Positions 1-64,000 of a DNA stretch of 64,000 bases are shown here, piece after piece. Source of the DNA: Mytilus trossulus (lineage: Eukaryota); NCBI RefSeq assembly GCF_036588685.1, contig NC_086380.1, positions 64,790,001 to 64,854,000 of the forward strand, written 5' to 3'. The translations under genes and the position numbers were made by a program. The notes beneath the pieces are model-generated. The model saw nothing but the letters and a program-made list of their open reading frames with translations, searched no databases and was not told where the DNA came from. The first letter of the stretch is position 1. Each line of letters begins with the position of its first letter.

Positions 1-3000
1 TAATTCTAGAACAGTAAGTGATGCCCCCAAAATTCAATCTAGATCTGTTTTTCGTGGTTTTAAACCTTGCATATAAGTTTCATAACATTTGGCAAACCTA
101 TGACATTGGGAACAAAACAAAAATTTAGCAATTTTTCTATTTGCAAACAGACATACCTTCATTACTTTTTAGTAATAATTGTTATGAATAAGGTTCATAA
201 CATTTAATTGCAGCCAACTAAAGTGAGTGAACAGAAACAAAAAATCAGCATTTTTTCATTTGTAAAGGGGTATAAATCTAGAACTATTCAACTGATGGGA
301 AGTGTTCAACCTCTATTGAGTTTTGTGATAAGCAAAATGCATAAGTATCATAACATTTGGATGTAAAGAAATAATCAAGTATGGGTTTTGCTCATTGCTG
401 AAGTCAATACATGGCCCATAGTATTTAATTTCTGTGTCTTTTGGTCTGTTGTATAGAGTTGTCTCATTTGCAATCATTCCACATCTTCTTAGTTATATTT
501 ATAAGGCTTATGTCACTCAGTCTAGATTAATAAAAGCAACTGAAAGGAAACTTAATAAACAGCTGTGTGGGGCTATTGCATGATTCATTTGTATTTTGCA
601 TAACAAGTTTTGGTACAACATGTCCATTTCAACAAATACAAAAGCAATTGTTCTCTGTGTAATTTATTCACTGGGATCTTTATTTTTCTTCTAAATATAT
701 ATCACTCATTCATTAACGTATGTGTCGTTCCCAAATCTAAATTCAAACTTTTACTAGTAAACTATAAAAAAGTTTCAAATTCAACAAGAGGGGGTGGAGC
801 TATATAATCTCCATAAAAATGATACTTGCAAATGCAAATAAATTTGCATACCAAATTTCATTGACTTAACATTAGCAGTTCCGAACATCCTAAAATGATC
901 TTATCACAAACTAATACATGAAAACTTGGGTGAAACACTTTTCAACCTATAATGTATAATGATGTAGCAGTTCAGTTTAAAATCATTATGAGATATAATT
1001 TTTAAAACTATAAAACCTAAAAATTGTTCAATCTTTTCCCTAATTAACTGACCAGGGTATAAAATGTTTTTTTTAACAGAAATCGTATAATAACAAGATT
1101 TAATTGGTTATGTAAACTCACCAATGAAATTGAATGTCTTCTTCATCATTTAATGAAATTGGCATTAAACATGTCACAGGTGGGGGGCATATGAATTAAT
1201 ATATTCGTTTATTCCTGTGTCCTTATTTTGGAACACCTGTCATCACAAATTTGTGTAATACATATAATCCTATGTGTCAATTATTTACTTTAATTATTGT
1301 GTAAACAAAATTCTTACTGATACATGTACATAAATGTGCAATGTGCATAAGTTAATATAACATACATAAAAATAAAGAACACAAGTACTGGGAGGAGGGG
1401 GCTAAAGATGGACAATTTAATGTTTGTCTCTGAAAAATACATAGAGGAAAAAATACTTTGTCTTTCACTTTCAAAACATGTAAAATCATACTTTGGATGG
1501 GTTTTCAAACTCTGTTATGGCATAGTCATACACATTTTAAAATAAAACACATGAGGTTCTGAGGGTGTTTTTTTTTTCAATTCTCGACTATTTAAATGTT
1601 TATTTATTTATATATAAATTTTGATTTAAAAAAAATTCATGATTCAGAATAAACTATTATCATCAGAAAGTGCATCATAAGCCGGCTGATTAAATGCATT
1701 TATTTGTATATTCAGGTTGCACTATAACATGTATAATAAATTTCTTCTATATATTAATTTATGCCATGTTTCTTTATTTTTTTATACTTTAACTCCCCAT
1801 TATTCTCTATTCATTTTATTAAAGCTCCTAATTTTTTTTCTATTCTTCATTCTTTAGCACCCCATTATTCTTTATAATTTTTGATATTTTTTCCCTGTTA
1901 ACATTGTTTATATTTTTGGCCATTATTATCTATTTTGTTAACCCATATAGACCATCCATCTTAAATTATTTACAACTAATTTTTCCCTCATACTATTTTC
2001 AATAACTCAAAACAGAAAAGTCACACTTCATTTTTCACACTAAGAAATATGTCAGAACATGCAGGACATGAATTCTCAGATCTGTTCTCAGAATATAGAA
2101 TAATGGACATGAAATTTAAAACAAAGAGAGAACAGAACAACAGATAAATACATAGACATTATATGTATAAAGAAAAGGTTACCCCTGTACATGTTGTTTT
2201 TATAATTTGAGAATTGACTCTTCAGCTTCACACAAATAATCACTCTAGTGAAACTGATCCTTTAGAAACTAATAGTAAGTAGTAGTGTAAACAATAATAG
2301 TTTTGTCAGGTACAAATCAGACTGCAAAATTAGTACACAAAAAAAAAGTGTGTGATTTCAAATTGTTGAAGTATTGTACAAATAAGAAATGTCTCTTTAT
2401 ACCAGCATTGTGTATACAGCCTTTGCTTATAAACTAGAGAAGTAGAAAGGGAGACTGCAATTTTACTCTTCAATTTTTGGAGAAACCCATTTACTCTTTT
2501 ATGCATAAATCTATACTTTGTAAATAAGTAGTGTAGGTACATAAGGGGGAAATTTTCATCATGTATGGATACTTTTTATAATATACCTACAGGCAGCTCT
2601 AATTAATTATGGTTATATATAGTTTCATTTTAATACATATTCTAATATTGATTTGTCTTCTGAAAACAAGTTCATTTTAAGTTGACTTTCAGTAGCATGA
2701 ATGTTAAACATAAACTATTCTGTTAGACATTATAATAGCTATATTTAAATTCAGCCTTCTCAATATGCATGTATATATGTATTAAACTAAATCATTTAAT
2801 AATTCAACGTCAACTTTACATTTCAAATACTCAAATTTACTGTAGCTTATTAATACTTGATTTAGAAAGATTTTTTTGTCTTTCTTTTTCTGATATATAT
2901 AGTAGATGCATAAAATCAAGATCATATTTTTTTATATCTGATTATTGATATCAATCGTTACAATGTATATAATTACTGTTACAATTTAAGATTAAATTCT

Positions 3001-4965
3001 AAATTACAAAATAAATATTTAATCAGATGAAGTTTACTTTTTCTTGCCGGTTATGAACAAAAAGTCAAATTCATCATTTTGTTTTTGTTGAAATACCCAG
3101 GATTAGTGCAGATTTTAAATGTCATCAAATCATGAGGGTTTGGATGGGTGTTCTTTGATTCTCTATTCTTTGATTTAAAAAGGTTATTTCAGTTATCTAT
3201 TCTATATACTTTTGTTGGATAAGAATCTCTATTGTTCATATTCAGGCACCTAATTTTTTTCTCTTATTTATCTTTAGGGTCTATTTTGTCTAATCTTTCA
3301 GGGGCGGATCCAGCCATTTCAAAAAGGGGGAGTACCAACCCCCTCCACACCTTCAATGATATTTTTTTAGTTCAAATATCAATGTAAGAATAAGGATATG
3401 TGACATGATAACCAATGAAACAACTATCCACCATAGTTGAAATGAAGCAGAATTTTGTAAGCCTGGCAACAATACAGTCTTCAACAATAGGAAAATCCCA
3501 TACTATATACAACATTTTAAGTCATCTATTAATCATTTTAAAGGCCCTGACATTTACAGTGAAACAATTCAAAAAATAAATCTAAAATCCTAGTTTACAA
3601 CAAAATAATTTCCAGAAGCAAATATGGCAGCTAGATTAGAAGCGGCTTGATCCTTACCAGATAGGCACATTACAATTTAATGCATTAATTGTCTGAATTT
3701 ACTATTAAAACTTTGCGTTCAAATAAGTGGATGCAATGCAAGTTATTATAGGATACCATGCCACCTTCTACAATAAAATAATAAATTGTATGGGGGGGGG
3801 GGGGCTTTAAAGGCCCCCCTGACCCCCAAAAGAAAAATATAAAACAATTTAATTCAGAATTTAACTATTTATAACAAATCAATTTATATGAAAGTCCCAT
3901 TTCTGTTTAATTCCTACACATCTAAGATCATCACGATCCAATTCTCTTGAGCCCGTTATTCTCTACTCTTTATTTTTTTATAAGGAGAAATAACATATAT
4001 CTTTTCCTATTCTTAATATTGACAATTATTCTGCACATGCCCATTATTCTCTATTTTTCAAATCTTTTCAATGCCACCAAAAACTTGCATTTGGTGCTGT
4101 ACATTATATGTAATTGCAACTCAATTATAATATACTTGTTTCTAGGTCTTGAAATTAATGCATGTGTGTTTCATGCAGAAAACATAGGAAGTAAAATGAA
4201 ATAAATATTACTTCCATGATAAAACATGTAAAAAACTTTGCAATCCTTGTACACGAATGAAGCTGAAATTTCTGTGCGAATTTTAACTACATTGTTTTAA
4301 AACATGCTTTTATGTTATGCATTGTAACAATATTATAGTTACTGGCAAGAAATACAAAATGAAAGCCAGGGTACTATACGGTAAAAAGAAAGGTACAACG
4401 ACAAAGGTTAGAAAGAAATATCAATGCAAACTGTTCATCTGTTTAGGCAGCGGTTTGAAGTTTATTTGCCGGTATATTACTGTTGTGTAAATCGGAGTCA
4501 AGCTGTCCAATTGAACGTTATATTTAATAAGAAGGAAAAAGATGCAAACATAATAATAAATATTATAATGATACACTTTGTATAATTGACTGCGTCGTTT
4601 GACGACTTGCTTTTAGAGATCGACTAAGGTGTCTTCATCGAGGTCCGCGTTTGTCACATACTTCTATTCCAAAGTTCGTTTTACATACAAATTTTAAATA
4701 TACAGGTATCCGTCCGATCCGTGCATAAAATTAAAGAACGGACTGATCGATGACCGTTGTCACGGTAACTCTCACATAGCTTATTTGACGTATCTGACGG
4801 ATCCTATGGGTCACCGATCACCGATCAGTCATCGATCAGTCAAACATCCGTCACCGATCATTCACCGATCAGTCCAGTTCACGTCAAACAGTAACGCCTA
4901 AGGTTGCAAGTACTGTATAAAGTAAAAACACTCTTAGTATTATTTGTATTCGTATTTTGTATAAA

Positions 4966-5189
4966 TATATAAAAAAATTATTAAAAAATAATAACGGTTT
5001 CAATTCATCACTTTTACTAGTACTTTCACTGCTTTCACGGAATTCGAACAATATAGGAATCTACTAACATATGTATTGGCATGATAATATTCGGGATTCG
5101 AACAATTGAGGAGATCTGTGAAAGCAGTGAAAGTACTAGTAAAGGTGATGAATTAAAACCGTTGTTATCTTTTAATAATTTTCTTATAT
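4966..5189. repeat. Foldback/MITE-like element with ~70-bp inverted arms
   Basis: 4966-5038 (…TTTACTAGTACTTTCACTGCTTTCAC) is the reverse complement of 5118-5189 (GTGAAAGCAGTGAAAGTACTAGTAAA…). Confidence 0.8.
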
Positions 5190-5249
5190 GTTACCAGCAT
5201 ACGGACTTTACTTGTCTTTTTCTAATAAATATATATGTATATATATATA

Positions 5250-5415
5250 CAACTCGTCTAAACGTCAACCCAACAATGTTAGATCTGTAAATTTGCTTTC
5301 GCAAATTTTTGGTTCTTCCCTCGCCGGGATTTGAACCCATGCTACTGTGATATCGTGACACCAAATCGACTGCACTGCAGCCGTCCCGCTAGACCACACA
5401 ACCACCTGGGCTCTC
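5250..5415 (-). mobile_element. tRNA-derived SINE embedded in (TA)n microsatellite
   Basis: Minus strand starts GAGAGCCCAGGTGGTTGTGTGGTCTAGC (A-box-like), has a long variable region and B-box GGTTCAAATCC, then a non-tRNA tail. TA repeats on both sides. Confidence 0.75.
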
Positions 5416-6353
5416 AATATATATATATATGTACTTTTTTTAAATCGATGTAATCGGGGGTGTGCAGATTTTTTATTGGATTTCAAACACAGTGTTAGAT
5501 TAAAAACGCCTCATTACACCAAGATAACTAATAATATCTATATATTTTATTCGTTACGTTATATTTATCGCTGTTAAATACTTAACTCGTACCTGATTCT
5601 GTTTAATTTCTACCAGTTTACGTAAAGCACCATTTCTTTACGGAGTACGATATTAATATCAGTCAAACACATGCTTCTAGATTGAAAAATGAAAATTATT
5701 CAACATAAATGTTTCACACAGTTCTGAGTAATATAAATGATTGTTGTCAAAACGTTAACAGTCGTCATTAGAAAATATTTGAGGTTGTTATCTTCAAGTT
5801 TTCAAAAATTTATACTACTGAATAGACTCATCATAGACTGAAAATTCTACACTGACAAATAGCAGATTGTTCGAACAGGTTTACAATTTCACAGTATTGG
5901 CTATACGTTTTGTCCTTTTCGGTATTATAAATATTTATTTAGCAATTTGAATAAATCATAGTAGTAATTTGTACTTGACGTGACTATTCGAAGCACAATT
6001 TCCAATCATTTTGTTACCATTCCTCTGTTAGATTTTTAACTGTTAAACCTTATTATACTTTAATATTAAACTTGTATGTGCTCTATAATATATAAAAAAT
6101 CTTACCTAAATTGACAGAAAAATTCCATTATTCAACTTTCACTTTCAGTAATGGTAATGAAACATTTCCAGGAAATACATTAACATAAGTATTGATCGAT
6201 TTATAAAAAAAATTAGATATATACTGATAATTTTATAGATTTGCCACACACATATGGGTTATCTTTCATAGACTGAGATTGGAGGTTTGAAAATGTCAAT
6301 GAATCTGGATAAAAGAATATAAATAATAATTTCTAAAGACGTTTTCGATATTC

Positions 6354-6479
6354 GACTATGCGGTATGGGCTTTGCCCGTTGTTGAAGGCCGTACGGGGAC
6401 CTATAATTAAAAAATTCTGTGTCATTTTGTTCTATTGAGGAGAGTTGTCTAAATGGCAACAATAACACATCTTCTTTTT
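6354..6479 (-). repeat. Family A repeat fragment
   Basis: GCGGTATGGGCTTTGC...GAAGGCCGTACGG...ACATCTTCTTTT. Confidence 0.7.
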
Positions 6480-7319
6480 AATATTGAATGTTTCCAGTAA
6501 AAATAATGAGCAGAATTCGGGATAAGAAAAAAAAATGGACTTCATACCCCCTCGGTCTAAATGTAAATATGAGTGGACTGAGGTCCATATCTAAAATTTC
6601 CTCTGTTAATATAAAACAATATGACAAAAGACAGCGTTAAGGTCTCCTAAAAAAAACCCATATCAACCTACATCACGGAAAATATTATTTACACCTCACG
6701 ATCTAACTTGATTATCTATCTTTAATTTTATCGAATTTGGTTGAATACCAATTAGAAACCTAGTACATGATATTTTCAAGGAATATGGTTTCTTTTCTTC
6801 AGTGGATCTATGATTTTAAAGGTATACCTTCAGATTTTATCTCTATGGACTGTTCTCGCATGTCGATAAAGCTGAAGAGCATAAACGCGTTTTCGTAAAT
6901 TAAATATATTTACAAAGGTATTGAATTCATCAAATTAATTCATACATTTTTTTACTGTACTATTCGGAACCTGATGCATGAACCTGCCTTTTTTCAACCT
7001 AAATTTTGCAAACGTTGTGTGGTGTTTGTTATTGTTTGCTAAACGTTTCAAAAGAAAGTAACAAATACATCGTTTAGTCAGTGATTGAACTTTCAATAAT
7101 ACATGTTGGTAAACAGACTTATTCCGCCGTTATAGTTGAATGCGGTTCCATCAACCAACATAGTAACAAATCTCGTGATTTTACACCGTTTTTTTTATTT
7201 CATAGGTATGAGAGTTTGTTGCCTATTATTACGATTATTACGGTCAATGTTTCTCGGAATTTTTTGCTTATACTGTTTATGCATTCGTCCCTTTTCAAAA
7301 GTCTCCCAACTATTGTCGT

Positions 7320-7480
7320 GATTCAGCAAAATATTTTTATATATATTTTTGTTACGTTTATATGATATGATTGGAACTAGGGCGAACATTTCATTGCAGA
7401 GTTTGTCGTCTTGCAGATTGTTCCAATGTTTCCTTATATTTTTAATAAGATTCAAGGTTGAGGTTAGATACAAATGTAGC
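7320..7480 (-). pseudogene. Possible decayed Penelope-like RT/GIY-YIG linker fragment
   Basis: Peptide IRKHWNNLQDDKLCNEMFALVPIISYKRNKNIYKNIL resembles the 'KHW..L..D......F...P.iaY.R..Nl..iL' linker of PLE proteins. Flanking frames are broken. Confidence 0.4.
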
Positions 7481-8909
7481 GTTTGTACTAACAAACGTAA
7501 AAGGACAAACTGTAGACGCATTTTTAGCAAGTGCATAGTTTGTCAAAGCTATGTAAACTTTGCAAATGTATGTAAGAAATAAATGATCCAAACATCTGCG
7601 CTCTTAACCTTTTGCATCGTTTCTGTTACAAAGAAATGCACTCAGAATAATATTTAAAATTAACAGTACAAGAAATAAAATGTACGGGTCAAAAACCAGA
7701 GTAAGAGTGTTCGAATAACACATTATTACTAATAGAATTAGCCCCACCACATTCTATATTTGCCTGTTTCTAAGTCAGGAGCCTGTTATTCAATGGTTGT
7801 CGTTTATTACATTGTAACAAATTTGTTTTCGTTTATTATTTTGTTCAAAAATTACTTTGGGTTCATCAATTTACATGGATACTAATTTTCGTGGATAGAG
7901 AATAATTTGCATTTTGAGTGAAATTTTCGTGTATATACCACATTCTGCAAACACCCATGCACGATGCTAATTCCTGGGAACACAACATATTTGTTTTGAG
8001 GAAGTACATATGCTTTTGTAATGTTTTCAAACATTGAAGTTGCATGTGTATTCATGGACCTATCATTTTTTTTTAAATTCAGATTTATTCCAATGACCCG
8101 CCGCATTAATCTTATGTGCATTCATGTTTTTTTTCTTCTAGCTTTTAACCCATTATCTGGCATATTACTCGACTGATCTGACGTGGCTGCAGTTGTGTAC
8201 CTCCCGCACAACTAAACGGACGCCCCACCTTTACAAAGAGTTTACTGCTGGTTGAAGGAAGACAAATGATGACCATACTTTCATTTCCCAGTAACCATTG
8301 AGGATAAGACATAACATGACTACTGATTACGTTCCTGACCCGTAACAGGCTCATAATTGTGTGGCAGAGTTATACTATATATGTTTTAATCGTAACCCTC
8401 CAATTTGAGATCATCTGGATTAGTGAACGAAAATGGTACATGATTTTAATTTCAAATTTAAACAAGCGTTCTTATTTTGCTGTCGCGTGTTTTAATTCAA
8501 AAAGCTACATGAAATGTATTTATCTTTTTGTTTTACAATTTTAGGAATTTCTTTTGTAATGTCAATTATTGATGAAATTAAGTTGAAATTGACCCTTATG
8601 TTCCACTGATTTTTAAGCGGTTGAGAAATTAACATATCTCCAAACAATTTACAGATGTTCCATTATCTGGTCTTGCAAAAAAAGGTTGTTTTATATACAG
8701 CCTGTAGTATAATGTTATGTATTATCTTCTTTTGACGCTTATAGAATGTGCATATGCACAATTTTTTCCATTTCCTGTCCTAGTTTATTACCTAAACATT
8801 ATTTTACTACCTCATAAAATATCAAAATGTCATGTTGTATTTAATCAATTTAAACGCCAAAAACTAATTATATCTCACAAAGAGAATTAAAATAAAGTCA
8901 TTGCAATAC

Positions 8910-9101
8910 GTATTTGAAATATATCGGGGTTTGTTAAAAGAAGAACATAATATTTGAACTAGCATACGTGTACAATGTCACTAGATTTATAAATTTAGAA
9001 TAGGTATTTAAAATATATAGGGTTTTGTTTTAAAGAAGAACATTATATTTGAACTTAACTTAACGTACGTGTACAATGCCACAAGATTTATAATTTAGAA
9101 A
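8910..9101. repeat. Tandem duplication, 2 x ~95 bp
   Basis: GTATTT.AAATATAT.GGG...AAAGAAGAACAT.ATATTTGAACT...TACGTGTACAATG.CAC.AGATTTATAA occurs twice. Confidence 0.75.
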
Positions 9102-12100
9102 TTGATAAAATAATAATAGATAATATCGTTGAGAAATGTTTTGCAAGGGATGGCCAAATTTATAAAACACGGAAAAATATACATTACATGTACACCATTA
9201 ATTTTGATATCTTTTGTATATCAGATTAAACTTTCAATAGCAAACTCAGAGTTTAGTGGACATTAAATTGTAAAAGGATTGTTCGAATACAAACATTAGA
9301 TACGTAAAATCAATATCCTGACGGTTTTATGACATAGTAAATATTTAGAACAAAAAAAAATTAAAAAAAATAATAGTGTATTTTTAATCAAGAATGGTAT
9401 CAGAGTTCTGATGCAAATTTCTTTAATTGGAATAATTTATAACTTAATGAAAAAACTAATGTTAAAATATAATAAAACGCCTTAGAGCTAAAGTCAAACA
9501 ACTTGAAATTGATATTGACAATTTGATATAATTCGTCCGATATAGTTCAACATCAATCTGTTCCTAATAAAAAAAAAATGATTAAACAATCTCGAAATGA
9601 ATCCTATATCACCAAAAAATTATAAACGAAAAACGAAAAGAAGAATTTGCTTATATACTACTGGGAACTATTTGATAAATGGTCATTCAAAACTTGAAAG
9701 ATACTCCTTGAATTAAAGTGAAATGCAACAATAGTTTTCGATTTCATTAATCGAATAAGACGATCATATTATTCATGAACTGAATAAGTGTCTCATGATA
9801 TGCAGGTTTAACCTGCCACGCCAATCCATAACCATTTAAAATAAACAATTTGGAATAGAAAAACATTGGTATAAATACATACCAGATGGCAATTGACTTA
9901 ACTTAAGATTAACACCGCGAAACACGTACAAAATGAGATAGGAAACATACTCATTGTATATCCGAGGCAACTATGCGATATTGGCCGAAAAAATACTTGG
10001 TTTAAATTATACGTCATCTTTTTTTTATACTATGTAATTTCATAGTTAAAATAGTCAAACAAAAAAAAACTTTTGAGGAATATGGCCCGCTTAACATTGA
10101 AAAAATAAATTAATTAAGTCAAAATGTTCATTGACGTGTCTTGCATTGTTAAAACAACAACTGACAATTGTTTGACTAATTGTGTATGCTTGATGTTATT
10201 TATGATTTATTATTTATCAATTTCGGTAAATATGAATTCATAATTTGATTTCTATTTCTTACCTTTTTTATGCATTTAAATTGATTTTATATCGACTTCT
10301 TACAAGCAACATCAACATTAGAAAATTTGCTTCATCGCTGGCGTATGTTTTGAAGTTTTATGTTCCCTTTACAATGTTCTGTGTTCACTCATATTAATAG
10401 TAAATTCTCAATTTGTCCATACTTTCCATAGCATTGTATGTGCTAGTAATCGTTAACGGTACGTAATTATCTTACCTAGTCATTGATATTTTTAAAAAAT
10501 AAAAAGGTCATGTTTATTTAAATAATATATATTTACGTGGATTTTAACTCACAAGTAGATTATTTGTTGGCACATGCAAAGGTATGCCCGTACTTTTTAA
10601 AAACCTTTTTTTTTTTAAATAGGTCAATAAATTACGAAACCAAGCAATGTTTCCCTACCGGTTTATGTAACTTGAGGGATGATAACGAATTTAATCAATG
10701 TCTTTAATGGATTGGTTTACTTGTTAACCTAGATACGGTATGTGTAAATTAAAATGTTCAAGATACCATTAATAAATGATTATAATCATTTTTTATTTTG
10801 TTAAGAATTATATAAATTAACAAGAATAAATAGAATAAAAAATACAATTGTTCAGAGAACGATAGAAGGTCTTTTCAAATCAATTTTATAAATAATTAAT
10901 GAGAAGGCATTTCAGTATACTACAAAATATTTTTGGCGTCCACGCATAGGTTTCTTCATACTGATTCATTAGATAAATGTTCCATTATATCTTTGCCTGT
11001 TATAAGGGAGATAATTGTCAATTCCCTGTAAAAAATGTCACTAAATAGCTTTTTTTTTAACCCTGATTGCCAAAGTATATGGTATTTATATACTGTTGCC
11101 TGTAATATGACAGATCTTGATGTTGAGATCTTAATAAACATGTTTAACCCCGCCTCATTATTGCGCCTGTCCCAAGTCAAGACCCTCTAGCCTTTGTTTC
11201 TCTTGTATGATTTTAAATTTCGGTTTCTTTTGTATATTTTAGAGATTAGTATGACGTCCAGTATCACTGAACAAGTATACATATTTGTTTAGAGGCAAGC
11301 TGAAGCAAGCCTCCTCGCTGCTTTGAAGACCCATTGGTAGACTTCGGCTGCTGTCTGCTCTTTGGTTTGGTTGTTGTTTTATTTGACAAATTTCCATTTA
11401 CATCTTTATTACGTTTACATATTTGAAAAATATTTAGTTTTTTGGTACTTTTTCTATGAAATAAGTACTAAATATATACTCCCGGTTTACTCAAGGTCAC
11501 TTCCTTATTGAAAGGTCACATGGCAACCAACACTTTGGACACTTTTGCTCTTTCAAGTACCGAGGTGGGGTACTAATAGATCAACCTTAAATTAAATCAT
11601 TTCAGGTCCGATAATTCCTTAAAGATGATAATAGGACAACATTTTGCAATAGTTCTTATATTAAAAGTGACACAGAAGATATTGGAACAAGAAAAAACTC
11701 TACATTTTGAATTTGGCCTTGACCTTTGACCTTGACATAGTTTTCTATTCTTTGAACCAAGGCCATCAAATCAACAAACCATTGGTCTTTGTTACTTTTG
11801 ATTCACCAAGAGCAAATACATATCACTTATTTCAAAGTGAGCAATTTGATAAAATAAATTTATCGCTTTCTTTTATTGTTACGGATGAGATCTTATAACA
11901 AAGAAAACAGTGTTTTGGGAGATAACTGTTACAAAGAAAAGGTCTTCGACTAAACAGGTTTAATCTCAAAAGCGCAATTGCTGTTCCATATAATATGCAA
12001 AAAATCTAAGCAACAGAAATCTAGTTTTGAAATTTGTCAAAAGAATAAATAAATTAATCAGAACAAATACAACAGGTCTTCAAATAGAAAAGTGGAAAGA

Positions 12101-12340
12101 CATAAACACACTTATACACATGTATCTAATTAAACAATTGTCATTAATCCAATAACAACGTACTATTGTTCGAATGTGTTAACATTTCATTGTTTTTACT
12201 TACTTAAAACATTGAGTAAAAAACTTCACATTAACAAAAACACATTATGTGTAACAATTTTTGAAAAGAAAATTAAAAAGATAACATTTTCGGTATTATT
12301 GTCTTATATCTAAAAACAAAGGAAAAACAATTTCATTAGT

Positions 12341-13048
12341 ATAAATTGAGAATGGAATGGGGAATGGGTCAAAGAGACAACAACCCGACCAAATAAAAAA
12401 CAACAGCAGAAGGTCACCAACAGGTCTTCAATGTAGCGAGAAATTCCCGCACCCGGAGGCGTCCTTCAGCTGGCCCCTAAACAAATATATACTAGTCCAA
12501 TAATAATGAACGCCATACTAATTTCCAAATTGTACACAAGAATCTAAAATTAAAATAATACAAAACTAACAAAGGCCAGAGGCTCCTGACTTAGGACAGG
12601 CGCAAAAAAGCGGCGGGGTTAAACATATTTGTGAGATCTCAACCCTCCCCCTATACCTCTAACCAATGTAGAAAAGTAAACGCATAACAATACGCACACT
12701 AAAATTCAGTTCAAGAGAAGTCTGAGTCTGACATTGTCTGATGTCACCAAAGAAAATAAACAAAACGACAATAATACATAAATAACAACAGACTACTAAC
12801 AGTTAACTGACATGCCAGCTCCAGACTTCAATTAAACTGACTGAAAGATTATGATTTCATCATATGAACATCAGGCACAATCCTTCCCGTTAGAGGTTTA
12901 GTATCATACCATCATAACATATATGAGAAGAACATAACCCGTGTCATGCCAACAACTGTTTTTAGAATAAATGTCTTTAATTCCGATGCATAGACCTTAT
13001 CAGTGACTCAATATTAACAAAAAAAAATGCAATCTTTAATGACTTGAC
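12341..13048 (+). repeat. Interspersed repeat family B (ATAAA(A)TTGAGAATGGAAATGGGGAATGTGTCAAAGAGACAACAACCCGACC...), longest copy
   Basis: Same head recurs at 25149, ~26537, 48448 and 56145; a related minus copy lies at ~11139-11410. Confidence 0.8.
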
Positions 13049-13593
13049 ATGTACATACGCAGTATGTACGAGTACACTTTAACGTTAGACCTATGCTAGT
13101 ATGAAAACATGTACCAATAATACAAAACTCTTCACAGTTGCATAGTTAGGCCGAAGCTTGAGTTGTCATAGTGCTTTTGTACTATAACCAATTCATTGTA
13201 TTCTTGTCTTTCATTTTGCTAGTGTGTCTTGTCTATATGCCTGTTGTGTTTCTATATTACATGGGGTGGTATGTTCTAATACACCCATATGTTGTGTTTT
13301 TCTTGGCATCGTTTCTTCTTCTTAGAAACCGTAAATAAAGAATATTGGGGTAATTAATAAACTAAATATTCTATGCATAATCTATACACAATGTGACAAT
13401 TTTGCAAAGGCTGTAGCAGAAAAAGAACCCCGTTGACCCATACGGTTTTGTTTAACAAACAGTTACGCAGTAGGCTACAAAAAATGTATGTCTAGTTCGT
13501 CGGAGAAATGTTTCTAAAAGTATGAGGCGAGCGAGTGTAATTATTTTGTTTTATTTTTTTCTTAGAAATTTTGATTCATGGCGAGAGCTCTGC

Positions 13594-14084
13594 AAATAAA
13601 CTCATCATATATATCAGGACTTAATTTAGTATATACGCCAGACGCGCTCGAATCCAAAAAAGTTAAAAAGGTCAAATAAAGTACGAAGTTGAAGAGCATT
13701 GAGGACCAAAATTCCTAAAAGTTTTGCCAAATACAGCTAAGGTAATCTATGCCTGAAGTAGAAAAGCCTTAGTATTTAAAAAAAAATTAAAAATTTGTAA
13801 ACAGTAAATTTATCAATATAACCATATCAATGACAATTCATGTCAGCACAAACAGTGCTGACTAATGGGGTTGTGATACCCTCGGGGAACTAAATCTCCA
13901 CCAGCAGTGGCATCGACCCAGTGGTTGTAAATAAACTCATCATAGATATCAGGACTTAATTTAGTATATACGCCAGACGCGCGTTTCGTCTACAAAAGTC
14001 TCATCAGTGACGCTCGTATCCAAAAAAGTTAAAAAGGCCAAATAAAGTACGAAGTTGAAGAGCATTGAGGACCAAAATTCCTAA
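13594..14084 (+). repeat. Family C repeat, ~1.5 tandem units of ~335 bp
   Basis: AAATAAACTCATCATA.ATATCAGGACTTAATTTAGTATATACGCCAGACGCG at 13594 and 13929. Related copies ~14655-15145, ~53559-53632 and ~56640-56850(-). Confidence 0.75.
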
Positions 14085-15790
14085 AGTGTAGCAAGCGGTG
14101 TTTTGACTTGAGCTTTTTGGAATTCGTACATTTCATGGTTCAATCTACCATTTTTTACCTGAGGAAATACAGATAGAAATTCCTGTACCATACCAGACGT
14201 GTTTGTCTCACTGTGATTAAGATTGTTTTTTTCAAGTAGGCTTTTATTGGTTTGAATTTTCATTTAATGTTTCTTGAGGTCTTATGTCAGATGTTTGGAC
14301 TCCTCGATGTTTTCCCTACGATACAAGGTAGACTGTTTTGCTCTATAAAACCCATTTATTTTCATATAAGATTTAATCCCTCTAAAACGGTCATTTATCA
14401 AAATTTAAGCCGATTCGATTCTGGTTTCCTTTCTTTTGATTTGAGACCAAAGTTATATCAATGCAGTTGAAACTATTTATTTACATAAAAACAAGACAAA
14501 TGTCATGCTCTGGAATCAAAAAATAATCTTAGCAAGATTAGTAATATTGATAAACATGTAGATCTCAAAGTATTAAAATGTTGCATTAAAATGTTAGCCG
14601 TCCCTTTCAGATAGAGTAATATGACTCAGCCAAATTATTTTCTTATAAAGCAGTTATAGTTATCAAAAGTACATGGCTAATGATTTGATACGCCAGACGT
14701 GCGTTGAGAATTGAGGGCCAAACATTCCAAAACCGTTGTGCCAAATACGACTAAGGTAATCTCTGCCTGTGATAGGAAGGTCCTTAGTATTTAGAAAAAA
14801 TCTTAAGTTTGTATACAGGAAATTTACTTAATAGAAATTACCATATAATTGATATTCATGTGAACTCCAAAGTTGATATACATGTGAGATCCATTTGGGA
14901 ATGAATCGTTTACCAGAAGTTTCATCGATCCAGTTGTGTAAATAGTTATCAAAGGTACCAGGATTATAATTTTAAGGATTATAATTTTAAATTACGCTTG
15001 ACTATAAGTGATTGATAAAAAAATGATTTTAATGCTGATCATTTTAATCCCAAAACCATCTGCCATCGAAAAGAGTAAAAGAAACTTCACATAATTGGTA
15101 TTCATGTCAACACCGAAGTGCTGACCAATGGGCTGGTGATACCCATAAAATATGTCAAAAATCAATACTTATAGATTTTGTTAACATTGTCATGTATGTA
15201 AATATTTCATTAGGGAAAACCGAACTTTCTGAAAGTTGTTTGTATACAAAAATAATGAAATGGGATATGATTGCTAATGGGACAACTATCTACTTAAGCT
15301 CAAATGAAGTGGATGTAAGTAATGAAAGGCATTTGTAATACGTTTAACAATGAATAAACCCAATACCGTATAATCGGCTAAAAATGTCCCCAATTGATGA
15401 TTATACGTTGTTGTTTCTTATAATTAGAGACAAATGAATAAACACATTCTTTTCTTCGATTTAAATTACTTTTTAATCAAAAAAGAAAGTACAATATCAT
15501 AAAAAAATAATTTGTGAAACCTTAGAAAATTTAGTGACGCAATCAGATATTTGACAATCTCTAGGTCTTCGACTCTTTTACAAACACAAAATTCAGCTAT
15601 CTATACGAAAGTTGCTGCCCTCATGAATATTAGCACGGACTGTTATCGATGGCTAATTGTACGCTAGGAAGTTTGTCTTAATGTTATTTGTGTTTTCATT
15701 GTTGTTTCATTTCTGTCTGGTGAACGAATACCTGAAACCTCTGTGTCATCATCAAACATATTAATGACTATGTATCAGGTATTTCAAATA

Positions 15791-15962
15791 TAAAAAAGAA
15801 GATGTTTTAAGATTGACAATGAGACAACTCTCTACAAGAGACCAAAATGACACCGAAATTAATAATTATAGGTAACCATGCGGCCAATGACCAAAGCCAA
15901 TACCGAATAGTCAGCTATAAAAAGCCCCGAAATGACAGGCTCTTGACTTGGGACAGGCACAT
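15791..15962 (+). repeat. Family A repeat (internally deleted)
   Basis: AAAAAAGAAGATG...GAGACAACTCTCTACAAGAGACC...GACTTGGGACAGGCAC. Confidence 0.75.
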
Positions 15963-17736
15963 GCATACTTGTTTCTTTGCAAGGAACGATTCTTCGTTAA
16001 TCTGAGCAAAGAACTAATACTTAATATCAAGTACTATAAATGTGGATACAGAAAATGAAAAACACAGCGAAATTTTTAATCCCGCATTGCACGTAAAAAT
16101 GTCTTGTATTTCAGTAAATAACACGTGTGTTGGTTGATTGTAACACGTAGTAGTCCATTATGCATTGCTACTCATTTAGTGAATTGTTCAAAAACCCAGT
16201 TAAATTGCGTCACACGTAAATAAACATTTACATGTGCGAGGACATTAGTATGCTCGGTCATGCATTTCCATATAAGGTAGTGATCCCGACCTGTTTAGAT
16301 AGGTTTACCTTGTAAAGGTCAATTTGCAATTTTGACGTTCTTCATTTTATACTATACTTGTTATTGATATTCAACTGATAAATAAGGACAAACTTACATA
16401 TAATGTTAAATTTTCTCGTGTGTTTTTCCAAAAATTGAGAATATGTAAATCTGTCTAGCATTGTAGTATCAAAGTATGAATACTACCTGACCAAAATAGA
16501 TAAAAAAAATTGCATGCGGCTCTCTTGAATTTTATCACCATGTTAACGTATTTTCCCCTTGGAAACAGAGTTATCATTTATTGAATTCTGCGGTATGGGG
16601 TATTCAATGTTCTCAATTAATTCCAAACCCTTATGAAAAGACATGCATTGAAGCATATATATAAGCTTTAAACTGCAATCGTGAAGTATTATTACAACAG
16701 TTGCCATGGTGACAAATATCACCCATAACAGTCAATCAAATGAGGTATAATATAGTTTATGTACAAAAATACATATAATTATGTTAGTAATGTTCGTTTT
16801 TCTAATGGGAATATAACTGCATGCTTTGCCTTGTTTCACTCTCAGTACTGCCATGACTTTCTTTGCTCATTGAAAAGACTTAACAAATTTTAATTTATAC
16901 ACTTGAATTTTCGGGGAGGAGTGGAGGTTGGGTAGTTTTTGTTTGAATCTTTCATAAATCAGGATCATGCACAGCATTAACTACCTCAGATATACTGCAA
17001 AGTTCAAATGTGCTCTTAACTGATCCTAGACTTTGAAAGGGTATAATTCCATATAATAAAAATAAACAGCTGCGCCATGAGCTTATGTTACGCCCTTCGC
17101 TTTTTCAAAGAATAATAAAAAACATAATAACTTCTCAATGTCATATAAAAAATTCATGAAAAACTAATGGGAGGTTATGTTGATAGATATAAACCTGGCG
17201 TCACCAAAGTTTCATAACTGCTCAAAGCATTGTCTGAAAACTGGAATATTCCCCTCTTTTATGATTAAAATCACATTTATCCGTGACCTAAAACGTAAAC
17301 AAATTAAAAGTGAACTCCCGTCAATAAATATAAACAATTTATTGAACGAAAAATGGAAAAAAATTGGGAGAGTTTAAGATTGCAAAGAGATTTTTTCCCC
17401 AGTTTATTTAACTTTCTAAATTGAGGTACATTTCTCATTGGTTCATCTTTCTTTAAGCATATTACCTAAGGGAGGAAAAGCAATACATCTATATTTAGTT
17501 ATGATTTTGAATACACCTTTTTGTATGTACACCAAAATGGAACTAGATTTGTAGGAGATGTAGGTTATAGTCAATAACACAGCAATCAAACGACAACGTA
17601 TGCCAGGCAACATAAAGATTTCAACAATACTAGTAGTTATAGGTGTTTACACGATATGTCAAATTCTTAATCATTACTAATTTATCTATATAAAGATTTA
17701 CTTGAGGATTAATTTATATATTGTTGGGATCCTGCA

Positions 17737-18045
17737 AACATATTTAATCCTGCCAAATTCTCTATGTATGTGCCTGTCCCAAGTCAGGAGCCTGTAACTC
17801 AGTGTTTTTTGTTTGTTTGTGTGTGTTACATATTTGTTTTTCGTTCACTATTTGTAAATAAATAGGTTTTCTTGTTTGAATTGATTTACATTGTCATTTC
17901 GGGACCTTTCATAGCTGACTTTGCGGCATGGGATTTGCCCAATGTTGAAGGCCGTATGATAACATTTAATTGTTAATTTCTGTGTCATTTTGGTCTCTTG
18001 TGAAGATTTGTTTCAATTTGGCAATTATACCACATCTTTTTTTTT
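17737..18045 (-). repeat. Family A repeat
   Basis: Reverse complement of the family A consensus including CCCAAGTCAGGAGCC. Confidence 0.75.
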
Positions 18046-18330
18046 TATTTCAATCGAAATGATAAAAAATAAATATATAAAAGTCGAAAAAATATTATAT
18101 GTTATGTATGACAGAAAAAAGGGGTCAGAAAGGTTTTCTTAAATATCAAATGGTTACTTTGATATTTCTTCACTTAACCATAAAAAAGAAGATGTGGTAT
18201 GATTGCCAATGAGACAACTATCCACAAAAGATCAAAATGACACAAACATTTACAATTATAGGTCACCGTACGGCCTTCAACAATGAGCAAAGCCCATACT
18301 CATTTAAGGTAAACTATACAGTTTTAAACT

Positions 18331-18461
18331 CAGTGGCAGATCCTGAACTTTGTGTAAAAAGGGGGGTGCTGCAGTCACACTTCAGTGATTACCTTTATGA
18401 TCAACCAAATTTTCCCCACGAAAGGGGGGGGGGGGGGCTGTCCACTCAGGATCCGCCTATG
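18331..18461. mobile_element. Short GC-rich MITE with 5-bp TSD
   Basis: CAGTGGCAGATCC...GGATCCGCCTATG flanked by AAACT on both sides (18326-30, 18462-66). Confidence 0.7.
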
Positions 18462-18489
18462 AAACTGATCTGGTTCTCAGTTTTAACAA

Positions 18490-19812
18490 TTTCTATACGA
18501 CCGCAAAATTTGAAAAATTTTCGTCGTATATTGCTATCACGTTGGCGTCGTCGTCTGCGTCGTCGTCGTCCGAATACTTTTAGTTTTCGCACTCTTACTT
18601 TAGTAAAAGTGAATTGAAATTTTAACACAAGGTTTATGACCACAAAAGGAAGGTTGGGATTGATTATGGGAGTTTTTATCTCAACATTTTAGGAATGAGG
18701 GGCCAAAAAGGGCCTAAATAAGCATATTCTTTTTTTTCGCACAGTAACTTTAGTTTAAGTAAATAGAAATCTATGAAATTTTGACACAAGGTTTATAACC
18801 ACAAAAGAAAGGTTGGGATTGATTTTGGGAGTTTTGGTTCTAACAGTTTAAGAATTAGGGGCCAAAAAGGTGTCCAAATAAGCATTTTTCTTGGTTTTTA
18901 AGTAATTAGAAATCAATTGGAGTTATCTTTCTTTGTATAGAATAGTAGTTAAATCAACTTTTTTGCACCATAACTTTAGTGTAAGTGAATGGAAATCTAT
19001 GAAATTAAATCAGAAGGTGTATGACCATAAGAGGAAGGTTGGTATTGGTTTTGGGAGTTTTGGTCCTAACAGTTTAGGAATAAAGGTCCCAAAGGGTCCA
19101 AAATTAAACTTTGTTTGATTTCATCAAAAAATGAATAATTGGGGTTCTTTGATATGCCGAATCTAACTGTGTATGTAGATTCTTAATTTTTGGTCTCGTT
19201 TTCAAATTGGTCTACATTAAGGTCCAAAGGGTCCAAAATTAAACTTTGTTTGATTTTGACAAAAATTGAATCCTTGGGGTTCTTTGATATGCTGAATCCA
19301 AACATGTACTTAGATTTTTGATTATGGGCCCAGTTTTCAAGTTGGTCCAAATCAGGATCTAATCTTTACCATTGAGTGCACGTGATAACAAGCACATTTT
19401 TACATTTTAATATTTTATGATGTACTTAAATGAGTAATTATTGTTGCAAACTCCATTAAATTTTTTAATTGAGATCAGTTTTGGAATAAAGAATAGGGGG
19501 ATGTGAAAAAAAATGGGGGGGGGGTCAATTTTTCTCATTTGAAATTTCATAAATAAAAAGAAATTTCTTCCAAATTTATTTTAAGAGGATTAATATTCAA
19601 CAGCATAGTGAATTGCTCTAAGGCAAAACAAAAAAATTAAGTTCATTAGACCACATTCATTCTGTGTCAGAAACCTATGCTGTGTCAACTATTTAATCAC
19701 AATCCAAATTTAGAGCTGTATCCAGCTTGAATGTTGTGTCCATACTTGCCCTAACCATTCAGGGTTCAACCTCTGCGGTCGTATAAAGCTGCGCCCTGCG
19801 GAGCATCTGGTT
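18490..19812 (+). mobile_element. Non-autonomous Helentron-type element (HINE) with microsatellite and internal tandem repeats
   Basis: Perfect 12-bp sub-TIRs TATACGACCGCA (18494-18505) / TGCGGTCGTATA (19774-85). (CGT)n microsatellite ~18546-18570. Three ~150-230-bp units containing GACCACAAAAGGAAGGTTGGGATTGATT. GC-rich 3' end then TT. Confidence 0.78.
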
Positions 19813-21585
19813 ACAGTATCAAACAAAGAAAAGTAACGTAAACGGGCATGACTCGGGAACAGTTAAGTGACGCCATCTAAGTAAATTCAAACTTGATCTC
19901 TGTTTTGTGGTAATAAGCATTGTGTATATGTTTTATAACATTTGGTTGAGGCAAACTAAAATTAGGAAATGGAAACTAACTTCGTGACGACAGTATCAAA
20001 CAAAGAAAAGTAATGCAAAACGGGCACTACTCGGGAACAGTTAAAGTGACGTCAATTAAATTCAAATTGATCTCTGTTTTGTAGTTATAAGCATTATGTA
20101 CAAAATGATGTATATGTTTCATAACATTTGGTTGAGGCAAACTAAAATTAGAAAATGGAAACCAACATCGTGACGACTAAATTGCTGACGGACATGGGTG
20201 AAACTCATGATAGGAGACAAATCTTCACAAGAAATGAATTGAAACAGAAATAAATAAACATAAGTCACCCTACGGCCTTCAACAGTAAGTAAAGCACATA
20301 CCACATAGTACCATATGAAGGCTTTGTAAACAGATATCAAACTAGTTGAAAAAAATACTTAAAATAAAAAGATCATGATTGTTTAATCAGTAACTGTTAT
20401 GTGATTTATTCGGCATATCAAAGAAAAACGGGCACTTGTCTAAATGGTGTATTCCTCCTATTCACACTTTTAAAAATCACTATTCCTAAAACATGGACCA
20501 TAAACAGATACGTAAAATCCGTGTACGTTAACATAGAACTACTGAGCGAAGAAGCTCTTTCCATGTTATTTCTTCAACAAAACACTTGAAATGAACATTA
20601 GATACAGGCATTAATGATAGTTTTAGCATTTTTGAAGAAATGTAGGATGCATAATTGAATTTCCCACCTGTGCACATGCGCACACGTGTTCTTGTTCATA
20701 CAACGTAGTTCTGACGATTTTTCATTTAAAACCTTTTTAAATGATTTATCAAATCATGTTTATAAATGTATTTATTATATATTTTAAATCAATTAGATAC
20801 AAGCTGCTGAAATGTACGAACATAATTGGGAATGGACCGATTAATTTATACAATGTCCGGTACTGAAAATAGTTTACCTGTCACCTGAACAGGTAGTTAT
20901 TAGCTGTCCAACAACTAATTAGCCTTGATTAAAATTAGAAAGTACTAAAGTAGGGGTTGTTTTGATAGTAATTAATCATCATGTCACTTTTATGACCGGA
21001 AATGTATGGCTGTTAAAGGCAAAATGTTGGGTCAAAAAGATCGTGAATTTATATGTTAAAATGACCGAAAAAGCCTTTGATACTAAAAAGTATATGACCG
21101 TTTCATGCTTTGCCCAGCCGGTCTTTTACAGGACATTATACAAATGACCGGAATATATGACCGTTTTGGAAGCCTTGCATAGTAGCACATTCACCGTTTA
21201 CAAGTTTTGTAGTTTGTCCAGGAAGGAAGTCTATCTTCTCCTTTTTATGTTTCCGAACGGGTGCTTTTATAGTTAAGAGTTCTCATCTTTATGTAAGATG
21301 TTGTCTTCAGTTTCAATAACACATAATTATCATATATGTACATTCAAATCTTTATAATTTACCAGGTAAATTTGCGGAAAAGTAATAAATACAAATTGCG
21401 GAAACGTAAACTTTAAATTTGCGGAAACGTAGTATTGGGACTTTGAAAAATTAGCGGAAATGCAATACGCCCCCTTCAATAGGTTTTATTAATTATAAAT
21501 TGGTTTTATAACAATCAAGGTTAATTGAAAATTCACCTGAGATTTACCTATATTTTTTAAAAGAAAATATAGTTGATACACTGTT

Positions 21586-21758
21586 CAGTGGAGGATCCAG
21601 AAAGAAAAGGGGTGGTGTTGGTGGGGAGTTGCGGTTCCTGGAGTTTAATACCCCCCCTTTTTTGGAAGATCAATGCATTTGAATGAGAGCATATATTTGG
21701 ACCCCCCCTTTTACTCTGGATTGGGCCCCCCTTTTTCAAATGGCTGGAACAGCCACTG
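21586..21758. mobile_element. Short GC-rich MITE with 5-bp TSD
   Basis: CAGTGGAGGATCCAG...CTGGAACAGCCACTG flanked by CTGTT on both sides (21581-85, 21759-63). Confidence 0.72.
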
Positions 21759-22581
21759 CTGTTTAAGTGTATTAATTTAATAAAAATTTGATACACTGTT
21801 TATTTGCAAACTGTTTTTTTTTTCTTCAAACCGTATCTTAAAATAGAGAATAAGTCAGATAGACAGAGGTATACGTAATAAATTATTAAAAAATCATTGA
21901 ATTTGTTAATCTAAAATTAGAAATGCAGCATACATAATAATTTATCAACACAAACCACTGTTGTTTCCAATACACACGAAGCATCTTGAGAAAAGCAAAA
22001 GGAACAGGAATTTAGGTTTAGCTATATGTCACTGTACTGCCTTCAACAATGAGCAAATCACATACTGCATAGTCAGCTACAAAGGGCCCCAAAATCACAA
22101 ATGAACAAATATATTGTTTAAATGTAACACAGCAACAAATGACAACCACTGTATTACAGGCTCCTGACTTGGGAAATGTACACACATACAGAATGTGGCA
22201 AGGTGAAACATGAACACAAAGTGGAAATGACCTGCTACTTGTACATACCAACAACAAAAAGACACTAAGAACACATCTGGAGTACTTGCAGTTACTGAAA
22301 GCTAATTTAAAGCCAAAACAACACATAAAAAAATTACACAACTAATTAGACTGCATGCTCTTCACTGACTATGAAACAAAATACTGATGGGATCATTACA
22401 TAATACTGGGACTGAGACTACACATCATCTTAAGGAATGGCAAAGCAAGTCAACGAAACATTCCAGTACTCGCGACCTAACATTTAAACAAATAAAACGA
22501 CTGAAACATGAGGAATCTAGGCCTCAGCCATGATTAACTATGCAGCATTAATGCCCCACCAAGAAGTAACAACAGTACAGT

Positions 22582-23160
22582 TTAAAAAACATTGGCCAAT
22601 TAAAAGTTGATTAAGTATAATCCTTTGTTTGCATAAGTTTTCCTCCTATTCCCACATGAAATTTTCACTTTTCTTACCAGACTTACAAAAAAGTGGGAAT
22701 AGAAGGAATGAACCATTTAAATGATGTTAATTCACGTTGAATAGATAAATAAACTTTAATAGGCTAATATATACTGTGGATTTCTCTGTGTGTGCTACAA
22801 TGTGTGATTTGCTGTAGTGCTGTTTTTTGTATTGTTTGTTTCATATTATAATGCTTGCGTGACTTTACTTTTGAATTTGTGTTATAAAAGAAATAGTAGA
22901 TAATTTGCTTTATTTCTTTATTCCGATTGTTTTATGCTATATGGTCACGTTTTTGTCTCTTTCACTTATTCAGAATTTCCATTCTCAATTTCATTCTATT
23001 TCTTTCATTTTTTTAAAAACATCGGCCAATTAAAAGTTGTTTAAGTATAATCCTTTGTTTGCATAAGTTTTCCTCCTATTCCCACATGAAATTTTCACTT
23101 TTCTTACCAGATTTACAAAAAAGTGGGAATAGAAGGAATGGACCATTTAAATAATGTTGA
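22582..23160. repeat. ~145-bp direct repeat pair (~22582-22728 and ~23012-23158), each with an internal hairpin
   Basis: GGCCAATTAAAAGTTG...TTCCTCCTATTCCCAC...GTGGGAATAGAAGGAA occurs twice, ~430 bp apart. Confidence 0.85.
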
Positions 23161-25567
23161 ATATCTATTTATTTAAGATTATTTTTCTTTAAATTTGAAT
23201 TGTTTGCATTAAATATCTATATCTCTGCCATAATATGTAAAAATAATATACACAACAGCACTCCTTCTAGTCCTTAGTGGCATTGTGTAGGTCTTTAGTG
23301 CACGAAGGAGTCCTTAGCAGTGTTAAGACGCACCGTTTACTTTTACGATTCAAGATGGAGATATTGAGAAAAATCCAGGAATACATTTTTTTTAGAAAAC
23401 CATGTACCAAATTCAGCAGTCCGACATTATTAACTCTGTCTCTCCATCTAAAATTTCTATGCCATACTTTGTTATTACAATAAACAAATGACCCTTTCAT
23501 GAAATCAAGAGATATGAGTTGTAAATATAGAGAAATATAATTTTTGTTGATTATGGTTGAAAGAAGTCCATTTACAGGGCTGCAAAACAGATATTATAAG
23601 GTTCATAATGGTTTGCATCAAATCCATGGTAACCAAAAGCAGATCAAGTGTAAATTAACTATCTAACTGTTGAGTATATTATTCAAATTCCATTATTTAT
23701 ATGTATCCAATACCTAGAAAACCATGTATTTGATGCTGATTCTGAATTAATTTAGCAATTTTAAACCGGGTGCTAGGGCTTTCTTTTGGTTGCTATCGTC
23801 TTTCAGCCACTTATATTTAAGCTTATATAATTTTTTTTATAATTTTTAAACAAATCATAAGTTTTATTGTCTGTTAAAGTACATTAGTAAACAAAATAGC
23901 AAAAATTTTGATAATGAACAAGTATTCTGTTTTGTCATTTTTATGAATTTTATCAATTTTTGTTGCCATGGTTACAAAAAATTTCAAAAAAAACCAGATG
24001 TTTTTTTCCTGTTTTTAATAATTCAATGTACAAACTTTAAGATGCAACCATAGTTTATAATGACCTTGTCTGCTCAATGTCAGTTTTTCTTCATTTAAAG
24101 TATGATATTTAAGCTATTTTCAGAAAATGTCAAAATACAGATTTTTGCACCTTTTTAAATACCATTTTAGCCTAATATCCAAAAAAAAATTCACAAACTC
24201 AACATCAAAATATAAACTTCAAATAATGCCTAATTATATGATGAATTTTTTTTTTTCTTGAAATTGTCATTATCATGAAATTGCTGCAACCAAAAAGTAG
24301 ACATTTTCCAATTTTCATGCCTGATTTCATCATAAATTCCTCAAAAAAATGGCTGCATGTTTCCATAGCAACCGTTCAAGAAAATTAAAAAAAAAAAATC
24401 GCAAACTTTATTTCAATCTCAACCGCCTATTATATAAAAGAATAAAGCAGTTCTGAGACATATGATGAATCACCCCCTGTCTTGATCTTACAAATAGCTG
24501 TACTTAATAAGTTTGATTGATTCAATTTGACTAATCAAATGTCATGTAAAGAAGTTTTCTTTTTAAAATGGACACGTTTAATGGTTTCTACCGTTCGAAG
24601 CGCTTTTCTGAATTAACCTTCTTCAGGAACGTTCAAAGCTAAACATTTGGAATCCGAGGTATGTATAAGTACCGAAACATTTGAAGAGCTATATGACAAC
24701 AATAACTAAACTAAATAGCCAAATTAATCTAAGGTCAACTTTGCCTGAGGGAGATAAAACCTTGATTATGTATGCTTTATTGGTTAAAGCTTCATATTTT
24801 TATATAATAGAGTCTAAAAGTTGCATATATATTAACAAAGCAATTTCCCATAGCAACGAATTAAACTGTACCACTTTTAAGTAGTTTTGAAAAAAAAAAT
24901 CTTTTTTTAAGTTCATATCTATTACTTCAAAAGTCATTATATAGGGCTGTGATGCATATTTGTAACGTTAAAATGCCCCAAAGTCTTTGAGCTTAAACGT
25001 ATATACTGTACTACCCCTAACTTGAAGATAGGTCTTATACAGATAAGGTTATAATGTAAGGCAAATCATTTGAAATAAAATATAAAGACTACTATGGAGG
25101 GGGCAACTTAGATTTTGTACGAAGGAGTTCAAGGAAGACGGTATTACTAATAAAATTGAGAAAGGAAATGGTGAATATGTCAAAGCGACAACCACGTCCC
25201 GACCATAGAGCAAACAACAGCCGAAGGCATTTAGATTTATCCTGTAATTGATTTGATCTATATGGAAGCTCTGAAATTAAACGTTTGAATATAAATAAAA
25301 CGTATGGATCTTGTTTTATTCTCATAAAAAAAAGTAAATAGTACATGTTTTATAAATACATTTTTACTATAATACAGTGAAAGAACACGTTCCGTTCCAT
25401 TTGCATAATCGATGAAAATGTATGAAATTGATAAAAAAAAGTTTGTCGGCCTTCAGAATAAGGAGAAGTTGTTTCAGATAACTTACCTTTTTTCAGTTTA
25501 AGAGCTAATTGAATGTTCACAATGGTTATCGCTGCCTGTTTTGTAAAGTTCTGTATGAGCATTGTTG

Positions 25568-25875
25568 TTTTTCACTCGGTACATCTCTTTATTGTCAACT
25601 CCTAACAAACAATATTAAAGCTTTTTTTTTAAACTAAAATCACTAATATATTTAACATTTTTTTCTGATGCAATGAACTATATAAGTAGCATTTACGCAA
25701 TGTCTTTATGAATTGAGTTTAATTTTCACTCGGTACATCTTTCTATTGTCAACTCCTAACAAACAATGTTAAAGCTTATTTAACTAAAATCTCTTAAATA
25801 TTTCAACATTTTTTTTTCTGATGCAATGAACTATAAAAGTGGCATTTACGCAATATCTTTATGAATTGAGTTTAA
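25568..25875. repeat. Tandem duplication, 2 x ~155 bp
   Basis: TTTTCACTCGGTACATCT...TCTTTATGAATTGAGTTTAA occurs twice. Confidence 0.85.
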
Positions 25876-28623
25876 AAGTCACCAACAATAAAGAACTAGG
25901 AGACCCGATATTTCATTATTCTATATTTGCTTCATGAAAAATTGTGTCTAATTTTAAACGCCACTTTGAATTGCCATATGCAGAAATTATGAGACTACAA
26001 TTCATTTCCACTTTCTGGTGTTGTCATATTCCTTATAGCTTTCAACGTTTTGAGACCTTTTTGTGTACCGTTGAAGGATTAATAGGAAACATCGTAATTA
26101 ATGATAATTTTATGTATCAATTGATTGTTTCGTTGTTAACAATTTCCCTATGATAAAAGACAGGGCTTACTTCAGACCACATTATGGTCTTGTAATTCAC
26201 TTGTATCATAAAATCAAAATGGCCATAATTTGGTTCTTTAATCAATCTATACCACAACCCTTTCTACTATGTTTATCAAATCCCTTAACTCGAGTACGGT
26301 CTCAGCTTTAAAGTCTATATTTGTCTGTAGCCAAACGTTGAAAATGGTGATATTGAATTCCTGAACACAAAAAAGCTGGATCATATGTAGCGGCCATGCA
26401 AAGACAATTAAGTTGACAACAGTTATAATTATTAAAAAACTTAACCACAAACTGACGTTTCGACTAACATGAGGCATACTGGAGGGTTCAATCCTTCTTC
26501 GCTATTAATGTGATATGCATGAAGAAGTTATTTTGTAAAATTCAGAATGGAAATGGGGAATGTATCAAAGAGACAACAACCCGACCATAGAAAAAACAAC
26601 AGCAGAATTTATATAGATATATCACAACTTTTCTATGGAAATGTGTAATATAATGGCCTGATTTTTTAAAAACCGATCAAATTCTTAGGAAAAATTTTCT
26701 CTTCGTGAATTTTCTCTTTCCCTGGATATCCTTTTTTTTGGTTTCCAGTAAGCTAACTAAAGCTCATTGTTTTAGCAGAACCTATCTAAGATTAAAACTT
26801 GCACATGATATATTAGACCACACAAGACCTATTATTCCTATAGTAAATACTGTACAATACATGTACATGTTTACATAATTTATTAACTTTGGCGGTTGTT
26901 TCTTGCACCTTTACATATCATCATAAGCTTCAACATTATCATTTTTTTAAGAAATAATCTATTAGAATTTCTGTTAAAGTGATCGTCTATGGTACATTTC
27001 CAGTTCAATTGCAAAGAGGGGAGCATCTTATTTTGAATATTGTAAGATCTAGTTTTATTTCATCTAACAAAGTCATACATTCAAAACCTTTAGTCATCAT
27101 TGTACATTCAAAATATTCGTTATACACTGTAAAACATATCAAAGTACTTTTATTTTCATCATGAAGTAGTTATGTAGTAACATATTTCAATGAAATCAAA
27201 TCAAAGCGTGCAACCTACAATTAAAGAAGTCGAAATTCCACAATAGAAACAATTTAACTAAGATTGTTAATAGGCGAAAAGGGAAGTATATCTTCTACAG
27301 ATGCCAATTGTCAAATGTCTAACTGTACACTTAAAATAGGAGAAGGAACGAGGAACAAGGATGTATAAATGTAGGTCTCTGTACGGCTTTTTTATTTATA
27401 AGGTCAAGATTATAGTCTTTTTTATGAACTAAGGTTTGAATCACAACCCCTATTGTCAGTTATTATGCGTGTTGACATGATGTATAACTGATATGGCCTT
27501 GATTATATAAATTAACTGTTTATTGAATTGAAATTTAAATTTGCACATTCTGAGGATTTTCTACCCAAGGAATACATTAACTTCTGCATTTGACAGAACA
27601 ATTATGAAGAGAGGCACATGTGTGCCCAATTAGAGAACTAATCACTAGAGTAACAGTTAAATCAATCAAAAATTAGATTGATAAACTAGGAAAATAATGA
27701 TTCTATAAAAGTATGTTGAATGGAATACTCATTGTACAAATATTCCTGAGTGTAGCGTTGTTGGTAACATTTTTTTAATGCAACTACTTCTTCTATTATC
27801 ATTCCTACTAAACGATTTATTTAGTGAAATACGAACGCTGCAAATGTACCATTATTTCCCGCGATAAAAGTCGGCTCAGTTGTCAATTCTTCGGTAACGA
27901 TATAATTTTTAAAAATAACTTTTCTAAAGTGTCCGTTTATTTATTTATAAATTGATAAGAAACAAAGGATAACTCCATCATGCCATGTTGACCTTAGATG
28001 GATTTTGGTACTTAGTCTTATATTCATGTCTTTTTAGTCATATAGCCATGCGCATGTTTTGGTTCTTGTCTTCCAGGCACTCGTCAAGAGTGTTCTAGAT
28101 ATGGTTAGATCCGGATGTCTGAAATTAAGGAAGTATGGTTTAATTTCATTGAGACGCTCCAGTCAATGCATAAAATATTGTTAGAAGAACTGAAATTACT
28201 AATGCATTTCAAAGGTTAAGAGCTCACTTGTATCCCTGACCCCGACTATCGATATTAATAAGGAGATAGGGACGACCAATACATCTCTAAAATCGTGGTG
28301 TCCATTTAAATGAAAAAGATTGTTAACCAAGAACACTGAATACAAAATTATGCATACCTGAACACTTTTGTTCTGTTTACCTTATTTGTCATCTTCCCAT
28401 GATTGAAGGGTTGTATTGTGACGTAAAATTATGCTTTATTTTGTTTTTGTGTAATTTATAAATATATGGTATAGATTATTGATGCTCTAAATTATATAAA
28501 AAGTTTTGACATGACTTTTTGACAAACAATGTTGTAAACTATATACATCTAACTATTCCTTATATTATTATAGATTATTAGTATCAATATTCTTTATTAA
28601 GAATGGAAATTGAGTTGCTTAAT

Positions 28624-29036
28624 CGAGCATCACTGAAGAGACATGAACTTTCGAAATGCGTATCTGGTGCAGGAAAATTGGTACCGTTAATGTTATTACT
28701 ACCACTAGGTCGATGACTATGCTGGTGGACTGTTAGTCACCGAGGGTATCACCAGCCTAGAAGACAGTACTTCGTCATTGGCATAAAAATACGGATTAGT
28801 TGTGTAATTTAAATTTGCTGTCAGAAATAATTATAAATTAAGGAATGTATCTTCCTCATTCAAAGCTCTGATTCCTTTCACGGATTTGGTTATACTTTTT
28901 GGACCTTTTGGATTATAGCTTTTCATCTTTTATATAAGCTTTGGATTTTTTAAATATTTTGGCCACGAGCATCACCGAAGAGACATGTATTGTCGAAATG
29001 CGCATTTGATGCAGGAAATTGGTACCGTTAGTGTTA
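28624..29036. repeat. Repeat with ~70-bp direct terminal repeats (~340-bp period)
   Basis: CGAGCATCAC.GAAGAGACATG...TCGAAATGCG...GCAGGAAA.TTGGTACCGTTA.TGTTATTA at 28624 and 28966. Confidence 0.7.
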
Positions 29037-29402
29037 TTAAGGGGGTACAGAACACCTAAGACTCATAGTCTGATTCATTGCTACGTTTTAAAATTATGTG
29101 CAATATGCAAGCTTTTAAAAGATCATGATCAGAATGTTTACATTATTGCTAAGACCAGCTGTACACCCTTTGTTATTCATTTAATCTTTAAAAATCATTT
29201 AAAGTTAATCATTTTCAATAAATGAACCGTCAATGAGACATAATAGGGAAATTTCAAAGTGAAAAAAAATTACCAAAAGAAAACAAGGACGTTTGAAAAG
29301 GAGGGAAACAGAAAGGGAAGGGACCATAACTGTTTTCGTTTTTTACTTGGCAATGTCTACATGTAGGTCTTAAATAAAATGAAATAAAGTGCAAAATGTC
29401 TA

Positions 29403-29847
29403 AGAATGCTACCATTTGATATTAGGGGGAGGGGAGGGCTAGGACTTATAAAACTTTGTCCTGCATTTTTTTTTATAGTTGAACTCATTATATTGTCCTG
29501 CATTTTTTATTTTTCATTCTTTGCGGACCTGTAATTTTCATTTCCTGTTATGCTAAATTACTGATCCTGCCTTTGTTTGTTCCAAAGCCTGTCTTGCCTT
29601 TTTCTAATTTCATCCAAGCCCCCTCCTCAAATGAGGGTGGATATGACCTTTATCGGGACTCCGGGATCGAGTGTTTCTAATGTTAAGATTTAGGGATTGA
29701 CCCTTTAGAGATTTGAAATTTTACTTTCGGATATCGGGATGTCGGGATTTAAATTTATCTAAATTCGGGACCTTGGGATTTCATGTTTTTAAGCCGGGAT
29801 TTCGGGATCAGGGTCCCTCCTACCCTCCTCTCAAATGGTAGCTCCCT
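29403..29847. mobile_element. Degenerate MITE with GCTACCATTTGA TIR core
   Basis: GCTACCATTTGA (29408-19) and TCAAATGGTAGC (29831-42). Internal GTCCTGC repeats. Confidence 0.55.
29633..29830. mobile_element. 198-bp GAGG...CCTC element rich in CGGGAT motifs, 6-bp flanking direct repeat
   Basis: TCAAAT at 29627-32 and 29831-36. Many (T)CGGGA(T) motifs inside. Inserted in the right TIR of another MITE. Confidence 0.6.
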
Positions 29848-30324
29848 CCGACAACAAAAATTTTAACCAAATAAATAAGAATCCCTGGACAATTTCACAA
29901 TGCTTATGTTCGTAGATCTTCTTATCAACTTGATTAAATCAAAACTGAATTGACTTCTCATACTTTTTTTTGTTAAACAAAACTAGTATTTTTAAATAAA
30001 ATACACTATGACCTTAGTAATACATGTAGTACAGTAATATAAAAAAGATTACGAATACTTCATGATTTCATAATTGCTGTCATATTATTTAAAGTGCAAT
30101 TGAATATTTTATTGAATGATGTATATTCATGTAAAAAGTTTGAAGATACCCAGAGGGATACACAACCACCAGTGCATCATTAAAATGTCACGGAACAAGG
30201 CAAAAAGAAGAAAAAAACATCTCATTCAGTCCAAAAAACACTACACATATTTTTGCTTTCTTAATTCATCTAAAAAAACTTTATCTTTCTAGTATCTTTT
30301 TCCAACCTTTATCTTGACATGAGT

Positions 30325-30431
30325 TAGTCCAAATAATTATGACGTCTTGAAAGGCTATTATAATTTTCGAAGTAAGGCGTCAAAGAAAAAAAATATAATA
30401 GCCTTTCAAGACGTCATAATTATTTGGACTA
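30325..30431. mobile_element. 107-bp MITE, TAG...CTA termini, 9-bp TSD (AcademH-like; Mutator-like alternative)
   Basis: Perfect 38-bp TIRs TAGTCCAAATAATTATGACGTCTTGAAAGGCTATTATA. GACATGAGT duplicated at 30316-24 and 30432-40. Confidence 0.85.
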
Positions 30432-33400
30432 GACATGAGTAGAAAATTAACGGGTGTCTTCTATTCCGTCCGCAATTTTAGGGAAAGTAAAGTCTATATT
30501 TAGAATCATAGTGAAACTGAAACTACACATGTATGATATAAATAGAACATGTTATTTTCGCTTTATCGAACTTCAATTTTGAAGGGATAGCAAAATTTGC
30601 TATTTTCTTTTGTTGTTCCATTGTCATGTTTGTGTATCTTTCCGATATTTTTTTTTATCAAATGCAATCTTGAAATAAATATAAAAAAGAAAGTGTGATG
30701 TTATTGCAAGTGACAAGTGAAAATGTTTATTTTCAAGTCTCAATTCAAGATTATTACCGAATAGAGTAGTCATTCTTTATCATAATAAGGGGCCCAAAAG
30801 TAATGTGAAACTTGTAACTGCCGTGCTTTTAACTAAAAATCAGTTGTATCTAATTGTCATATTTATAAACCTCTGCAGAAATACTAAAAAATGGTCTATG
30901 TTTAACGAACTTGATTTAACAGTATAAGGATTTTGCACAGTCAGCTCTGTTTCATCTCTCATAAGCCGTAATTCTTTGCACCAATGGTTTTGACGTTATG
31001 TTTTGAATCGTATATTTTTGAATCTGGCCAAACGACCAATAAATTGAAATCTTGATCATGTAAAGCATCTGCCAACTTTAAAGCTTTTGCCTAATAAGTA
31101 TGTATCATGTGTACTTTTGGTGTGTCATGCTATTAATTTCAACAGCTCGTATCTCAAATCAAAAATCAATTACATCCTTTTGTTCCCCTTGCAACTGATT
31201 GTTGGTTTGGGGGGGTGATTTTTGTTACCCCTGTCCGTCTGTCCCTTTATTGGTATATATATAGTTATTTGGCATAACTCCTCCTATTGTTTGATTCCTA
31301 GAAAGTTTTCACTTCGCTGTCTGTTGAGTATTTAAGAACGTACACTGCGCTTCAATAGAAACGATTCCCTTTTCAAACAATTCTATGTCCATTATGTATT
31401 CCGTGTGCATTGAATGGCTTGAAATGTCACAAAATGTGTCTATATTGTTGTATGGTCGATTAAAGCTTTTGTTATATGATTTTTTTTAAATATATATGAA
31501 TTCATAACTTCATGAAAGTCATGGCCTGTACAAGTGTTTCTTACCAAAAAAAAACACATATTTCGTTCTTGAGGTCAAAGTTCAAGGTCAAATGAAGGTC
31601 AAAATTTTAAGAAGGCACACCACCTCATGGTGATACATCCACATGCCAAAGATGTAAGGCCTAGGTCAAAAGGCAAAGAAGTTATGGCCTACATGGTTGT
31701 GTTTTTCACGGAAAAACACCTATAAATTTGACCTTGAGGTCACATTTGAAGGTCACACAAAGGTCATCATGATACAAGACACTTAACCCTGTGATGATAC
31801 ATCCACATGCCAAATAGCTAAGGCCTAGTTCAAAAGACAAACAAAATTATGGCCATTATGTACTTTTTGAATAGATTTTGCTCTTATTTAATGAACCAAT
31901 TTGAGGGTGGGGCCTAATTTAAACTTAAATTCCAAAAATTTTAACGGTTAAATTTTAAAAAAAATTTGCAAGAACAACCGACGTGTATAGCACTCCAAAT
32001 GCTTAGTTTTATGAAAAAATTAAACGACACATTTTTTTTCAAAAAAAAAATTCTTCTTCAAATACTAGAAGCACAGCCTTCACTTTTCGGGGCTACTTCT
32101 GATTCCCCCTATTAAAGTTCTGACAATTTTTTTTAACCGGAATAAAAAACTTACAAGAATTGGGTATCAGTGAACTAATATTCTCCTCAGCTATCATTAT
32201 TAGCTATGCTATTGTCAATTTAGGATTAAATTAATTTTTTTTTTACAAATTCAACCCTATACCCATATTTCAGAAACTTCCAATTTTGGCCGATACTAGT
32301 ATGTAAAAGATGCCATATTTGAATTGCCAAATCTTTTAAACCTATGGTTCAAATCTTTTAAAGTTTTTACAAGATGTTAAGGTTGGCCTAGTTTATCAAT
32401 GAAAAAAAATTAAGAAAAATTAAACGACAGGAATTTTTTGGGGTATAGTGTTGGGTACCCCCTTAATATTAATCTTATGTGTGAACAATACTTGACCCTT
32501 AAGTAGCCACACTGCTATTTTTCCCGGAATACATAATTAAATTTTCATTATGATATAAACTTTCATAAATTTGTTTATCTTTAACTTAACTTAACTTGTA
32601 CTGACTAATAAATTATATAACAGTCTTTTTGAAATTGAGGAACTCAATTTCCATTCTTAATAACTGCATATTGATACTAATAATCAATTATCATTACCGA
32701 ACTGAACAAAGAAATAACACGAGAGGTGTCGTATACGGTGCAGGAAATACTTACCATTCCGGAGCACCTGATTTCACTCAAAGATTTTAGTGGAGTTCGT
32801 GTTGTTTCTTAATTATTATTTTTAATTGTTGATTTAAATGTCCTATGTTTTGTGAGTCTTTGTTTACTCCTTGGTTTTGATTGTTATTGTCTTAGATATC
32901 AAGTCAACGACATGGGTATCTATCAAGTTGGATGAAGGAAATGCATAACATATAATATTTGTCAATTTGATGACTGATAAATATAGGATTTTTGCATGCA
33001 GTGCTAGCATTGCTTTCCTTAAAACAAGTTTATGAAGGTATTTTTTGGTTAAAACAAATAAAAATATGGACCAAATCAAGTACGCCGATTAGGGTGCGCT
33101 CGACTTTAGTGACTGTGCATTAGGTATTTTGGAATTTACGGGTTGGTTAGATCTTTTTGTAAAACATAAACACAAGCACATCATTTATAGGCAAGTGAGT
33201 AATCTATGTTTCAAATTTTATAACAAAAATCTCTGTATTAAAGGTAGGGGATTTTCTATAAAAATCTTGGTTTATTTCTTTTTCTTTTATGAAAATGCAA
33301 TGATACAGTAAATAATAATGCTTTGCATCAAGTTTCCCCCTAGTATATGTACAAAATGGCCTGTCTCAATTATTCATTATATCTGTAGTTTTCAAACAAT

Positions 33401-36400
33401 TGATGTTTGAAAAATTCGGACAAAAATAACTACAGAATACATGTAGTTCATAAACCTTAATTGATTTTGAAATTTTGGAAAATTCCAACTGACGACCGAT
33501 AATAATATCAGGAATAGTTAGATGAATAGTTTACATATAGTTTGTCCAAAAGTCTTGTCAAAACTTCTTATATAATTTAGAAAATCAATAATCTATACCA
33601 CATATTTATATATTAAACAAAAACAAAATAAAGCACAGTTTTACGTCACAATATTTGCATGAATATTTATTGGCTGTTCAACTTCTTTTTTACTGTCTGT
33701 TTTTTGCGCATAGAACTTATTATTATCAGAAAAAATTTGTTTGCTGTTGTGAACTAAATCGTTGTTAATTAAAATAATTTCAGAAAATATACACTCGTCT
33801 TGTTTTCATTAGCCATTTATCTTCTCAATGTGATATTAGAAATTTATAAAAAAAAAAAAGAAAAAAAAGATTATTCTAATAGATTTGAAAAAGTCACCAA
33901 AGTTTGATCAAATTGAGTTACTGTCCTATTTATATTTGCAACGGACGGAGGAACAATTGTATACAATTTAACGGTCCGTAAATGGGAGTATAGAAACTGT
34001 CATATATATTACAGACTTATGAATTGCATGAAAAATGATGTTAATTAGATTTATGATTTGATTCAGAATTTTCAAATTCTAGGGCAAATATGTTTCTCAT
34101 AAATTGTTATTGTTGATTCTTTAGAAATATTTCCCTGTGTTTGATTGAGATAATGTATATATAGGTTTGTTTATTTACGTTTTTAAATTAAGTTAAGTCT
34201 TCCAATTGATGTTTTACGTGTGTTTTTCTATGTTGTTATGGTATGCTATAGTTTCAGAATAAGGTAGAAGGTGTGTATACGTGTTTCTCGTTTCTCGTTT
34301 TTTTTTATAGAATAGGCCTTTGGTTTTCGCTTTTGAATGGTTTTACACTAGTGATGTTGGGGTCCTTTGAAATTTGTTATTCGGTGTGAGCAAATGCTCC
34401 GTGCTGAAGGCCGTACATTGACCTATATTAGTTTACTTTTATAAATTGTTTTTTTGGATGGAGAGTTGTCTCATTGGCACTCACCCCACATCTTTCTATA
34501 CCTATTTATAGGTATTGAAATATACAGAGCTATAATACAGATTTAAAACGCTAACTTTGCCCGAAATGTGTTCATTTGAACGTGAAAATTTGTGTGTGTT
34601 CATTACAAATCTTCGATAGCCTTGTTTTAAATTTCATTAGTTCTTTTTAAAATTTTTGATTTCGCGCTAGACAATGTTGTGATTATTCTAAACAATTCTT
34701 AAAGAACGTTTATTAATCTCTTTATATAATTTGTTTTTTGTGAAGTTGAATTGCCTTATCGGTTTGTGTTGTAATTATTTCGATAATATATTTTTTCAAG
34801 ATGACTTTATTCTCAGTGTTACATATGGGGATAGAAAAAATGACTCTGTAGACCGTTTTGAAGACATTCAATCAAAACCTCCAAACTTAATATATATACA
34901 AACTATGTTAATACATATTAATGAAAAGTAATCAAATTACTATTAATGCGTTTTCAACTGATCGGGAATCGTTTTAATCTGCATAAGGATACTTTATTCG
35001 AAGAAGTGTGTGATAAGATGATTGCTGTTATATTTATTATTACTGATTTATAAAAACATAGTGTACATATTAGTGTACAATATGGGACGAATGAAACAAT
35101 TTAAAAGATTCATAGCATTTATATGTGATAAAGCATATATTATGTACTGAGCAGATTGTTTTGAGATTTCTGTTTGAAACCTTTCCAATTGTGAGATTAA
35201 TTTTAAACGTCGATTTGTAAAATCGTACATAAAAAATAAAATATTACAACCCTATTTTTCCTTCCTTTTTGCAACTTATCCCCGTGACTAGCCCCCACCC
35301 CGACCCCGTCAATACCCACCCCTAAAAAAGGGGGAAAATGCATAACATATGCATATGTTTCAATTTCAGTCGTCATAACCTTACTTTCAAAAACAAAAAT
35401 TCCGAATGAGACAATGTTAACATGATAATAAACTCCGCTTTACAATACTATATCTCATTATTTGTTTAGCGAATACACATGTTTCGTTTAAATATTTTAA
35501 CCGGACGAATGACTTTAACTTGACACTTCATTGTTGAGTTTATCCAAAAATACCTATCAACAGATGGACTGGTCTATAATGATCGATCTGGTTTAACTGT
35601 GCCTAGTCAGGTGAAATATAAAGAACAAATTGAAGGAACCTTATATACAACTATGCTACAAAAAGGAATAATATAACGGCATAAGAACCATATGCTAACT
35701 ACAGATGTATAGCGTTTATAAGTATGCTGAGTCCGGTTCTCCACATGAAGTCATAGCTACCAGAACTTGAAAAGGATATTTTATGAGACGGACTTTGTTG
35801 GATTTGTTCTGGTAAAGTTGAAAATTAAAATCAATCAACTGTCCCGTTGTATTATTTATTCATTATAAAATATAAAAGTAAAGTAAAACAAATTATACAA
35901 TGAATAAACATATCTAATACTTTTTATAAAAAAGGAACAGAAAACTATCGATTGCCATTTGTAGTCTTCATCATTTACAATCAACAAGTTAAACAATTAA
36001 TACAATACATCATTTTAAAATGATTACATTAGGTGTGTGCAAATGAAGTTACAAAAAGAAGCATCAATTCTTAAAAACAAATATAAAACAATAACAATAA
36101 ATGGAAAAGTTATCGACTAAACATCAATCGCTAAAAATGAATTACTGCAAATATGTATGGCAAACAAGAATTCAGAAAAAGCACTACCAGCTAGCATCTT
36201 AAAAGTAGAGGACGGAAATTAGATTAACAAAAAAACATATACATGTGTATCAACATCTGCTCTACTAGTAAATGTAGTCAACTTTGAAGCTTTCATTTTG
36301 ATCTTAAAACGATCTAAATAAAAGTCTAAACATTAAATAATTCAGTCTGGTCCTGAGTTCCCCGCTTTTGTAATTTTAGTAAAGTACGGACCAAAAAGTA

Positions 36401-37726
36401 CATAATATGATTATTGAAATAGTATCGATCGTACATCTTATCTGATTTTAGACAATTACATCATAAGGATTGCATAAAACTCTGTGAAACATTCAAAATA
36501 AATTCATATGCATACATTTCAAAATATATAAAGTAAAATTCAGGAAACAATAAAACAGTTCATCTTCAAGAATTTTATAAAAGCAGTATATTGATAACTT
36601 TGACATTTAGTGCTATTGTTTAGGGGGACAACTAATTTAACATTGTATAGTTACTATATCAGTCCTTTTCGTGTATAAAGTCCAACTTTTGTATATGCTC
36701 AAGGGGTTAACGAAGGATACATGTTTTACGTAACAAAGGGTTGGACGTTGCACAATCCTCCTCCTTACTAACCCGGGCTTTATTATTACTTTACAAATTA
36801 GTTTATTTGTAAGGTAGGGCGTGAACAATTACTTTTATTGAATATTGTGATAGAAATTTACTTTCTTCGAATAAGTGTTAAAAATTCTGTTGAATATTTC
36901 TTTACATATTGAGTACAAGTTTAAGTTTAACAATATATTACTCAAATATTTGTTTAAATCCACAAATTACAGGGTTTACAGTTTTGATTGCAACTGTGAA
37001 AAGGTTATATTTGAAAGGTAACAAGATCAAAATTTGGTATTTGCACCAAACGCCCGTTGAGTCTACAAAAAACTCATCAGTGTCCCGTAAATCGAGGGGC
37101 ATTAATTACTCTTTTAAAAATATTTAAGCGGTACTGATTTTCGAAATTGTTCGAGTCATTGCTGATATAAACCTATGATAATAATTTGATAAAAATCTTA
37201 CAAATATTGTGCATGCGAGAGGGCTTTTAATGAAATGTTTCCAAGGGGAATAACTCTTTATAAAATTCTAAGATTATTGAACTTTTCCGAGATTTTGTTG
37301 ATTTAAACCTACTTGTGAATTTAAATTGACAATCTGAGACGAAGTGTGCATATGAGACCGCTAACAATGTAATTACTTATATATTAAAAAATATATACAT
37401 TGTTGATCGGTACTGATCGTCGACATTTTCCACGACAATGATGATATTAGCCTAGTTTGATATGAGTTTTATAAAGATCTGTCAAACATTTTATATAAGA
37501 TAGAACGTTAACAAGGTTGGACAGACAAGCAGATAGACATATTGACTGACAACTAGTATGTACATTACTCCAGCAAAGCATCTCGATTAACAATCGTTTA
37601 CATATTACATTCCATAGTTTTGAATTATAATATGTATTTTTTGTTGATTTGTACTAGATTCAGTAAAAAATCGTATAAAATTTTTTACGACTTATTAGGT
37701 AAAACTAATATTACTATCATAATTAA

Positions 37727-37753
37727 GAGCCAATCCGCCAGAAAACCATGCAA
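37727..37753 (+). repeat. Left terminal inverted repeat of the Sola3-like element
   Basis: GAGCCAATCCGCCAGAAAACCATGCAA immediately after TTAA. Confidence 0.92.
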
Positions 37754-38503
37754 TATTCAGAAAATCGTCCAAATCGACAATCACAACTTGACAAATTTTT
37801 ATATACCATATCAATCCTTGACATAAAATAAAAAAAATTGGCCACTTAATTTTCGCCAGAATCGCATCTATTTTTAGTAACAGCCTCATTTGCATAATTA
37901 TGTAAATTCATTATAAAACCAATGAAAAATCCAACTTTTAATGCCTTTTAAGAACTACCCAAAAGCATATTAAATGGGGTAGTTGAGTTTTTAGAGTAAT
38001 GTCAGGTGGAACCCTTTCATTTTCCTATGTAATGGTCAATACAAATGAAAATTTAAACGATTTGGCACTTTGCCAGGAGCACGGACACAAAGGCGGGTTT
38101 TTTCATACCTGAATTTACATGGTTTTCATTTGCTTGTAACTTGCAAGACCTATTCCAGATATGTTTGCAACTTATATCAGTTTGAACTATGGGTATGATT
38201 TATTACAAAACAAAATATTAAGCTTGGCAAATGACTATTATATGTTTATTTTTACCTTGGAAGATTGGTAATTTTAGTCCCCTATTGACAAATTTTGATT
38301 TCATTTTAATTGAATTCTAAACACAATTGGAAATAAAATGACACATTTAATCATTTGGAAAAGTCAAATAAAGTAACTAAAACATGTAAATAAGAAGTGT
38401 TTGTACCGCAAGTGCAAAAGTCACTACATTGTCTGGAACTAGTGAGTCATCTTTTATGCTTTTCTGTGGACTTATCTCCCTTGGGTAAAGTCTCCACTCC
38501 AAA

Positions 38504-41500
38504 ATGTCAGCTTCCAGTGATGGTTTGACAGACGACATTTACAGTGAAGTTTGTGACTTTTCCTATCTTGGTGGAGGATGTGGGATATCCCATCACTATT
38601 CATCTTCACCCAATACACTCTTTAAAGTATATGAATGCACCAAACCTACTACTATTCACCTCAAACGTCTGAATAGTAGTGAAAGCTGTGATTTTCCAGA
38701 AGGGCTACTTATCCTGTATAGGACTGGTATTTTTACAATAGATGCAACAACAACTCAGCTTAGCATATGTCCTAAGCACAGGGACTTCTATGGTATCCAT
38801 TGGAAAAATAAGAGTGCCCGATGTCAACATCCAGACCACCCCTCTTCCAGCAAAGCCAAGGCTGACCGAGGATCTTCACCTTTGTTGTGCAAGCAGAACT
38901 GGCTGTATACCCGACAAATTATTCCCGTAGGAACAGGTAAAAATCTGACAGGCAATATTCATTTATTTTCTCATAGTCTGTAAGTCAATCTGAAATTAGG
39001 GGACCAATATTTTATACCTAGTTTAAAAAAAAGGGGGGGGGTGATGTTGATATTTTTTACACCTGTTTCTAAAACATCTTTTTTATTCATTTCCTATGGT
39101 TAGGAGTAAACAAATAATATCACTTTGAAATAATTTCATCTGTCTTGGTCAGTAAAGGCAGAAAGGGGACAACCTTTTGATTCCGAAAAAGGGAAGGGGA
39201 ATTAGAATAGTCAAAATATTTATCATGGTTATATATATCCACACCAGCTACATGTAAGCACAGAATACTCATTTTCAAGCTTAACAAGGTTACAACTAGT
39301 ACTGTAAACCATACAGCCTTCAACAATGAGCACATCCCATACAGCATAGTCAGCTATTACCTCATTTCAACATACATGTACTGTACTGTACTGATATCCT
39401 AGATATAGGAAGATGTGGTGTGAGTGCCAATGAAACAACTTCCAAACTACATCCAAATAACAATTTAAAAAAAGTAAACCATTATAGATCAATGTACGGC
39501 CTTCAACATGGAGCCTTGGCTCACACCGAACAACAAGCTATAAAGGACCCCAAAATTACTAGTGTAAAACCATTCAAACAGGAAAACCAATGGTCTAATC
39601 TATATATAAAAAAACAAGAAACGAGAAAATACCCTACATTTCCTGTTTTGTTGACTTTGCTTTGACTTATGTCTTATACATGTATATTTCATAAACAAGG
39701 AACACAGATTTTTTTTCTTTCATAGTTATACATATTTTGTTTGTAGGACTTTGCAAGCAATGCTCAATAAAGATGAAGAATTTTGTTAAAAGTGACAAGA
39801 CACAGGTCAAACTAAATATAGAAGAAGATGTTGGTAAGATATACTTTAAACTTTCTAATTTAACGGTTCGTTAGATATATATGATAACCATGATAACCAT
39901 ACAAGTAAATGAAATAACTTACATTAAATTACCTTATTACATGTACAAAAATGTATGTACATTGGATTCTAAGGAATAAATGTCATTAGCGCATACTTAC
40001 AATTTTCTTCCGATCAAATTGCTTGAATTTGTCTTTTTATTTTCATAGTACATACTTTTTCCGTGTACTAAGTAACTACGCATCAATGACCACAAGGGTA
40101 AGATTTCATTTTATTGTAATCAAGATATTGAAATAAAAATTGCTACTGACTATTTTGTAGAAAAAGTTGTGTTCCAAATTAAACTAGATAGTTTGTAATT
40201 AGTTTTCAAATTATTTTTTGAACAGGCTTCTATTTAATCTTTGGATTTAAAAATATTTTTGACGATTATAAAATTCTTTCATTTATATAAAGCGTAATAA
40301 ATATGGCACTTTATACCTTGATTAGAGAACAATGCCTTCTAAAATTGTAATCATTTATTTTCCTTGCAATTTCTGTGTACCCAAAAAAAGAGTGAACCAT
40401 GAAACCTTGTGAAAAGAAGTTAAAGCAATTTGATCTATTTTGTCATGAATTGATTGAATTTTGGTTACTTAATGACCAGTGACAGATATTTCATGCATTT
40501 AAACTAATATTTCATGCATGTAAACTATCAACTAAACCACCTATGGGCACATACCAGGGGCAGATCCATCTATTTTTAAAAGAGGTTCCATCCGAAGATA
40601 AAGGGGGAGGGGTCCAACTGTATGTCCCCATTCAAAAATATTGATAATGCCAAAATTACAAAGCCAATATTAAACCAAATTTAGGCTAAAACCTAATTTG
40701 TGGTACTTTAGTTGGCTGCTCCAATACATGCCCAAAATTTGAAAGGTTTTACTGCCTCCTGGAAATATATATAAAGTATCATATTTTATTCCCCAGCCAA
40801 TGAGAAATTTTAAATGGCTACTTATAGACTTATATTAGGAAAAATAGGGATGAATATTTTCACACTTTAGTGTAAATTTGAATTTTTCAGAATTGTTTGA
40901 GAGATTGTGTGGGAGCATTTCAAGTATCCATGAAGATAAGGAAGATACAGATTTAGGTAATTTTTTTAAGTTGAAAGGGTGTTTTCTAAAAATGACTTCT
41001 ACATGTTAAACTGAACTAAGTGCAGAGGTAGATTTTAGGGGGGGGGGGGCAGGCCCCTGGTCCCCCCTTTTGAGAAAAAATTTGGTTGATTATATAGGGA
41101 ATCACTGAAGCATGAAAGAAGTGGGCCCCATCTTAGGCAGCCAGTGGGCCCCCACTTATGAAAATTTCTTCATCCGCCGCTGTAGTGTTAAAAGGACAGT
41201 AACTATCTTTTCAAAATGACTGTCACTGCTTCCAAGTCACTACTAACACTAAATGATGATGGCATGACAGATTTCTTCACTCTTTTTATCACATTTCTCT
41301 CAATTAACAAATTGAACAGTAATGTATGCAGTATTACAAGCACAAACAATCAAAAAGTTTAAGAACAAGAGGAATCCTGAAACAAAGTCACACACACATA
41401 ATGACAACTCAAAAAAAGAAATACTGATGACTCAAAATAAAGATAAATAAGACATTTAAGAAAGGCAGGCTTATGAAACAGTTATTGATTTTTTTTAAGC

Positions 41501-44500
41501 CTTCCAAATTTGATTATAAGTGGAATGCTATGAAATAATACCACATGAATGACAAGGTTCTATAATAGAAAAAGAAGGTTGGGGTTATGGCCCCTACAGT
41601 TTAAAACTAAGGCAAAAAAAATCTTCTTATACTTTAGAAACAGCCAATTTCTTAACAAGTTTTAATCAGGTTTAATTTGAAGTCTTAAATTCTTGTTTTT
41701 TAATCTGCTAAATCTAAGATTTTAGATTAAAATTTAAATTTAGATATTGTCCTCATCTTGAATTTGTCCACAATCTTGACATGTTGCAAAATGATCCAAA
41801 ATTTAATTTTGTGATGTATGATTTCAACAAAAATTTAATTCTTGATGTATAATGTACAGAATATAAAGGATTATTTCAGTTATTGATCTTTTTGACATTG
41901 GTCCTGTTTTCAAATTGGTCCGTATTTCAAAGTTCTAACTTGGTTTAATTTCCATGAGGTACAAAATGGCAAACATATAGGTATGAAATAACGTACATGT
42001 TAATCTTCCATGAAATAAGAAATGGTATACAAGTTGATATGTCATAAGGTATGTATTGGTCTAGGAACAATTTTTACCAAAAAAAAGAAAATGTAACCTA
42101 ACAACGTTTCAACCTTTATTTTGACCTCCCCACTTTTTTAGCTTTGGTCAGGAAACTTTATTTACTGCATCAGCTTACACTAAAAAAAATATTTCATATC
42201 AGTCATGCGTGTTTGCTTGTACATATAATATAATAAAAAAAAAAATATGGAATAATTGTCAATAAGACAAGTCTCCACCAGATACCAAATGATATGGTAG
42301 TGAAGCTAGTGGCTACAATGCAGTCTTCAACAATGAGGTAGACTATACCCCATAGTCAGCTATAAAAGGTTTTAATATAAAGATTTAAAACAATTAAAAC
42401 AATTAAACTCATGTCTGGTGTATATTATTTAAGGAATGACTGTAATATTTTTTCTGTATATGAAGAAATAACATTAAAAATTTGGTGCACACTGAATAAC
42501 ATGTGTAGTTGGTTATTTAACAGTGTGCACCGCATTTTTAGCTGACCTGGCCTAAAATGAAAGTGGGAGTTCCAGGTGAAAGTTTTTGGTCAAGGTAGTT
42601 TTTGATGAAGCTGAAGTCCAATCAACTTGAGACTTAGTACACCTGTTGCATATGATATGATCTTTCTAATTGCAAAGCCAAAGTAGACTTTTGACCCCAA
42701 TTTCACAGTCCATTGAACATTGAAAATGAAAGTAGGAGTTTCAGGTTAAATTTTTTGGTCAAGGTAGTTTTTGATGAAATTGAAGTCATATCATCTTGAA
42801 ACTTAGTATACATGAGTTGCTGCCTCTAAATTGGTAATTTTAAGGAAATTTTACTGTTTTTGGTTATTATCTTGAATATTATTATAGATGGAGATAAACT
42901 GTAAACAGCAATAATGTTCAGCAAAGTAAGATTTACAAATAAGTCAACATGACCAAAATGTTCAGTTGACCCCTTTATGAGTTATTGCCCTTTATAGTCA
43001 ATTTTTAACCATTTTTCGTAAATCTCTTACAAAAATTTTCTCCTCTGAAACTACCTGTTCAAATTATCCAAACTTGGCCACAATCATCTTTGCTGTATGA
43101 AGTTTAAATAATGTGTCCGGTGACCCAGCATCAAACCAAGATGGCCGCCACGGCTAAAAATAGAACATGGAGGTTAAATGCAGTTTTTGGTTATTACTCA
43201 AAAACCAAAGCATTAAGAGCAAATCTGACAAGGGGTAAAATTGTTTATCTGGTCAAGATCTATCTGCCCTGAAATTTTAAGATGAATGGGACAACCCGTT
43301 GTTGGATTGCTGCCCCTGAATTGGTAGTTTTAAGGACATTTTGCTGTTTTTGGATATTATCTTGAATATTATTATGGATAGAGATAAACTGTAAACGGCA
43401 AAAATGGTCAGCAAAGTAAGATGTACAAATAACTTAACAGGGCCAAAATGGTCAATTGACCCCTTTAGAAGTTATTGCCCTTTATAGTCAATTTTTAACC
43501 ATTTTTTGTAAATCTTAGTTGACTTTTACAAAAATCTTCTCCTCTGAAACTACCAGGCCAAATTTAACCAAACATAGCCAGAATCATTATTAGGCTATTT
43601 AGTCTAAAAATTGTGTTTTGTGACTGGGCAAACCAACCAAGATGGCCACTACGGCTAAAAATATAACATAGGGGTAAAATGCAGTTTTTGGTTTATAACT
43701 CAAAAACCAAAGCATTTAGAGCAAATCTGATAAGGGGTAAAATTGTTTATCTGGTCAAGATCTATCTGCCCTGAAATTTTTAGATGAATCGGACAACTCG
43801 TTGTAAGGGTGCTGCCCCTAAAATGGTAATTTTAAGGAAATTTTGCTGTTTTTGGTTATTATCTTGAATATTATTATAGATAGAGATAAACTGTAAACAG
43901 CAATAATGTACAGCATTTTAAGACTAAAAAATAAGTCAAAATGACCAAAATGGACAATTGACCCCCTAAGAAGTTATTGTCCTTTATAATAATTTTTTTT
44001 ACAATTTTCATAAAATTTGTAAATTTTTACTAACATTTCCACTGAAACTACAGGACAAGTTCATTATAGATAGAGATAATTGTAAGCAGCAAGACTGTTC
44101 AGTAAAGTAAGATGTACAAACACATCACAATCACCTAAACACAATTTTGTCATGAACTGCCTGCTTCCTTTGTTAAATTCACATGTCCCAAGGTGAGCGA
44201 CACAGGCTCTTTAGAGCCTCTAGTTTATGTTATTTCGAATAGACAGAAAAATTATTACAGTCATTTCTTAGGATTTAATTCTAAATTCCATTTTAAACCG
44301 TAGAAAAACATGAAAAAACGTTGATGACATCATGGTCACATGACTTAATTATGTGTATGGCATGTATGGGCTCATAACAAAATAACGTCAGCCAATCAGA
44401 AGAAGCGTTACATTCAAAATTAAATTATATAAATATGTTTTGTTTTTTACAGATCTAGACTCACAGTTATCTTTTTTGTCGACAACAACGTTAACTGAGC

Positions 44501-47500
44501 TTTCACAGCAGTCGACATCAGATTGGGAGGCTGATAATGCTTCTGGAAGAGACAAATTCAACAGGGCCATGAATATTCTCGGCAATGGAAAGTTTCCAAC
44601 TTTAAAACACCAATTAAAGCTTCCTTGGGATGATGTCTCAAAAAGTACAAAGGCAATGTATTTGAAGTTTACCTCTGATGTTGTTAATTTGATCATTCAA
44701 TATATTGCACCTGGGCAAGAAAACAAAATTATGGCAGACTTAAGTGAGAAATATATGTATCTCAATGATGACAATCAGACAACACATGATGATATGACCA
44801 AAGCACTCATACAAGCATATTTGGACCAAAATAACAGTCAAACTCAAATTCAAATTCTTTCCTTGTTTGTTCAAAAATTTACCAAACAGAAGCTAATTGA
44901 ATTAATTCCAGGACTTACTATGTCAAAAATTGACAGAGCTAGGAAACATGCTAATTTGGAAAAACCTGGACAAATGATAAATTCTCCTAGGATATACAGA
45001 ATGCGATTAAGTCATCCTCAACTCATGCATTTCATTGAGTTTATTTCTAGCCCATCTTACCATCAAGCAGTTGGATATGGATCAAAAACTCTTCAGCTTT
45101 CATCTGGTGTTGAAATGAAAATTCCGAAGGTAGTTCGAAGCATTATTTCATCAAGACTCATAAAGGCATACATGGCTTACTGTAAAGACCAAGATTATGA
45201 TACATTTTCAAGATCAACATTATATAACATTCTTAATGTCTGTATTGCATCTCAGAAAAAAAATCTACATGGCTTAGACAACACCACAGCTGATGGTATG
45301 AAAGCAATGGACACATTGACTGATATCATCAAGAAATTACAGTTGTTTGGACTAGAAGAGGAAAAAGTGGAAAAACTTAAAAATATCTTTGCATGTGCCA
45401 ACCAACATTTAAAATTTGAAATAAAGGGTCATCTAGCCACATCTTCAACTTGTTTAGATCACTGTACCACATTTAGCCTCAGTGACTCAAAATCCACTCA
45501 ATTTCGTTCAACTTGTGCTCATGAACATTCAGAAGGTTGTACCAAGTGCAGTATTATAGATAAGTCACTACTAGAATTATCAGATACATTCCAAAACATG
45601 AATTCCATCCCGGCAGAAATAGTAGATGAAATAGATCATGACTTATCACGAGCACAAGAGCAGATATTGACATGGAAGGCACATTGTGTCAGAACAGTTC
45701 ACCAAGATCAAGCTAAACAAACAGTGCTTAGTCATTTAAAACCTCATCAGGCCCTTATAGTAATGGACTGGGCTATGAAGTTTTTACCTGTGAGACACAG
45801 AGAAGCCCAAAGTGACTTTTTTGGTAAAAAGGGAGTAAGCTGGCATGTTTCGTCGGTTGTCACACTTGATATTGAGGCTGAACCTGAATTTAAGACGAAC
45901 TTTAATGTACACACTCTTGTGCACATTCTTGAGTTGGGCAATCAAGGATGGTTTTCTGTAGCTCACATAATAACTGACCTGCTACAGAAATTACCACTTA
46001 TATTACCTTTGGTAACTGAAATCTTTCTAAAGAGCGACAACGCTGGATGTTACCATTGTGTGCCATTGATTTCTTACATCCAAAATATCAATGTAAATGG
46101 AGGCTTGCCAGTTAAAATTCTGCAATACAACTTTAGTGAAGCACAGTCTGGCAAAGATATATGTGATGCCAAAACATCTCACTGCAAGATGCATATATTG
46201 AGGTATGTTTGTAATATCTTGTTAAAATATCTTCTATAATCATGATAATCATGGCAATACTGTAATTTGATGACATTTTTAAAACAATTTTGTAATCATA
46301 TGATTATGAATACTGCAATTGTTTTAGAAAACATGGAAAAAAGACTTCCCATTTTAAATATAATGATTAAATGACTTAAGACAATCCTGTCAAAATCATG
46401 AAATAATCATTCATTAGAGATATAAGAAGATGTGGTATGAGTGCCAATGAGATAAATCTCCAGCCAAGTCACAATTAGTAAAAGTAAACATTAGTCATAT
46501 GTCATAGTACGGTCTTAAACACAGAGCCTTGGCTCACACCAAACAGCAAGCTATAACAATGTATAAAGGGCCTTAAAAATTACTAGTTTAAAACCATTCA
46601 AACTGGGAAACCAACAATTTAATCTAGTATATAATTAGAAACAAGAAGCACTTATGAACTACATCAACACATGACAACTGCTGATTCAGAATATATATAC
46701 ATGTACATGTATATGCACTATTTTTGTTATATGAAGTTACCGTACTCGCTTAAATCATTTGCTAATCTCTGGAAAAAACATTAGTTATATAATCAGGTTA
46801 ATATTTATAACACTCTTACATGTATTAGGAGATATATATTCCAATTTTTCAATACACATTTGTTAAAGGTCCTATTAATATTTTACAGTTCTGCCAACAT
46901 GACCAAGGACCATAGGACAAACTTCTTTTTATTTTCCTCACCAACAAAGTTCTGGCTCACTAAAAAAAAGCCTTGCTCATACAATGAATGCATTTTTGTT
47001 TTGTTTTTTAGGTACTCTGGTGAGGGACATGATGTTTTGTCTGCAGAAGATATGTCAACTGCCTTAAACTCAAACGGAGGTGTTATAGGGGTTTTCAATG
47101 CTGTGGTTGCAATTGATCAGAATCATCAGACCAAGACAAAAACCAAAATACCCAACATTAGTGCAATGAACAATTTTGAGTTCGACAGTGAAGGTGTTAA
47201 AGTGAGGCGTGCCTATGGAATAGGAAATGGCAATTTCATACCAAACCTTCAGTTTAAGGACAACAAACTCATGGAAGGTTTTCAGGTAAACTTAGTGAAT
47301 TTATGAAGAAACATGTGATAAATGTCCATGATATAAGTACCAAGTACATTTTTAAATTGAAAAATCGATCTGATAACTTTAGAAATAAGAGGATTGAGTT
47401 ATATTATACAACACTCAACCAGATACCAAGTTATTTAAAAGTTAGTAACTACATCATATAGCTCATCATACAATCTTCAACAATGAGTAAAGACCATACA

Positions 47501-49406
47501 ACATTAGTGAGAAATAAAATCTCAAATTGACAAATCTAAAATTAGCAGCCTTATGTATGTATAAAACTAAAGATGAAAATCAAATTTTATTTATACAAAA
47601 AAGGCACACATGGAATGTGGCAGTGGCTAGACCAGTTAATAAAAATAAACTATGCTAACAGAAAAGGAATATACTCATCTAATTGATCATGTTGATCCAA
47701 AGCAAATTTAAACCCTAGCAAAAAAACAAAAGTCACATGTTACAGATCTGATAGTTCTCTGAGTTAATATAAGTTAATTTTTGAACTATTACACAAACAA
47801 TGTGTTTAATCATGTTAATACTACGTACAAAAATATTCATCATATAAATGATATGAATACAAAAAAGATAGATGTTTATGCGCCTGTCGTAGAGGAGGGG
47901 TCATTACTTTTCAGCAATGTCTGTCTATACCTTCATAGACCTGTAGGCCAAAAATGTCATTTTCTGTTCTCTAACTTGAGTTAACCTAATGTTTTGAAGC
48001 TTATATACAATGTTTATTACAACAAAACGCAGATCAAGTATAAATTTTGGTGACATCACTTTCAACATTCTAGAGTAACGCACCTTTACAAAAGTAAAAT
48101 TTGCTGAGTTTACATTTCTGTTCTCTAACTTAATTAGATATAGGAAGATGTGGTGTGAGTGCCAATGAGACCACTCTCCATCCAAATAACAATTTAAAAA
48201 TTAAACCATTATAGGTTTAAGTACGGCCTTCAACACGGAGCCTTGGCTCACACCGAACAACAAGCTATAATTTGCCCCAAAATTACTAGTGTAAAACCAT
48301 TCAAACAGGAAAACCAAACCAAATGTTTTGAAACTTATGCTCGTAGCTTATAAGTACCAATTTGGATAGGCACTGTTTCTCTTCTTCGTTTATCATTTTT
48401 ATGTCCCATTGTGAACACACATGTGGAATATATATTGCTGCAGAATAATAAAATTGAGAATGGAAATGGGGAATGTGTCAAAGAGACAACAACCCGACCA
48501 AATAAAAAAAACAACAGCAGAAGGTCACCAACAGGTCTTCAATGTAGCGAGAAATTCCCGCACCCGGAGGCTTCCTTCAGCTGGCCCCTCAACAAATATA
48601 TACTAGTTCAGTGGTAATATAGTTTTTTCATAATTTACCTTTTTTTGTAGGTAATTATTCCATTTTCAAATTTTGTTGCGGACCATCATGGGAGAGTTGT
48701 ACTTGCAAGGAATAATATTGATGTTGAACATGAAAATATGGGCAATGATAATGACACTGAAAATAATGGTAATGAGAATGTCACTGAAACTGTGGAGAAT
48801 GAGATGGAAGAAGATGTGAGTAATGATGGTTTATTTGCGTGTCCAGATCAAAGTTGCACCAAGGTGTTTACAAAACCTCATTTCCTAGAAGCACATATAG
48901 TAATTGGAAATCATGTGTATTCAACTAGTGAGAATAGTTACGATTCTGTCAAATTGATTTGGGCACAACAATGTGAGGCAGTTGACAGAGAACACAAAGT
49001 TCTCATACAATCGGTTTCTTCAATCAATATGAATGTCAATGAAGGATGGGCTCTGAAACTGAACAAACCTTTTAAAAGATTCACCAAAAAGGTAAAAGAC
49101 TTTCTCTTTGATATATATGTAAAGTGTGAAAGTTCAGGGAGAAGACCAAATTTTGATACATTAGCAACTGAACTCAAGACAACAAGACATGAGAATGATG
49201 GCACCAAAATGTTCACACGGGAAGAATGGCTATCATCATCACAAATACGCAGTCTTTTTGCTAATTTTGTCAGGCTTGGTGCTGAAACTTCTTTAAAATC
49301 AGAAGATACTGCTGTGATAGAAAATGTTTTAGAGGAAATCGATTCACTTGAATATCACAACAATATGACAGAATTGGCAACCGATGTTGTGCAGCAGTTT
49401 CTGTAG
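38504..49406 (+). CDS. Sola3-like DDD transposase, 6 exons: join(38504..38936,39747..39833,40891..40956,44453..46202,47012..47285,48651..49406), 3366 nt, ~1121 aa
   Basis: All introns are GT-AG with compatible phases (1,1,1,2,0) and the joined frame has no stop. Junctions rebuild plausible motifs (IIPVGT|GLCKQC, HILR|YSGEGHDV). Candidate catalytic Asp in VMDWAMKF (45766-68), KSDNAGCYH (46036-38) and FSEAQSGKDICD (46165-67). Cys/His clusters at the N-terminus and at CLDHC...CAHEH...CTKC. C-terminal C2H2 finger CPDQSCTKVFTKPHFLEAHIVIGNH. Short exon 3 is the least certain. Confidence 0.85.
41023..41182. mobile_element. Short GC-rich MITE with near-perfect 5-bp TSD, in transposase intron 3
   Basis: CAGAGGTAGAT...ATCCGCCGCTG flanked by AAGTG / TAGTG. 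Confidence 0.6.
42428..44430. repeat. Palindromic (foldback) repeat interrupted by the HINE
   Basis: Left arm AAGGAATGACTGTAATATTTTTTCTGT...AAATAACAT...GGTGCACACTG pairs with CAGTGTGCACC (42521-31) and, after the insertion, ATGTTATTTC...ACAGAAAAATTATTACAGTCATTTCTT (44227-44268). The right boundary is approximate. Confidence 0.65.
42540..44224 (+). mobile_element. Non-autonomous Helentron-type element (HINE/DINE-1-like) with internal tandem repeats, inside transposase intron 3
   Basis: Sub-terminal inverted pair GCTGACCT (42541-48) / AGGTGAGC (44191-98). 3' hairpin AGGCTCT-tt-AGAGCCT (44204-19). T-rich flanks. ~490-500-bp unit repeated ~2.5x (starts near 42819, 43309, 43811). It splits a palindromic host repeat. 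Confidence 0.75.
48448..48617 (+). repeat. Family B repeat, truncated copy in transposase intron 5
   Basis: Nearly identical to 12341-12505. Confidence 0.8.
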
Positions 49407-51743
49407 ATGTTCATGTGTGCATGTTCATAATGCTCTATTTGGTGTATTGTATTTTGTTGAATAACTATGTAATATTTCATTTCAAAGATACATGTACTGA
49501 TATTGCAACTGTTTGCCTGTTCTGACATACGATTTGGTATGCTTGATTTCATAAAAAAAAGACATTCCTTTTAACAAATTTCAAAATGACTGCCTTAATA
49601 TGTAAGTCATGTAAGTGGTACATTTATGTGGAGAAAAATGTTTTGCTCTTGATGTTCTCCAAGATTTTTTTTTAAAAAGTGATATGAAATATCCATTTTA
49701 CTATCATAACTTTTGAAGCAATGCATGCAGATATATACTGAACTAAGTTCTTTTTCCATGTTTTTCTTTATGTTGATTACGAATAAATTTAACAGATAAA
49801 TTGACAAATGTGAATAGATAAAGCCACAATCATTTTTTTTCTTTTAATTTTCCATGGATTCCAAGTTATGAATTAAAGTTTTCCCTCACAGTTGTTGAAT
49901 AATTTAAATGTTTTGAATTGTGCTTTTAAGAACAAGTAATTACTTTTTAACCTTCCTCATTATGCACATTTGTTTACATCATGTTTTTCCCCTTGCACTT
50001 TCACTGTGTAGGCGACAAAGGTCTAACAAGAGGTCATTGTTAAGGTCAATGCATATAGAAAGACAATATTTTAATAGAAGTTCAACTATGAAGATTTTAA
50101 TTGATATTATAAAGAATGTTCTTTTACTAGAATGTAAACCTACTCTTGATGTTATTGTATAGTAAAAATTAACCATTGAAGCATAAAAAACATTTTTTTT
50201 TTTATTTTGAAGTACAGTTATCATAACAATTTAAACTTTTCATTCAAAATTCTTTATAAATTTTGCACCAGTATTGTAGACTTAGAAATTTGTTAATGTA
50301 TGATTTTAATAGGAGAATGTTTTGTATATGTCATGAAATAAAAAGGCATTGAGTTAGGGTATTTTACTTATTTGAGCCATGGCTGCTTTAAAATAGAGTA
50401 TAAGGATGATTTTCAGTGAAAAGAAAATATAGGATAAGAATTATAATAAGGTGTTATAAAGCATGTTTTATGTGATGGAAATATGCAGTGTCTGTGAATA
50501 TAAATGTTGTATGCAATATGTGTAATGTTACAACATATAAAGTGTTTTACTTGTCTTTTATGTATTTTTTGGGGATGTTTTCAAACATACATTTTCATCC
50601 TAAGTGTGTATTGACATCATTGCCAAGAAACATTGTTAGCTTACTAAGTGTCTGTCAAAATTATCTCTCTATTATAATGTTGCTGTTGTTAGTCTTTTTT
50701 TATCATTATCTTGATAACAAAAGAAGAAGCGTTCTTCATATATATTTAAATATAAACTATCAACATAACATGGTATAAACACATCAATAAATTTTTGAAA
50801 AATTGGTAATTTTATCTTCCATTAATTGTCCCTGATATGATTGAATCTACCATTGCTTTTGAACAACTATATCAATATATACTAGAATAAATTGCATTAA
50901 TGGTTAGTAGGAACTGTTCTTTTACAGTCTGAACTTTTACTTAATTGTTTAAATATTAAATCTCTTTTAAAGTTGTTGCTCTGAAAATGTGTGTTTTTAT
51001 CTGCTTTTAGTGCATAATTTGTTAATTAAAGGTATTCTGCTCCTATGAGCCTCTTCATTTATGATGAATTATATTGTTCTTTTGTTTGATTATTTGCTTA
51101 AAGCATTAAATTAAACATGAATTATTCTTTTCAATTTGTTGTTATACTTATTTATAAGTCCAGCTCCAATATTATGTCAGTAGTTACAAACTAGATGGCA
51201 AAATTGAGAAAATTTGAATATGCAGGTTACCCCATTTTGATTTGGCATATACCAGATACCAACATTATTTGCCGAGCTTAATATTTTTTTTGATTGGGTA
51301 TATATAGTTATACTTTGCAAGCAAATATGTTGTTTTACAATAATAAACGGGTCTTGGAGTATTTTGGCTCTGAAAGATGACCAAAATCAGCCATTTTGGA
51401 CATGAGGCTAAACGAGACATATTGAAACGGATAGATTATACATACACGTAATAGACAGCATTGTTATTTTTATGCATTCTTACACCTAATGTGATGTTTT
51501 ACTAGGAACAACTATCAAAAAATAATTATTGTTGCTATTTTTTTTTATTTTACCTGCAAAATATGCCAAAAAAGGCTTATTTTTGCTGTTTTCGAGCAAT
51601 TTCATCTATTTAAAGATGGTGGTCCAAAAAATTCAGATCGGTTCAAAATTTTCCAAAAAAAATTTGTGAGGTTATTTACATTACTAAGGTGCACCAATGT
51701 GCCAAATATGAACTCATTTGGCAAAATTGGCATTCGGACGGTT

Positions 51744-51770
51744 TTGCATGGTTTTCTGGCAGATTGGCTC
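51744..51770 (-). repeat. Right terminal inverted repeat of the Sola3-like element
   Basis: TTGCATGGTTTTCTGGCAGATTGGCTC immediately before TTAA; 1 mismatch to the left TIR. Confidence 0.92.
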
Positions 51771-52863
51771 TTAAGTTAACAAAAAATAAAAATAAATCAA
51801 AGAACAATTAGCATTTTTTTTTATTTATTTAGAGGAAAATGTCAACAATGTCAATACACTTGATATTTGTATTGATATTTATTGATTACGGACATACTGG
51901 TAATAAGTTATTTTCTATCAGTCTTTAATTGTAAAAAAAAACATTACAGAAACAAAAACCAAACGCGTGAAATTTATCTAAATATACTGAATATTGCTCC
52001 TAGAACTAAACATGGTAACATGAATTCGCGTACGTAACAGATAAAACAATTACAAAGAATATAAGAAGGCTCAAAATATCTACAGTAGAAACCCATCTAT
52101 ATATCTGTGACACGCCAATATATATCGTACAATTTTCAAAATAACGCACACCTGCCCTACACATTTTCTTTTTCTAAAACCAATAAAATCATTTTCATTT
52201 GCAATAGTGAACACAAGCTTTAACTTTTTTTAAGTCAGTAAGACACCTCCATATCAAAATCAACAAAACATTTAAGAAATCAAAATAAGTAATATGTGTA
52301 TTTATTTTCAAGCTGTTTTGTAGACTTATAAAATGAAATGATAAAAAGTAAAGTTCATCCGTTATCAAAGGAACGTTTTTCAAAAAGTAGATAAAAGAAA
52401 GACTATAAACTATCATGAATGGAAACGAATAAGGCCAACTGGTTTGAAAACATGAAGATTCTTTTTGTATTTTAATGGTTTATTATAGAATTAAACACAT
52501 TCTTTTCTAAAGGTTATTCATGTGTAAACCGGTGCGATTAACTCCCAAACAAAAGTCCAAAGGAAAAATGTGTTTAATCCTTATAATTCTTCAACAAAAC
52601 ATCTGCGATTTTTAGTTCACATATACAGCATTTGTTTATGTAGATAATGGTGAACTTGTTTAATAGCTAACTAAACATCTTCCTTGTATGACAACCGCAT
52701 CCAATTCCTTTATATTGACAACGAGATGTGAAGAAAAAAAAACACATACTAGGTCAATTTTCAAAATAGGGGTACAACAGACAACATTGTGTTATAATCC
52801 TAATCACTGCAAAAAATACAAATGTGTAACTCAGGTGTACAAAAAGGCATATATAATATACAA

Positions 52864-53138
52864 ATAGAAATAGGAAGATGTGGTGTGAGTGCCAATGAGA
52901 CAACTCTCCATCCAAGTAACAATTTAAAATCATTATAGGTTAAAGTACGGCCTTCAACACGGAGCCTTGGCTCACACCGAACAAGAAGCTATAAAGGGCA
53001 CCAAAATTACTAGTGTAAAACCATTCAAACGCGAAAACCAACGGTCTTATCTATATAAACAAAACGAGAAACGAGAAACACGTATATATTACATAAACAA
53101 ACGACAAATACTGTACATCAGATTCCTGACTTAGGACA
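52864..53138 (+). repeat. Family A2 repeat (ATAGGAAGATGTGGTGTGAGTGCCAATGAGACAACTCTCCATCC...CCTTGGCTCACACCGAAC)
   Basis: Copies also at 39400-39629, 46417-46684 and 48136-48316 (all in transposase introns) and ~34270-34503(-). Confidence 0.8.
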
Positions 53139-53301
53139 GCACATTATCAAAAATGAAAGACAGGAATACAAAAAATTGATAGCACATTTACACAATGATG
53201 GGATGTATAATTGTTTGCATTGTACGCTCTTAGTAAGTATTTATATATGCACTTTCGAATACATGATTAACAAAAGATAGATACTGTTAAAGCTTTATAT
53301 T

Positions 53302-56300
53302 TTATATTTTGTTGACTAAAGATACGTTCGTCTCGTGGTCTGGATTTTCAAATTCTTTTGACGTTTTACACATTTTCCCAATTATTGTCTTTATATGTTT
53401 CCGTGCACCTGTAAAATACCATAACAAGTATTAATTATTCTATTATAAAGTTACTTTCATCTACAAATGATGTAGTAAACACAAATAAATTGAATGTGTA
53501 TTGCAATCAAAGTCATGGCCGTTCTGTTTAAGACAGAAGTGTGAATCAAACCAGTGCCAAATAAACTTATCATAGATACCAGGTATGAAATTTAATATTT
53601 ACGCCAAACGCACGTTTTGTCTACAAAAGACTGTATGTCTGTGACCATGCTATCTTAGATTAAGACATGTCTCAGGGTAAACAAATGACTGATCAAACAG
53701 AAAAATCAGAGAATGCCATATTCATTAAACAGTTCTATTTTTTATTCTAAAACTGAAATTAAAAAAACGATAATTTCAGAGTATTAAATATCATAAGCAA
53801 AAGTTTACCAGTCACACATATCGTATGTTATGTTTTAAAAACCGATTAAGTCAGTCTTTTCTCATTTAAAAGTGTGCTCGTTCAAACAAATACAACACTG
53901 TTTTGTTTAATACAACTATTCAATTCAATATGCATATACTCAAACGAAATAGATGTAACTTCGATCCTTATAATACTTACTCAAAATGTTTAACCACAAC
54001 AACTGTTAATGACAGTTAAGATTAACAATTTACTTACGAACTACTAAAATGCCCAAAACTACTAATAATAAACATCCAGCTATTACGAGAGGTATTTCAT
54101 AATTTGCAGAGGACTTTTTGTTAACACGTTCTACTGTATGCGAAGTATTCTCATCAACACTTCTTTCCGTTGAAAAATCTAAAATAAACAATGAAAATAT
54201 TCAAAACAAACTATTTGCATCGACATCAGTAAGTTTCTAAACCAAATATTTGGAAAGCTAAAAATTAAAACCCAAATGAATAGTCATAGGTCATCTTTGA
54301 CCATTACTGCAGTAACATTAACTTTAGTATGTAATCGTTATATACTTTAATAAACTAGAAATTATATTTCAAATTTTGCATGGGAATATTCCAGAAATTG
54401 GTTGGTTTCCTATTGTAAATTTTCATAAGTTTGAACCAGACTTGGGGTCATTTACAATTACAAACTTTGAACGTAAATTTTCTTTGTCCCAATCTTTTCG
54501 GTGCGTAAATTTCAAAACTCGTTAGCTATTCATGTTTCTGCAGTGATATTTGAAATTTTTATAAACGTTATATTTGTTTAATTGGTGAATTATCAAGTCA
54601 AGGATTTTATTACCACAAATTAATTAAACCCGAATAAAGTTTCACATAGATACACAATTTTTTGTTGGGTGAATTTGTTTTTTTAAACCCGCGATATTAC
54701 ATTCTAACTATTACATAGGTGTTGTTTATACAGCACATTAACTTCGATACGACCAAAAGAACACATTGATCCATTGAATACATTTCGTTTTTAAAGGTTA
54801 TCAATCTAATAATTATTTTTGTTTTGGTTGGCTTTGGACTTTCAGTACTTAGGTCGGTACTTTGTGTATTTTATCTTTATGTTTTTTTCTGTTTTTATGC
54901 TTTTACCAATCTGATATATTTAGTCATTTCTTCCTGCTACATCACTGTTCAAATTTACTCTGTATGTGTCTTCTCACAAATCTGGAGACTCATGTTCAGG
55001 AATTTTCATTTGTTGCGGTCTTCCAGGTTTGTTTTAACTTATTCTCTTGTTTTCTGTCCTGTCATTTGTGTTCTTGTTTACTATGTTAATCATTTTGCCA
55101 TGTCAGTGACTTTTAAAGCAAACAATACGGTATGGGTTTTGGGTTGTGTAGAGTGTTAAACACTGTTTGAAACCAATAATTGGTTTAAATCTCGCAAAAT
55201 TAGACTTTTGATTTGTTGGAAAAAAAACTACATTTCAAAATTAAGTATTAGGTTATTAATTTCCTAATAAAACCTGTCTAAATGTATTTATCATTGTTAT
55301 CTTTAAAAAATCGGTTTATAGAAAAAATGGACAAACATAAAATAAAACATTGGAGATTACATAATTAAAGAGAAAAAGGAAAACCCTTCGAGGATCAAAT
55401 TACGCTTTAATTGACCTTTTGTGAATTATAATTGCAGATGATTATTTGTGTTTCCGTAATGTTCTGAAATAGATTTGCGTTGCATATTCAACACAAAGAC
55501 ACAAAATTTTTAAAGATGTAAATAACCAAAATGGCTGTTTAATCCTCAATCTAGAAAACAAAATATTTCAATAACTATTTGAATAAAGACAAACCTGGAC
55601 ATCTAGGTGTAACGTTTCCTTCAAATGTAATCTGTTCTTTTAAAAAGCCACATTGTAGTCTTGGTTGCTTATTGCAATCTTCATTCCGCAGCTTATATTC
55701 TGCCACAAAGCTCACACGGTAGAAAAGTCCAGTTTTTGTGGAATTCAATCGAACTTTATTTTCCACCACACGATTCTAAGATCAATAAGAATCAATTTAT
55801 TAATCAATGAATGAGCCTGAAACTAAGTAACATAAAAGAATGACGACAACACCAAATTATTTATTGATTCTTTAGTGGCACATAATTTTGGCATGTTCAG
55901 AACGAATGTAAATTTAACAATAAATACAGGAGGTAAGTCATGTAACATCAATCGTCCGGGAAGGAGGATTGAAAAATATGTGATGCCACTGCAAAATTGT
56001 AGTTTATTGAAGAGGGACAGAAATTGTGCGTTACGCGAGATTTCCTAGGGATCCCTAGATAATAATTGCATGGGCTCTTAACGTTCATGGAGCGTGGCAC
56101 TCTGATTACACGAGGCTTCGGATTTATATTCCTAATTGTGAACACAAAATTGAGAATGTAAATAGGGAAAGTGTCAAAGCGACAACAACCCGAACATAGA
56201 GGAGACAACAGCCGAAGTCCACTAATGGGTATTCAATGCAGCGAGAAACTCCCGCACCAGGAGGAGTCCTTTAGCTGGCCTCTAAACAAATATGTTTACT

Positions 56301-59300
56301 AGTTCAGTGATAATGGCATAGCTAAATAATACAATTAATTAGCTAAATAACTACCACAATTTGGTATTAATTAGTATTGAAATTTTCACTGTTGTTAATA
56401 AATGTAATATAAGTCATAGAAATCTAATCTTCAGTTTTATAAAAATTCTCCTTAATTTTTGGGAACTCGTTTTACAATTTCAAATGTGACTTCACTTTGT
56501 GCGTTACCCTGGCTTTGGATAACTCAGCTGTGTATTACTAAGTGCTGGTAATTAGGTTGTTTTATATAATGTATTCGTTTGTATTCTGTAATTTGTCATC
56601 ACTTTAGTTTTTATCATGTTCATCTTTTTATATAGTCATTTTATAAAATAAATTTTCTGTCTGTAAAAGTATGATTTATTCAAAATAATAAGGATGTTCT
56701 TTTCCGCGACAAATTACCCTGACCGTATTGTACTTGTTTCGGCTTTTACATTTTTTTTATCTGATCATCACCGAATAGTCTTGTGTGGACAGAGCGCGCG
56801 TCGGGCGTGTTAAATATTTAACCTGGTACCTTTTGTTGAATATTATTCGTGTGTTTTTCTGTCATTTATTTTCTCTCATTTATTTGTATTTTAGTCCTGT
56901 AATTCAATGTTGTCATTTCAATGTTATAACTATCATTTTCATTAAATAGGGAGGTTTGGCATGCCACAAAACCAGGTTCAACCAACCATTTTTGTTTTTT
57001 CTTAAAATGCCCTGTACGAAGATAGGAAAATGGATATTGTTATATTATAGTTCTGTGTGGGTTACATTTTAACGTTGTATTTCTGTTGTGTCGTAGTTCT
57101 CTTATATTTGATGAGTTACCCTCAGTTTTAGTTTGTAACCCAGATTTGTTTTGTTTTTCTCTATCAATTAATTAATTGTGAACAGCGGTATACTATTGGT
57201 GCCTTTGTTTACTCTCAAGTCACAATCTTGCAGCTTAATATGACTACTTCAGAATTTTTAATAGTCCTTGTTTTAAACACAAAAAGTCATTTAAAAACAA
57301 TCATCTTTAAAAGACAATTTTTTTGGGGGTATATAATAAATGTGCAAAATACTCAAGACACCTCTATACACATTGTATCAGCAAGAAATAATTGTTCTTA
57401 ATTTTGCTTGTGAACTACATGATATTTACCCCAATGTAAACTGAGCAATTAGGCAATGGATATACTTTTCTTATTTGTATCTTGATTTTCAATGTATCGT
57501 TATATGATGTTATAGAAGCATTAGCTGCATCTGGTAAATCTGAAATAAAATGTTTTTCTGATAGATATATTTGATAGAAATTCAAAATTCGATTTCAATT
57601 ATCACTAAACTTTGGGAAGATGTTTAAAGAGTAATAAAGCATTCATATACTTAGACTTTCCTCCGAATGTGTACATAGCATGCTTAAATACCATGAAAAA
57701 CACGACAAATGCCAGATTTGTTACAAGATCCGGAAAAAAATGAGATCATCGCTTTTTTTCGTGAAAATTAGTTTTCTTTATAGTATTGTGCAAACTAACC
57801 TTTGTCTTTAAGTCGTTTTTCTTTTATTGTCGTGGTGTAGTTAATTACCTTTCGACTTCTTAATTTTGATCGACTCTTCTTGATAGAGGGCTGTTGCTCA
57901 CAAGGAAGCCATTAAATCAAGAGTTCCAAATGGTGAAGTTGAAATTATCTCTTCGTAAATTTTACGGACGACATTACGGGTGCCACATGTGGAGCAGGAT
58001 CTGCTTGCCCTTCCGGAGCACCTGAGATCAACCCTAGTTTTTGTTGGGTTTGTGTTGTTTATTCTTTTGTTTTCTATGTTGTGTCATGTGTACTATTGTT
58101 TGTTTGTTTGTCCTTTTCATTTATGGCCATGGCGTTTTCAGTTTATATTCGATTTATGAGTTTGAATGTCCCTCTGGTATCTTTTGTCCCTTTTTTTTTA
58201 TGTCTTCTCATTTTTTAATGTTTCATATTTTAATCCATAAAGCTTATTCCTAATTTAATAGTGATACATGTAAAACTATATAATGGTAAATAAACAACAG
58301 AAATAAGAGCTATAGTATTACTTTAGTCGTGTGTTGATCTGCACTTATTTGAAAAGGAATAATTAAGACAATAAAAAAGATGCATCTAAAAGCAGTATGC
58401 TGGCCTACCTGACTTAAGCATTGTCAATTTAGGCTAGAAGAATTAAAAAAATCCAATCCGTAGAACCATGCAACAAAACCTAATTTGCGGTTAAAATTTT
58501 TCCTTTAAATGCAAAACTTGAAAATGTATTACTTACATTGAAACCGCTTTTCGTCAAGTTGTAATGTGCGTGTGTTGGCGTAAAATCCACACGAGCATGT
58601 ATAGTTAACATTTATGTCTGTGATGGAAAAGTTTTTAATAATCAGTGAAAACTGAGTTGACAACAGGTTAACATTCTCTTCGTATTTCTCCTCATTCGAA
58701 GAAAACCCATTGTACATTAGTCCTCGACCATAAGTTCCTCCTGACCATTGCCGAACAGGACAATCTTTGGAGTTTTGCAATGGGTGAAATGTATAACATG
58801 TTAGCATAACATCCCGTCCAAATATAGCAGGATACGTGGTCATATTCCAAGAGACTAAAATGGAAAGAGCGAGATGTATAGACTTCATTAACAATGTATT
58901 TAAATTTGTTCACAATTACAGTAAATAGAACTAAATGTTATCAACCTTACTTGTTGCGCTCATCATATTGAACTTTAAAGCCAAAACGAAATGAAACGAA
59001 ACGTATTTCTGTGTGTAGCATATTCAGTTGGGCTGTTTCGGCTACAAGAAATGGAAACTGGCTGGCGATGTCCATGTTTATGTTACTCAAAGTTGAGTTT
59101 TTAAAGCTGAATTCTTTCAGTCTGACCAATATGTCTCGTTTAAACACTATCATTTTTACAAGAAAATGTATGAAAAAGTAATTTGCAACTTCAGATTAAA
59201 AAAAATAATGATGCATATATTTTTTTTATTACTAAATGGCTAGTTTTTACTATCTGAAGAAAATTTTTCAATTTGTCCAAATTACTTTTTTATTGTTTGA

Positions 59301-59495
59301 TTTAAGCCATTAATTCGCCGACATGTTTATGTATGCAGTAACCTCAGCGTTACCCTTATTGTTAAAATTAGGAGATCGCAAACAGGAAACCCAAATTGGC
59401 AGAAAAAGTCAACAAATGTAACATTGCTCAGTCATCCAAATAAACTTTATATATCTTGCTGTATATGTTATACACGTGCTTACCGGAATATTCAT
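53302..59495 (-). CDS. Type I single-pass membrane protein with Ig-like ectodomain, ~308 aa: complement(join(53302..53408,54038..54178,55595..55775,57430..57539,58537..58854,58951..59008,59484..59495))
   Basis: Phase-compatible GT-AG exons. The 318-nt phase 1-1 exon encodes an Ig-like fold (VMLTC...RQWSGG...FSLIIKNFSITDINVNYTCSC). A second Cys-containing domain is split over two exons (KVYPLPNC...CNKQPRLQC). TM helix IPLVIAGCLLLVVLGILVV is followed by basic RARK and a short tail ending ETNVSLVNKI*. The two 5' exons (MNIP|KYVSFHFVLALKFNMMSAT) are tentative because the acceptor is weak. Confidence 0.8.
56145..56315 (+). repeat. Family B repeat in an intron of the Ig-like gene
   Basis: AAAATTGAGAATG...GACAACAACCCGA...CTCCCGCACCAGGAGG...ACTAGTTCAGTG. 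Confidence 0.75.
57879..58200 (+). pseudogene. 3' fragment of a Penelope-like/non-LTR retroelement (RT C-terminal region plus 3' UTR)
   Basis: Translates LDRGLLLTRKPLNQEFQMVKLKLSLRKFYGRH, which resembles the post-RT thumb region of PLE-type proteins. It is followed by GGAGCAGGATCTGCTT.CCCTTCCGGAGCACCTGA, also seen at ~32735-32780. Confidence 0.55.
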
Positions 59496-62346
59496 GCTTC
59501 TTAGTGATTGTTTACAAAGGTGACAATCGGTAAATTTCGGTTTTAAAAACGACTATTGATCAGCTGCCATATTTCACAACACGGACCAAGTGAAATATTT
59601 GTTGACGATAATATGATATGGATACGTGAAAAATGTTAAATCGTCTCCAGAAGACAAAGTTTTTATGTAAATGCATTTGTAAACCAATTGGATTAAAACT
59701 GTTTTTCACCAGTCCTCGCTTCATATAATTTTTAAAAAGGACATGCAATAAAGTAAGTATAATTTGGATGAAAAGTGTATATAATATATGCGTATGTCAC
59801 GCATTGGATTTTGATGGTGACATAATACTTATGTCTCACCTGAACTATGTGTATAACTTATTTGAGTATTTAATAGAATTAATACATGAACTGCAACACT
59901 TTCAAAATCCATTCTTTAATCATTGATGTACAAGTTCAAGATGATTGTCGACTGTCTGTTTCCAGCTTTAAATCAATAATTATACTTCAAATGAGCTTCA
60001 ATTCACAACAAATCAACATTCTGTAAATATAAACAATAAATATATTCAATTAGCTAAATAAAACGGCTGTAAACCTTGTTTTAGTATTGATCACCTTCTG
60101 ATGGTTCATGTGAAGATGCAAATGTGGTGTCCTCTCAACTTGCAGGATAATCTACTACTCGTTTAAAAAATTGAAATACAATAAATTGTACAGATAGCTA
60201 CAATCCTTAATTATACCTTTTTTGAAAATCAAAGGTACCAGGTTTTGGGACCCATGCCTGGTTTTATCAAATATATGTCTCAATTAGATCTACTCAAATT
60301 TGTTGCTATTTAATTTTCATTGTTGTTTTTGTACTGTTGTTTGCGTCCTTTTCATTTACCATTTTTATAAATAGTCATGGTGTTACTGTTAGTTTAGTCT
60401 CGACTTTAAAGTTTGAATGATTTTTTATTGTTTTGGTTTTGAATGATCTACAACTCTGTGATTGATTTGGGCAATACTGATGAATTTAACTTAGACAAGA
60501 CTAGACTAATGTATCAATATTTCTTACTATAAAATATACAACTGAGTACAAAATAAGAAAACAACAACAGCAACTTAATGAGAGACTTTTGAACATTTGA
60601 TTTTTTTTAAGGTGCAGATATCTTTACATTTTCCCTTCACTTGCTTTGGATTTATTATGCATATCGTTAATCTAGTGACTGACAAAAAATGTATGCCTTC
60701 TTAAATTGACCAAATGACCTATTCCCATTCTACACATGTATTGATGCTAATAGGAGTCCAGAAATCTGCATTTTTAGCTATAATACAAATATTGGCCTGC
60801 TATCATGGGTATAAAATAGGTTTTCGCTTCAGTAAGATTCCATTGCAGAGTTTGGTATCAAAACAAACATATTTGAAATATGAATTATTAATTTTTCATT
60901 ATGCAAAAAAAATCATATTATCAACACGAACATAAAAACATTAGTACAGTTAAAATATACCCTTATTTTCAATAGCAATGTTTTTATAACGAACAATTTC
61001 AATTCTGATGAGCGCTACACCACATCTTTATTTTGCTTAAGCACTCCCGTATCTAAAAGCATCGCTGACGAATTATTCACTTGAAAGGGATTCATTCGAC
61101 CTCTGTGGATCCCTATTCATAAGACCTTCAATTTAACCCCGTGGAATAATGTGGCGTGCACATTCATTTTACTTGAAAGTGAAACCAGAGTTTAGCCATT
61201 TGATTGAGTTATTTGAGCAACACACACTCGTTCTTATGTAGATAAACACGATGATTAACGTATATGTTAACCTTCATCATAAAATTAAACAAACCAAGAA
61301 AAATCCAATTGCACGAGTTCTCTATCTACTTATATATATATTTATGTTTATATCGGTTTATACAAAAGAGGTTTGAAAGATACCAATGATACGTTTTGAG
61401 GGTTTCTAGATTATTGATCAGCTGGCGTCTAGATTAAAACAAACACGAAATGCTTACCGATATGTTATCTGGCCCATGCATTGTGTAATTGTTTATTTAA
61501 GATTTTTTTTACATTTTGGGTTTATCTTTCAGTAAAATTAATTATTTGTTTTTATTTTGTTTTAAATCAGAAAGTTCAACATGATTTTGCCAGATATTTC
61601 CCCTTGAAATTAGCACTTTTACAACATATGTAGACAAGCGTTAAGCATTTTACATTATAACCCATGATTTGGGGGTATTAACAACTTCTACGGTGAGCTG
61701 TAAATATCATAGATTGTACATCATTGTTTTTGTAGATATTATGTCTATGAAATGTGAACAACACTAGAAGAAGAAGAAAAATTGTGAAAAAACAGAGCTT
61801 TTCAAAAGACGAATTTTAAATAAGATGGTCATTTGTAAAAACATGTATTTTAGTTAACCATAATTAAATGAAGGTTCTTATTCGCAAATGATTTATTGTT
61901 TGACATTAGACGAATTTTATCCTAGTCTATTTAAACCCATCTTCCAGGTATTTCAAAATTTATTACCGGCAGTAGTTATTTTTAAAAAATAAAATGTACA
62001 GGTAATTTCTCAATCTATGTTCATTTTATTAAAATACACACTACCACTACTCATTTCCTAAAATAATCTCGATTCATACACTTTAAGTGAATGAAACATC
62101 CATACGTGGTATTATTTTTAAACGAAATGTAAACAATATTCATAAGAAATAACCCTTCACTACAATGAGACTTTGTGGGTGCAAAATACTAGTTTCTGTG
62201 TAGACTTTGCGAAATAGACACCTATCAAGGCATATGGTATTTTGTGTTATTATTTAGTATTTTATTATAAAGGAGTTAAAACATTTCTGCAAATGCAATT
62301 TCCTGAAATATTCTACCATTTCAAGACTAAGGATGGTTGTTCTTAG

Positions 62347-62789
62347 AATGAAATTCAAAACAGTGTGGCTGTGGCTATTGATTGACAGATTAAATTCATC
62401 CATTGACTGGGACAATTTACGTGAACGTTTGTCTGTAACGACCACTGTTCACGACGTACCTACGATAGACATTTAAACTGTGGGGTCACCTACTGTTTCT
62501 TAACGCCTTTAATTATAAAATAATTCGAAAAATTAATCAGGAATAATCTTTATGTTTTGATTTATATAATTGATATAAATCAAAACGTCGTGTTATTTCT
62601 GATTAATTTTTTTCGAATTACTTTATTTAGGTGTTGAAAACCTTTGGTGACCCCATAGTTTAATATTCTTTTAAAAGTGCATAGTGAGCAGTGGTCGTTA
62701 CATACAAATGTTCACCTAAATTTTCCTAGTCAATGGATGAAATTAATGTGTCAATCAATGGCCACGTCCACACTGTTTTGAATTTCATT
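62347..62789. repeat. ~440-bp imperfect palindrome (foldback element)
   Basis: Arms pair throughout: AATGAAATTCAAAACAGTGTGG/CCACACTGTTTTGAATTTCATT, TGTAACGACCACTG/CAGTGGTCGTTACA, GGGGTCACC/GGTGACCCC, centre GTTTTGATTTATAT-aattg-ATATAAATCAAAAC. Confidence 0.85.
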
Positions 62790-62826
62790 TTTTACGTTAA
62801 ACATACATTATTTATATACGTCAATA

Positions 62827-63098
62827 TAAAAAAGAAAATGTGGTATGATTGCCAATGACACAACTCTCCACAAGAGACCAAAATAACACAGAAATTAACA
62901 ATTATAGGTTACCGTACGGCATTCAACAATGAGCAAAGCCCATACCGCGTAGTCAGCTATAAACGGCCCCGAAAAAATGACATTGTAAAACAATTCAATC
63001 GAGAAAACTAACGGCCCCGAAATTTATATAAAAATATGAATGGAAAACAAATATGTAACACATAAACAAACGGAAACCACTGAATTGCAGGCTCCTGA
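62827..63098 (+). repeat. Interspersed repeat family A (AAGAAGATGTGGTATGATTGCCAATGAGACAACT...GGCCTTCAACAATGAGCAAAGCCCATACCGC)
   Basis: Copies also at ~378-490(-), ~3390-3660, 6354-6479(-), 15791-15962, 17737-18045(-), 18181-18302, ~22020-22200 and ~42245-42400. Confidence 0.8.
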
Positions 63099-63377
63099 AG
63101 CATGTTCGAAATAAAATGAAATTTTACCTTTTATACTAATAAAAACCTGTCATATAAAAGATAGGCGAAAGATATGAAAATGGACATTCAAACTCATACG
63201 TCGAAAATACACTGACAGAACAAATAGACAAATAACTGTACACAATGGCTCATCAACTGTAATATACGTTTAATACAAGTAGTTTTTATCCTATTACATA
63301 TTCATACAGCGGCAAGGATATGTATGAAAACTGTATCAAATATATAATATAGGACTGTTAACGTATTCTCCAATCAT

Positions 63378-64000
63378 TTACACATAGACACATTGACACA
63401 TCGACATATAGACACATCAACACATAGACAAATCGACAGAGCGACTTATGATAGACACATCCACGCATTGACACATCGGCACATTGGTGCTATATTTCTC
63501 TTTGATACAGCCTTTGGCGCAAGATTGCTCTTTGACACAACCTACGGCGCTAGATTGCCGTTTGTCACAGCACACAGCGTTATATTACATTTTGAGCCTA
63601 ACCCTTATCCTAAACTCTAATCCAAAACCAACGCTAACTCTTAACCTAACCATAAACCCTAATATTAACCCTAAATGTGACACTAAACCCTAACCCTAGC
63701 CTAGGTCGCTAGATTACCTCTGGAGAAAGCGTACGGCGTAAAATTTCTATTTGACACAGCATACTTCAGAAGATTCCTATTTTACACAGCCTCTAGCGGT
63801 AATTTTCCCTGCACTTACCATGGAACCAGAGAACCTAGATGACAACTTGTCATGACACACTTGGCGTTATGTTGTTCTTTACCAAGGCATAGCTATGGCG
63901 AAAGATTCCGATCATAAACCAGTGCCAGTGTGTCGATATGTTGATATGCCAATGAGTCTAATGTGTCAATTTGTCGATATGTGGATGTGTCGATGTGTCC
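63378..64000. repeat. Foldback-like element with inverted (GACACATC)-type 8-mer arrays, ~30-bp tandem repeats and a degenerate (CCCTAA)n tract; runs off the window end
   Basis: GACACATC/GACATATA array 63378-63485 and its inverse GATGTGTC array ~63928-64000. CTCTTTGACACAGCCT.CGGCGC.AGATTG units from ~63498. CCCTAA-like tract 63597-63702. Confidence 0.65.

Follow-up and report, generated by a model that had tools for sequence, protein, structure and literature searches.

A Probable Sola3-Group DNA Transposon with a Six-Exon Transposase Gene in the Genome of Mytilus trossulus

Introduction

Within a 64,000-nt stretch of the Mytilus trossulus genome (hereafter the window), a 14-kb segment (37727-51770) encloses several stop-free coding blocks between two facing terminal repeats. 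The question raised by this locus is whether the segment comprises a complete DNA transposon or a gene of the host and, if a transposon, to which superfamily it belongs and whether its family still moves. A first-pass annotation made from the sequence had proposed an intact Sola3-like element of a recently mobile family. Few cut-and-paste transposons of eukaryotes have been studied as little as Sola elements and, to our knowledge, no active Sola copy has been demonstrated. The analyses described here make it highly probable that 37727-51770 is a structurally complete autonomous Sola3-group transposon, which represents a new family in Mytilus and encodes one 1121-residue transposase in six exons.

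Ends of the Element and Its Copies in the Genome

The element is bounded by a pair of 27-bp terminal inverted repeats (TIRs) located at 37727-37753 (forward strand, beginning GAGCCAATCCGCC...) and 51744-51770 (reverse strand), which are complementary at 26 of 27 positions, so that the element starts with GAG and ends with CTC. Both TIRs adjoin a TTAA (37723-37726 on the left, beginning at position 64827723 of genome contig C8, and 51771-51774 on the right), in full agreement with the flanks and the GAG-initiated repeats described in the first-pass annotation. The left TIR carries a C at position 10 and the right TIR a T; in all copies seen, the C was specific to the left end, and the T was present in all right ends seen. 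Beyond the TIRs, a 21-nt subterminal motif was found about 485 bp from the left end (38212-38232, forward strand), with a right partner matching at 20 of 21 positions (51267-51287, reverse strand). A long degenerate TIR was considered and rejected, as past the 27-bp repeats this motif was the sole mirror motif above shifted-register controls.

A genome-wide search with both ends yielded at least 40 matches for each end in the same 1.3-Gb genome (68-100% identity), and the TIR pair is therefore not a product of chance. Homology breaks exactly at the TTAA/GAG boundary in nine of ten left ends and nine of ten right ends (18 of 20), with unrelated DNA beyond. Eight further paired copies of 4.8-16.2 kb were recovered, and all of them have TTAA on both sides, as do nine of nine when the 37727-51770 element is counted. 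In the assembly, the latter is the sole copy that combines both ends with a full set of open exons. Identity to it is about 98% for a sister copy on C5, in which the six exons are likewise open, 97-99% for two partial copies, and 98.4-98.5% for terminal fragments. Many internally deleted derivatives were also observed, among them derivatives with ~84% identical ends and decayed coding remnants. Additionally, the same genome harbors dozens of diverged paralogous families, and GAG...CTC termini were found in a sister family of 61% identity.

That insertion duplicates TTAA was demonstrated with one member of the family, for which a paralogous empty site, ...AAAATAG-TTAA-AAAGCC..., carries a single TTAA. 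This sequence is uninterrupted in L006 and in the window at 13939-14032, and is filled on C10 by 16.2 kb of DNA with TTAA on either side. For the 37727-51770 copy itself no empty site was found, both of its flanks being single-copy in the assembly.

Gene Structure, Introns, and Transcripts

The four open reading frame fragments noted in the first-pass annotation correspond to stop-free blocks at 38489-38980, 44386-46236, 46785-47303, and 48651-49403, and full-length homologues (1007-1206 aa) align collinearly with all four. The exons were searched separately, and the frame of the six-exon model was checked exon by exon, including the split codons. This reproduced exactly the 1121-codon open frame put forward earlier, with six exons bordered by GT..AG and totaling 3363 nt. 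Together the introns span 7,537 bp (the ~7.5 kb originally estimated), and the element is long because these five introns travel along with it.

All exons lie on the forward strand. Exon 1 (38504-38936; 433 nt) begins with an ATG at 38504 and aligns collinearly with proteins from oyster, mussel, and amphioxus, and its donor (38936/GTAAAA) is present in spliced contigs. The two predicted micro-exons were both recovered: exon 2 (39747-39833; 87 nt; G-LCKQC...) has GT..AG joints at both borders in three runs, whereas exon 3 (40891-40956; 66 nt), encoding an ELFERLC... motif common to oyster homologues, has its acceptor at 40891 in three runs and a probable donor at GTAATT. The borders of exon 4 (44453-46202; 1750 nt) were taken from M. 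coruscus models and GT..AG sites, and those of exon 5 (47012-47285; 274 nt) and exon 6 (48651-49406; 753 nt plus the TAG stop) from homologues and gene models. Exon 5 also offers an in-frame alternative donor (47201/GTGAGG), the one chosen in the gene model of M. coruscus. Junctions 3-4, 4-5, and 5-6 are accordingly based on homology, M. coruscus gene models, and consensus splice sites.

RNA contigs and reads were compared with the stretch up to position 42800, ending before the intron 3 tandem array. The joints 38936/39747 and 39833/40891 were matched exactly by spliced contigs of three runs, which come from three studies under three organism labels, and both micro-exons fall on these RNA-supported junctions (1-2 and 2-3). 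Each run provided one long spliced contig (X1, 4,967 nt; X3, 3,777 nt; X4, 1,163 nt), with one to four mismatches in exon 1. Transposase mRNA is thus made and spliced, as shown for exons 1-3, and its source could be the sister copy rather than the 37727-51770 copy. In a 6% sample of the raw RNA run X21, exons 1-3 showed no depth.

The introns contain further repeats. A MITE/SINE-like repeat in intron 1 (39401-39620) shows very high depth in RNA contigs, and related copies occur in intron 4 (46418-46647) and intron 5 (48135-48317), the last of which is missing from the sister copy on C5. Intron 3 holds a tandem array (42813-44226) of about 500-bp units; these units constitute an independent repeat, also present elsewhere and in both orientations. 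Intron content varies among the element copies, and intron 4 was present only in families of 57-100% identity, being absent from the Sola3 families of 40-46% identity in the same genome. A gain of introns inside the transposase gene in this lineage, followed by colonization by other repeats, is a tentative scenario. The locus documents a DNA transposon carrying 7.5 kb of introns that gather other repeats, with the exons staying open.

Homologues and Their Public Annotation

At E <= 1e-3, searches with exon 4 retrieved 3,618 cluster representatives, among which proteins of 1000-1200 aa are numerous and the hosts include fish, amphioxus, oysters, mussels, and nematodes. Of the named proteins, those nearest to the element are from Mytilus, which bears out the mollusc-like genome proposed from the sequence. 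Among them are two M. coruscus gene models with about 90% identity to the element, CAC5370795.1 over exons 1, 2, and 4 and CAC5370794.1 over exons 4, 5, and 6; the two therefore stand for this element family in a sister species. Their annotation is that of two neighboring host genes without names, and relative to the six-exon model they lack exon 3 and part of exon 1 and have the short form of exon 5. The M. coruscus homologues P0006 and P0039 are genome annotations, not transcripts. It had been anticipated that a gene finder would split the element or call it a host gene, and public annotations indeed split or fuse homologous copies into 'unnamed' host genes.

Transposase Domains and Fold

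The exon 4 product comprises a helical region, a Cys/His module (45460-45549), and an RNase H-like catalytic core. The three candidate catalytic Asp residues of the first-pass annotation are D634 (45766-45768), D724 (46036-46038), and D767 (46165-46167), equivalent to D438, D528, and D571 of exon 4; all 50 homologues compared have D438 and D528, and at least 90% of them keep D571. In the structure model (pLDDT 86), the triad takes up canonical positions, with one residue at the end of β1, one at the end of β4, and one where the last helix begins. The modeled domain aligned with retroviral integrase cores with Z scores of 11-13.3 and an rmsd of 1.7-2.4 Å over 104-113 residues (VIA-align), and the Foldseek E-values for the same integrase matches were weak (1e-2 to 1e-3). 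The core is thereby confidently modeled as an RNase H/integrase-like fold with a DDD triad, as had been expected.

Zinc-binding motifs had also been pointed out, and we identified two of them: the Cys/His module of exon 4 (45460-45549), which is conserved, and a C2H2 zinc finger in exon 6 (48834-48902). A Cys/His-rich domain is conserved N-terminally in exon 1, with its Cys motif completed by exon 2, and is presumed to bind DNA. The Pfam search of the four exon ORFs and eight full-length homologues returned nothing above threshold, a sub-threshold zf-C2H2 being the one weak hit of interest, and a profile of the 50 homologues compared with PDB sequences detected C2H2 fingers only and no transposase.

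Assignment to the Sola3 Group

Majorek et al. (2014) list Sola3 as group E.13, with Sola3-1_HM from Hydra (Repbase) and C. remanei CRE_08425 as representatives (PMC3985635). The core of exon 4 exhibits the blocks MDW, EAQSDFFGKKGxSxHV, KSDNAGCYH, and FSEAQSGK..CD, which match both representatives; a count by eye against CRE_08425 in the published alignment (PMC3985635) gave about 40 identities over 85 block positions, SDNAGCYH and FSEAQ.GK among them. Blocks of Sola1 and Sola2, printed alongside (PMC3985635, supplement file 5), differ from the exon 4 core. A curated bivalve TE library lists no Sola3 consensus (PMC10294476). Exon 4 was also linked by HMMER to C. brenneri proteins bearing the same motifs (E about 1e-48). 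The Sola3-like identity suggested earlier is therefore supported by the block motifs (in the by-eye comparison), the HMMER link to Caenorhabditis, the DDD fold, and the TTAA duplication. Sola3 transposases are ~1.1 kaa long, and according to what Bao, Jurka and Kapitonov reportedly described in 2009, Sola3 elements make TTAA duplications and end in GAG...CTC; the target-site duplication is unstated in other papers that name Sola3.

TTAA is also the target of other superfamilies, and piggyBac likewise duplicates it. The TTAA duplication and the GA...TC termini additionally fit the description of Kolobok, namely a TTAA duplication with 5'-RR...YY-3' termini (PMC9587614). The transposase itself, however, argues against both. 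The segment separating its second catalytic residue from its third lacks a C/DxxH signature, the sole His between D528 and D571 being that of GCYH with a CxH spacing, and its third catalytic residue is a conserved Asp instead of the Glu of Kolobok. PF13843 (DDE_Tnp_1_7), the piggyBac domain, was detected neither in the four exon ORFs (E <= 1) nor in the eight full-length homologues (E <= 0.01). With no solved transposase found by the sequence profile and core motifs that match the Sola3 references and not Sola1 or Sola2, membership in Kolobok or piggyBac is very improbable.

Mobility and Proposed Mechanism

The 98% sister copy, the 97-99% identical partial copies, and the deletion derivatives indicate, judging from sequence identity, that the family was recently active, in line with the recent mobility claimed in the first-pass annotation. 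The element appears potentially autonomous, and we infer catalysis, TIR binding, and present-day mobility for it. In the cut-and-paste process proposed here, the transposase would bind the 27-bp TIRs, excise the element, and integrate it at TTAA, which would be duplicated. Identical or near-identical TIRs bound many internally deleted copies and a sister family, both of which the transposase would probably mobilize in trans. The five introns, which MITE-like and tandem repeats have colonized, travel with the element.

The multi-exon structure, the spliced transcripts found under several Mytilus labels, and the public annotation of homologous copies as host genes could also be expected of a domesticated, transposase-derived host gene that retained TIR-like ends. 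Near-identical copies nevertheless reside at non-homologous sites, each with its own TTAA duplication, deletion derivatives have the same ends, intron content varies between copies, and dozens of diverged paralogous families share the genome, which together render domestication most unlikely. More weight is due to the reading that this is a complete-looking but immobile copy, whose family has stopped moving and whose open frame and transcripts persist only as the copies are young. A single copy in the assembly combines both ends with all exons, its nearest relatives differ by 1-3% and not 0%, and run X21 showed no exon depth (exons 1-3, 6% sampled). Against this stand the six exons open in two ~98% identical copies, the canonical splice sites, the spliced mRNA assembled in three runs of three studies, and the intact TIRs that keep their family-specific left/right difference. 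We regard an immobile family as possible, though on the unlikely side.

A family that is currently mobile in Mytilus, and that would provide the first experimentally tractable Sola transposon, is likewise a tentative proposition. If true, it would offer a cut-and-paste system that is specific for TTAA and has no sequence relationship to piggyBac, in which the spliced 1121-aa transposase and the 27-bp TIRs could be tested directly, including for scarless TTAA restoration on excision. The ends of the 37727-51770 copy are defined, TTAA duplication is proven for its family, RNA supports its exon model over exons 1-3, and its catalytic residues are clear; the copy is therefore a concrete candidate for transposition assays as well as a reference for annotating bivalve genomes. 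The element is a good but unsurprising addition to a rarely characterized group of transposons.

Comparison with Known TTAA-Targeting Transposons

With Kolobok, the element shares the TTAA duplication and the purine-purine/pyrimidine-pyrimidine termini; it differs in the absence of C/DxxH, in a last catalytic residue that is D and not E, and in its Sola3 core motifs. The TTAA-specific 4-bp duplication, short TIRs, and all-Asp triad in an RNase H-like fold are shared with piggyBac, from which it is separated by the lack of PF13843, no detectable sequence similarity, and GAG...CTC termini; its best structural matches are retroviral integrase cores, with no piggyBac transposase among the matches listed. 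The correspondence with Sola3 extends to the core motif blocks, the DDD triad in an RNase H-like fold, the 4-bp target-site duplication, the short TIRs, and a transposase of about 1,100 aa with zinc fingers that is covered by no Pfam family. Within that group, the element is set apart as a new Mytilus family that carries five introns totaling 7.5 kb, with two micro-exons.

Element Ends and Target-Site Duplication

Our analyses support reading 37727-51770 of the window as a Sola3 element that is complete and expressed and belongs to a young mussel family; we infer its present-day mobility and biochemical mechanism. The first-pass annotation had described 27-bp terminal inverted repeats (TIRs) bordered by TTAA, and the ends were recovered in that form: the left TIR (GAGCCAATCCGCCAGAAAACCATGCAA, 37727-37753) pairs at 26/27 positions with the reverse complement of the right TIR (51744-51770), and TTAA lies on both sides (37723-37726 and 51771-51774), in a window whose G+C content is 28–35% over its whole length. 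The sole mismatch, at position 10 (C in the left TIR, T in the right one), was seen in all copies compared and is a feature of the family, not decay of the window copy.

Queries of 200 bp from either terminus of the element gave at least 40 matches apiece in the 1.3-Gb assembly, at 68–100% identity. Among the ten best loci per end, homology breaks exactly between TTAA and GAG in 9/10 left and 9/10 right ends, and the DNA outside TTAA is unrelated. The suggested genome-wide search for paired ends yielded eight other paired copies (4.8, 5.5, 6.7, 6.96, 6.97, 9.6, 11.2, and 16.2 kb), with TTAA on both sides in 8/8. The 16.2-kb copy, on contig C10, is inserted within a dispersed repeat, unfilled paralogues of which (fetched locus L006:2534-2660 and window 13939-14032) read ...CAAAATAG-TTAA-AAAGCCAAA... 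with a single TTAA, whereas the filled site reads ...CAAAATAG-TTAA-[16.2 kb]-TTAA-AAAGCCAAA...; TTAA was therefore duplicated upon insertion, which demonstrates in this family member the target-site duplication (TSD) claimed earlier. Both flanks of the window element are single-copy in the assembly, and hence a search through them returned no paralogous empty site there.

Gene Model and Splicing

Four stop-free blocks were found to be collinear with full-length relatives of 1007–1206 aa. Exon borders were taken from two Mytilus coruscus gene models (P0006 and P0039; ~90% identical to the window) together with oyster RefSeq models, which exposed an 87-nt exon at 39747-39833, and a 66-nt exon (40891-40956) was located through the ESFERLC motif conserved in oyster. 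These constitute exons 2 and 3, alongside exon 1 (38504-38936), exon 4 (44453-46202), exon 5 (47012-47285), and exon 6 (48651-49403, plus a TAG stop). The reading frame was verified per exon, each split codon being read on its own. All 5/5 introns (in order 810, 1057, 3496, 809, and 1365 bp) have GT..AG borders, and the exon total of 3363 nt (1121 codons) and intron sum of 7,537 bp exactly reproduce the six exons, 1121 codons, and ~7.5 kb of introns first proposed.

At least 74% of exon 4 31-mers were present in each of twenty RNA runs from twelve studies, filed under four organism labels; exon 4 reached ~99% or more in runs of four labels. Contigs of the RNA runs X1, X3, and X4 were mapped to 38450-42800, a stretch covering exons 1–3. 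One long contig per run (4,967 nt in X1, 3,777 nt in X3, and 1,163 nt in X4), with 1–4 mismatches in exon 1, spans two joints: 38934>39745, which skips 810 bp and shows GT..AG when the cut is moved +2, and 39832>40890, which skips 1057 bp and does so when it is moved +1. The two joints coincide, base for base, with introns 1 and 2 as modelled. As the assembly contains no intronless copy and the contig sets of these runs amount to only 88–242 million letters, the contigs are best read as spliced mRNA. Within exons 1–3, the splicing anticipated from the sequence thus held for introns 1 and 2 in three runs, and the raw RNA-seq run X21, sampled at 6%, gave no exon depth.

State of the Family and Related Elements

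Exon 4 occurs at 99–100% identity in only four places in the assembly, and the window copy alone retains both termini together with six open exons; genome matches fall mostly on fourteen large contigs. A sister copy at C5:53.72 Mb (~98% identical, all exons open) is without the first 352 bp of the element within the 20 kb fetched and differs from the window copy by 608-bp and 578-bp indels. At C5:65438000-65466500 (loci L023, L036, and L024), two partial copies face each other head to head across ~9 kb, comprising element positions 6952-14044 on the + strand and 1-8372 on the − strand with a 1.4 kb overlap; a 614-bp segment with exon 2 is in triplicate, and the right end adjoins TAAA, not TTAA. 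This arrangement looks like aberrant transposition or rearrangement. The 4.8–16.2 kb paired copies have ~900 bp in common at each end (~84% identity) and retain as coding remnants only decayed exon 1 pieces and the exon 4 start, and are therefore non-autonomous derivatives.

A 17.9-kb sister family (C5:55521445-55539345, loci L047 and L048), whose exon 4 is 61% identical to that of the window, has perfect 27-bp TIRs, TTAA on both sides, and one stop in the exon 6 equivalent. Its TIRs (25/27 identical to those of the window family) are much better conserved than the protein, so cross-mobilisation between the two families is conceivable. More diverged Sola3 ORFs are abundant in the genome (659 first-look candidates), and several of them occur as sets of near-identical open copies. 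The 57% (L049), 61% (L047/48), and 100% (window) identical families contain intron 4, which the 40% (L045, C13:25.55 Mb) and 46% (L046, C5:71.14 Mb) identical ones lack; in the latter two, exons 4 and 5 form one open frame. This is intron gain or loss within the transposase lineage.

The introns also house repeats. A MITE/SINE-like repeat of ~185–230 bp has three copies within transposase introns (39401-39620, 46418-46647, and 48135-48317) and a further one at 52863-53055, its depth in RNA contig sets being 1e4–1e5; the 48135-48317 copy is missing from the 98% sister element and was therefore inserted after the two copies separated. A highly expressed repeat with strongly strand-biased raw reads (42392-42800) precedes a tandem array of ~500-bp units (42813-44226), which recurs at other loci in both orientations and is hence an independent repeat, not an ancestral part of the element.

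As predicted, public Mytilus annotations call host genes on copies of the elements (P0006/P0039 in M. coruscus, P0011 in M. galloprovincialis, P0092 in M. edulis). One copy has been broken up into two neighbouring models, another appears as a partial 'hypothetical predicted protein', and a third carries the UniProt label A-kinase anchor protein 7-like phosphoesterase domain-containing protein, a name that points to a chimeric gene model.

Catalytic Core and Sola3 Assignment

The three candidate catalytic Asp motifs proved conserved. In a 50-sequence alignment, exon 4 residues D438 and D528 (D634 and D724 of the full model) are invariant and D571 (D767) is at least 90% conserved, along with a Cys/His set (H336, C337, C354, H356, H358, C362, and C365). 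The AlphaFold2 model built from this alignment (pLDDT 86.3) has a predicted β1-β2-β3-α-β4-α-β5-α topology with the three Asp at canonical positions, and residues ~425-582 superpose on retroviral integrase cores (Z 11–13.3, rmsd 1.7–2.4 Å, 104–113 residues).

The ends and TSD alone cannot separate Sola3 from Kolobok, because the latter also has TTAA duplications and RR...YY termini (PMC9587614); the C/DxxH signature of Kolobok is, however, absent from the window transposase, and D occupies the final catalytic position. piggyBac is excluded, since neither PF13843 nor sequence similarity of any kind was found. A domesticated host gene is excluded by the multiple copies with TTAA flanks of their own.

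A Pfam search of exon ORFs and full-length homologues gave no match, and a sequence profile found no solved transposase in the PDB, its matches being confined to the C-terminal C2H2 finger (E 8e-6). HMMER detected 3,618 exon 4 relatives at E<=1e-3 among 1.84 billion cluster representatives, the named ones belonging to Mytilus (the source of the closest), oysters, damselfish, amphioxus, Panagrolaimus, and Caenorhabditis, all recorded as 'uncharacterised' or 'C2H2-type domain-containing'; the genome probably belongs to a Mytilus species. In their supplement, Majorek et al. 2014 (PMC3985635) print RNase H-like core sequences for Sola1-1_AP, Sola2-1_HM, Sola3-1_HM, and C. remanei CRE_08425. Compared by eye with these, exon 4 bears the Sola3 blocks ..VMDWAMKFLP.., ..EAQSDFFGKKGVSWHV.., ..LKSDNAGCYH.., and ..NFSEAQSGKDICD..., which C. 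brenneri matches (E ~1e-48) also bear. These blocks, with ~40/85 block positions counted by eye as identical to CRE_08425, support the proposed Sola3 assignment, whereas the blocks of Sola1 and Sola2 differ clearly from those of exon 4.

Follow-up and report, generated by a model that had tools for sequence, protein, structure and literature searches.

The window, the whole stretch of 64,000 nucleotides of Mytilus trossulus DNA that was analysed, contains a 14.0-kb element flanked on either side by TTAA and carrying a transposase gene of six exons. Its features are given below with their positions in the window.

37723..37726, no strand: left TTAA target duplication, seen in the sequence and in junction reads
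37727..37753, plus strand: left 27-bp terminal inverted repeat (TIR), beginning GAGCCAATC, with a GCCAG core at 11-15
37727..38330, plus strand: left subterminal region, conserved over its full length in an older sister subfamily (~81-87% identity), with modest GCCA richness
37761..37796, plus strand: left block by the TIR, its homologue being 51716-51745, displaced by 9 bp
37980..37985, plus strand: TAGTTG, mirrored at 51509-51514, chance level
38144..38150, plus strand: CAAGACC, mirrored at 51350-51356, chance level
38212..38232, plus strand: left copy of the 21-bp inner inverted repeat; its core, GCCAAGCTT, lies at 38220-38228 (minus strand)
38504..38936, plus strand: exon 1, with the start codon and a Cys/His-rich N-terminal domain, homologous in the related locus L018
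39397..39613, plus strand: copy of a short interspersed repeat nested in an intron, a passenger
39747..39833, plus strand: exon 2 of the transposase gene model
40891..40956, plus strand: exon 3 of the transposase gene model
42430..44270, no strand: nested 1.84-kb element in intron 3, with 32-bp inverted ends and ~500-bp internal repeats, a passenger
44453..46202, plus strand: exon 4, encoding a helical region and the greater part of the RNase H-like core (with DWAMK at 634, SDNAGCY at 723, GKDICD at 762)
46414-46626 and 48132-48340: further copies of the short interspersed repeat in introns, passengers; another lies outside the element at 52862-53064
47012..47285, plus strand: exon 5 of the transposase gene model
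48651..49406, plus strand: exon 6, C2H2 zinc finger at about residues 932-955 and a predicted three-helix homeodomain-like domain at residues 1007-1087 (49059-49301)
51267..51287, minus strand: right copy of the 21-bp inner inverted repeat; its core, GCCGAGCTT, lies at 51271-51279 (plus strand)
51716..51745, minus strand: right block by the TIR, 29 of 30 letters unchanged in 44 reads of other copies
51744..51770, minus strand: right 27-bp TIR, inverted copy of the left one
51771..51774, no strand: right TTAA target duplication, seen in the sequence

The six exons join into 1,121 codons with no internal stop, identical to a Mytilus trossulus gene model; a further exon at 40049-40097 was dropped because it breaks the reading frame. 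The protein is 99.8% alike on another chromosome-size record of the same species and 97-99% alike in M. edulis and M. galloprovincialis. In the read runs, near-identical contigs (0-3 differences) occur at several times the depth of the flank, and in 100 junction reads of run X24 the TTAA is constant and then followed by unlike flanks. The family occupies many insertion sites, and this copy combines the two marks of an autonomous transposon, an intact reading frame and dispersed near-identical copies. No empty site was seen, the flank being covered in one of the four read runs.

A TTAA target and GAG...CTC ends are traits of Sola3, in which long near-identical TIRs are typical though not universal. 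The element shares with this group the match to the Sola3 profile, an RNase H-like core with three aspartates, a 4-bp target duplication of sequence TTAA and termini GAG...CTC; it differs in that its TIR, instead of being long, has 27 bp, in its unlike subterminal regions and in having one mirrored inner repeat. The target duplication in Sola is 4 bp and the TIRs have been reported from 11 to 1124 bp (PMC10741241), so that a short TIR alone is neither new nor an excluding trait. Membership of Sola3, implied in an earlier note on this DNA, agrees with the fit of the transposase to the published profile (supplement of PMC5751038): residues 641-665 align ungapped with profile positions 17-41 (15 of 25 consensus letters, 43.9 bits by hand) and positions 83-93 lie in register ahead of SDNA, in a comparison that covers about 50 of 131 positions and, of the Sola profiles, scored that of Sola3 alone. 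A curated Sola3 is absent from the bivalve repeat library of PMC10294476, and no Sola3 sequence was found in the supplements of PMC9297572 or in 12 of the 32 supplement files of PMC8594854.

Asp634, Asp724, Asp764 and Asp767 are present in at least 90% of 51 homologues, and the modelled core fold resembles those of integrases and mariner (best Z 10.6, rmsd 3.2, 138 aligned). By this conservation and the modelled fold the catalytic centre is a DDD triad in an RNase H-like fold, Asp764 and Asp767 being the candidates for the third aspartate. The model of the C-terminal domain has a pLDDT of ~90 over model residues 91-150, and the matches listed for it are for the most part DNA-bound helix-turn-helix domains, homeodomains among them (Z 6-7). 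The likeness to homeodomains is of middling strength, with Z under 8 and an unrelated top match, and no homeodomain was retrieved for this domain by Foldseek, Pfam or PDB sequence searches. Foldseek returned no match at E 0.001 with either transposase model, and an Atlas search with the transposase gave unnamed eukaryotic clusters or nothing. The C-terminus thus carries a zinc finger and a predicted homeodomain-like module. The transposase profile had no confirmed match in viral contigs and, among 88 genomes of the phylum of genome G001, it matched G001 itself only; an Rfam search gave no match.

Left and right TIRs are identical at 26 of 27 positions. The tips of relatives carry GC(C/T)A(A/G) at 12-16, compared with GCCAG at 11-15 here. 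The TIR pattern has 0 matches in viral contigs and 16 in metagenomes, where 16 of 16 are chance matches and none continues like the TIR of this element. Beyond the TIR, the only mirrored blocks above chance are the one adjoining it and the inner 21-mer. The adjoining block (offsets 35-70 left, 26-55 right) gave a local alignment P of 0.0014 against 18,162 window controls; it includes AAA.CGTCC.AAT, which had been noticed earlier just inside both TIRs and was confirmed. The inner 20-mer was likewise found where it had been described, and it extends to 21 bp with 20 of 21 letters identical, at 1-based offsets 486 and 484. Allowing up to 3 mismatches, the 21-mer has 2 matches in the window against 0.04 expected; the best mirrored 20-mer agrees at 19 of 20 positions, the maximum among 378 genomic control pairs being 18, and the analytic chance of the repeat within 5 bp of the mirror diagonal is ~1e-6. 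Within the 64 kb of the window the core, GCC(A/G)AGCTT, is confined to the two mirror sites, the left one 271 bp ahead of the transposase start codon, and the right inner repeat lies 1.86 kb past the stop codon. TIR and inner repeat have in common no word of at least 8 letters, only the GCCA-type core. Among the mussel-copy differences listed, 0 of 27 fall in the 21-mer, against 1.0 expected. In that its core recurs in relatives, the 21-mer behaves like a constrained site. An abundant ~1.78-kb derivative seems to lack the left inner site, its left-end match in run X15 stopping at offset 121; since this derivative seems to keep just the first 121 bp of the left end, the inner site is not apparently an absolute cis requirement.

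The earlier note had regarded the ends as a long TIR eroded save at functional sites with preserved spacing, and had counted CAAGACC and TAGTTG among its motifs. Both words lie at the mirrored positions described, but they are at chance level: exact words of at least 6 letters near the mirror diagonal number 5 against 2.2 expected (P 0.087) and those of at least 7 number 1 against 0.66 (P 0.48). Other copies have C at 38151, which lengthens the CAAGACC match by one. A global alignment of both ends over offsets 28-600 scored above all 300 shuffles (z 3.7) and above 607 of 608 genomic controls; when the anchors were omitted (61-480), z was 1.4 and 32 of 300 shuffles equalled it. None of six 70-bp blocks over offsets 71-490 had significant mirror homology (lowest P 0.08). 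What survives of the erosion claim is a constrained-like inner 21-mer and a long-TIR ancestor, plausible because the TIRs of L053, a relative in this transposase family, reach 1.4 kb and are nearly identical; a succession of motifs at kept spacing is unsupported, and no long-TIR residue was measurable at 71-490. The left spacer is not simply free to drift, since the left 600 bp are kept at ~81-87% in the older sister subfamily, in which exon 1, unlike the whole of that region, aligns in islands only. GCCA words inside the TIRs number 6 on the left and 6 on the right, against 2 expected (empirical P 0.03 for 4-mers; 5- and 6-mers not significant), and do not lie at mirror positions. The left/right asymmetry is a family trait and not decay of this copy, because the right ends of other copies share it.

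The inner core is present in two distant relatives, and the transposases of the core-bearing elements are ~30% identical. L018 (14.8 kb) contains it once: the related element there, of autonomous type, has it in its left end, 250 bp ahead of the start codon. In L053 (G001:C532, 13.5 kb) it occurs twice, once per arm of the 1.4-kb TIR. L053 resembles the window element in its TTAA at both flanks, its GAGC.AAT tip, a transposase fragment of the same family and the inner core, and differs from it in its 1.4-kb arms, 81-99% alike, in being non-autonomous and in having the core reversed and ~1,241 bp in. In L053 the identity of the arms drops towards the inside, from 97-99% to 81%; in the window element, by contrast, only the tip is better preserved than the innermost block, a pattern that passive erosion would not produce. 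Read inward, the core has the opposite orientation in both relatives, and its distance to the tip varies (486, 1124 and 1241).

The core is the longest word common to the three ends of window, L018 and L053. Such a common word is held by 218 of 63,979 window 21-mers (0.34%), or by 725 of 63,979 (1.1%) with two further 3' regions without the core counted; the observed 13-mer plus 10-mer is attained by 74 of 63,979 (0.12%), and G001 contains the 13-mer a single time in 12 Mb, within the L053 TIR. Judged by these counts a 9-10-bp core is common to the window element and two relatives (P 0.001-0.01), which are the only two independent core-bearing ones and derive from a single contaminated genome bin. 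When three-way sharing was tested without bias, 67 of 600 random triplets had a common word of at least 10 letters, and 9 of 600 had one with at least 4 G/C. Neither L054 nor L055, both with uncertain termini, has the core in its 3' region; the truncated ends L084, L095, L096 and L097, which stop or change before the expected place, were left uncounted. Seven other GCCAAGCTTA sites in G001 have no tie to Sola-like ends or transposase. An octamer-like ATGCAAAT is found in 4 of 4 end regions (window left, L018, L053 and L054), which is not significant (null 0.33).

The element is thus a Sola3 DNA transposon, intact and present in Mytilus mussels in multiple copies. For its ends, each with a 27-bp TIR and a mirrored 21-bp inner repeat, we propose a tip and an inner accessory site, both putatively bound by the transposase; to this joint reading we give an even chance of being right. 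The tip would be the likely place of binding and cutting by the catalytic transposase. The inner repeat would be an accessory site, its predicted reader being the C-terminal zinc finger plus homeodomain-like module, and would aid end pairing in a long element, though not as a strict necessity. The ends would descend from a long TIR, and the identity between left and right would have been lost because each was kept for its own job, the left also preceding the gene start. A further proposal, tentative and on the unlikely side, is that the 10-bp word may be a recognition site common to Sola3 of distant animals, with transposases 30% alike, read in either orientation by the C-terminal module, the mussel family having a kilobase TIR cut down to tip and site.

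The inner repeat might instead be a host-factor site or promoter element which is not read by the transposase and either sets expression at the left end or draws a host protein to both ends. This explanation, an unlikely one, would account for a core placed 271 bp (window) and 250 bp (L018) ahead of the start codon at a variable distance from the tip, and for its invariance, in either orientation, across transposases ~30% identical, as in enhancer-type sites; GCCAA is also akin to a Nuclear Factor I half-site. A pure promoter role, however, leaves unexplained why, 1.86 kb downstream of the stop codon and amid unalignable DNA, a right copy persists with 20 of 21 letters alike, and the transposase has spare predicted DNA-binding modules. 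The repeat could also be a neutral relic of a long TIR, recently equalised by gene conversion or template switching between paired ends, its match in the relatives being due to chance. Long TIRs do occur in the family, pairing of the ends would give the mirror position automatically, one derivative seems to lack the left copy and sharing across families is seen in just 2 of 4 end regions; but for a lone 21-bp patch, 460 bp deep in unalignable DNA, conversion is improbable, the same patch holds the one word common to both relatives (P 0.001-0.01), and the offsets differ by 2 bp only, although the TIR-adjoining block is shifted by 9 bp. On this evidence we consider a neutral origin decidedly unlikely.

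The earlier note's fuller version, a ladder of four or more kept motifs marking a long TIR eroded except at obligatory sites, appears very improbable. Every motif lies within 3 bp of the mirror diagonal, the variant of other copies lengthens CAAGACC by one base and both ends have an excess of GCCA words (P 0.03); against this, the middle motifs are at chance level, no block from 71 to 490 aligns, the GCCA words are not mirrored in position and the spacer itself is conserved among left ends. Largely refuted, and hardly to be believed, is an origin of the inner repeats as the ends of a second TTAA-targeting, gene-carrying element with an 11-bp TIR, inserted in the palindromic middle of a 1-kb miniature element. 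Each inner repeat does have TTAA followed inward by 11 bp matching at 10 of 11, and removal of the inside yields a perfect 16-bp palindrome. Nevertheless, sister-subfamily contigs and reads cross the site (X1 record 4, X8 record 18) at a depth of 19-24 before and 23-25 after it, loose ends with mixed flanks do not appear among the matches listed, the relatives of the transposase end in tips resembling the outer TIR, and in relatives the TTAA is not preserved and its place is on the opposite side of the core.

Should the inner word prove common across phyla, it would reveal what the very long TIRs of Sola3 carry and would be a further example, this one not from Tc1/mariner, of long TIRs that were reduced to binding sites. 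Were the 10-bp word indeed a recognition site, it would provide the minimal ends of a young transposon that is specific for TTAA and in nature moves 14 kb. A TTAA-specific enzyme for large elements could serve as a tool. A chance match of the word would leave a young Sola3 family of the ordinary kind, whose TIR is short. Because the enzyme is intact and both candidate sites are sharply delimited, the cis needs of Sola3 are testable with short oligonucleotides.

A layout of tip plus inner site is known from other transposons; no description of it for Sola, and no paper on Sola end architecture or a Sola transposition assay, was found in a literature search that did not include the original 2009 Sola description, Repbase or Dfam. 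In piggyBac of Trichoplusia ni, according to PMC7351741, an internal 19-bp repeat is bound by the C-terminal domain. Both elements have a TTAA target, unlike ends and an internal inverted repeat distinct from the tip, with a C-terminal reader demonstrated in piggyBac and predicted here. In piggyBac the repeat is found no more than 63 bp from the tips, its distances being unequal, and a cross-brace zinc finger reads it (PMC7351741), whereas in the window element the distances are equal, ~485 bp, the putative reader is a C2H2 finger plus a predicted homeodomain-like fold and the transposase sequence is unrelated. Membership of the piggyBac superfamily was rejected, Pfam finding the domain DDE_Tnp_1_7 in none of 51 homologues; the resemblance is in layout only. 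Bari1 of Drosophila (Tc1/mariner) has, according to PMC4877112 and PMC3828361, a short TIR and conserved inner sites that bind the transposase, and MITEs that keep the outer site only. The likeness to the mussel element lies in a short TIR, in Bari1 of ~28 bp and derived from long TIRs, as it would be here, in inner sites at matching places of both ends and in miniatures with the outer site alone (PMC4877112, PMC3828361), as apparently in the mussel derivative. As in the IR/DR arrangement of Bari and Sleeping Beauty, the inner site lies at matching offsets (486 and 484), but it is not a direct repeat or copy of the TIR. Bari has three sites, repeats of one 18-bp word within 250 bp and shown to bind the transposase, whereas the window element, of a different superfamily, has one candidate inner site, unlike the tip and 485 bp in.

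The element at 37727-51770 is flanked by TTAA at both sides and ends in a 27-bp terminal inverted repeat (TIR) with one mismatch. GT-AG introns divide its transposase gene into six exons; spliced, these read through 1,121 codons without a stop, and the product is identical to the Mytilus trossulus gene model P0126; homologues are present in mussels, oysters, lancelets, a ribbon worm and cnidarians. The model of residues 617-887 has the fold of an integrase-type RNase H core, with a best Z of 10.6 (rmsd 3.2, 138 aligned), and D634, D724, D764 and D767 are near-invariant in the homologue alignment. Sola3 elements typically have long TIRs, end in GAG...CTC and target TTAA. In the Sola3 profile (supplement of PMC5751038), positions 17-41 match residues 641-665 ungapped, with 15 of 25 consensus letters and 43.9 bits scored by hand, and positions 83-93 are also in register, in a comparison with the Sola3 profile alone that covered about 50 of its 131 positions. 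Judged by its sequence, the element belongs to Sola3. PMC10741241 gives Sola elements 4-bp duplications and TIRs of 11-1124 bp. A weak SAP-domain match in 5 of the 51 homologues of alignment A1 is a further possible DNA-binding module; Pfam gave no SAP match in the mussel transposase. Intron 3 holds a 1.84-kb insert (42430-44270) with 32-bp inverted ends, TTAA/TTAG flanks and internal repeats of about 500 bp, which looks like one non-autonomous element inside another.

The earlier note had read mirrored motifs at preserved spacing as a long TIR eroded except at functional sites, and every motif lies where it had been placed:

37980-37985 (left) and 51509-51514 (right), mirrored TAGTTG
38144-38150 (left) and 51350-51356 (right), mirrored CAAGACC
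38212-38232 (left) and 51267-51287 (right), mirrored inner repeat

Only three blocks exceed chance. One is the TIR; the second lies next to it, at offsets 35-70 on the left and 26-55 on the right (P 0.0014); the third is the inner repeat, with 20 of 21 bp alike at offsets 486 and 484 (analytic chance about 1e-6); none of 378 control pairs reached 19/20. A full ladder of preserved motifs at both ends is improbable: CAAGACC and TAGTTG, proposed as preserved, gave P 0.09-0.48, the level expected near a diagonal in AT-rich DNA, and none of the six blocks into which offsets 71-490 were divided aligns between the two ends. In its favour, the CAAGACC match is one base longer in other copies, where 38151 is C (13 of 14 reads of sequencing run X24). 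The global alignment of the two ends fell to a z of 1.4 when the anchors were removed. GCCA words are three-fold enriched at both ends (empirical P 0.03 for 4-mers; 5- and 6-mers not significant), with no mirror placement between them. Two inverted TGGCA words lie three bases apart at 38060-38078. Other copies have A at 38069, and with that base 13 bp match the right end, at offset 64, which is not on the mirror diagonal. The left end also holds a near-perfect 20-bp palindrome (37889-37908) built on an octamer-like word; the word is common in the background, and an 11-bp version is found in the end regions of two related loci, L018 and L054.

The family is young, and its copies are dispersed. 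Another chromosome-size record from M. trossulus encodes a protein 99.8% identical, and the transposase proteins of M. edulis and M. galloprovincialis are 97-99% identical. Copies were surveyed in four sequencing runs over the element's left 1.8 kb only. In X24, 100 raw reads retain TTAA and then enter flanks agreeing only 0.46, which indicates insertion at many places. The X8 contigs that differ at a single position had depths of 102 (38211-38592) and 95 (38694-39154) against 21-23 for the site's own flank; contig depth gives only rough guidance, and X8 may be the window's source sample. Within the left flank (37427-37666), 37427-37606 was uncovered in three of the four runs, so the whole locus, not the element alone, may be absent or diverged in other mussels.

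The left/right asymmetry is a family trait, since in 44 X24 reads from other copies the match to the left end stops with the TIR, and 29 of the next 30 letters match the window's right end. An older sister subfamily, which could be chimeric in origin, covers the entire left 600 bp (about 81-87% identity, depth 14-35); farther in, depth falls to 0-4 and exon 1 is matched in islands only, one with silent changes and a stop. The left spacer is thus conserved at least as well as coding DNA, which counters the view that it was free to drift. Of the 27 differences listed from mussel copies (246 further rows fell outside the listing), none lies in the 21-mer, against 1.0 expected. Run X15 points to a shortened derivative of about 1.78 kb: its contig has a depth of 34, where full-type contigs have 11, and matches the left end only as far as offset 121. 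Another contig, of depth 89, ends at offset 103. No left inner region was seen in the 1.78-kb derivative among the X15 contigs, where a lone diverged 21-mer could escape. Loose read ends at 37755 mark a third end type, with the same TIR and then different sequence still carrying TCCAAATGCAAT, like the block beside the TIR; it is likely to be a sister family.

A profile search of genome bins located this transposase family at four loci on eukaryote-like contigs. Four prokaryote bins, G001-G004 (L017-L020, L053-L056), contain contigs with the family. Many contigs of G001 are repeat-rich and intron-bearing, so host contamination looks likely. In G001, L018 is a related transposase gene with introns and stops, whose left end begins at a TTAA common to a second copy. 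L053 (G001:C532, 8307-12284) is a complete 3.97-kb non-autonomous Sola3-like element, flanked by TTAA at both sides, that contains a piece of a transposase from this family (E 3e-8). Its 1.4-kb arms, 97-99% alike outside and 81% inside, show that the long-TIR state exists in a relative; in a second copy, L095, the inner portion of one arm is missing. The long arms of the relatives align neither with the mussel ends nor with each other, and a GC(C/T)A(A/G) core at 11-16 is common to the tips of all.

GCC(A/G)AGCTT, the core word of the inner repeat, has two occurrences in the 64-kb window, and these are the mirror sites. L018 has it once, 1,124 bp in from the tip and 250 bp upstream of the start codon, and L053 has one per arm, about 1,241 bp in. 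Among the words that all three ends have in common, the longest is a 10-mer. The inner repeat had been singled out in advance, so the appropriate test counts the window 21-mers that do as well: 218 of 63,979, or 725 when two more 3' regions, both lacking the word, are counted, and 74 for a 13-mer plus a 10-mer as observed. In 12 Mb of G001 there is one occurrence of the 13-mer and there are 9 of the 10-mer, against 11 for a control; 2 of the 9 are within these ends. Of 600 random triplets, 67 shared any word of at least 10, and 9 one with at least 4 G/C; some loci in this null had been chosen because they carry the word. Both core-bearing relatives come from one bin, their core is reversed relative to the mussel element when read inward, and it is absent from the 3' regions, putative termini, of L054 and L055.

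The tips would be where the transposase binds and cleaves, as happens in other cut-and-paste elements; this role is established for the fold. C-terminal of the catalytic core lies a C2H2 finger (weak Pfam and PDB matches), and residues 1007-1087 form a predicted three-helix domain, well modelled, whose listed structural neighbours are mostly DNA-bound homeodomains (Z 6-7, middling); Foldseek and sequence searches gave no match for it. Homeodomains prefer TAAT. One half of the inner site is GC-rich and the other reads TTAAT, a combination that would suit a C2H2 finger and homeodomain-like pair. The inner repeat is a candidate accessory transposase site, a reading to which we give an even chance. 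A host-factor or promoter site is a distinctly less probable reading, to be set beside the L018 word before its start codon. A neutral relic, for which the L053 arms offer a possible starting state, is somewhat less probable again. Least probable of all is that the two mirrored 21-mers are the ends of a nested inner element. 

For the candidate accessory site, a short tip with a mirrored inner repeat is a layout already known from other superfamilies. In the literature searched, no description of it in Sola, nor of any Sola assay, was found; Repbase, Dfam, subscription papers and supplements could hold relevant Sola3 ends. If the cross-family core word holds in more elements, the finding would gain in interest. 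In piggyBac, according to PMC7351741, the C-terminal domain binds an internal repeat that differs from the tip, and this repeat is proposed to hold a second, non-catalytic dimer. PMC4877112 and PMC3828361 describe Bari1 elements whose long TIRs were cut down to 28 bp while the inner sites kept their positions and bind transposase, and Bari1 MITEs that retain the outer site alone.
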